A stretch of 37,943 nt of DNA from Octopus bimaculoides. Lineage: Eukaryota. Of the stretch, positions 1 through 37,943 are shown in pieces. The DNA is taken from positions 43,923,117-43,961,059 of the forward strand of contig NC_068983.1 of NCBI RefSeq assembly GCF_001194135.2. The letters are read 5' to 3'. Position 1 is the first letter of the stretch; every line of letters begins with the position of its first letter. The notes beneath the pieces were generated by a model. That model was not told the origin of the DNA, searched no databases, and saw only the letters and a program-made list of their open reading frames with translations. Made by a program: the position numbers and the translations under genes.

Positions 1-890
1 AGTTCCGTGGTTCACTACCTCAACAGCTCCTTTATAGGATCCAGTGGCTTAAGACATCAAGAGGAACCATGTCTGTTTTCAGCCCCTACTCCTCTACCAT
101 TTTCAACATGGCACCTCCCCACCTTTTGAAGGATCTTCAGCTCTACAGTCAAATGCATTTTTCCTTTCTCTCTTTTTCTTTGGCCTTTTGTTCTTTGGAT
201 GCAGCTTCAACGAATGTCAGTGGGTGAATGACCATCCCACCAAATTCCCTTTAAATACTCTCCAGTAGGCTCCAGCAGCCAGCACCAGCTAACTGTCATG
301 TGACACTATCTAAGCTTCAACTGACCAATGGAGGGGAAGGACACATAGTTTTGGCCTGCGCCCTCTCTAAACCTACCTTCCAACAGCATGGATGTAGCTA
401 AACTAATACCCCCACCATAAATTGCTGGCCTTGTGCCAAAATTCGAAACTAATACTATACCTGCTGTGCCAAAGACTGTGTCTTGGTATATTCTAAGCCA
501 CATACTGTGTAAATAAAACAAAATGTCTATAACATCGTACACGTGTAAAAGCTATAACCATCCATTTTACTAATTATGTGTGTCATTAGTTATACATATA
601 TGTAAATATAATTGTCATTTGTTTCTCTCGTTAAAGAAATTGATTTGTAATGAGCCAGAAATGTTCTGCTGTATTATGTTAATTTGTTGCCGAATAAGGA
701 ATGGGTTAAAGAGGAAATATTTAGGAAAACAAAAGAATCTTAGAATCTTTTGCAATGGAGAAAATGGATTTCAAAGTGATGTTCTTTGCAGGACATACTT
801 TTATACATAATTACCTCTATTTTCATTTTGTTTTTATATACACACACACATGCACATATATGCATGTATGTATATATATGTTTCTGTATG

Positions 891-962
891 AGCCCCCAGT
901 CCAACCATGCCAGCATGGAACAGGGATGTTAAATGATGTTGGTAATGATAATGATGATGATG
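891..962 (+). mobile_element. Short RTE-LINE 3' end fragment with degenerate (GAT)n tail
   Basis: ccaaccatgccagcatggaa...gttaaatgatg matches the terminus of the family copies elsewhere in the window. Confidence 0.6.
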
Positions 963-972
963 GTGCGCGTGT

Positions 973-1011
<39 letters not shown>

Positions 1012-1278
1012 TGCATGCATGACAGTGTAATTTGTGGTTGTTAAAATGATCAGGAATTCCTTAAAGAAGTAAACCAGCATTAGAACTATGTTCCCTGAAC
1101 TTGATAGAAATCATAGCCAATTGTCCCTCAAGCATTCTGATGAAAGATCTGTTAGGTGTTGACTGTCCCGGGGTTAAACAACAACAAAAATTTTCTGAAT
1201 AAAATAATCCATTCAAAATTTCCTTTCATAAATTTGCATAATTAATTTGTTTAAGTGTTATTCCTTCCATTGGTTAAC

Positions 1279-1560
1279 TCATCATCATCATTGTCACCAT
1301 CATCATCATCATCATTGTCTTCATCATCATCATTGTCACCACCATCATCATGCCTGCTTTTCATGACAAGTTGGACAGATCATTATGGTCTGAACCAAAT
1401 CTTATTTGGAGTTATTATTCTTCCAGATGAGTAGAAGACAACATCTTACTTGTGTGTTACATTGTGGGTGTAGTTTTTCAACTGGATGCCCTTCCTAACA
1501 CCAGCCACTTTCCAGAGTGCACTGGGCTGCATTTTATCATAGCACCATCACTACAGAGGT
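1279..1560 (-). mobile_element. Degenerate RTE-LINE 3' end
   Basis: (CAT)n tail at left; actggatgcccttcctaacaccagccact family core. Confidence 0.6.
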
Positions 1561-1699
1561 TGCCATGTCTCAAGTAAAACCAAAGACACCTCTGTGCTCT
1601 GCATCATATGCACTAAAGTGACTCCCACTTCCAGCAAGGCTAAAGAGAGACGTCTTTGTGTTGTACTTTGTCATTCATTCCTTTCACTCAACAACTAGG

Positions 1700-2045
1700 T
1701 GAGAGGAGAGCTAAAGTGGAAGCATGATAGAAGAAAGAGTAATGGAAAAAGACCAGAATATTAGAAGTGAGTGGGGAGAGAAAGTAGAAGGTATAATTAA
1801 AGAGAAAAGAATGTCAGAGAGCTGCATGAGAGTTGTTGGTGAGGAGGTTGAGTTAAAGCAACATGTTCAAGAAGGAATAATAGAGAAAAATCAGATCAAG
1901 GGGGTGATACAGGAGAAAGGACCACAGTATGAGGTGATACAAGAGAAAATAATATAGAGTACTAGTGAGAGGGGAACAGGAGGGTAACAAAATAGAGTAT
2001 AAATAGAGTGAGAGGGAGAGAGAGAGAAAGAGAGAGAGTATGTGT
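1700..2045. repeat. Purine-rich low-complexity tract ending in (GA)n
   Basis: Strong A/G bias on the + strand. Confidence 0.7.
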
Positions 2046-2821
2046 GAAAGTGACTGATACAACCACAAGAGATTGGAAAACAGACAATTGGTGCCTGATG
2101 CAGCTCTCTAGCTTGCTAGCTCCTGTCAAACCATCCAATCCATGCCACCATGGAAAACAGACGTTAAATGATGATGATGATGTGTTATATGAGGTGAGCA
2201 GAGAGGATTGTGTATTTTGCTGTCATCTATTTTGAGAGTGGATGTGAAATCCTTAACTTCTAGGTTAATACAATTATAAATATCAACATGGAATTTTTTT
2301 ATACATATATGTTCTGGAGATGCAATGAGATAATAATCTTTATAAACATTTTTTCTTTTAATCTAAACGATAAAGATTTCTCTGTGTTTATCAGAATTAA
2401 TAGATATCTTATCTTGGTTAGCCTAGAAATTCTTGTTACTCTTTTAAATGGCTCTGGAATTTGTTGTTCAGTTTCCAGAACTTGACATTTTTTATTAGAT
2501 TAAATAAATCCATTTCAAATAATTCCAGATGTTTGTTTGGAACTGGATTTTGAGTGTCTTGGTTCCATTCTAATCTTACCCATCTGTACCTGGTTCTCTC
2601 TTATCAAAGATGTAGGCTTTCAATCTCATTCTCTGGATGAAATTTTCTATGTTTATTTTTTTAAAGAATGCTTTTAAATGATATTTCACAGAAGAAACAG
2701 GGACAATAGTTGAAGAGTGTAAAAGATTGTTTTGCATTCAGCTGTTTCAATCTGTTTTATTTCTTTATGATGAGCAGTGATGGATGGCATCACTGTAAAC
2801 ACTTAGACATGAAGATTTCAC

Positions 2822-3150
2822 AAGAGAGAGAGAGGGAAGAGAGGGGAGGAAAAGAGGGAGTTGGAGGAGGGGAAGTGAGAGGGGAGGATAGAAGTGAGAG
2901 GAATGGGAGTGTACGATGGAGGGGAGTGCGAGAGGGAAGGGAGTGTGAGAGGGAGGGGAGTGTGAGAAGGAGGGGAGTGTGAGAGGGAAGGGAGTGTGAG
3001 AGGGAGGGGAGTGTGAGGAGGGGAGTGTGAGAGGGATAGGAGTGCAAGAGGGAGGAGTGAGAATGAGGTTGAGAGAGAGGTGGAGAAAGAGAGAAAGAGA
3101 GTGATAGGAAGTGAAAGAGAGAGAAAAGGAGTGAGAGAAAGAGAGAGAAA
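2822..3150. repeat. G-rich minisatellite (~17-18 bp unit GGGAGTGTGAGAGGGA[A/G]) in a polypurine tract
   Basis: Repeated gggagtgtgagaggga units at ~2920-3050. Confidence 0.85.
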
Positions 3151-3247
3151 GTTCTAAGCATGTTTTGAAATTTAACAATATTTTTTCTCATCATGCATTC
3201 ACTTGTTCACATTCTTCTGTTGGGGCAAGTGAAATTGAAATTCAATG

Positions 3248-3750
3248 ACTGGCACTTGTGCCAATGGAGCACTAAGAGCACTGTGTGGCTTCCGTGCCAG
3301 TGGCACGTAAATAGTACCATTTGAGTGTGATCGTTACCAGCATCGCCTTACTGGCACTTGTGCCGGTAGTACATCAAAAAACATTCAAGCGAGGTCATTG
3401 CCAGTGCCACTGGACAGGCTCCAATGCAGGTGGCACATAAAAAACACCATTTTGAGTGTGGCCGTTGCCAGTACCGCCTGACTGGCCTTCATGCCGGTGG
3501 CATGTAAAAGCACCCACTACACTCTCGGAGTGGTTGGCGTTAGGAAGGGCATCCAGCTGTAGAAACTCTGCCAAATCAGATTGGAGCCTGGTGTCGCCAC
3601 CTGGTCCNNNNNNNNNNGGGCATCCAGCTGTAGAAACTCTGCCAAATCAGATTGGAGCCTGGTGTCGCCACCTGGTCCACCAGTCCTCAGTCAAATCGTC
3701 TAACCCATGCTAGCATGGAAAGCGGACATTAAACGACGATGATGATGATG
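3248..3750 (+). mobile_element. RTE-LINE 3' UTR copy with internal tandem repeats and (GAT)n tail
   Basis: Tandem gtgcc[a/g]gtggca[c/t]gtaaa units, then cactctcggagtggttggcgttaggaagggcatccagctgtag core, ending gacattaaacgacgatgatgatg. Confidence 0.85.
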
Positions 3751-4829
3751 AGGAGGATTGATATTAGGTTATACCTTTGTATTCTCTTGTGCCACATCCT
3801 TAAAAACAACATCCAACATCTGTCGGGTGTTATTGTTGAACACCATAAAGACAGTGCCTACTTTTTTTCTGTCAGGATACAAAGAGAAACAGAGACCTAA
3901 TGAGTGAGAGGTGTCGATTATCAGAACCACGAGAGCTCTAAGCAGCAGACTGTTATTTTGATCTGGATTCTTGAGAGGAGGAATTTTCATTAATGTAACG
4001 CTGATATATCTAGCTTAGTGTCCTCATCATCAGGGTTTTTATTGTCATAGGAAACAATGGCATAGAGAATATTAGCACAGACTAAGGGCCAAGTATCGAG
4101 TGTAGTTGTTTATCTAGTGGGCGTCAGTTCAGTCCCTGGATCGGTCAAGCTACATAAATATATTATTATTATTTAAAACAGTTTGATCTGGTTCCATGCA
4201 ACTTAAAGTTTTGTCGATTTCATACAGAAACCTAGCTCATCCATGCTCAGATTACTTCATATATACATATGTATATATNNNNNNNNNNNNNNNNNNNNNN
4301 NNNNNNNNNNNNNNNNNNNNNNNNNNNNNNNNNNNNNNNNNNNNNNNNNNNNNNNNNNNNNNNNNNNNNNNNNNNNNNNNNNNNNNNNNNNNNNNNNNNN
4401 NNNNNNNNNNNNNNNNNNNNNNNNNNNNNNNNNNNNNNNNNNNNNNNNNNNNNNNNNNNNNNNNNNNNNNNNNNNNNNNNNNNNNNNNNNNNNNNNNNNN
4501 NNNNNNNNNNNNNNNNNNNNNNNNNNNNNNNNNNNNNNNNNNNNNNNNNNNNNNNNNNNNNNNNNNNNNNNNNNNNNNNNNNNNNNNNNNNNNNNNNNNN
4601 NNNNNNNNNNNNNNNNNNNNNNNNTATTAATTCAATTTAAAACCAAGTGGCCTAACATATAAAAAAATCTGAAAATTCAGAAAAAATTGTATTACATGTG
4701 TATAAGGGATGACCACTAGGTGGACATCTAATATGCTAAAAAGAGGTCATCAACGACCCAACCACAAAGAAAAATAATGTTCTCCAGAAAAATTTGTCCT
4801 GTTCTGGTGTTTTTGCGAAACCCTGATGT

Positions 4830-5228
4830 GTCGGGTGATATGATATGCTTGAGAAGACCTGTTGAGTCAAGTATAACCAATATCATAGCCTTGACTGGCT
4901 CCCGTGCTGGTGGCATGTAAAAAGCACCACCTGAACGTGGGTGATACCAGTAACCCCTGACTGGCCCCTGTGACAGTGGCATGTAAAAAGTGCTATCCAA
5001 ACGTGATCAATGCCAGGGCCCCCTGGCTGGCTCCTGTGCTGGTGGCACGTATAAAGCACACACTACACTCTCAGAGTAGTTGACGTTAGGAAGGGCATCC
5101 AGCTGTAGAAATATTGCCTGATTGGAGTGGAACCTGGTGCATCCACTGGCTCTCCAGACCTCAGTCAAACTGTCCAACCCATGCCAGCACCAAAAACGGA
5201 CGTCAAACGATGATGATGATGATTATTA
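4830..5228 (+). mobile_element. RTE-LINE 3' end
   Basis: gcttgagaagacctg (end of ORF2 region), tandem units, core and (GAT)n tail. Confidence 0.8.
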
Positions 5229-5593
5229 TTATTTCACCTCAGAAAAGAACAATCAAAATGATAAGAATTTTAAAGAAACAAAAGGCGAAGAAGAAAAACA
5301 ACAGAAAGTGAAAAATAAGTTCATGATTTGAAGCAGACATTCCAGCAACATGATTAACATTCCACACATTGCTACACACACACACACACACACAAAACAA
5401 AATACAATATGTAGTCTTTTGTTACAAAAGGTAATGAAATAGAGCAGCAACAGCAGCAAGTCGAATGATCTGGATCACCTGAGACATGACATCAACATAC
5501 CACAACTGATGATGATGATGATGATGACGATGATGACAATGAAGGCAACAAAAACAATATAGTACAGTGTCATTCTATACAAAGTATTTTAGT

Positions 5594-5885
5594 GTAGGCT
5601 GTGTGGTAAGAAGTTTGCTTCCCAACCACATGGTTCCATGGTTCAGTCCCACTGCATGGCACCTTCGCCAAGTGTCTTCTACTATAGCCCTAGGCTGACC
5701 AAAGCCTTGTGAATGAATTTGGTAGAAGAAAACTGAAAGAAGCCCATCGTGTATGTGTGTGTGTGTGTGTGTCTGTGTTTGTCCCTCACCACTGCTTGTC
5801 CTTCACCAATGTTGTTGTGTTTATGTTTCCCATAACTTAGCAGTCCAACAAAAGAGACTGAGAGAATAAATGCCAGATTTAAAAA
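5594..5885 (+). mobile_element. tRNA-derived SINE, family A (CORE-like centre, internal TG microsatellite)
   Basis: A-box-like gctgtgtggtaag, B-box-like ggttcagtccc, ggcacctt..caagtgtcttctactatagcc centre, (TG)n, partial tail. Confidence 0.8.
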
Positions 5886-6001
5886 AAGAAAGTACTGTAG
5901 TTAATCCACATAAGATTTTTTGTAATAAATTGGTCATATTTAGAAATAATACATTTCTAAATCTCTCAGAGAGATTTATACAGTAGTGATATGATGAAGT
6001 A

Positions 6002-6337
6002 GTTGTATGCTGTCAACTTAATGTGACAGTCCCCTGAAGGGAATAATACTACTGTTGTTTAGACCTAGGAAGCTGCACCACTTCCTGTCGGCCTTGAAAC
6101 ATTTCCTGTGTCCTTATATTTACAAGGGGGCTACTACAGACTGATGACAAGCAAAGACTCAGAAACATGTCTCTGGATGCAGGCTTAGCTGGGTGGAGGT
6201 GCTTGTCTCCCCCTTGTAAACATAAGGACACAGGAAATGTGTCAAGGCTGACAGGAAGCAGTGCAGCTTCCTAGGTCTAAACAACAGTAGTATTATTCCC
6301 TTCATGGGACAGTCACATTAAGTTGACAGCATACAAC
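6002..6337. mobile_element. Foldback MITE with ~130 bp inverted arms flanked by TA
   Basis: 6001-6130 is the reverse complement of 6209-6338 with 7 mismatches by manual alignment; TA at 6000-6001 and 6338-6339. Confidence 0.8.
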
Positions 6338-6584
6338 TAAATTGGTCATACTTGTGCAATATACAAGATACGTTTTTATACAATCCCTAATAATATTTAA
6401 TCCTTTAGAATTCTGATGTAATGCTTATTTGTTTACACTATTCTGAGTTAATCATGCATTATGTTGTAGCTTTGAGATTTTGGTGAGGTGATTGAATATT
6501 TGTACAGTAATATGGCATGGTAGGTGTCAGCAGTTGGACCTGGCTGGTTTGAACATAAAACTGGTAGAATATGCTAGAGGGTTA

Positions 6585-6890
6585 ATTCATCATCATCATC
6601 ATCGTTTAGTGTCTGCTTGCATGGTTTGACTGAGGACTGGCAAGCCAGGCAGCTGCACCAGGCTCCAATCTGATCTGACAATGTTTCTACAGCTGGATGC
6701 CCTACCTAACGCTAACCACTCTAAGAGTGTAGTGGGTGCTTTTTACATGCCACTCAGGCAGTACTGGCATCGACCACATTTGAATGATGCTTTTTATGTG
6801 TCACCGGCATGGGAGCTAGTCAGGTGGCACTGGCAACAACCACACTCGAATGGTGCCTTTTACGTGCCACCAGCATGGGAGTCAGTCATA
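6585..6890 (-). mobile_element. RTE-LINE 3' UTR copy
   Basis: (CAT)n tail, reverse-complement core, tandem units. Confidence 0.8.
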
Positions 6891-6934
6891 CACATATACA
6901 TATGTATGTAAGTATATATATAAAATATATATAT

Positions 6935-7490
6935 CATCATCGTTCAACATGTTTTCCATGCTGGCATGGGTTAGATGGTTTGACAGGAGCTGGCCAGACT
7001 CCAATTTGTCTGTTGTGATATGGTTTCTAAGGTGGGATGCTCTTCCTAATGCCAACCACTTTATAGAGTGAGCTGAGTGCTTTTTATGTGCCTCCATGCA
7101 GCACTGGACAAGTGCATATTACACGGCACCAGTGCAAGTGCATTTTACGTGGCACCAGTATCTGCAAAAGACATGCCTGTAAGTATGGATGACCATAATT
7201 TTACTTAGAATAACATGTCTTCTTAAGTACAGCAAATCGCCACAACTCCCAGTCCCTTCTCATTTTCTCAGTGAGGTTCAGCCTCTGAAAATCCTTCCTC
7301 ACCACTTTGTCCTGGGTCTAATCCTTTCACAGGTTCCCTCTACAATTAGACTTTGACACTTCTTTAACCAACTGTCCTCATCCATATGCATGACATGATC
7401 AAACCAGTATAGTCTTCTCTCTTGCACACAGCATCTGATGCCTCTTATACCTAGTTTTCCTCTTAAATCTTTTACACTGTCATGTATATA
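6935..7490 (-). mobile_element. 5'-truncated RTE-clade LINE: ORF2 C-terminus plus 3' UTR and (GAT)n tail
   Basis: Translation LRGKLGIRGIRCCVQERRLYWFDHVMHMDEDSWLKKCQSLIVEGTCERIRPRTKW resembles the RTE ORF2 RLRW-GHV-RM...RGRP..TW motif; contiguous with the family 3' UTR. Confidence 0.8.
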
Positions 7491-7499
7491 TGGCTGTTG

Positions 7500-7686
7500 T
7501 GTCAGTGTCACGTAAAAAGCACCCACTACACTCTTGGAGTGGTTGGCGTTAGGAAAGGCATCCAGCTGTAGAAATATTGCCAGATCAGATTGGAATCTGG
7601 TGCAGCAGCTGGCTCTCCAGACCTCAGTCAAACCGTCCAGCCCATACCAGCATGAAAAACAGACACTAAACGATGATGATGATGAT
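7500..7686 (+). mobile_element. RTE-LINE 3' end
   Basis: Family core and (GAT)n tail. Confidence 0.85.
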
Positions 7687-7699
7687 ATATATATTCTTT

Positions 7700-7734
<35 letters not shown>

Positions 7735-7859
7735 ATAAACCTACATACATACAGATATATCTATATATACATACACATATACATACACACATGTTTATGC
7801 ATATATATATATATGTGTGGTATGTGTGTCTTATGTATACCTTTGTATTGATATCATGT

Positions 7860-8058
7860 TATATAAGCAATATAGTTCATTTCCAGTCTTCTGTGAAAAC
7901 ATGTCTGGCCATAAGGAAATATTACCTTGCCTGGAAACAGGTGAGTGTTGGTGACAGGAAAGGCATCTGGCTGCAGAAAATCTGTCTCAACAAATTCTGT
8001 ATCATGCAAGCATGCATGGAAACAGACATTAAAATGATGACAATGACGATGATGATGA
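7860..8058 (+). mobile_element. Second (GAT)n-tailed retroposon 3' module
   Basis: ggaaatattaccttgcctggaaacaggtgag...ggtgacaggaaaggcatc...gacattaaaatgatg; related copies at ~16830-17100(-), 19940-20050, 20410-20490, 30930-31030(-). Confidence 0.65.
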
Positions 8059-8393
8059 AAGAAACCTTACTAATTGATTAGGTTTAATTATTAAAATTAT
8101 GTAGATTCCATGGAAGACCATTCTGTATAAAACCTGTAAAGAAGATCAAAAGCAAGATTTATTTGTGATGTTTTATTTGAGATTGTTGCATTAATGTTTG
8201 ATATTGGCTATCAAAGAAATACCAACACTGTTAATGGAGGTTTTTGCTTCTATGTTGAAAGTGTGTTCATTCTGTCGTTAAAATTTTAAAAAAAAAAGAA
8301 GAAATGTTTCACAGATTTCCTAAAAATACAAAAATATTGATATAAAAACTTCAGAATAAATTGTAATAATAACAATAATAATAATAATAATAA

Positions 8394-8630
8394 TTGTCAT
8401 CTGAGCATTGGGTTCAGTACCATCCAATCTGAAAAAAACATCTGAAAACCTTAGAGATACCCTACAATCTAGGTGTATTGCAAAAATCGGCATTACTTGG
8501 AACTGCATGCATATTGCATAAAGTACTGTCCGTCTGAGGTCCTTGTTGTGACTTGACAAATAGTACAAACCCCCGGTAGACACAATATCTTCAATCAACA
8601 ACCTCACAATATTGTATACTGTGTGACATC

Positions 8631-8631
<1 letters not shown>
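8394..8631 (+). mobile_element. R4/Dong-like RLE LINE 3' fragment between (AAT)n tracts
   Basis: Translates ALGSVPSNLKK..[shift]ENLEIPYNLGVLQKSALLGTACILHKVLSV*; (AAT)n on both sides. Confidence 0.75.
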
Positions 8632-8674
<43 letters not shown>

Positions 8675-8691
8675 TTTTATTAATTTGTATG

Positions 8692-8750
<59 letters not shown>

Positions 8751-8919
8751 ACACACACACACACATATATATTCATTTATATTTAGAAGAAGCAACAGAG
8801 TGACTCAAGGTCTGAGAGTTTCATGCATTGGCACTTGGGTGCCAACACATGAGTCATTCTGTTGCTTCTGCTGGGTATTGGTGAAAATATACATATACTT
8901 GTAATTTGAGTTCTAGTTT

Positions 8920-9062
8920 TCCTGTAAACACACCCTGGTGTCACACAAATGGCACCTGTGCCGGTGGCATGTAAAAGCACCCATTACACTCTCGGAGTGG
9001 TTGGCGTTAGGAAGGGCATCCAGCCATAGAAAACCGTGCCAAATCAGACTGGAGCCTGGTGC
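8920..9062 (+). mobile_element. Partial RTE-LINE 3' UTR
   Basis: gtgccggtggcatgtaaaagcacccattacactctcggagtgg core. Confidence 0.75.
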
Positions 9063-9269
9063 TGTTTATCTTGATATGAGGTCACCATGTCGCGCACATA
9101 TGGTTGTGATGCATGTGGCTGGTGTACCCTTATCAGACGGGTAGTCATGATGGGTNNNNNNNNNNATGGTTGTGATGCATGTGGCTGGTGTACCCTTATC
9201 AGACGGGTAGTCATGATGGGTATATTGGGCTTTGTATATTTGTACCCCAGTGTCACTTTGAGTATTATC

Positions 9270-9344
9270 TGTCTGAGATCCTTGTTGCGACTTGACAGAT
9301 GACTAAAGGCTCCGGTGCATTTCTACCTACACTGTGTTACGAAG

Positions 9345-9345
<1 letters not shown>
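9270..9345 (+). mobile_element. R4/Dong-like 3' UTR fragment followed by (AAT)n
   Basis: tctgtctgagatccttgttgcgacttgac matches 8528-8557 (post-stop region of the copy above). Confidence 0.55.
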
Positions 9346-9379
<34 letters not shown>

Positions 9380-9689
9380 GTAATATTAATAATAATAATA
9401 GAAATAATATTCACACAAACATTTATATATTGTTATTGTTTTCATATTGAGTTACAAAATCATCAAATACATTATGGTGTTGTTCAATATTTGTTTTTTA
9501 TGAAAGTTTATGGACAAAACAGCTACCTGCATAAATTACTAACGATATGATAACCAATAATAATAACAATAATAATAGTAATAATAATGACAATTTCTTT
9601 ATTAACCGCAAAAGGTTTACAATTAGAAATGGCACAGTATGATGATAATAATAATAATAATAACAATATCAATTCCATCATTTTATTGT

Positions 9690-9820
9690 ACAAGAGTCAC
9701 CTATGTAATCAGCAAGCAGAAAGCATTGAGCGTATTGTAAGCAGGTTGCAAAATGTCGGTTCAGAAAGACTACAAGCAACATCAGGATAACAAGATAATG
9801 TTTGTCTCAATTTACACTGG
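9690..9820 (+). mobile_element. R4/Dong-like LINE internal fragment (region after the zinc knuckle)
   Basis: With frameshifts reads ESIERIVS-CKM..QKDYKQ...DNVCLNLHW, homologous to QEEYKKWRNDQVVKVLHW at 12530; preceded by (AAT)n. Confidence 0.55.
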
Positions 9821-9945
9821 TTCAGTCCCACAACGTGGTACTTAAAGCAGTGTCTTCTACTGTAGCCTCAGGCCAGCCAAAGCCTTGTGATTTGATCTGG
9901 TAGACGGAAACTGAAAAAAAGCTCATTGTATGTGTGTGTGCATGT
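9821..9945 (+). mobile_element. SINE family A, partial
   Basis: ttcagtcccac...gtgtcttctactgtagcc...ggtagacggaaactgaa. Confidence 0.7.
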
Positions 9946-10005
9946 GCACATGCGTATGTGTTTATATAGGTGTGTATAGATATTTTTTTTTTTCTTATCT
10001 TATTG

Positions 10006-10048
<43 letters not shown>

Positions 10049-10398
10049 CAAATGTCACTAAATGTAACTAGGGTGTTAGGAAACACCTACATTGCTAGAA
10101 ATAAGAGCTAAATCACTTTAATGCTGTAGTTGATGCACATGAATGAAATCATATACATTAACAGGGACCATAGCCATCTGAAAGTGCTGATCGAGAATTC
10201 TTAATATTGCCGCATCAGTTTCAGCAATTTCCGTTGCCTCATCAGTTAAGACAGCTCAGCACTTTTCAGGTGATTATGGTCCCTGTTAGTGTATATGTTT
10301 TCATTCATGTGCATCAACTATAACATTAGAATGATTTAGCTCTTATCTGTAGCAATGCAGGTGTTTCCTAACACCTTAGTCACATTTAGTGACGTTTG
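10049..10398. mobile_element. Foldback MITE with ~145 bp inverted arms, TA|CAAA...TTTG|TA
   Basis: 10047-10190 aligns to the reverse complement of 10256-10400 (roughly 85-90% by eye); TA at both ends. Confidence 0.8.
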
Positions 10399-10607
10399 TA
10401 ATTCTCCTTTTTGGTGAAACATTGCAAACTGCTGTTTATATTAATTTATATATATATAGTTTCCCTAAAACTATATATTTATATATATTTTACTTTGTAA
10501 AGCTCAATTTAATTTAAATTTTTTATAAATTGATTTTAATTGAGTTTTTACCTGTAATTTTGGATTTTGTCCCTAATATGATATATATATATATATATAT
10601 ATATATA

Positions 10608-11545
10608 NNNNNNNNNNNNNNNNNNNNNNNNNNNNNNNNNNNNNNNNNNNNNNNNNNNNNNNNNNNNNNNNNNNNNNNNNNNNNNNNNNNNNNNNNNNNN
10701 NNNNNNNNNNNNNNNNNNNNNNNNNNNNNNNNNNNNNNNNNNNNNNNNNNNNNNNNNNNNNNNNNNNNNNNNNNNNNNNNNNNNNNNNNNNNNNNNNNNN
10801 NNNNNNNNNNNNNNNNNNNNNNNNNNNNNNNNNNNNNNNNNNNNNNNNNNNNNNNNNNNNNNNNNNNNNNNNNNNNNNNNNNNNNNNNNNNNNNNNNNNN
10901 NNNNNNNNNNNNNNNNNNNNNNNNNNNNNNNNNNNNNNNNNNNNNNNNNNNNNNNNNNNNNNNNNNNNNNNNNNNNNNNNNNNNNNNNNNNNNNNNNNNN
11001 NNNNNNNNNNNNNNNNNNNNNNNNNNNNNNNNNNNNNNNNNNNNNNNNNNNNNNNNNNNNNNNNNNNNNNNNNNNNNNNNNNNNNNNNNNNNNNNNNNNN
11101 NNNNNNNNNNNNNNNNNNNNNNNNNNNNNNNNNNNNNNNNNNNNNNNNNNNNNNNNNNNNNNNNNNNNNNNNNNNNNNNNNNNNNNNNNNNNNNNNNNNN
11201 NNNNNNNNNNNNNNNNNNNNNNNNNNNNNNNNNNNNNNNNNNNNNNNNNNNNNNNNNNNNNNNNNNNNNNNNNNNNNNNNNNNNNNNNNNNNNNNNNNNN
11301 NNNNNNNNNNNNNNNNNNNNNNNNNNNNNNNNNNNNNNNNNNNNNNNNNNNNNNNNNNNNNNNNNNNNNNNNNNNNNNNNNNNNNNNNNNNNNNNNNNNN
11401 NNNNNNNNNNNNNNNNNNNNNNNNNNNNNNNNNNNNNNNNNNNNNNNNNNNNNNNNNNNNNNNNNNNNNNNNNNNNNNNNNNNNNNNNNNNNNNNNNNNN
11501 NNNNNNNNNNNNNNNNNNNNNNNNNNNNNNNNNNNNNNNNNNNNN
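10608..11545. other. Largest assembly gap (others: 4279-4624, 19163-19490, 35131-35767, 36354-36738; 10-N gaps at 3608, 9156, 22679, 24256, 28204)
   Basis: Runs of N. Confidence 1.
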
Positions 11546-11776
11546 ATAAACCTATTTGTTAAATACTGTTAAATAAATAAATGCAAAAATATATGTTATT
11601 TTAAGCAAATATTTATGTATAAATTTCATAAGCGTTTATAAGGGAGTCCCTAATGTAAAGCCTGAAATATAAAGGGGTCCGCAAGTCAAAAAGTTTGAAA
11701 ACCCCTGGTCTATGGCCTGTCGAGGCCTGTTAAAGCTTGAGATTTAGCATGAAGAAGTAAAAACAACATCCATACT

Positions 11777-11909
11777 ATCATCATCATCGTTTAACGTCCG
11801 CTTTCCATGCTAGCATGGGTTGGACGATTTGACTGAGGACTGGCGAACCAGATGGCTGCACCAGGCTCCAATCTGATCTGGCAGAGTTTCTACAGCTGGA
11901 TGCCCTTCC
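11777..11909 (-). mobile_element. RTE-LINE 3' end
   Basis: catcatcatcgtttaacgtccgctttccatgctagcatggg... little diverged from the family consensus seen in the window. Confidence 0.85.
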
Positions 11910-12061
11910 AAGGAAAAAAACGAAAATGCTAAAAAATAACGCAGGCATCAGTTTTAATTTCATGACACATCACCTGCTGCATCTTTTGATGCGAAACCTT
12001 GTTGTCCCTTGACATCTCTGGTTGAAACTTGTAATTTCAAGTCAAGCCAAAGCATAATCCT

Positions 12062-12495
12062 TTCTGCTGTAGGCACAAGGCCCGAAATTTTGGGGGAGGG
12101 GGACTAGTCGGTTACAACAACCCCAGTGTTTCACTGGTACTTAATTTATCAACCCCGAAAGGATGAAAGGCAAAAGTTACCTCGGCAGAATTTGAACTCA
12201 GAACGTAAAGATGGATGAAATGTCACTAAGCATATTGCCTGGCATAGTTCGTCACCTTAATAATAATAACAATAATAATTAATGATTTCAAATTTTGGCA
12301 CAGTGCCAGAAAATTTAGTGGAGAGGGTAAGTCGATTATATCGACCCCAGTGCTCAACTGGTACTTATTTTATTGACCCCGAAAGAGTGAACGGCAAAGT
12401 CAACCTCAGCAGAATTTGAACTCAGAACTGAAGACTGACGAAATGCAGACAAGCGTTTTAGCCAGTGTCCAAACAATTCTAGCAGTTAGCTGCTT
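12062..12495 (-). mobile_element. Two tandem tRNA-derived SINEs, family C
   Basis: Two copies of aactggtactt..tttat.gaccccgaaag.atgaaaggcaaagtc.acctc.gc.gaatttgaactcagaac (reverse complement of 22787-23017). Confidence 0.8.
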
Positions 12496-12522
12496 TAATA
12501 ATAATAATAATGATAATAATAA

Positions 12523-13142
12523 GATGGCACAGGAAGAATATAAGAAATGGAGGAATGACCAGGTTGTAAAAGTTTTACACTGGAAACTGTGCCAGAAATG
12601 GAGATTTGAAGCTGGAAACACATGGTACAATCACCGAGTCGAAAGAGTACTGGAGTCGGAGAAATGTAAGATTTTGTGGGACTTTCCTATTCAAACGGAC
12701 AAGAAGTTAGAAAATAAGAGACCGGACATAACAGTTATAGATAAGGAAAAGCAAAGTTACTTACTTATTGACCCATCATGCCTGTTTGATTCCAGGATTG
12801 TAAAGAATGACGAAGAAAAACAAAAAAAAAAAGAAAATACAATTCCTTAAAATTCGAAATAGGAGGAATTTGGAACATGGGAACTGTCAAGGTCGTACCT
12901 ATAATAATTGGTGCCTTGGGAACAGTAAGCAAAGATATAGACAAATGGCTGGAGGAGATTGGGCTAGAATGCCCTGTAGAGCTCCTACAGAAAGTTTGTC
13001 TCTTTGAGACAGTAAGGGTTATCAGGAGGTTTCGAAACACTTGAAAGACTGCTGAAAACTTATGGATACCTAAGGTTATAGGTAGTAACCCACTACCCAC
13101 AGAAATCCTACCAGGAATAAGGCCGAACCTGAGCCAAACCAA
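12523..13142 (+). mobile_element. 5'-truncated R4/Dong-like non-LTR retrotransposon (restriction-like endonuclease domain) with candidate 23-bp TSD
   Basis: KILWDFPIQTDKKLENKRPDITVIDKEKQSYLLIDPSCLFD (PD-D/E motif), frameshift in an A-run, then KYNSLKFEIGGIWNMGTVKVVPIIIGALGTVSK...LLQKVCLFETVRVIRRFRNT*. Flanks AATAATAATAATGATAATAATAA at 12500-12522 and 13143-13165. Confidence 0.85.
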
Positions 13143-13169
13143 AATAATAATAATGATAATAATAATAAA

Positions 13170-13330
13170 TTGTGGAACAAAAAATTGACAACTGTCCCTG
13201 TGGTAATTGGTGCATTTAGCACAAAACCCAAAGTTCTACCTAAAAGTCTGAAGGATATACAAAACGGAGACACTTTGTTGACCCGCAGAAAAGTGCTACC
13301 AAGTATTCTGTAAGAATCCAGAGATGCAGA
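13170..13330 (+). mobile_element. Older R4/Dong-like 3' fragment
   Basis: LWNKKLTTVPVVIGAFSTKPKVLPKSLKDIQ, homologous to the WN..VPIIIGALG motif. Confidence 0.6.
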
Positions 13331-13873
13331 TCAACAATGTGATTATTAAGGTTATTGCCATTATTGTAATCTTAATTATTACAATGAATATACACAAGAA
13401 TTATTCTATTCATATTTTTACACTAATTACTCAAATAAAGAATTCTATTTATAGAATAAACAAAAATTCTTGGAAACCTAACTCCCATGACTTCAAGCTC
13501 TTTCACTTTCTCTTGAGAAAGGCATGAATGCATTAAAATCTCATTTCACCTCCAACTACATGTGGAAGTTTTGCTGCTTTTGTAAGAAATTGGTATGTAC
13601 AAAAATCATAAATTCTTACATTCTGTCATAAATTTTGTAGAAGCATTCGTTAAAAGAAAGTATTTGCAAAATTGTTTTAACTGGCGCTTGTGAGAAAAGT
13701 CTTTTGATTTTTTTTTTTAAATAATACAGAATAAATTCCAGTTGGATAGGAACAATTTTTCTTTGTCTTTGAGATGTCATTTACATAAAATTTTGTTATA
13801 GCATATATTTGGTGATGTATGATCAATCTGTATGGTGTGTATATTAAATATAAAAGACAAACAAAGGAGTAAT

Positions 13874-15882
13874 TTATAAGATTCTTTCCATATAAATGGC
13901 AAAATATAATGTGCCTTTCTTATCTGAATATCCAGTAATTAGTCTTGGGAAAAAACTGTCCTTCAAGTACCCGTCGGCAATGATATCTTCAAGCTGCGAC
14001 ATCTCAACATTACTTTTGAATGTGCCTTGTCTGGAAAGGTCTTTCCTGAAAATGACTGAAAATCTTGGTCTTTTATACTTGCTGGAAGTGTCCAAGTATG
14101 TCATAACACGGTGTGCCTTAGCATTTGAGACAACACTCTCAGTCAGTTCCTTCAGGGAAATATCTATGTATTCTTTGTAGTCTTTCACAGGTTTCTTTTC
14201 CAAAATGAAACACACTTGTGGTTCTTGATCAATGTGGACAAAACTCTGGACTCTTGGAACAAAACCCTTCTCATTATAAACTTGAGCAAACAATTTGTAA
14301 CATTGAGAATATTGTCGAATTCCAAATCGAATATCAACAGGTTCCTCTTTCACCGTATCAAATAGTGCCACATATCTGTTTTTGTCTGTGTGTGAGAAAC
14401 TGATATAACTCTGTAATAAAGACAGATATACATTTTTCTTGGAATAAATATGTTTGAAGTGGAGTAAACTCTTCTCATCAAGCCCATGCTCCAGATAGTA
14501 AGAACTAAGGCTTTCATCTGGGTTTACTTTAGAGATAACAGAAAAATAAGATTCTCTATTATACTCAAAAGCATTTATCCATTCAATTTTGAAGTATTGG
14601 TCTTTAATAGCATTGACATATGCTGAAATATGGTGTTCAGACAACTTGTATTTAATAATTTGTTCGTTAACTCCTACGTGCCCTACCCGAACATCGGCCA
14701 AATCATAAGAGAAGTAATTAGCACCATTTTGTGACCAATCTGTGAAATAATTCATGAAGTTTCGAATTGGTAATGGTTTATTGTGACCACCAACTAATAG
14801 CATAACAAATGTCTCTGAAGACATATATGAGGAATTACCTGGATTCTGAACTGTTTGTAAGAAGTTCCGGTGGCACAACAGCATACCATCAATTATGCCA
14901 TCTCCTTCCAGACAAACTTGACCATTTTTGTTCACATTTAGGTTAGCACCAACCCATAAGCCTGTAGCTTTCATTTTTCTTGGTTTTGCCAAGAGATTTT
15001 TGATGGAAGATTTTTTAAGTAACTGATGTGTACCAGTATGATCCAAGCATCGAAAAAAGCGCATAATATCATAAACATTGGTATACCAGCCATCAGTGAG
15101 AGAGACCACCTCCCTCTCTAGGTGTAGAGAATAAGTTGTATTAAAGTTTCCGACCAAGCTACGTTTAACCATATTCTTTATCCTGTTTTCTTTCATATGT
15201 TTTCCAAATCTTGTATGCCACATTCCACAAGGTTCCAAAATATTTTTCCTTACAAATGTTGGATAATCATAATTTTGAACTTTCTCAATAATTTGGTCCA
15301 GAATTACATAACCAAGATGAGAATGAACTGATTTTGTCCCTGGTTTAAAATTCAGTGGAATCGACATCATATATCTGAAAATATCCTTCAGTTCAGCAGT
15401 GTTCTTTAACTGCATGATGGAAGTGATGTTTGGAATGCGATAACCATTCTTTAAGTAAATAGAATTCAGAACTGGATCAAACATTGGTGGCATAGCTGAA
15501 TCCCAGCCACCAGCATGCCGAAGAAGGTCATCGACTGTAATGTCATACAGCCTGTTGTCAGTTCGAAAAATGCTCCAAGGTCGTAAGTGATTCAAAATTC
15601 CAAACTTACCAAAGACTTTAGCGGTAAGGTTCACTTTACCATTTTCAACAAGTTTAAGAACAGATACAGCAGTGAGCAATTTAGAAATATTTGAAGCTGG
15701 AAACAAGACTTCTGGTGTCATTTTAACATTATTCTGTGTACTGCCATAGCCATGGGTGTATAAAAGTTTTCCTTGGCGCATCAAAGCAACAGATGCACCT
15801 CGATATTGGAATTGCTTTAAAAATTTCTGGAAAGATTTGTCAAAACCTGCATTGTTCTCAAGACTTGGTCTTCCTTTGATTC
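13874..15882 (-). CDS. Terminal coding exon of a beta-lactamase/transpeptidase-fold (S12/PF00144-like) protein with five C-terminal BTRD1/polyglycine-hydrolase-like repeats; probably catalytically degenerate; 5' exon(s) not located
   Basis: 636-aa ORF in the track. It extends in frame 98 nt upstream (IKGRPSLENNAGFDKSFQKFLKQFQYRGASVAL) to a polypyrimidine+AG acceptor (ttttctccttag|GA ATC). Fold landmarks: GASVALMRQGKLLYTHGYG, LFPASNISKLLTAVSVLKLVENGKV, ITVDDLLRHAGGWD, PLNFKPGTKSVHSHLGY, ILEPCGM, GWYTNVYDIMRF. C-terminal repeats such as EHGLDEKSL...LQSY...RYVALF. Confidence 0.9.
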
Positions 15883-15900
15883 CTAAGGAGAAAATGAAAC
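15883..15900 (-). other. 3' splice acceptor (phase-1 intron) of the lactamase-like gene
   Basis: Minus strand reads gtttcattttctccttag|GA; AG at 15884-15883; AT-rich intron-like sequence upstream. Confidence 0.8.
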
Positions 15901-17134
15901 AAAAATATATTGATTAGAATAACAATATTTTGATTAAATTTTATAAATTAAAACCTAAAGAATTGTTATAAATTCAGAACATGCTAGTTGGAAATATAGT
16001 GACTATACATTTAAAAGTTTGTTGGTTTAACTACACAATGGAATTGTTGAAAACAGTACATGTACATCCAAAAAATGAATAACATTAAACGCACACATAT
16101 ACATAAGAAATTAAATAAATGACAAGGGAAGAAGGAATTATGTCATGAACTTCGTTGGCTTACAGCTGTTTCTGCTACAAAATGCAATGCACTCATAGTT
16201 GAGTACTTGTGTATCACCCTATAGCTTCAATGGAGCTTTAGACACTTTGTTCTGAAGCATATGTATATTGAGTTCTAACACCAGGTTATTGGTAATCACC
16301 ATGCCTAAGCAAAATAATATATAATATATAGAAAACGAAGAGTTCAAACAAAACAAAATCAATTTATTTGCATAATAGTCAATTTCATAACACCTACACA
16401 CGTTTGAATATCTATATTCATATTTTACAATTAAAAATTGTGTTATGAATTTAGAAGTCTGTAGCGAACACTACATCTATTAGGATGTAAATGAATATGT
16501 CAATTTTTGCCCTGAAGAGATTTTTACCTTCTAAATTCATAATGCAATTTTTAATTGTAAAATATGAATGAAGGTGGATATTGAAACACATGCAGGCATT
16601 ATGAAATTGACTATTATGTAAATAAATTGATTTTGCTGGGTTTAAACTCTCCATTTTCTTTAAATTATATTACCAAAATTCTGTTGTTATATCGTATGGA
16701 TGCAAACATTTATAAATTAATCGATATAGAAATAAACCAGTGGACACTTGGATGTAAGACATCCTTAGAAAGATTGATTTCTTTCTATACAAAACTTTAT
16801 AAATATATTTACACACACATACCAATGTTCAATATCATCTTCATCATTTTAAGGTCTATTTTTCCATGCTTGTAAGGGTTAAACAGATTTTACTGTAGTA
16901 GATTTTCTGTGGTCAGATGCATGCCATCCTGTTGCCAATTCTTACCTGTTTCCAAGTAGGGTAATATTTTCCCATGCCTCAACACATATTAAGCAAATAT
17001 TGGAAATGAAAGACACTACTTGTATGACACTGACACTCATTTACAACTATTATGCAATGTCAAGACAGGAGTGGACAAACAAAACACACACACACACACA
17101 CACACGTATGTGTGTCTCTTTCTATTTTTTAATT

Positions 17135-17560
17135 ATTATAAATCTTCCACTGAGAAGGGAGCTGGTTTCCAACAAAGATACAAGGCTCCATCTTTGAGAT
17201 GTAGTTAACACAGACAAATTCACATTTGGAACTTGAGAAAAGTCTTGCATATTTTTACTGTTCCACTCACAGATTGGACTTGTACAAACCAGCTGGTCGA
17301 TTTCTCTTTCTGAAAATCCCAGTTCATCCAGAGTCTCCTTTAAGCATTTGCTAACAAAACCTACTACTCCAATTATTATTGATATGAATATGAATTCATA
17401 GTCTGGATATAGAAGCTGGAGGTTTTGAAGCAGTTGTCCATAGCTATCCTCTTTTTCTTTGATTTTCAAAGAGATATTTATATCTGCAGGGCAGCTGACC
17501 TCTATGATGGTACATACCTTTGCCCCTCTGTCCCAAACAACAATATCTGGCCTGTTATGA
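17135..17560 (-). mobile_element. RLE-type LINE 3' fragment (second subfamily)
   Basis: HNRPDIVVWDRGAKVCTIIEVSCPADINISLKIKEKEDSYGQLLQNLQLLYPDYEFIFISIIIGVVGFVSKCLKETL; PD...E...K endonuclease motif. Confidence 0.8.
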
Positions 17561-17582
17561 AGTTTTGATATATGTATGTATG

Positions 17583-17722
17583 CAGACGATGGGTTTCTTT
17601 CAACTTCTGTCTACTGAATCCACTCACAAGGCTTTGGTAGGACTAGAGCTATGTTAGTCCAAGTTGCCAGGCAATGGGATTGAACCCAAAACCATGAAGC
17701 TGGAAAGCAAACTTCTTAAACT
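17583..17722 (-). mobile_element. SINE family A, degenerate head
   Basis: Reverse complement of head/centre (cactcacaaggctttggt, gggattgaacccaaaaccatg). Confidence 0.65.
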
Positions 17723-18162
17723 AAACAGCTGCTCCTGCGCATCTATCTATCTATCTGTGTGTGTGTGTGTGTGTATGTACCCAATACTTTCCACATCTAA
17801 AAGACAACATAACATACTAGTTGAAAATGGCAATTATACACCTAAAAACTCTCTGCTTCTAAATACATAACACCCAAGCTTAAAATGGTACTTAGACATC
17901 TAAAGATGTATTTGTGTTAAGGATTAGTTCTGTACAAAAGAACACAGATAAATGGCTTCCTACTGTTTCTACAGATGTAATGTTGACATATAAAAGTGGT
18001 GAACCAAGATATTTCACTTTTAAATGTTTTACAGAGAAGCAAGAAAGTATATTTGCCTAGGTTCAATCAGTGTAAAACTTGTTCCTTAAATAAAGCATGA
18101 GCTAAAGTCTCCGAATGATATAAGTAAACACAAACACATACACACTAGCAACATATATAAAT

Positions 18163-18357
18163 CCACAACTGCTTCAAAACCTCCAGCTTCTATATCCAGA
18201 CTATGAATTCATATGTATACCAATAATAATTGGAGCACTAGGTTTTGTTAGTAAATGCTTAAAGGAGACTCTGGATAAACTGGGATTTTCAGAAAGAGAA
18301 ATCAACCAGCTGGTTTGTACATTACAAGTCCAATCTGTGAGTGGAACAATAAAAATA
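18163..18357 (+). mobile_element. RLE-type LINE fragment, inverted relative to 17245-17440
   Basis: caactgcttcaaaacctccagcttctatatccagactatgaattc...gtccaatctgtgagtggaaca; QLLQNLQLLYPDYEFICIPIIIGALGFVSKCLKETLDKLGFSEREINQLVCTLQVQSVSGT. Confidence 0.8.
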
Positions 18358-18462
18358 TATATTACACACAAACAGGTGCAGGCAAAGCTGTGTGGTAAGA
18401 GGTTTGCTTCCTAACCACATTGTCTCAGGTTCAAACTCATCTCACTATGTGGCATCTCATAC

Positions 18463-18790
18463 TATCATCATCATCGTCGTTGTTTAACGTCTGCTTTCCA
18501 TTTTCCATGCTGGCATAGGTTGGACAGTTTGACTGAGGACTGGCAAGCCAGTAGGCTGCACCAGGCTCCAATCTGATCTGGCAAGGTTTCTAGAGCTGGA
18601 TACCCTTCCTAATGCCAACCACTCTGAGAGTGTAGTGGGTGCTTTTTACATGCCACCGGAACAGGAGCCAGTCAGGCAGCACTGGCACTGGCCACACTCA
18701 AATGGTGCTCTGTATGTGCCAGTCATGTGGTACGGGCATTGACCATGCTCGAATGGTGCTTTTTACATGCCAGTCAGGCAGCACTGGCAT
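18463..18790 (-). mobile_element. RTE-LINE 3' UTR copy
   Basis: (CAT)n tail, core, tandem units. Confidence 0.85.
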
Positions 18791-18811
18791 CAGTGTATGT
18801 ATGTACATAGG

Positions 18812-19162
18812 CACTGGAGTGGCTATGTGGTAAGAAGCTTGCTTCCCAACCACATGGTTTGGGGTTCAGTCCCACTGCGTGTCTTCTACTATAGCCTTAG
18901 GCTGATCAAAGCCTTGTGAGTGGATTTGGTAGATGGAAACTGAAAGAAGCCTGTCGTATATATGTGTGTGTGTGTGTGTGTATGTGTGTGTGTGTGTGTG
19001 TATGTATTTCTGTGTGTGTTTACATCCCTGTATCTTTGCAGTTCGGCAAAAGAGGCCGATGGAATAAGTACTAGGCTTACAAAGAATAAGTCCTGAGGTT
19101 GATTTGCTCGACTAAAGGCAGTGCTCCAGCATGGCCACAGTCAAATGACTGGAACAAATAAA
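18812..19162 (+). mobile_element. SINE family A, near full length
   Basis: ggagtggctatgtggtaag head, centre, (TG)n, tail ...gtgctccagcatggccacagtcaaatgactggaacaaataaa. Confidence 0.85.
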
Positions 19163-19490
19163 NNNNNNNNNNNNNNNNNNNNNNNNNNNNNNNNNNNNNN
19201 NNNNNNNNNNNNNNNNNNNNNNNNNNNNNNNNNNNNNNNNNNNNNNNNNNNNNNNNNNNNNNNNNNNNNNNNNNNNNNNNNNNNNNNNNNNNNNNNNNNN
19301 NNNNNNNNNNNNNNNNNNNNNNNNNNNNNNNNNNNNNNNNNNNNNNNNNNNNNNNNNNNNNNNNNNNNNNNNNNNNNNNNNNNNNNNNNNNNNNNNNNNN
19401 NNNNNNNNNNNNNNNNNNNNNNNNNNNNNNNNNNNNNNNNNNNNNNNNNNNNNNNNNNNNNNNNNNNNNNNNNNNNNNNNNNNNNNNNNN

Positions 19491-19830
19491 GATCACGGTT
19501 TCAATTCCCAGACTGGACGTTGTGAGTGTTTATTGAGCGAAAACACCTAAAAGCTCTACGAGGCTCCGGCAGGGGATGGTGGTGAACCCTGCTGTACTCA
19601 TCCACCACAACTTTCTCTCACTCTTACTTCCTGTTTCTGTTGTGCCTGTAATTCAAACGGTCAGCCTTGTCACACTGTGTCACGCTGAATATCCCTGAGA
19701 ACTACGTTAAGGGTGCACGTGTCTGTGGAGTGCTCAGCCACTTGCACGTTAATTTCACGAGCAGGCTGTTCCGTTGATCGGATCAACTGGAACCCTCGAC
19801 GTCGTAAGTGACGGAGTGCCAGCAACAACA
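19491..19830 (+). mobile_element. tRNA-derived SINE family D (5' end in gap)
   Basis: ggtttcaattccc B-box-like; tail ...gcaggctgttccgttgatcggatcaactggaaccctcgacgtcgtaag.gacggagtgcc + (CAA)n; near-identical to 36739-37018. Confidence 0.8.
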
Positions 19831-20049
19831 TGTGTGCATGTGTGTGATTTTGTATCCCTGATTACATTCGTGGTCATTTGTACAAAGCGTAGCAGGCATT
19901 GTTGTTAATTTTGTCAACAACTTGTTGAAGCCATGTGGAGTAAGAGATCTCTTACTTGGAAAACAGAGGAGGGTTTGTGACAGGAAGGGCATTTGGCAGT
20001 GAATCAATGCTTTAAATAACATATTTATCTGACATATGCAAGCATGGGA

Positions 20050-20390
20050 AAACAAAGCCCGAAATTTTTCAGGGGGAGGGCCAGTCAATTTGATCTACTC
20101 CAGTACGCAACTGGTACTTAATTTATCGATCCCGAAAGGTGTGTGTATATATAATATAAACCCTCACGTGCACACCTGCAAACTAGCTACAGCCAAACAA
20201 AAGTTTTTCATCATGCGCACACGCACCTCAACAAATTTCTAATTTCATCACTGGTACTGGTAAATAAAGCCAGGGCACCTCTTGGCATTAGTCGACCTCG
20301 GCGGAATCTGAATTCAGAATGTAAAGACAGTCGAAATACCACTAAGCATTTCGCCCAGCATGCTAACTTTTCTGCCAGCTCACCGCCTTG
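20050..20390 (-). mobile_element. SINE family C fragments
   Basis: gcaactggtacttaatttatcgatcccgaaagg and gtcgacctcggcggaatctgaattcagaa...ccagctcaccgcctt. Confidence 0.7.
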
Positions 20391-20540
20391 AGTGAATATA
20401 CATTATGTATGTGACAGAAAGAGCATCCAGCCATAGAAAAGTAGCCTCAACAAATTCTGTCCAGCACGTGCAAGAAAAGAAAAAATAGACATTAAGTAAT
20501 GGGAATATGTGTATGCCTGTGAGTGTCTATACACATACAT

Positions 20541-20575
<35 letters not shown>

Positions 20576-21189
20576 TATTTCCACCTGTAAATATATTTGT
20601 ACACATTCATAAACACTCTCACCTATATAAACTGAACACACACAATACAGGGTTATATACACACACATATTACACCTGAACTCTATAACTTGTTTACTCA
20701 CAATTCTATCTGTCTACATGAATAAAAGCACCAGACTACACGCCTCACATCATTATGATCACCACCACCACCACCACCACCATCACAACTACACTACCTC
20801 TCTTCACCCTTATCTCTCTATCAGATAGATTAACAAGAGGGGAAAGTGACTGAAAAGAAAGGGGAGTGAAGGTCTTCTATAAAACTACTATTACTCCTCC
20901 TCCTCCTCCTCCTCTTTCTTCCCCCTCCTCCTATTGACCTCTGTTACTACACAAACACCCAGCTGTTTTAATAATGCCACTGGTTGACACTTGTCAGCAA
21001 CACCTTCTTCCTAAACCTGTGTATAATTAATTAAAGCACACAGGCTGAAAGGTTTGGTCAGGTGGCAGGTGGCTGGTTGTTCTAAAGGTGAAGAAAATGG
21101 GTTTGATTCCATTTGGCAGCATACAAAATATTGGTGTCTTTTTGTTTTTTGTTTTTTCAACATGTTTTATCATCACAGTAACCATTATT

Positions 21190-21275
21190 GATGATGACAA
21201 TAAGGACAGCGATGACAATGATACAGATAACAATGACAATGATAAGGACGATGATGATGACGACGATGATGACAG
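21190..21275. repeat. Degenerate (GAT/GAC/AAT)n trinucleotide tract
   Basis: gatgatgacaataaggacagcgatgac...; source of spurious poly-Asp/Ser ORFs. Confidence 0.8.
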
Positions 21276-21639
21276 CGACATCACTGTTCTCAGCATCACC
21301 ACAAACCACATCCACTGCTATCTCAAAACAGGACAACAACCACAGCCCAGCTCAATGCATACCAAGTCATTTTTCAGGGACAGTCTTAACATTTCACCAC
21401 CTTCTTTAACTGCTCACCCACCCCCAAATGACCCTTGGGTACCCTTAATAGAGTCCACCCTGTTGCAAACATTTGGGTCAGGTGTCTAGATTTGCAATAA
21501 CTTCCCCACTTACTCTCCAGATCAAATTATAAGAAAGTAAATCTTTAATCTATCATTTTTTGGGGGGGTTCAGTCATAGGAATGCAGCCATGCTGGAGTA
21601 CCACCTTAAAGGGTGTAGTCAAATAAATTGCTATTGTTG

Positions 21640-21950
21640 TTGTTGTTGTTTGTTCCTTCTTGAGCCATGCTTGGCTCATAAGGGTCGGTTTCCCGGTTTC
21701 ATTGGTGTTTAGGCTCTCCACCTGGATGGGACACCAGTCCATTGTGGGTGAGTTGTTGGATGCAGGAGGAAAGAGTGAGAGAAAGTTGTGGCAAAAGAGT
21801 CAGCAGAAGTTCACCATTACCTTCTGCCAGAGCCGTGTGGATCTTATGTGTTTTGCTCATAAACACACACATATCGCCCAGTCAGAGATTCGAACCCGCA
21901 ATCCCTTGACTGCAAGTCCGCTGCTCTAACCACTAGGCCATGTGCCACTA
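21640..21950 (-). mobile_element. Full-length tRNA-derived SINE (family-D-like head, different tail, (CAA)n end)
   Basis: Minus strand tggcctagtggttagagc (A box), ggttcgaatc (B box), ccacaactttctctcactc centre, tail gaaaccgggaaaccg...aaacaacaacaac. Confidence 0.8.
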
Positions 21951-21954
21951 CTAG

Positions 21955-22250
21955 TTGAATAAATTGATTCCAGTATCTGTTTTTTATGTCTGGTACCTAT
22001 CAGTCTCTTTTGCTGAACTGCTAAGTTACAGAGATATAAAGAAACCAAAACCGGTTGTCAAGCAGCGTGGGAGGGGCAATACAAACTCAAGGGAACTCAC
22101 ACACATGATGAGCTTCCTTACAGTTTCCATCAACCAGATTCACTCACAAGGTACTGGTTAGCCTAGAGCTACACTAGAAGATGCTTGTCCAAGGTGGCTT
22201 ACAATGGGACTGAAACTGAAACCATGGGTTTGCAAAGCAAGCTCCTAACT
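21955..22250 (-). mobile_element. SINE family A, degenerate
   Basis: Reverse complement of tail, centre and head. Confidence 0.7.
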
Positions 22251-22786
22251 TGATGCCCATAAAAAATAAGGTGGGGGGCTGCTAATTTGTTGAGACCTTG
22301 ACAAATATTTTGAAGATTAACTCAGAAAACCATTGAAAACAGCTAAACAAGGAGTAAAGATAATCTCCTTAGGAATGTCACTAATCTCACCGCCACCCCC
22401 ACTCCTTCTCCTTCGTCCACATTCCACACATTATACAATATCATTCCTGAGAAGAAAGTCTCCCAGTGGCACCTGTATGATGGACTTACACACACATATA
22501 CTGACATGTATACATAAAAATATAGCCATAAATATGCACACACACGCATACACACACACATATATATATATGTACATGCATATGTGTATGCATGTATGTA
22601 AGTATACATATACATATATATCTTTTGCATACATACAACATGTCTGTGTCTACATATATATATATATATATATATATANNNNNNNNNNCCATAAATATGC
22701 ACACACACGCATACACACACACATATATATATACAAGCACAGACATGCACATGCGTGTGCACACACACATACACACAGATATATTG

Positions 22787-23017
22787 AAGGCGGTGAGCTT
22801 GCAGAAGCGTTAGCACGCCGGGCGAAATGCTTAGTGGTATTTCGTCTGTCTTTACGTTCCGAGTTCAAATTCCGCCGAGGTCGACTTTGCCTTTCATCCT
22901 TTCGGGGTCGATAAATCAAGTACCAGTTACGCACTGGGGTCGATGTAATCGACTTAATCCCTTTGTCTGTTCTTGTTTGTCCCCTGTGTTTAGCCCCTTG
23001 TGGGCAATAAAGAAATA
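22787..23017 (+). mobile_element. SINE family C, full length, little diverged
   Basis: aaggcggtgagcttgcagaa head, gagttcaaattcc B box, ctttcatcctttcggggtcgataaa.aagtacc centre. Confidence 0.85.
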
Positions 23018-23618
23018 ACAGATGTATGTGTGTATATGTATGCATGTATGAGTGAGTGAGTAAGTGAGTGAGTGAGTGAATGAGCATGTGTGTGTGTGTG
23101 TGTGTGTGTGTTTGTGTGTGTATGCACGCATGCATGTATTTGAGATTTATTTCAGATTTTCTTTTTCAGAATTGAAGCTGGTGACTAACAAAGTGAGAAG
23201 GAAAGTCTTTTGTTTAAGTGAAGACAGCTCTTGGGGGTTTGTGGATACCTGATCTGGTTAGTGTGTGCATTTATGTATATGAATGTGAACATGTATGCGT
23301 GTATGTGTGGCTAAACTTGCATTCATGTAATGAACATGCATGACTCCTTAGTATACAAGTATGTGTGTGAGTCATTACACATTCTGTGTAGGTGAATAAG
23401 CTATAGTGATGTGCAAGTGTGAGCAAAATTTAATCCTAGCAAACTCAAACAAAGAATCCCTGGAATGTTTTAATAATTGTCTTGGTATCACTAATTAATT
23501 ATTTCGAGAATGCAAATCAGTTTGCTTCGTTTGGTGGACAAAGTTACGAAGTAAAAATATTTTTTTACTTTACTTTCCATCAAGAATCTCTTTCTAGTTA
23601 ATGCTCTTGTAGTTAATT

Positions 23619-23962
23619 TTTACTCTTTTACTTGTTTCAGTCATTTGACTGCGGCCATGCTGGAGCACCACCTTTAGTCAAGCAAATCGACCCCAAGACT
23701 TATTCTTTGTAAGCCTAGTACTTATTCCATCAGTCTCTTTTGCTGAACCGCTAAGTTACGGGGACGTAAACACACTGGCATCAGTTATCAAGCAATGTTG
23801 GGGGGGGGGGGACAAACACAGACACACAAACACATATATATATATACATATACACGACGGGCTTCTTTCAGTTTCCGTCTACCAAATCCACTTGCCCAAG
23901 GTGCCACACAGTGGGACTGAACCCGGAATCAGGTGGTTGGTAAGCAAGCTACTTACCACACA
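23619..23962 (-). mobile_element. SINE family A, full length
   Basis: ttttactcttttacttgtttcagtc tail through gggactgaaccc...acttaccacaca head. Confidence 0.85.
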
Positions 23963-24005
23963 AGATCATATACATGCTTGAGTGCGTGTATATATATATA
24001 TATAT

Positions 24006-24190
24006 TATCATCATCATTGTCATCGTTTAATGTCTGCTTTTCATGCTAGCATGGGTTGGACAGTTTGACTGAGGACTGGCAAGCCAGGAGGCTGCACCAA
24101 GCTCCAATCTGATCTGGCAAGGTTTCTATAGCTGGATGCCCTTCCTAACACCAACCACTTTGGGAGTGTAGTGGGTGCTTTTTACGTGCT
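24006..24190 (-). mobile_element. RTE-LINE 3' end
   Basis: (CAT)n tail and core. Confidence 0.85.
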
Positions 24191-24214
24191 ACTATATATA
24201 TAGTAACTATTATT

Positions 24215-24255
<41 letters not shown>

Positions 24256-24999
24256 NNNNNNNNNNTTTTTTTTTTTTTTCTTTCCAGAAATGTTGACATC
24301 GGATGGTAAATAATTGAATAAATGGAATATAAATCTGTCGAGTTCAAAGTCTCTATCCCTTTTAAATATACAAATATATATATACACACACTTTCTTAAT
24401 TGAAAATGAAACCTGAAACTGAGAGTTTGTCAAGCAACTTGAGCTTCATGCCACTGTGATCTTCAGGTGAGAACAGTGGTATGAAACTAGAGTTGTGAGA
24501 CAAACTCTGTTTCAGTTTCAATGAAAAGAAACCCATATCAACAATATCCCTTGAGCACTCTTCTCTCATTCATCCAACATAAACCAACATACACACACAC
24601 ACACACACATGTATGTGTGTGTATATAGACATGCAAACACACACATACACACACACACAAAATGTGTGTATTTTTGTTGATAAAACCCTGCACAAGGGTG
24701 AAAAAAATTGAGTAATAAATCAGTGTTGAACAAAAGAATCTTGTAATTAATCCAACTCAAGCACGCCCTTGTTATTGGATCCATTGGCAAAGCAGAAAAC
24801 CATTGCTCAATTTATGAGAAACATGAAACCAATGATGCCATTCTAAATTTAAATTCATGAAATGAAATAAAAAAAAAAAGAAGATAAAATTATTTTGTCT
24901 CAATGATAAATAAAATCTTGTCCATCACTTGCAATTGAGAATGACATTGTATACAGTGACATGCTTTCATTAAGTGTGTTTGAAGCATGTAATAATAAT

Positions 25000-25480
25000 G
25001 GTTTCAAATTTTGTCACAAGGCCAGCAATTTTGGGGCAGCAGTGCTGCCTGACTGGTACCCATGCTGGTGGCAGGTAAAAGGCACCATTGATGCCAGTAC
25101 TGCCTGACTAGCCCTCATGCCAGTGGCACGTAATAAGCACCCACTACAATCTTGGAGTGGTTAGTGTTAGGAAGGGCATCCAGCTCTAGAAACTCTGCCA
25201 GATTGGATTGGAGCCGGGTGCAGCCTTTTGGTTTGCCAGCCAAACCATCCAACCCATGCCAGCATAGAAAGCGGACATTAAGCGACAATGATGATAATGA
25301 TGATGAGGTAAGTTGATTACATCGACCTCAATGCTCAACTGGTACTTGTTTTATCAACCCCAAAAGGATGAAAGGCAAAGCCAGCCACAGCAGTATTTGA
25401 ACTCAGAATATAAGGATGGATGAAATGCTACTAAACATGGCACCCAGCATGCTAACAATTCTACCAGCTTACCATCTTAA
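25000..25480 (-). mobile_element. SINE family C interrupted by a + strand RTE 3' end (25041-25305)
   Basis: SINE segments ...aattttggggcag and ggtaagttgattacatcgacc are contiguous in the intact copy at 12290-12360. Confidence 0.7.
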
Positions 25481-25706
25481 GACCTATTGACCTGGGGCTT
25501 AGCAACGAAAACAACTATTATTACCATTAATGAGAGCACCTCTACTAGGATGCTCAGCTTGCTAGAAACAACAGCAAATGTCCTTTAAATTACACTCATT
25601 GTAAAAACCAAATGACTATGCTAAGATACACTTACATAGGGGGTAGAAAGATATGATAGATAGGTCTGTTCAGAGTTGACATGGAATTAAGCAACTACAA
25701 CACCCA
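25479..25706 (+). repeat. Dispersed ~230 bp direct repeat, copy 1 (copy 2 at 27130-27374)
   Basis: Shared ctctactagg.tgctcag..tgctagaaaca.cagcaaatgtcc...ataggtctgttcagagttgacatggaa.taa.caactacaacaccca. Confidence 0.75.
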
Positions 25707-25887
25707 GGTCATGCTGGAGCACCACCTTTAGTCGAATAAATCGACCCTAGGACTTATTCTTTGTAAGCCTAGTACTTATTCTATCAGTCTCATTTTGCCG
25801 TACCACTAAGTGACGGGGACGTAAACACACCAGCATCGGTTGTCAAGCGATGGTGGGAGGACAAACACAGACACAAACAACAAACAT

Positions 25888-25968
<81 letters not shown>

Positions 25969-26125
25969 CGACGGGTTTCATTCAGTTTCCGTCTACCAAA
26001 TCCACTCTCAAAGTTTTGGTCAGCTCGAGGCTATAGTAGAAGACACTTGCCCAAGGTGCCATGCAGTGGGGCTGAACCCGGAACCATGTGGTTGGGAAGC
26101 AAACTTCTTAGCACACAGTCACTCC
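25707..26125 (-). mobile_element. SINE family A with expanded internal (CA)n(TA)n
   Basis: Tail, microsatellite, centre and head all present. Confidence 0.85.
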
Positions 26126-26544
26126 TGCGCCTATGATAGGATTATTTTAAATGTCAAATGGCCATTTGAATAAAATAGCAATCAAAGGCTCCATAGGTTA
26201 TATGTAGTTGAGAATCACTGATCTAGTGGAACATTGAGGATGTGACAACAGGAGGGAAAGAGGGATGGCTGTACCAGTACTTATTTGGTATCTATTTTCA
26301 TCAGAGTGAACTGAAACAGCATGAAATAATATGTCCTGCTCAAAGACACAGTATACTGCCCAACCCAGGAATTAACCCTACGACCTTCTGATCAGCTGAA
26401 AATAAATACTAACAAACTACTGGTGCACCCTGCCCTCTCTCTCTCTCTCTCTCTCTCATTCTTGCTATCACATCCATGACGTTCTGCCAGATGACATGTG
26501 GGAGTGTCAAAAGAATTTTTGTCAATTCGTGACTCTAAAGTTGC

Positions 26545-26660
26545 AGGCGTGGTTCAAAACCACATGGTTTCAGATTGGGAAAGTATCTTCTACTATAACT
26601 CTGGGTCAACCAAAACCCTGTGAATGGATTTGGTAGACAGAAGCTGAAAGAAGCCCATCA
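26545..26660 (+). mobile_element. SINE family A, partial
   Basis: accacatggtttcag...gtatcttctactataac...ggatttggtagacagaagctgaaagaagccc. Confidence 0.65.
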
Positions 26661-26719
26661 TATCTATCTATCTGTCTTTCTGTTTCTGTCTCTTGATACA
26701 TAAGAAAATATATATGAGA

Positions 26720-27036
26720 AGAAGAGCCATCGAGCCGAGCAAAATCGCAGTCGTGACAGATACTGGTGTCATGCAAATTAGCACCCATGCTGGTGGCATG
26801 TAAATGTGCCCCAGTGTCACACAAATAGCACCCATACTGGTGGTATGTAAAAGCACCCATTACACTCTCAGAGTGGTTGGCATTAGGAAGGGCATCCAGC
26901 CGTAGAAAACCATGTCAAATCAGACTGGTGACTGGTGCAACCGCTCAGCTTACCAGCTCTGGTCAAACTGTCCAACCCATGCCAGCATGGACAACAGACG
27001 TTAAATGATAATGATGACGATGATGATGATGATGAT
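26720..27036 (+). mobile_element. RTE-LINE 3' end
   Basis: gagaagaagagccatcgagccgagcaaaatcgcagtcg, tandem units, core, (GAT)n. Confidence 0.8.
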
Positions 27037-27129
27037 ATATATACACACATGTATGTATGTGTGTGTGTATGTGCGCGCGTGTAATAAGTTACTGATGGAG
27101 CCATGAATTAAAATTGTACACTACTTTTG

Positions 27130-27374
27130 AAGACTATTGACTTGGGGCCAAGCAACACAAACAACTACTACTACCATTAAGGAGAGAGAGGGCCTCTACT
27201 AGGTTGCTCAGACTGCTAGAAACAGCAGCAAATGTCCTTCAAATTACAGTCATTGTAAAAAGCAAATGGCTATGCTATCTAAGATACACCTACATAGGGA
27301 GTGGTCATGGGTAGAATGATATGATAAATAGGTCTGTTCAGAGTTGACATGGAACTAAACAACTACAACACCCA
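27130..27374 (+). repeat. Dispersed direct repeat, copy 2
   Basis: See 25479-25706. Confidence 0.75.
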
Positions 27375-27919
27375 GAGTATTTACCTACCACCACTCCCTG
27401 TAAACACCTTATAACTACTGACAATACAATACATCGGTGAAATACCTTGATTGAATCCCTCAAGTATGTCCTACTACTCCCAAGAATGTCATCTAAAGCA
27501 TGCAGGATGAGTTCACACTCAATCTGCATGACTGAAAAACGCCTCCCACCTCTCTCTTTCCCTATCTATCTGTCTGTCTGTCAATCTATCTATCAATCTC
27601 CTGCCCTTTCGCTCTCTCTCTCTTTTACCCTCTCCAACAGGTGTAGCCCATATCAAATGCAGCTGAGGCTCCAGTTTTAATACTTTCCGCTGCGCAACAG
27701 GTCACGCGAGTCATTCTACACACATCACGTTTTTGCGTGTATGGGAGTATGTGCATGAGTGTGTATGTATGTATGTGCGTGTATTTAAAACACACACATA
27801 TTCATCAACTATGGTTTTACATTAAGTTAGGCAATTTCCAGTCTATTTAAAGATGTAGTAGAAAACTCACGCTATGTAGGTAAGAAGACATTTTCACACA
27901 CAGACATAGATATGAGTGT

Positions 27920-27987
<68 letters not shown>

Positions 27988-28112
27988 GTATAAACATATA
28001 GATAGATAGATAAGTGAGAAAACTGGAGTCAACAAGAAGGAGTACAACAGACAGAGAGAATGTTCTCAAACCCGAGGATTTTGAACTTATGAAGACAATA
28101 TTTACATAGGCA

Positions 28113-28440
28113 TAGGAGTGGCTGTGCGGTAAGTAGCTTGCTTACGAACCACATGGTTCTGGGTTCAGTCCCACTGCGTGGCACCTTGGGCAAGTGTCTT
28201 CAANNNNNNNNNNGTTCAGTCCCACTGCGTGGCACCTTGGGCAAGTGTCTTCAACTATAGCCTCGGGCCGACCAAAGCGTTGTGAGTGGATTTGGTAGAC
28301 GGAAACTCAATGATACATGTGTACATGTGTGTGTTTGTGTCCACCCTTGTCTTGACATCACGTAATGGTTGTAAACAAGCATCACCGTCATACAAGTGGT
28401 GTTTGTTCCCAGTCTTCCATGAAGAACATGCCTGGTCACA
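28113..28440 (+). mobile_element. SINE family A head joined to the alternative ((GAT)n-family) tail module
   Basis: ggagtggctgtgcggtaag head, then cttgtcttgacatcacgtaatggttgtaaac...catgcctggtca instead of the usual tail. Confidence 0.7.
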
Positions 28441-28760
28441 CAACTGGTACTTAATTTATTGACCCTGAAAGGATGAAAGGCAAAGTCAACCTTGGAGGAA
28501 TTTGAACTCAGAAGGTAAAGGCAGACAAAATACTGCTAAGCATTTTGCCCGGTATGCTAACGTTTCTGCCAGCTTGCTGCCTTTAAAATATTCTTTTCTA
28601 CTCTAGGCACAAGGCCCAAAATTTAGGGGGAGGGGGCCAGTCGATTAAATCGACCCCAGTACGCAACTGGTACTTAATTTACTGACCCTGAAATAATGAA
28701 AGATAAAGTCAACCTCGGTGGAATTTGAACTCAGAACGTTTCTGCCAGCTCGCTGCCTTT
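28441..28760 (-). mobile_element. Two tandem SINE family C copies
   Basis: Two caactggtacttaattta.tgaccctgaaa...gaatttgaactcagaa...ctgccagct.gctgcctt units. Confidence 0.8.
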
Positions 28761-29494
28761 TTCCAGGTTTGATATTACAACATTAACACCTTCTACTCTA
28801 CCTCATGTCAGTGACTGCTTACATGATCAGAATTTGATGGTAACACCCAACTTTAACTGGAGCTAGTAATAAAATAAACTAGCATAATTTTACTGTATAT
28901 ATTGAAATACTTTATGTTGATGTGTTCTATATTCTTTCTTTTTATGCTGTTTTTTTTCTCTTCTTTAGACAGGAAGAGAAGCTAAGAACATTGCCTTTTT
29001 CTATTGTTGCACATTAAATGTCAGTTTTTCAATGTATAATGCATCAAATAATTTAAATATTTCAATTTTCTGTGCATGAAGTTATTACCAATTTGGACTC
29101 TGTTCTCTGTCAACGCCCACGCCACCCAATTATACTAATTGTGTGTGTGTGTGTGTGTCTCTATACTATGTATGTATGTTTTGATATTATTTAAAATTCG
29201 TCTGTTTCCACTTCCTACTTTTTGTACAGCACATGTACAGAATTTAAGATGGATCTTGTTAGGGCCTGAAGTCAAGTCACATAATTTGACTAGTTTATAC
29301 ATATTCAAATGTAAGACAATGGTAAAAAAAATTTTTTTTTTAAAGGAAAGAATTTGTCTTTTTAATTTGAATTATAATGCAAACTTAAAATTATTTCTTT
29401 TCCATCCAGACCTCCTTCTGTGCAGATGTGTACTGGGGGGTTTTTATGATGATAAGATGATTATATACACTCAACTGACATTATTATCATAAAA

Positions 29495-29655
29495 GTAACA
29501 AGCTGGCGGAATCATTTCAAATTCCGCTGAAGTCAACTTTGCCCTTCCTCTTCTTGAGTTCGATAAAATGAGTACCAGCTGAGCACTGGAGGTCGATGTA
29601 ATTGACATACCCCCTCCCTTCAAGTTACTGGCCTTGTATCAAAATTTGAAACTGT
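29495..29655 (+). mobile_element. SINE family C, degenerate
   Basis: aagctggcggaatc...ttgcccttcctcttcttgagttcgataaaatgagtaccagctgagcactgg. Confidence 0.65.
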
Positions 29656-29829
29656 TATTATTATTATTATATATCTTAATCAGGACACTAAGGGCAGTGG
29701 ACTGGTGAAGTCATTAGAGAATTGGAAAGAAGATACCACTTAAAAGCTCCCAGTCCACACTGAAAATTGGTTGGTCATCGGGAGGGCATCCAGCTATAAA
29801 AACCTTGCCAAAACTGACCTTGGCTGTTC

Positions 29830-30050
29830 ATGTGCCACATAAAAAGCACTACTCACCTTGCCTGTGCTTGTGCTGCATAAAAAGCACTGAGTCCACTCTC
29901 CTTAGTGGTTGGTGTTAGGAAGGGCATCCAGCCGTAAAAATCCTGCTAAAACAGTCACAGAAGTCTGGTGCAGGCTTTGGCCTGGCCAACTCTTGTGGTA
30001 CCGTCCCACCCATGCCAGCATAGAAGGCGGATTTTAAACGATGATGATAT
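29830..30050 (+). mobile_element. RTE-LINE 3' end
   Basis: Core and gatgatgat tail. Confidence 0.75.
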
Positions 30051-30389
30051 TTGATGAATTTTGACACATACACACTCACAGAGTATTGATCAGCCCAGGA
30101 GCTTCTTAGGGAACCACAAACCCATATATACGTGTGTATGTGTGTGTGTGCAGCGCACACACATACACACAAACAAACACATGCATATATATATATATAT
30201 ATGGTAAAGTTGTCAAATATGTATACAAACAATAATCTCTGGTACAAACACAGAAGGGTCTACAGAGCCACAATATGGCTGACTCTCCAAACATCCACAA
30301 GAATTCTAAAGGATGGTAGTTTATTGTTTATAAAATATACCATAAAATGAAAATTGTCATCTAGAGAATCACAGCTTACCCCACTGGTT

Positions 30390-30700
30390 CATCAGCATCA
30401 TCATCATTTAACGTCCGTAGTCCATGCTAGCATGGGTTGGATGGTTTGACCACGGCTGGTAAGCTGGAAGGCTGCACCAGACTCCAGTCTGATTTGGCAT
30501 GGTTTTCTATGTCTGGATGTCCTTCCTGATGCCAACGACTCCGAGAGTATAATGGGTGCTTTTATGTGCCACTGGCACAGGTGCCATTTACATGACACCA
30601 ATATCTGCTCTGACTGCGATTTTACTTGGCTTGATGGGTCTTTTTCTCAAGCATGACATAATGCCAAAGATCTCAGTAATTGCCCCGTGAGGCCCAATGC
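30390..30700 (-). mobile_element. RTE-LINE 3' end including last ORF2 codons
   Basis: (CAT)n tail, core, then on the minus strand gcattgggcctcacgg...gcttgagaaaaagacc. Confidence 0.8.
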
Positions 30701-31396
30701 TCGAAAGAAACTCATAAACTAATACTTACTCTCCATATGTGGAATCCACAAATGTCTGCAAAATTTCTAAGGTGTGTTGTGTTATGTCTATGAAATATAT
30801 CATACAATGATAATTTATTCAGTTTCATTCATCTTAGTCATCACTTATGCAAATGATGGTTTATTTGTAAATTAGGTGGATGTAGCATGTTGTCTATGCA
30901 TGGTCCTATTTGTTTTGTACTGAAAATAATTGTTTTAACGTCCCCGTTTTCATGCTTGCATGAGTCAAATGGAATTTGTTGAGGCGAATTTTCTACAGCC
31001 AAACACCTTTCCTGTTGCTAACCTTCACCAGCTTAATTTAGTTCATCCTTAGTCGAAAGACACCTGTTGTTATGTCCTGTTAATTGCATTTGTATTTGTG
31101 TAACAATTCTCTGTTTTTTTTCTGTCCTTGTTTTCGTATGCATTCGCTGCTTTCGTCCAAGGAATCTAATGCTCTTATCTTAGTTTTTCCTTGGGCCTGG
31201 CCAGATTGGAGCAATCTCGAGTATAACCAGCCGAAATTGCAAAGATAATCTGGAACTCGACTGAGGATAGAAAACTCCGAATGACTCGTCCTTGTTTTCT
31301 TTGTATCATCCGTCTGGATGTTTTGCGTTCTTGTCACATTTTTGCTTTTTTTATATATAGAATATAGTGGCGTACGTACACTTTGGTCTCTTATAA

Positions 31397-31430
<34 letters not shown>

Positions 31431-31515
31431 CCTTCCCAAAACTGACCTCGCCTGAGCTTGGGCCATGTAAAAAGTTCTAAGTCCACTCTGTTGGGTGGTT
31501 GGCGTTAGGAAGTTA

Positions 31516-31818
31516 CAGCATCGGTTGTCAAGCGATGGTGGGGGGACAAACACAGACACACATACATATATGTATGGTTGATTTATGTATCTTTATGGAT
31601 ATATTTTATTACGTGTATGGTTGTATATAGATAGATAGATACATACATATAAACAGACAGACACACACACGACAGGCTTCTTTCAGTTCCCGTCCATCAA
31701 ATACTCTCATAAAAGCTTTGGTCGCCCCGAGGCAGTATTGGAAGACACTTGCCCAAGGTGCCATGCAGTGAAACTGGACCCAGTTGGGAAGCAACTTCCT
31801 ACGACATAGTCACGCCTA
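31516..31818 (-). mobile_element. SINE family A, partial
   Basis: gcatcggttgtcaagcgatggtggggggacaaac...caggcttctttcagtt...acacttgcccaaggtgcc. Confidence 0.75.
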
Positions 31819-33274
31819 CGGTTATATCTCTGCCTACCTAGCTAGCTATTTATTTAAACACTATACAATCGCGCGCGCGCAAACACACACACATGAAAGT
31901 TCATACATACACAATAAGTACATACCATTAATAACCAGCAATTACAAAGGATATAACTTTCTATTTATATTTTCCTTTCTCAAAACCCTTATCTGACTCA
32001 ATCTATGTAAGTTTGTTGGCAAGAGAAACAGTGCCTGAACTTTGTATATTTGAATGTATTTATTGTATGTATAATGGGTATGTATATGTTTTAGTGTACA
32101 TGTGTACGGAAGTATACAGGATCCGTTCCACACAAATACACGCGAACAGAAAAATACATTTACACGTACCGGTATATATATACACAAATATACATACATT
32201 TATACAAATGCTAATGTTATAGATTTTCCAGGCTGGTTTATTATAAAAGAAATTCTCTTCTAAGTAGAAAACCAATAAGGGAAAACGTACGAGAGAATAG
32301 ACATAAAATGAATAAGTATTTATGGATGACAGAAAAATTGCTTAGTAGAATGAATAAATTAAACACGTTGTTGTATATATGGTTGGATAAAACAGACGGG
32401 GTATAAAAAGAAAACATATCTGTAAGACACTGTTGAATAGTTTCCTACTCTGATAAAATCTCAAAGAACAGGCTAATTATTGTGTATTTAATTTATTTAT
32501 ATTTTTATCTTTATAAATGCTTTAACGAAAGTCTGGTAAAGTTTTGTTAACGCGTTTTTGGCGGGCATTTTGTCTTTCGAGAAGCCATTTTATGTCTTGA
32601 CAGACAGGTAACAACAAGGTGTTTAAAATACGTAAATAAATTACAAAAGTTGCAACAGTTGAACTGAGCCATTGAAGCAAATTAAATTCCTTTCTTCGTT
32701 AGAGTCATCCTGTCTGTTAGATGGTACTTTTTTTCTTACATATATAATACTTGTCTTATTCTTAAACTGACTTAAGTACACTAAACAATGATATACGGTT
32801 GGGTATTCACTAAAAGCTGGATATTCGCCGATTTATGTATCTTTATGGATATATTTTATTACGTGTATGTGTGTGTGTCTGTGTAGGTATTCGTAAATGT
32901 ATCTAATTTTCTGTTGGTAAATAGCGTGAAAGCGTGAACGTATATTACGTGTATGAATGTATGTAGGATGTATACACATTACATTAAGTGTATACGTGTG
33001 TGTAAGTATTCGTAGATTTATCAATATTTCTATATGTAAATATACAACTTGTATGTATGAATGTGTATATGCGGAGGATGTATAAATATAACAGTGTGTG
33101 TGTGTGTAATATTAGCGGGTAAAGAGAATAAGGAGAGAAGAGGAAGAGTAGAAAAAGCAAGGAGGAGGAGAAGAGGAAGATACGAAGACATGAAAAAGAT
33201 AAAAAAATAATAATAAAACGTTGAAGTGTGGAAAACGTCTTAACTTTTAGCCTCACTTTTTAATATATACATAT

Positions 33275-33301
33275 ACTAGTCTTACTACCAGCGTTGCTCG
33301 G
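33275..33301 (-). mobile_element. Possible Helitron 3' terminus
   Basis: Minus strand ccgagcaacgctgg hairpin, 8 nt spacer, then CTAG|T; 5' end not identified. Confidence 0.35.
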
Positions 33302-33483
33302 TAACGTATTCACGGAATTGTTTGCCATTTTGTAGAATGGGAATTCACGGTACTAATGCATGTTTATATATACTTAGCCTAACTTCTGGACTTATTTAAT
33401 TGGAACTATCCTAACAATAGTAATCAATTTACATGAGTAGACGCCTTTTTTAAACAATTTTTATCCTGAAAATCACCTGTTAC

Positions 33484-33741
33484 TTTTGTTTTAAAGTGAA
33501 AGAGAGGAGAACGTGAAAGATGTATGAACGTGTATATGAAATGGGCGTGTGAGAGAGAGAAAGAGAGTGTGCTACGTATACATAAGAACACACGTTCACT
33601 CACACACACATGCACACGTACACAAAAAAGATGTACGCCAACGCACCCCTTCACTCTCTCTCTTTCACACACACACACGTCCATTTCATATACACGTACA
33701 TACATCTTTCACTTTCTCCTCTCTTTCACTTTAAAATAAAA
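33484..33741. repeat. Foldback (inverted repeat, ~85 bp arms)
   Basis: ttttaaagtgaaagagaggaga..gtgaaagatgtatg.acgtgtatatgaaatgg pairs with ccatttcatatacacgtacatacatctttcac..tctcctctctttcactttaaaa. Confidence 0.75.
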
Positions 33742-34454
33742 ATAGATAAATTTTTTACGGAAATTAACGAACTCCGGATGATGAAATCACATTCAGTTAA
33801 AAATATTTCTAAATGATTAAAATATTGTGTACGTCAAAAAGTCGACGTTTTTTTTTTCTTAAGGAGCGAAGACTATGTGTGTGTATATGACACAGATAGC
33901 GGACGTGTGTTTGTGTTGATTGACATGCCATGACATTCATATGTGTATGTATTCTGTATGTGTGTTGACGTCATGGAAGCCATGTATTTTTCGTCAAGAA
34001 ATAAAAATTGTGTTTAATCGTTTAAATAGAGGTCCTTGTACTGCACTGCCGAAGGTAAGTATGAAATAAATATGTTAAAAAAATGAAGATAAAATATACC
34101 ATTTCTGAGATATTTCAGTTACACACAAACATCCCTAGAGTTTTAGTATTATCAAGATGTTTGTTCGTGTGTGCGCAAGAAATGTATTAAAAAGCGAAGG
34201 AAGATATCTTGAAAAATAGACTTGTCAGAACATGGGAGAAATAAAAGAAAATATCTTTAAATGTTAAAAAAAACAAAAAAAAAAACAATTATTCAGCATA
34301 ATATTGTGTTGGTTAAATTTCGTAACGTTGGAAACTAGAATATAAAAAAAGAAAAAAATTGTCCCCTCGGGATTCGTAGTCTTGGAAACTATTTGACGGT
34401 CATATTCGTGCTGGTGGACAAGGAAAAAGCACTCAATACATGCTATGAAGCAGT

Positions 34455-34590
34455 TCGTGTTAAGAAGGGCATCAAGCTATAGAAACCACGCAAAGTAGAT
34501 ATTGGAGCATGATGCAATATTTGGACTTTTCAATTCCTGTCAGACCGTCCAATCAATGTCAGCACGGAACATGAACGTTAAATGATGATG
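34455..34590 (+). mobile_element. Degenerate RTE-LINE 3' end
   Basis: gttaagaagggcatcaagctatagaaacc...gaacgttaaatgatgatg. Confidence 0.6.
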
Positions 34591-34794
34591 AAAAAAAAAA
34601 GAAGAGGATGGAAAAAAATACGATTAACTATTTTGAGGAGATTGTAAACTGTCAATAAATGATCGACAGGAAAATGCAAAGGACTTCAGCCATTAGATGT
34701 TGCAAAAGTTGTTGTAGTAAATCAGTGTTATGCAAATTGAGATATGATTTGAGTGACTTCCCTTGATATAAAGGGCATGTGGATTTGATGATCA

Positions 34795-34796
<2 letters not shown>

Positions 34797-34860
<64 letters not shown>
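34797..34860. repeat. (GA)n microsatellite
   Basis: Perfect dinucleotide run. Confidence 0.95.
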
Positions 34861-34863
<3 letters not shown>

Positions 34864-35062
34864 GCCATTTTGAATAACATACGTTGAATCGAAAATATTG
34901 TGGATAACAATATATGACACTTTTACTGTTTTGGGCTGTGACTGGAAATTTGTTTCTTTGAACCAGGAATTACTGGTCATACATAACACAAAGTATATGA
35001 TTTCTATAAATACATATGCATATATAGTTACATACACATGTGCACCTATATATACCTGTATA

Positions 35063-35130
<68 letters not shown>

Positions 35131-36330
35131 NNNNNNNNNNNNNNNNNNNNNNNNNNNNNNNNNNNNNNNNNNNNNNNNNNNNNNNNNNNNNNNNNNNNNN
35201 NNNNNNNNNNNNNNNNNNNNNNNNNNNNNNNNNNNNNNNNNNNNNNNNNNNNNNNNNNNNNNNNNNNNNNNNNNNNNNNNNNNNNNNNNNNNNNNNNNNN
35301 NNNNNNNNNNNNNNNNNNNNNNNNNNNNNNNNNNNNNNNNNNNNNNNNNNNNNNNNNNNNNNNNNNNNNNNNNNNNNNNNNNNNNNNNNNNNNNNNNNNN
35401 NNNNNNNNNNNNNNNNNNNNNNNNNNNNNNNNNNNNNNNNNNNNNNNNNNNNNNNNNNNNNNNNNNNNNNNNNNNNNNNNNNNNNNNNNNNNNNNNNNNN
35501 NNNNNNNNNNNNNNNNNNNNNNNNNNNNNNNNNNNNNNNNNNNNNNNNNNNNNNNNNNNNNNNNNNNNNNNNNNNNNNNNNNNNNNNNNNNNNNNNNNNN
35601 NNNNNNNNNNNNNNNNNNNNNNNNNNNNNNNNNNNNNNNNNNNNNNNNNNNNNNNNNNNNNNNNNNNNNNNNNNNNNNNNNNNNNNNNNNNNNNNNNNNN
35701 NNNNNNNNNNNNNNNNNNNNNNNNNNNNNNNNNNNNNNNNNNNNNNNNNNNNNNNNNNNNNNNNNNNCCCTTCCATCTCTACTCCCACCAAGAGATTTCT
35801 ATCTGAAATAAAACATCGTAACATTAACCCAATGAAAATTGGGTTAATACCTTCGTAAATGTTTGTGGGGAAAACAACTGAAACCAGACGTGTTTTAGTT
35901 TGCAACAGCAACAACGACAAAGACAGCAACAACCATAACAACAGCAAAAACAAGTGCTGACAACAGTAGAAAGGCTATAAATATGTGTGCGTGTCTGTTT
36001 ATGGTTATGTGTGTGTGTGTGTGTGTGTAAGTGTGTGAAGATTGTATATGTCGGTATGTATATATAAATTGGAATACTCGAGTGTGCGTGTGTGTGTGAA
36101 TATGTGTACGAAACGTTTTGAGTATATGCGTGAGCGAGAGAGGGAGGGAGAGAGAGAAAGAGAGAAACAGTGAGTGTATTGTGTGTATGTTTGTGTTTAT
36201 GTCTATCTGGATGAGGGTGTTTGTGTATAAATTTGTATGCGTTAATGTGTGAAAATGTTTTCATGCGATTGAATGTGTGTGTAACTATATATGTGAATAT
36301 GTGTGTGAAAGTTTGTATGTATGTATGTGT

Positions 36331-37018
36331 GGAGGCGCAATGGCCCAGTGGTTNNNNNNNNNNNNNNNNNNNNNNNNNNNNNNNNNNNNNNNNNNNNNNN
36401 NNNNNNNNNNNNNNNNNNNNNNNNNNNNNNNNNNNNNNNNNNNNNNNNNNNNNNNNNNNNNNNNNNNNNNNNNNNNNNNNNNNNNNNNNNNNNNNNNNNN
36501 NNNNNNNNNNNNNNNNNNNNNNNNNNNNNNNNNNNNNNNNNNNNNNNNNNNNNNNNNNNNNNNNNNNNNNNNNNNNNNNNNNNNNNNNNNNNNNNNNNNN
36601 NNNNNNNNNNNNNNNNNNNNNNNNNNNNNNNNNNNNNNNNNNNNNNNNNNNNNNNNNNNNNNNNNNNNNNNNNNNNNNNNNNNNNNNNNNNNNNNNNNNN
36701 NNNNNNNNNNNNNNNNNNNNNNNNNNNNNNNNNNNNNNCTAAGGCTTCACGAGACTCAGGCAGGGGATGGTGGCGACCCTTGCTGTACTCTTCCACCACA
36801 ACTTTCTCTCACTCTTACTTCCTGTTTCTGTTGTGCCTGTATTTCAAAGGGTCAGCCTTGTCACACTGTGTCACGCTGAATCTCCTCGAGAACTACGTTA
36901 AGGGTACACGTGTCTGTGGAGTGCTCATCCACTTGCACATTAATTTCACGAGCAGGCTGTTCCGTTGATCGGATCAACTGGAACCCTCGACGTCGTAAGC
37001 GACGGAGTGCCAACAACA
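36331..37018 (+). mobile_element. SINE family D spanning an assembly gap
   Basis: ggaggcgcaatggcccagtggtt head before the gap; body and tail after it match 19540-19830. Confidence 0.75.
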
Positions 37019-37144
37019 ACATGTATGTATATATGTATGTATGTATGCGTGTATGTAGATGGGAGCGTTTGTGTGTGAAGGTATGTGTGATGTTCACTTC
37101 GCAAGCGTGAGGTCCCAGGTTCAATCTGCTACATGGCATCTTAG

Positions 37145-37452
37145 ACAAACGTATTCTACTGTGCTGGCACTCCGTTGATTACCGAAGATAGTTTCGGTTG
37201 ATCCGATCAACGGAACAGCCTGCTCGTAAAAATAACGTGCACATGGCTGAGTACTCCACAGACACGCGTGCCCTTAACGTAGCTATCAGAGAGATTCACC
37301 GTGATACAGAATGTGACAAGGCTGGCCCTTTCGAATTACAAGTACAACTTGACAGCTGAGTGGACTGAAGCAATGTGAAAAAAGTGTGAAGCTCAAGAAC
37401 CCAGCGCTGCCAATTATCGAACTCATGACTTTATGACCGGGAACCGAATATT
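37145..37452 (-). mobile_element. SINE with a different tRNA head but the family-D tail
   Basis: Minus strand ttagtggttagaatattcgg...gagttcgataa head, gttcttgagc...cagtccactcagctg centre, then the tail shared with family D. Confidence 0.7.
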
Positions 37453-37943
37453 CTAACCACTAATGCACGCACCGAATACCCTTCCCTAAGCCATGTGTCT
37501 TCCACCATAAACCTCTGTTACTCGTGAGTGGGATGAAGGTCTCTTCACATGGAAGACCTGACCTGAACGCTTGCCACAGAGTGAACTCTGCTAAACGTAC
37601 CCAAGGGCCATGTGATGGTATTACACCGGGTAATGGATTAAATCTATCAACCGTCGCGCGATTTGAACTCAGATCATGAAGAACCGGAATAAATACAGGA
37701 AAGTACCTGACCCCAATAAGACAGAAGACAAAGCTGATTTCACCGCGATTTGAACTCATCGCTGTATGGTTAGAATTTTTGGCACTGTCATGGTATTAGC
37801 TGTCAGAAATGAAAGTAGAAAAATCCAAACAAGGAATGTTACTGCTGGTTTGAGTTGAAATCTGTTTCTTTGGCTACTGACTGGCCGGAGCTATCTGTCT
37901 GTCTGTCTCTTTCTCTCTCTCTCCCCCTCTCTCTCTCTCTCTC

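What the first reader, a model, noticed from the sequence alone, without database searches (positions are those of the whole stretch)
14903..15694. All three catalytic motifs are replaced: an intact-ORF pseudoenzyme
Seen: FPASNISK aligns to the family pattern F-x-I-A-S-x-S-K with Asn (15691-15689) at the nucleophile Ser position, a Ser one residue earlier and Lys kept. PGTKSVHSHLGY has HSH (15325-15317) in place of YxN. VCLEG (LEG at 14911-14903) sits where H[ST]G is expected. Known: SxxK, YxN and H/K[ST]G form the active site of class C lactamases and DD-peptidases. Inference: serine hydrolysis lost while ~2 kb stays free of stops, implying selection for a binding, decoy or scaffold role; the two His could alternatively create new (for example metal-binding) chemistry.
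Basis: partly seen in the sequence, partly recalled or inferred. Interest (0 to 1): 0.8.

Follow-up and report, generated by a model that had tools for sequence, protein, structure and literature searches.

The report
Catalytically dead beta-lactamase-fold octopus protein
An octopus gene encodes a secreted protein built like a bacterial or fungal serine peptidase but lacking the residues that do the chemistry, yet evolution has kept it intact, so it most likely binds something rather than cutting it.

Summary
Window 15882..13874 (minus strand) is the single large coding exon of Octopus bimaculoides LOC106876528. It encodes a serine-beta-lactamase/S12-peptidase-fold domain followed by a five-repeat alpha/beta barrel of the kind seen in fungal polyglycine hydrolases (PDB 7tpu).

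The nucleophile Ser is Asn85 (15691-15689). Tyr-x-Asn is His207-Ser-His209 (15325-15317). Leu345-Glu-Gly347 (14911-14903) sits at the beta3 K/H-x-G position by profile-profile alignment.

The gene is not decaying. The Argonauta ortholog carries the same substitutions. dN/dS is about 0.10 in both domains, and dN (0.115) is no higher than in the catalytically intact-looking paralog (0.126).

The case is not unique. The protein belongs to an uncharacterised family of marine invertebrates, from molluscs to amphioxus. Only 15 of 59 sampled members keep Ser-Lys-Tyr-Asn, against 121 of 128 bacterial relatives. Motif 3 is absent from the whole family and from the active fungal enzyme, so its loss says nothing about activity.

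Best reading: a conserved pseudoenzyme acting as a non-catalytic extracellular binding or scaffold protein. The ligand is unknown. Moderately interesting: a new dead variant of a known fold and architecture.

The parts
13874..15882 (-). Terminal coding exon of LOC106876528 (residues 21/22-689 plus stop at 13876-13874). It encodes the whole mature protein.
   Evidence: 100% tblastn match to P0001 residues 21-689. The frame is open from 15883 to 13874. The Argonauta ortholog has the same exon boundary.
15883..15884 (-). Splice acceptor AG after a polypyrimidine tract (…TTTCTCCTTAG|GAATC…), phase-1 intron. Exon 1 (signal peptide MDPLRKLSFWIVTLLTLGLS) is not in the window.
   Evidence: Sequence context. 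The exon-1 peptide was searched in six frames and not found. The Argonauta gene spans 38.7 kb, with the same TTAG|GAATC acceptor about 36.7 kb into it.
14699..15844 (-). Serine beta-lactamase / S12 peptidase-fold domain (about residues 34-415).
   Evidence: Pfam PF00144, E=1.4e-33. AlphaFold model pLDDT 82.8. Foldseek hits to 2qmi, 9sn1, 4gdn, family VIII esterase, ClbP, LACTB, AmpC and R61, E 1e-16 to 1e-12. Best PDB profile hit is 7tpu, E=2.9e-31.
15680..15694 (-). Motif 1 position: Ser84-Asn85-Ile86-Ser87-Lys88. Asn85 replaces the nucleophile Ser. Lys is kept. Asn85-Ile-Ser is also an N-glycosylation sequon.
15317..15325 (-). Motif 2 position: His207-Ser208-His209 in place of Tyr-x-Asn.
14903..14911 (-). 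Motif 3 position on the predicted beta3 strand: Leu345-Glu346-Gly347 in place of K/H-[ST]-G (register good to about one residue).
   Evidence: hhalign of family against bacterial relatives. Strand order in the model, E343-346, E353-359, E377-385. Codons.
14864..14872 (-). His358-Arg359-Asn360. His358 is invariant in all 32 aligned animal homologs. It is probably the end of beta4, aligning with a conserved bacterial Arg. MAFFT treats it as the motif-3 candidate instead.
   Evidence: Bacterial P0082 reads 'GTSTLLVHRNDG'.
13877..14662 (-). C-terminal five-repeat (strand-helix-strand-strand) alpha/beta barrel, polyglycine-hydrolase-like (about residues 428-689).
   Evidence: The domain-only model has pLDDT 88.6 and five EHEE repeats. 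Its only significant PDB match is 7tpu_A, E=2.1e-5, TM 0.67. Pfam PF17660 'Polyglycine hydrolase-like, structural repeat' matches 24 of 32 homologs. The repeat scheme matches the description in PMC9912923.

Best explanation
The feature is the main exon of a real, expressed-type gene for a secreted, probably N-glycosylated two-domain protein. The N-terminal domain has the serine beta-lactamase / S12 D-peptidase fold. The C-terminal domain is a five-repeat barrel of the fungal polyglycine-hydrolase type.

Shown:
- The acyl-enzyme machinery is gone. The nucleophile Ser is Asn85, the general-base Tyr is His207, Asn is His209, and there is no K/H-x-G on beta3.
- The protein has nevertheless been held under strong purifying selection in both domains since at least the Octopus-Argonauta split.
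- Catalytic-residue loss is recurrent across its bilaterian family.

Inferred: it is a pseudoenzyme that works without forming an acyl-enzyme. Most likely it uses the retained cleft to hold a ligand rather than cleave it. Lys88, Ser87 and the conserved motif-1 helix and motif-2 loop are all still in place. By analogy with enzymatic relatives that act on D-amino-acid, glycine-rich or peptidoglycan-type peptides, the ligand may be such a peptide.

The barrel would supply protein-protein contacts. The setting is extracellular, as in recognition, decoy or matrix roles. This would be comparable to amidase-dead PGRPs, glucanase-dead GNBPs and chitinase-like lectins.
For: - Identity and fold.
- Catalytic substitutions, from independent alignments.
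- The same substitutions in the Argonauta ortholog, with dN/dS 0.096 overall, 0.10 in the lactamase domain and 0.09 in the barrel.
- dN is not raised relative to the Ser/Tyr-Ser-Asn paralog pair (0.115 against 0.126).
- Asn-Ile-Ser and His207 are kept in all five Asn-type cephalopod sequences.
- A close Asn/His-Ser-Ser relative (P0003) occurs as an uninterrupted full-length ORF on roughly 3 kb contigs, indexed in 76 assembly blocks. This is consistent with spliced mRNA.
- Ser and Tyr are lost together. Only 15 of 59 family members are intact, against 121 of 128 bacterial relatives.
- The C-terminal barrel matches the 7tpu N-domain.
- The signal-peptide-like N-terminus of the annotated protein and five N-x-S/T sequons.
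Against: - No biochemical data exist. No ligand is known for any family member, and no paper mentions the gene.
- Ser84 and Ser87 flank the lost nucleophile and are nearly invariant. I could not inspect model coordinates to exclude a shifted nucleophile.
- dS is about 1.2, close to saturation, so the exact omega is rough. pN/pS of 0.18 is robust.
- No transcript evidence for this exact octopus protein was found in the collection (one genomic contig only).
- The conserved motif segments are also core structural elements, so their conservation does not prove a working binding cleft.
Confidence: 0.7

Rival explanations
1. It is still a hydrolase with rebuilt chemistry. Either a neighbouring Ser (Ser84 or Ser87) acts as nucleophile with Lys88, or His207 and His209 (possibly with His358) form a His-based or metal-dependent catalytic centre in the old pocket.
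For: Ser84, Ser87 and Lys88 are nearly invariant and His358 is invariant in the animal family. His at the Tyr position has arisen in several lineages, often together with Asp or Glu at the nucleophile position. Strong constraint on the lactamase domain is also what an enzyme would show.
Against: Ser87 and Lys88 are equally conserved in ordinary active relatives, so they are not a compensating novelty. Other dead lineages have Leu at position -1 ('PILGMSK', 'PVLDMSK'). The second His (209) is confined to Octopus and Argonauta, and close relatives have His-Ser-Ser. By the preferred alignment His358 lies on beta4, not beta3. Ser and Tyr are lost together family-wide.
Confidence: 0.12
2. The lactamase-fold domain is only an inert scaffold or folding partner. 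All function sits in the C-terminal polyglycine-hydrolase-type barrel, for example protein-protein interaction or matrix assembly.
For: The barrel occurs on its own or with other partners in all kingdoms. It was proposed as a protein-interaction module (PMC9912923) and is found in a red-algal cuticle protein. The barrel is the best-predicted part of the model.
Against: The lactamase domain is as constrained as the barrel (omega 0.10 against 0.09). Its cleft-lining segments, including the new Asn85 and His207, are invariant among Asn-type cephalopod sequences. A mere scaffold would be expected to tolerate more change there.
Confidence: 0.12
3. A-to-I RNA editing, which is pervasive in coleoid cephalopods, recodes Asn85 (AAU) to Ser (AIU read as AGU). 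This would restore the nucleophile in some transcripts and make a conditionally active enzyme.
For: The codon is AAT, one editable A away from Ser. Codons 69-89 show unusually high synonymous conservation between Octopus and Argonauta, with a 29-nt identical run and 14 of 15 identical codons against 63% overall. That pattern is known around cephalopod editing sites (own knowledge).
Against: There is no stable local RNA structure around the site (MFE z = +1.3) and no complementarity with the other conserved segment. Editing cannot turn His (CAU) back into Tyr, so the general base stays missing. Other dead lineages use Gly, Ala, Asp or Glu codons, which editing cannot rescue.
Confidence: 0.03
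4. It is a recently inactivated pseudogene drifting neutrally that happens still to have an open frame.
For: All catalytic motifs are altered. No exact-match transcript contig was found for the octopus protein.
Against: The 670-codon open frame is kept in two genera, with dS about 1.2 but dN 0.115. The active-site substitutions are identical in both. Related Asn-type genes are transcribed.
Confidence: 0.01

Closest known systems
Fungal polyglycine hydrolases (chitinase-modifying proteins Fvan-cmp, Es-cmp, Bz-cmp; PDB 7tpu)
   Same: The same two building blocks: a PF00144 beta-lactamase-fold domain and the five-repeat EHEE barrel (PF17660). 7tpu is the best PDB hit for the family profile (E=2.9e-31) and the only significant structural match of the C-terminal domain (E=2.1e-5, TM 0.67). 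Both are secreted. Both lack the K-T-G motif.
   Different: The domain order is reversed: barrel first in the fungal enzymes, barrel last here. The fungal enzymes keep Ser343, Lys346, Tyr447 and Asn449 and cleave Gly-Gly bonds. The octopus protein has Asn, Lys, His and His.
Bacterial S12 / 'CubicO' D-stereospecific peptidases, class C beta-lactamases and R61 DD-peptidase (e.g. 4y7p, 9sn1 Lip3 DL-peptidase, 2qmi, AmpC, 3pte)
   Same: The fold (Foldseek E 1e-16 to 1e-12). Up to 34% identity over the domain to bacterial proteins, one from Thermomicrobiales and the rest from unnamed metagenome contigs. Conserved structural motifs (LLxHxxGW, GGWxSxxDxxRF).
   Different: 121 of 128 sampled bacterial relatives keep Ser-Lys-Tyr-Asn and nearly all have H/K-x-G. 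The octopus protein keeps only Lys. No bacterial relative with the lactamase-then-barrel order was identified among the hits inspected.
LACTB (mitochondrial serine beta-lactamase-like protease of animals)
   Same: An animal protein of the same fold.
   Different: From own knowledge, LACTB is an active, filament-forming mitochondrial protease with an intact catalytic Ser. It has no barrel domain and is only distantly related (E about 1e-7 by phmmer).
[quoted passage not shown]
   Same: A secreted mollusc protein with a beta-lactamase-type domain and unknown function. Authors have suggested it is an inactivated lactamase relative (PMC5854119; PMC5824581).
   Different: The relationship was not tested here, because no sequence was at hand. 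NCBI labels the bivalve members of the present family 'uncharacterized' rather than gigasin-6-like, so it is probably a different branch of PF00144.
Catalytically dead recognition proteins of invertebrate immunity and matrix (non-amidase PGRPs, GNBP/beta-GRP, chitinase-like lectins)
   Same: Functional analogy only, from own knowledge: enzyme folds that lost catalytic residues but stay under selection as secreted binding proteins, alongside active paralogs. Here the Ser/Tyr-Ser-Asn paralogs P0008 and P0009 play that part.
   Different: Unrelated folds. No binding data exist for the octopus protein.

Membership tests
Serine beta-lactamase-like / S12 peptidase superfamily (Pfam PF00144) | Sequence and fold match to the family | tested here: met
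   PF00144 E=1.4e-33. Foldseek probability 1.00 to many members. hhalign to AmpC, probability 97.5.
Serine beta-lactamase-like / S12 peptidase superfamily (Pfam PF00144) | Nucleophile Ser in S-x-x-K at the start of helix 2 | tested here: not met
   Asn85 aligns with the nucleophile Ser of 2qmi, 4gdn, 7tpu and AmpC. Lys88 is kept.
Serine beta-lactamase-like / S12 peptidase superfamily (Pfam PF00144) | Tyr-x-Asn (general base and substrate-positioning Asn) | tested here: not met
   His207-Ser-His209 aligns with Tyr447-Ser-Asn449 of 7tpu and Tyr150-Ala-Asn152 of AmpC.
Serine beta-lactamase-like / S12 peptidase superfamily (Pfam PF00144) | K/H-[ST]-G on strand beta3 | tested here: not met
   Leu345-Glu-Gly347 by hhalign, or His358-Arg-Asn360 by MAFFT. 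Neither is canonical. The motif is also absent from the whole animal family and from the active fungal enzyme, so it is not diagnostic in this branch.
Polyglycine-hydrolase-like two-domain proteins (PF00144 + PF17660) | Five-repeat EHEE alpha/beta barrel | tested here: met
   The model has five EHEE repeats. Foldseek to 7tpu_A gives E=2.1e-5, TM 0.67. PF17660 matches 24 of 32 homologs. The octopus sequence itself gives no PF17660 hit at E up to 10, and the HMM of the domain does not reach 7tpu.
Polyglycine-hydrolase-like two-domain proteins (PF00144 + PF17660) | Domain order: barrel N-terminal, lactamase domain C-terminal | tested here: not met
   The order is reversed in the octopus protein and in the whole animal family.
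Polyglycine-hydrolase-like two-domain proteins (PF00144 + PF17660) | Serine endopeptidase activity on Gly-Gly linkers | not testable with these tools
   The catalytic Ser and Tyr are absent, so activity is not expected. This needs an assay.
Pseudoenzyme (operational definition) | Homolog of an enzyme lacking residues essential for its chemistry | tested here: met
Pseudoenzyme (operational definition) | Maintained by purifying selection (not a pseudogene) | tested here: met
   dN/dS 0.096. pN/pS 0.18 (0.146-0.215). dN is equal to or lower than that of the intact paralog.
Pseudoenzyme (operational definition) | Expressed as protein and devoid of the ancestral activity | not testable with these tools
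   Only indirect evidence: an Asn-type relative is found on transcript-like contigs in many sequencing runs.

The most novel reading that the evidence does not exclude
In octopods the abandoned serine-peptidase pocket has been rebuilt into a new functional centre. His207 and His209, possibly with invariant His358 and with Asn85 and Lys88 nearby, would form a metal-binding or His-based catalytic or sensing site. That would make this a neo-enzyme or metal-dependent receptor on a beta-lactamase fold, not merely a dead binder. A variant of this reading: Asn85, which sits in a conserved Asn-Ile-Ser sequon, carries a glycan that fills the old active site.
Probability: 0.07. Interest if true: 0.75.

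Novelty: new variant of a known kind. Interest (0 to 1): 0.42.

Why it matters
The finding ties an anonymous octopus gene to a bilaterian-wide family of secreted proteins that nobody has studied. The family is found in molluscs, brachiopods, nemerteans, echinoderms, hemichordates and amphioxus. It combines a penicillin-binding-protein-type domain with the enigmatic barrel of fungal polyglycine hydrolases.

Most sampled members have discarded the catalytic Ser and Tyr yet remain tightly conserved. Cephalopods keep both 'live-looking' and 'dead' paralogs, which is a natural experiment for studying how a serine-hydrolase fold is turned into a non-catalytic protein.

If the ligand is a bacterial or matrix peptide, the family could be an unrecognised class of invertebrate recognition or matrix proteins. 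It would also give the polyglycine-hydrolase barrel a second, animal context in which its function can be studied.

Tried and rejected
- **Motif 3 at His358-Arg-Asn360.** MAFFT gave this placement. I rejected it in favour of Leu345-Glu-Gly347 after the profile-profile alignment, the strand count in the model and the bacterial 'LLVHRNDG' beta4 end.
- **Exon 1 in the window.** I searched for the signal-peptide exon by tblastn and by six-frame peptide search. It is absent.
- **C-terminal domain by sequence.** The domain's HMM against PDB gave nothing significant. Pfam on the octopus C-terminus alone gave no PF17660 hit. The question was settled by homologs and by structure.
- **RNA-editing rescue of Asn85.** There is no local RNA structure and no pairing between the two segments with conserved synonymous sites.
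- **One or two Ser-to-Asn losses in cephalopods.** Neighbour-joining bootstraps leave this unresolved. Monophyly of the Asn-type sequences gets 47% and cephalopod monophyly gets 100%.
- **Paralogs in the window.** None were found. The Argonauta A and B paralogs lie on different scaffolds.
- **Literature.** There is nothing on the gene identifiers and no paper among those listed uses 'BTRD1'. Cephalopod plus beta-lactamase searches were irrelevant.
- **Other scans.** tRNA and Rfam scans of the window were empty. Pfam found nothing on three ORFs I suspected might be transposon remnants.
- **Model coordinates.** I could not obtain them, so I made no residue-level superposition or His-His distance measurement.
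Full report
**What is at the locus.** The window is from Octopus bimaculoides. The open frame on the minus strand translates to residues 21-689 of the annotated protein LOC106876528 (P0001, 689 aa) at 100% identity.
- The frame is open from 15883 to the stop at 13876-13874. It begins just after a polypyrimidine tract and an AG acceptor (…TTTCTCCTTAG|GAATC…). The coding exon is therefore 15882..13874, with a phase-1 intron.
- The signal-peptide exon (MDPLRKLSFWIVTLLTLGLS) is not in the window.
- In Argonauta hians the orthologous gene spans 38.7 kb, with the same TTAG|GAATC acceptor about 36.7 kb into it.
- This is the only long real ORF in the window. The other 'long ORFs' run through assembly gaps.

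**Checking the observation.** Asn85 AAT is at 15691-15689, flanked by Ser84, with Ser87 and Lys88 following. His207-Ser208-His209 lies at 15325-15317. Leu345-Glu346-Gly347 lies at 14911-14903.
- Pairwise HMMER alignments to solved structures put Asn85 opposite the nucleophile Ser of 2qmi, 4gdn and 7tpu. They put His207 and His209 opposite the Tyr and Asn of motif 2.
- The published residue roles for 7tpu are Ser343, Lys346, Tyr447 and Asn449 (PMC9912923).
- A profile alignment to E. coli AmpC agrees.

**The register of motif 3.** This needed more work. MAFFT aligned the bacterial K/H-x-G with His358-Arg359-Asn360, and that His is invariant in all 32 animal homologs.
- A global profile-profile alignment of 54 family members against 106 bacterial relatives aligns Leu345-Glu-Gly347 with the bacterial 'WW-H-x-G'. 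It aligns His358 with the conserved Arg that ends beta4 (probability 98.6).
- The AlphaFold model shows the canonical succession of strands: 329-338, then 343-346, 353-359 and 377-385.
- Bacterial relatives end beta4 with 'LLVHRNDG', which closely resembles 'LLCHRN'.

Under either register the canonical motif is missing.

**What the protein is.** The N-terminal roughly 380 residues are a PF00144 domain (E=1.4e-33).
- The full-length model (pLDDT 82.8, pTM 0.86) matches penicillin-binding-protein relatives, family VIII esterases, ClbP, LACTB, AmpC and the R61 DD-peptidase.
- The best PDB hit for the family profile is the lactamase domain of the fungal polyglycine hydrolase Fvan-cmp, 7tpu (E=2.9e-31).
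- The C-terminal roughly 260 residues fold into five strand-helix-strand-strand repeats. Modelled alone (pLDDT 88.6), this domain has a single significant PDB match, again 7tpu (E=2.1e-5, TM 0.67 over 265 columns).
- The 7tpu N-domain is described as five EHEE repeats forming a barrel of unknown function (PMC9912923).
- Pfam PF17660, now titled 'Polyglycine hydrolase-like, structural repeat', matches 24 of 32 homologs, though not the octopus sequence itself.

So this is a polyglycine-hydrolase-like two-domain protein with the domain order reversed.

**Is it decaying?** No.
- The Argonauta ortholog (78% identity) has the same exon and the same Asn-Ile-Ser-Lys, His-Ser-His and Leu-Glu-Gly.
- Nei-Gojobori estimates are dN 0.115, dS 1.20 and omega 0.096. 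pN/pS is 0.18 with a bootstrap range of 0.146-0.215. The values are practically the same for the lactamase domain (0.10) and the barrel (0.09).
- dS is near saturation, so omega is approximate, but the direction is unambiguous.
- Cephalopods also carry a paralog that keeps Ser, Tyr-Ser-Asn (P0008 in Argonauta, P0009 in O. vulgaris). Over the comparable Octopus-Argonauta distance its dN is 0.126. The 'dead' copy is therefore at least as constrained as the 'live-looking' one.
- Three further cephalopod-clade sequences (P0003-P0005, species unidentified) have Asn at the nucleophile position and His-Ser-Ser. One of them also has Lys replaced by Asn.
- P0003 occurs as an uninterrupted 700-codon ORF on roughly 3 kb contigs. 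The index lists it in 76 assembly blocks, of which 24 were read. Two of the six contigs shown are fused to an intron-less SNF-transporter ORF. These are spliced transcripts, so Asn-type genes are expressed.

**Family context.** A search of 1.84 billion representative proteins with the family profile found roughly 30-45 representatives at 50% identity with the full lactamase-then-barrel architecture.
- Named members come from many marine invertebrates and are all 'uncharacterized':
  - bivalves (Ostrea, Solemya, Mactra, Mya, Mercenaria, Dreissena)
  - abalones
  - a nemertean (Lineus)
  - a brachiopod (Lingula)
  - a sea urchin and a sea cucumber
  - a hemichordate (Glandiceps)
  - amphioxus
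- At the nucleophile position the sampled family has Ser 26, Gly 21, Asn 5, Asp 5, Ala 3, Glu 2 and Gln 1.
- Ser co-occurs with Tyr. Loss of Ser goes with loss of Tyr in 36 of 37 cases.
- All four of Ser, Lys, Tyr and Asn are intact in 15 of 59 family sequences, against 121 of 128 bacterial relatives. The family sample is redundant for bivalves.
- The beta3 K/H-x-G is missing from the entire lactamase-then-barrel family (consensus W-Q-E-N-D or W-V-G-E-E). It is also missing from the active fungal enzyme, so its absence is ancestral and uninformative.
- A more distant Argonauta paralog (P0093) and the Lingula protein keep Ser, Tyr-Ser/Cys-Asn and His-Thr-Gly.
- Neighbour-joining trees make cephalopods monophyletic (100%). 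They cannot resolve whether the octopod and the other Asn-type sequences share one Ser-to-Asn event (47% support).

**How it most likely works.**
- Shown: the fold, the architecture, the missing catalytic residues, purifying selection and recurrent loss in the family.
- Inferred: canonical acylation is impossible without the Ser nucleophile and the Tyr general base. The protein is therefore a pseudoenzyme whose selected function is non-catalytic.
- Several features point to an extracellular binding, decoy or scaffold role in which the old cleft holds a ligand and the barrel makes protein contacts. There is a secretory leader and five N-x-S/T sequons. Lys88, Ser87 and the invariant motif-1 helix and motif-2 loop are retained within the Asn-type group. 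Constraint is equal on both domains. 'Live-looking' paralogs coexist with the dead copy.
- Enzymatic relatives act on D-amino-acid peptides, lipopeptides, peptidoglycan-type peptides or polyglycine linkers. That gives a first guess at the ligand class, but it is only an analogy.

**Rivals.**
- *A shifted nucleophile (Ser84 or Ser87) or a His- or metal-based centre* cannot be excluded without coordinates or assays. It is disfavoured because Ser87 and Lys88 are ordinary family features. Other dead lineages have Leu before the lost Ser. The second His is confined to Octopus and Argonauta. His358 probably lies on beta4.
- *A scaffold-only lactamase domain* is disfavoured by its equal constraint.
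- *A-to-I editing of AAU to Ser* is chemically possible, and the surrounding codons 69-89 are unusually conserved at synonymous sites. However, there is no supporting RNA structure, and editing cannot restore Tyr.
- *Neutral decay* is refuted.

**Novelty and literature.**
- No paper in the library mentions the gene or its named orthologs.
- The only animal beta-lactamase-domain proteins discussed in mollusc literature are shell-matrix proteins such as gigasin-6. Its function is unknown and authors have suggested it may be inactive. Its relationship to this family was not tested.
- The polyglycine-hydrolase barrel has been noted in predicted proteins 'across all kingdoms' and in a red-algal cuticle protein, without any assigned function.

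The octopus protein is therefore a new, catalytically dead, domain-swapped variant of a known fold combination. It represents an unstudied animal family rather than a singular oddity. I score interest as moderate.

Noticed in passing
window 15617-15679 and 15163-15234 region (codons 69-89 and 217-240 of the gene, minus strand): These are the two stretches with the highest synonymous-site conservation between Octopus and Argonauta. They contain identical runs of 29 nt and 39 nt, and 14 of 15 identical codons against 63% overall. They lie at motif 1 and just after motif 2. No RNA structure or mutual complementarity was found.
   Followed up: partly
window 15683-15691 (minus strand), Asn85-Ile86-Ser87: The residue that replaced the nucleophile creates an N-x-S glycosylation sequon. 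The sequon is invariant in all five Asn-type cephalopod sequences. A glycan in the former active site is conceivable.
   Followed up: no
related proteins P0070-P0075, P0077, P0078, P0080, P0081, P0089 (unnamed metagenome/SRA sequences): Another branch of the family has Asp, Glu or Gly at the nucleophile position, Leu before it, and often His at the Tyr position (for example LDMSK … HSN). This is a different and recurrent way of rebuilding the pocket.
   Followed up: partly
P0093 (Argonauta hians, 'LOC115210556') and P0094 (Lingula anatina LOC106172838): A more distant animal branch keeps Ser, Tyr-Ser/Cys-Asn and a canonical His-Thr-Gly. It has a C-terminal repeat region and lacks an obvious signal peptide in P0093. 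Cephalopods thus have at least three paralog types.
   Followed up: partly
L008 523-2445 and L009 315-2237: Transcript-like contigs carrying the Asn-type relative P0003 are joined tail-to-tail to an intron-less 640-aa SNF-family transporter ORF. This is probably an assembly chimera or overlapping 3' ends of neighbouring genes.
   Followed up: no
window 3295-3509, 6749-6888, 18667-18790: Copies of a roughly 51-67 nt unit (GCCAGTCAGGYGGCACTGGCA…CCACACTCRAATG…) occur as short tandem arrays at three places, one in the opposite orientation. It looks like an interspersed repeat family.
   Followed up: no
window 7299-7631 (-) and 17122-17469 (-): Two short ORFs have tails that reminded me of non-LTR retrotransposon proteins (…RRLYWFDHVMHMDEDSW…; …IIGVVGFVSKCLKETLDELGF…). 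Pfam gave no hit, so this stays a recollection only.
   Followed up: partly
window 3608-3617, 4279-4624, 9156-9165, 10608-11545, 19163-19490, 22679-22688, 24256-24265, 28204-28213, 35131-35767, 36354-36738: Ten assembly gaps (runs of N) are flanked by AT-rich or microsatellite sequence. They generate spurious long 'ORFs' in mechanical ORF lists. The window holds no tRNA or Rfam match.
   Followed up: yes
alignments A1 and /scratch all.aln against hhalign: MAFFT and profile-profile alignment disagree by one beta-strand on where the K/H-x-G motif falls. An invariant His attracts the MAFFT alignment. This is a caution for automated active-site calls in this family.
   Followed up: yes

What the first reader, a model, noticed from the sequence alone, without database searches (positions are those of the whole stretch)
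13874..15882. Bacterial-type beta-lactamase fold plus BTRD1/polyglycine-hydrolase repeats in a cephalopod-like genome
Seen: 668 open codons with S12/PF00144-like landmarks followed by five repeats, embedded in animal repeats and preceded by a spliceosomal acceptor, so not contamination. Known (from memory): this two-domain combination occurs in bacteria and in fungal polyglycine hydrolases that cleave Gly-rich linkers of plant chitinases. Inference: a little-studied invertebrate family, possibly of horizontal origin, that could bind Gly-rich or chitin-associated matrix proteins or peptidoglycan-like peptides.
Basis: partly seen in the sequence, partly recalled or inferred. Interest (0 to 1): 0.75.

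Follow-up and report, generated by a model that had tools for sequence, protein, structure and literature searches.

The report
Catalytically dead secreted beta-lactamase-fold octopus protein
The window holds the main coding exon of an uncharacterised Octopus bimaculoides gene for a secreted protein that joins a beta-lactamase-type fold to a five-repeat barrel, as in fungal polyglycine hydrolases but in the opposite order. This copy has lost the catalytic serine and tyrosine yet is strongly conserved, so it most likely binds something rather than cutting it.

Summary
On the minus strand, 13874..15882 is one 2009-nt coding exon behind a real splice acceptor. It is 100% identical to residues 21-689 of Octopus bimaculoides LOC106876528.

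- **Fold.** The N-terminal half is a PF00144 domain (E 1.3e-33).
- **Repeats.** The C-terminal half is five strand-helix-strand-strand repeats. They align end to end with bacterial BTRD1 x5 domains (hhalign 99.7%, E 1e-25). Their only solved structural match is the polyglycine hydrolase 7TPU.

The interpretation needs three corrections.

1. The domain order is reversed relative to polyglycine hydrolases and their bacterial relatives.
2. The family is not a recent gene transfer. Named members come from molluscs, annelids, brachiopods, echinoderms, a hemichordate and amphioxus. The tree broadly tracks the named groups, and the intron position is conserved in cephalopods.
3. This copy is not a canonical enzyme. 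The nucleophile Ser is Asn85, and the Tyr-x-Asn motif is His207-Ser-His209.

A tandem paralogue 46 kb away keeps Ser/Lys/Tyr/Asn. The dead copy is still under strong purifying selection (dN/dS 0.10 against Argonauta).

Best reading: a secreted pseudoenzyme that acts as a binding protein, produced by a cephalopod-specific duplication of an old bilaterian gene. Its ligand is unknown.

The parts
15883..15900 (-). 3' end of intron 1: polypyrimidine tract and AG acceptor (…tttcattttctccttag)
   Evidence: Read directly. Usage follows from the 100% match of the NCBI protein across the junction.
15883..37943 (-). Part of the ~63-kb phase-1 intron 1. Exon 1, encoding the signal peptide, lies about 41 kb beyond the window end.
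   Evidence: Exon 1 was not found in the window. It was found at L001 10001-10061 with a GTAAGA donor; the window maps to L001 from position 51255.
13874..15882 (-). Exon 2, the last exon, of O. bimaculoides LOC106876528: residues 21-689 plus the TAA stop
   Evidence: It is the only copy in the window.
14729..15856 (-). Beta-lactamase / S12-type (PF00144) fold domain, residues ~30-405
   Evidence: Pfam E 1.3e-33. Foldseek matches 2qmi, 4gdn, ClbP, LACTB and AmpC at E 1e-15 to 1e-12. The family profile's best PDB hit is 7tpu, E 7.3e-24.
15689..15691 (-). Codon AAT = Asn85, at the position of the catalytic nucleophile Ser (Ser343 of 7TPU). It forms an N-I-S sequon.
   Evidence: Pairwise alignments to 2qmi and 7tpu, family alignment, codon.
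15680..15682 (-). Codon AAA = Lys88, the retained Lys of the SxxK motif
15317..15325 (-). CAT-TCT-CAT = His207-Ser208-His209, replacing the Tyr-x-Asn motif (Tyr447/Asn449 of 7TPU)
14525..14662 (-). Repeat 1 (residues 428-473), E-H-E-E
   Evidence: AF2 secondary structure; hhalign register with bacterial BTRD1 x5.
14357..14500 (-). Repeat 2 (residues 482-529), E-H-E-E
14195..14326 (-). Repeat 3 (residues ~540-583). Its first strand is weak or disordered in the model (pLDDT <50 at 534-547).
14042..14179 (-). Repeat 4 (residues 589-634), E-H-E-E
   Evidence: PF17660 hits the equivalent repeat in P0021 and weakly in P0006.
13880..14032 (-). Repeat 5 (residues 638-688), E-H-E-E
   Evidence: PF17660 hits the equivalent repeat in Mactra (E 2.6e-8) and Diadema (E 5.1e-7).

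Best explanation
The region is the large coding exon of Octopus bimaculoides LOC106876528, a two-exon gene for a secreted 689-residue protein.

**Architecture (shown).** After an inferred signal peptide comes a class-C-beta-lactamase / DD-peptidase (PF00144, MEROPS S12-type) fold. It is followed by a barrel of five strand-helix-strand-strand BTRD1 repeats. These are the same two modules as in polyglycine hydrolases, but in the opposite order.

**Origin (shown).** The gene belongs to an old bilaterian family. It arose by a cephalopod-specific duplication, and its tandem neighbour LOC106869730 keeps Ser-Lys-Tyr-Asn.

**Loss of catalysis (substitutions shown; inactivity inferred from the established acyl-enzyme mechanism of this fold).** In this copy the acylation nucleophile is Asn85, and the general-base motif Tyr-x-Asn is His207-Ser-His209. 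It cannot work as a canonical acyl-enzyme serine hydrolase.

**Function (constraint shown; mechanism inferred).** Both domains remain under strong purifying selection, and Asn85 and His207 are fixed in all four dead-type cephalopod sequences (P0001-P0004). The most likely mechanism is therefore non-catalytic. The former active-site cleft and/or the repeat barrel would bind an extracellular ligand, such as a peptide or protein related to the substrate of the active paralogue, without cleaving it. The protein would act as a receptor, decoy, scaffold or regulator. The ligand is unknown.
For: **Identity and gene model**
- 100% match to XP_014780597.1.
- Exon 1 and its donor located in L001; a 65-kb gene on chromosome CM046603.1.
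- The same two-exon, phase-1 structure in the paralogue and in both Argonauta orthologues.

**Fold**
- PF00144 at E 1.3e-33.
- AF2 model with pLDDT 81 and pTM 0.85.
- Foldseek to PBP/beta-lactamase-fold structures at E ~1e-15.

**Repeats**
- Five E-H-E-E units.
- hhalign against bacterial BTRD1 x5: 99.7%, E 1e-25, 253 columns.
- 7tpu is the only PDB hit at E<=1e-3 for the C-domain model (E 4.6e-6).
- PF17660 matches in 12 of 20 homologues.

**Dead catalytic site**
- Asn85, His207 and His209 align to Ser, Tyr and Asn of 2qmi and 7tpu.
- The paper on 7TPU labels Ser343, Lys346, Tyr447 and Asn449 as its two conserved beta-lactamase motifs and describes a catalytic nucleophilic serine shared with class C beta-lactamases (PMC9912923).
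- In the column table, only 17 of 45 animal members keep S-K-Y-N.

**Not decaying**
- dN/dS of O. bimaculoides against Argonauta is 0.096 overall, 0.099 in the lactamase domain and 0.092 in the repeats.
- Intact orthologues are annotated in O. vulgaris and O. sinensis.
- A dead-type relative in another cephalopod (P0003) occurs as a complete ORF in 76 short assemblies, one ending in poly(A).

**Duplication**
- The paralogue lies 46 kb downstream on the same strand.
- The cephalopod A+B clade has 100% bootstrap support.
Against: - Inactivity is inferred from sequence only; no assay was done.
- A Ser (Ser84) sits immediately before Asn85 and is conserved in most of the family. The new His residues could conceivably support other chemistry.
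- The third active-site motif could only be placed by alignment. It appears absent even in the paralogues that keep Ser/Tyr, so the active state of those copies is also unproven.
- No expression data for this exact locus were found.
- Secretion rests on reading the N-terminal sequence, not on a predictor or experiment.
- dS is high (1.2), so dN/dS is approximate.
- Monophyly of the four dead-type cephalopod sequences has only 49% bootstrap support. A single origin of the substitutions is likely but not shown.
- The repeat-domain TM-score to 7tpu is only 0.43.
Confidence: 0.6

Rival explanations
1. It is still an active hydrolase that uses a non-canonical catalytic arrangement. Candidates are Ser84 one residue upstream as nucleophile, with His207/His209 as base, or a metal site formed by the two histidines.
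For: Ser84 is conserved in most animal members, whereas bacteria have Ala there. Lys88 is retained. Asn85 and His207 are fixed rather than drifting in all four dead-type cephalopod sequences. Purifying selection on the lactamase domain is as strong as on the repeats.
Against: His209 is not conserved in the dead-type sequences: P0003 and P0004 have Ser. Other lineages replace the nucleophile with Gly, Ala, Asp or Glu and the Tyr with Val, Ile, Thr and others. This pattern fits repeated loss of catalysis, not a shared new mechanism. I know of no precedent in this fold for a nucleophile shifted by one residue (from memory).
Confidence: 0.1
2. The gene, or the family, entered cephalopods or molluscs by recent horizontal transfer from bacteria or fungi.
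For: Outside animals, the closest lactamase domains are bacterial. These are Gimesia (Planctomycetota) proteins carrying PF17660+PF00144 at 37-39% identity to the annelid-type member P0121 used as query, and metagenome or Thermomicrobiales proteins. The best PDB hit for the family profile is the fungal 7tpu. No ecdysozoan or vertebrate member appeared in the lists.
Against: Named full-length members come from Mollusca, Annelida, Brachiopoda, Echinodermata, Hemichordata and Cephalochordata. The tree recovers cephalopods, gastropods, bivalves and molluscs with 89-100% support. The spliceosomal intron position is conserved. The gene sits in a 168-Mb chromosome among animal repeats. The lactamase-then-repeats order was not seen in any bacterial protein inspected.
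Confidence: 0.03
3. It is a decaying duplicate (unitary pseudogene in progress) whose open frame is a leftover.
For: Two catalytic motifs are lost, while the neighbouring copy keeps them.
Against: The 669-codon frame is intact. dN/dS is 0.096 over dS 1.2 against Argonauta. Full-length orthologues are present in three Octopus species and Argonauta. Dead-type relatives are transcribed in another cephalopod.
Confidence: 0.02

Closest known systems
Fungal polyglycine hydrolases / chitinase-modifying proteins (Fvan-cmp, PDB 7TPU; Bz-cmp, Es-cmp)
   Same: The same two modules are present. One is a class-C-like beta-lactamase fold; 7tpu is the best PDB hit for the family profile (E 7.3e-24). The other is a barrel of five ~45-residue E-H-E-E repeats; 7tpu is the only PDB match to the C-domain model (E 4.6e-6). 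Both proteins are secreted. Both deviate from the classical third motif (PMC9912923).
   Different: The domain order is reversed: lactamase is N-terminal here. The motif residues labelled in Fvan-cmp (Ser343, Tyr447, Asn449) are Asn, His and His here. This is an animal gene with an intron, not a fungal one. There is no evidence for Gly-Gly cleavage or a chitinase target.
Bacterial BTRD1(x5)-beta-lactamase proteins (e.g. Gimesia 'serine hydrolase / penicillin-binding protein 4', P0281; P0141)
   Same: The repeat domains are homologous over all five repeats (hhalign 99.7%). Among non-animal lactamase domains these are some of the closest; P0141 scores 262 bits against the family profile. The Gimesia proteins are 37-39% identical to the annelid-type member P0121 over its lactamase half.
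   Different: Bacterial proteins have the repeats N-terminal and keep SxSK, YSN and H/K-x-G. The octopus protein has the opposite order and has lost Ser, Tyr and Asn.
Tandem paralogue LOC106869730 (O. bimaculoides) and its orthologues (O. vulgaris CAI9720375, Argonauta P0008)
   Same: Same architecture, length, two-exon structure and chromosome, 46 kb away on the same strand. 52% identical.
   Different: The paralogue keeps Ser-x-x-Lys and Tyr-Ser-Asn and has a lower dN/dS (0.054 against 0.096).
Other non-catalytic or divergent PF00144 proteins of animals (LACTB; oyster shell-matrix gigasin-6)
   Same: They share the PF00144 fold; LACTB structures are Foldseek hits. [quoted passage not shown]
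   Different: LACTB is mitochondrial, active and single-domain. The oyster member recovered here is LOC111134346; whether it is gigasin-6 was not checked.

Membership tests
PF00144 / S12-type beta-lactamase-DD-peptidase fold | Significant match to the family HMM and fold | tested here: met
   Pfam E 1.3e-33, 117 bits against a cut-off of 27. Foldseek E ~1e-15 to 2qmi, 4gdn, ClbP, LACTB and AmpC.
PF00144 / S12-type beta-lactamase-DD-peptidase fold | Motif 1, S-x-x-K: nucleophilic Ser | tested here: not met
   Asn85 (codon AAT, 15691-15689) aligns with the Ser of 2qmi and Ser343 of 7tpu. Lys88 is retained.
PF00144 / S12-type beta-lactamase-DD-peptidase fold | Motif 2, Y-x-N | tested here: not met
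   His207-Ser-His209 aligns with Y-L-N of 2qmi and Y447-S-N449 of 7tpu.
PF00144 / S12-type beta-lactamase-DD-peptidase fold | Motif 3, K/H-T/S-G on the beta-3 strand | tested here: inconclusive
   In the MAFFT alignment the bacterial KDG/KPG/HAG and the HTG of Lingula and Argonauta_C fall opposite E346-G-D. That region is loosely aligned and was not checked on coordinates.
Polyglycine hydrolase (fungal chitinase-modifying protein) | Five-repeat N-domain fold plus beta-lactamase-like domain in one chain | tested here: met
   Both modules are present.
Polyglycine hydrolase (fungal chitinase-modifying protein) | Domain order: repeats N-terminal, lactamase C-terminal | tested here: not met
   Here the lactamase domain is residues 30-405 and the repeats are 428-688. 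7TPU has the N-domain at 13-262 and the C-domain at 271-616 (PMC9912923).
Polyglycine hydrolase (fungal chitinase-modifying protein) | Catalytic Ser/Lys/Tyr/Asn | tested here: not met
   Only Lys is retained.
Polyglycine hydrolase (fungal chitinase-modifying protein) | Cleaves Gly-Gly bonds in the polyglycine linker of plant class IV chitinases | not testable with these tools
   This is a biochemical property. With the nucleophile absent it is not expected.
PF17660 BTRD1 repeat | Match to the Pfam repeat HMM | tested here: inconclusive
   The window protein has no hit at E<=1. Twelve of 20 homologues hit it, best E 2.6e-8, on repeats 5 and 4. The profile-profile match to bacterial BTRD1 x5 is 99.7%, E 1e-25.
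PF17660 BTRD1 repeat | Five E-H-E-E structural repeats forming a barrel-like domain | tested here: met
   AF2 models show 5 x E-H-E-E; the first strand of repeat 3 is weak. 7tpu is the unique Foldseek PDB hit, at E 4.6e-6 but TM only 0.43.

The most novel reading that the evidence does not exclude
The dead copy is a neofunctionalised sensor or decoy. After the cephalopod duplication, one copy of an ancient secreted peptidase was converted into a non-cleaving binder of the same ligand class. That ligand could be, for example, microbial cell-wall peptides or Gly-rich or chitin-associated matrix proteins. Asn85 and His207 were then fixed for binding, and Asn85 may carry a glycan because it lies in a conserved N-I-S sequon. 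The same enzyme-to-binder switch would have happened independently in heterodont bivalves, the annelid-type clade and amphioxus. This would make the family an unrecognised bilaterian set of recognition proteins, analogous to non-catalytic PGRPs or chitinase-like lectins.
Probability: 0.25. Interest if true: 0.65.

Novelty: new variant of a known kind. Interest (0 to 1): 0.45.

Why it matters
The five-repeat barrel of polyglycine hydrolases has no known function, and no paper in the searched library discusses it in animals. This locus shows three things.

- The lactamase-plus-barrel pairing exists in animals across six named bilaterian phyla, in the reverse order.
- Members lacking the nucleophile Ser keep both domains; in this cephalopod copy both domains are under strong purifying selection.
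- Octopuses carry a natural matched pair, Ser/Tyr-bearing and Ser/Tyr-less, side by side.

That pair is a ready-made experimental system. It could be used to ask what the barrel and the cleft bind, and how a peptidase fold becomes a binding protein.

The finding does not bear on antibiotic resistance. It is not evidence of recent gene transfer into cephalopods.

Tried and rejected
1. A direct Pfam scan of the window protein for PF17660 gave no hit at E<=1. The question was resolved through homologues and profile-profile comparison.
2. Pairwise global hhalign between the five repeat sub-alignments gave only weak signals. The best was R2-R4 at 67% probability; the rest were below 4%. The repeats are structural rather than sequence repeats, as reported for 7TPU.
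3. Exon 1 was searched for in the window in six frames and not found. It lies ~63 kb upstream of exon 2, outside the window.
4. Foldseek with the full-length model was dominated by the lactamase domain, and 7tpu was not in the top 50. A separate C-domain model was needed.
5. A Biopython BLOSUM bootstrap timed out and was replaced by a numpy Kimura-distance NJ analysis.
6. The Logan contig for P0059 was checked as possible RNA evidence. It proved to be unspliced genomic DNA of another Octopus, 91% identical.
7. Literature searches by LOC and XP identifiers of the octopus genes and of six homologues returned nothing. Searches for BTRD1/PF17660 returned nothing relevant to animals.
8. An SNF-transporter ORF lies next to P0003 in two assemblies. 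It has no counterpart in the flanks of the octopus or Argonauta loci, so it gives no synteny support.
9. Pfam on three other window ORFs gave nothing meaningful.
10. The weak PF13976, NCBP3 and Beta-lactamase2 hits fall below their cut-offs and were disregarded.
11. Contamination and pseudogene readings were rejected (see rivals).
Full report
**1. The observation**

- The open frame lies on the minus strand. Translation of 15883..13877 gives 669 sense codons, ending at TAA 13876-13874.
- Immediately upstream the sequence reads ...tttcattttctccttag|GAATC, so the exon begins at 15882.
- The product is 100% identical to residues 21-689 of XP_014780597.1, 'uncharacterized protein LOC106876528' of Octopus bimaculoides.
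- The first 20 residues (MDPLRKLSFWIVTLLTLGLS) are not encoded in the window. They lie in a 61-nt exon with a GTAAGA donor about 63 kb upstream in chromosome record CM046603.1.
- This N-terminus has a basic start and a 13-residue hydrophobic core, and reads as a signal peptide. That is an inference from sequence; no predictor was available.
- The surroundings contain microsatellites, assembly gaps and a dispersed SINE-like element with at least nine copies in both orientations. No second copy of the gene is in the window.

**2. The two domains**

- The N-terminal half matches PF00144 at E 1.3e-33.
- An AlphaFold2 model built on 20 family members has mean pLDDT 81 and pTM 0.85. By Foldseek it matches penicillin-binding-protein and class C beta-lactamase folds at E ~1e-15: Pab87 (2qmi), Flp (4gdn), ClbP, LACTB and AmpC.
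- A family profile searched against PDB sequences finds the fungal polyglycine hydrolase Fvan-cmp (7tpu) as its best hit, E 7.3e-24, through the lactamase domain.
- The C-terminal 260 residues fold in the models as five strand-helix-strand-strand units: 428-473, 482-529, ~540-583, 589-634 and 638-688. This is the E-H-E-E x5 description given for the Fvan-cmp N-domain (PMC9912923).
- PF17660 (BTRD1) does not hit the octopus protein directly. It does hit 12 of 20 homologues, on repeats 5 and 4.
- A 43-sequence profile of the animal C-domain aligns over 253 columns with bacterial BTRD1 x5 domains, all five repeats in register (hhalign 99.7%, E 1.1e-25). One of those bacterial proteins, P0141, matches PF17660 five times at E 2.5e-51.
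- A separate C-domain model has exactly one PDB match at E<=1e-3. It is 7tpu (E 4.6e-6), though TM is only 0.43.

**3.

- In 7TPU the repeats are N-terminal. The same is true of the bacterial relatives inspected: P0141, P0216, P0222, P0225, P0228 and P0230. The 689-residue Gimesia proteins carry PF17660+PF00144 and match through a lactamase-sized stretch only. In the animal family the repeats are C-terminal.
- None of the bacterial proteins inspected from the best 150 representative hits had the animal order. Their C-terminal extensions were TIG, Por_Secre_tail or InlB-type modules.
- The catalytic motifs are mutated. Pairwise alignments to 2qmi and 7tpu put Asn85 opposite the nucleophilic Ser, and His207-Ser-His209 opposite Tyr-x-Asn. 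Lys88 is kept (codons).
- The third motif appears to be E346-G-D where bacteria have K/H-x-G. That region is loosely aligned.

**4. Family, distribution and history**

- A full scan of 1.84 billion representative proteins returned about 25-30 clusters (50% identity level) with end-to-end matches.
- Named members are:
  - three Octopus species and Argonauta;
  - Crassostrea, Solemya, Mactra, Mya, Mercenaria and Dreissena;
  - Haliotis, Aplysia, Biomphalaria and Bulinus;
  - Capitella and Lamellibrachia;
  - Lingula;
  - Diadema, Patiria, Asterias, Antedon and Anneissia;
  - the hemichordate Glandiceps and Branchiostoma.
- An NJ tree with 200 bootstraps recovers cephalopods (100%), gastropods (97%), bivalves (89%), molluscs (95%) and the core family (99%).
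- All four cephalopod genes examined have the same structure: a short signal-peptide exon, a 37-63-kb phase-1 intron, then one large exon.
Only a pre-bilaterian transfer remains open.
- Cephalopods carry at least three paralogues:
  - type A is this gene, with Asn/His;
  - type B is LOC106869730, 46 kb downstream on the same strand, with Ser-Lys and Tyr-Ser-Asn intact;
  - type C is divergent (Argonauta 'LOC115210556', grouping with one Lingula protein) and keeps all three motifs including HTG.
- Catalytic residues have been lost repeatedly across the family:
  - Gly plus Val/Ile/Phe/Thr in heterodont bivalves;
  - Ala in some pteriomorph-like sequences;
  - Gly/Asp/Glu in the clade whose closest named relative is Capitella;
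  - Lys-to-Glu and Tyr-to-Leu in amphioxus.
- Only 17 of 45 animal sequences keep S-K-Y-N.

**5. Is the dead copy functional?**

- Against its Argonauta orthologue (78% identity), dN/dS is 0.096 at dS 1.2. The two domains are almost equal: 0.099 for the lactamase domain and 0.092 for the repeats.
- The type B pair gives 0.054. dS values are near saturation, so the ratios are approximate, but constraint is clear.
- Asn85 and His207 are identical in all four type-A sequences.
- The Ser-to-Asn change creates an N-I-S sequon that is also kept in all four.
- A type-A relative from another cephalopod (P0003) occurs as an uninterrupted 700-codon ORF in 76 short assemblies, one ending in poly(A). These are spliced mRNAs.
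- I found no expression data for this exact locus. The one Logan contig in its cluster is genomic.

**6. Mechanism**

- Shown: the architecture, the loss of Ser/Tyr/Asn, purifying selection, the tandem Ser/Tyr-bearing paralogue, and the bilaterian distribution.
- Inferred: the acyl-enzyme mechanism of this fold requires the Ser nucleophile and the Tyr base, so the protein is most likely a pseudoenzyme. It would act extracellularly by binding through the former cleft and/or the repeat barrel.
- The authors of the 7TPU paper suggest substrate positioning or protein-protein interaction as roles for the barrel.
- The ligand is unknown.
- Rivals are non-canonical catalysis via Ser84 or the histidines (about 0.1), recent horizontal transfer (about 0.03) and a decaying duplicate (about 0.02).

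**7. Comparison and novelty**

- The closest known systems are the fungal polyglycine hydrolases and the bacterial BTRD1-lactamase proteins.
- This protein shares both modules with them. It fails their membership tests on domain order and catalytic residues.
- The gene is annotated but uncharacterised, and no paper on the animal family was found in the searched library.
- I rate it a new variant of a known kind, of moderate interest. It is a solid, testable pseudoenzyme/enzyme pair in an unstudied bilaterian family, not a surprising transfer event.

Noticed in passing
window 15683-15691 (-), residues Asn85-Ile86-Ser87: The Ser-to-Asn substitution at the nucleophile position creates an N-X-S glycosylation sequon. 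It is conserved in all four dead-type cephalopod sequences and absent from all other members. In a secreted protein a glycan could sit in the former active site.
   Followed up: partly
outside the window: CM046603.1 ~43,851,979-43,891,144 (L002): The tandem paralogue LOC106869730 lies 46 kb downstream on the same strand with Ser/Lys/Tyr/Asn intact. In O. vulgaris the three protein accessions CAI9720374, CAI9720375 and CAI9720376 are consecutive, suggesting a local cluster with two type-B copies.
   Followed up: partly
P0146 (Argonauta 'LOC115210556') and P0145 (Lingula LOC106172838): A third, older paralogue class has the same lactamase-then-repeats layout but keeps all three catalytic motifs (SxSK, YxN, HTG). 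The Argonauta model has no obvious signal peptide. These sequences sit closer to the bacterial ones in the tree.
   Followed up: partly
window 888-957, 2089-2192, 3688-3757, 5028-5231, 7491-7694, 25109-25306, 26926-27029, 29959-30062, 34503-34606: A dispersed SINE-like element of about 100-200 nt. Its conserved core is ...CCCATGCCAGCATGGAAA.CGGACGTTAAACGATGATGATGA followed by a GAT/AAT microsatellite tail. It has at least 9 copies, plus inverted copies.
   Followed up: no
window 3295-3509, 6749-6888, 18667-18790: Short tandem arrays with 51-67-nt units sharing the motif GCCAGTCAGG.GGCACTGGCA..ACCACACTC, present in both orientations. They probably belong to another interspersed repeat family.
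   Followed up: no
window 12416-12850 (+): A 144-codon ORF about 1 kb downstream of the gene's stop codon contains ...KILWDFPIQTDKKLENKRPDITVIDKEKQSYLLIDPS.... From memory this resembles the C-terminal tail of invertebrate retroelement ORFs. Pfam gave no hit, so this is untested.
   Followed up: partly
window 3608-3617, 4279-4624, 9156-9165, 10608-11545, 19163-19490, 22679-22688, 24256-24265, 28204-28213, 35131-35767, 36354-36738: Ten assembly gaps total 2684 N, mostly flanked by TA/TG microsatellites. They inflate several spurious 'ORFs' in the mechanical ORF list.
   Followed up: yes
L006 1142-3064 (-) and L007 315-2237 (-): In two independent short-read assemblies of another cephalopod, a 640-residue SNF-family transporter ORF lies head to head, about 550 nt from the start codon of the dead-type homologue P0003. 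No counterpart was found in the octopus or Argonauta flanks that were fetched. This may reflect overlapping divergent transcripts or an assembly chimera.
   Followed up: partly
L001, L002, L003, L004: The single intron sits at the same phase-1 position after the signal peptide in all four cephalopod genes. It is very large (about 37-63 kb), while the remaining ~2 kb of coding sequence is uninterrupted.
   Followed up: yes
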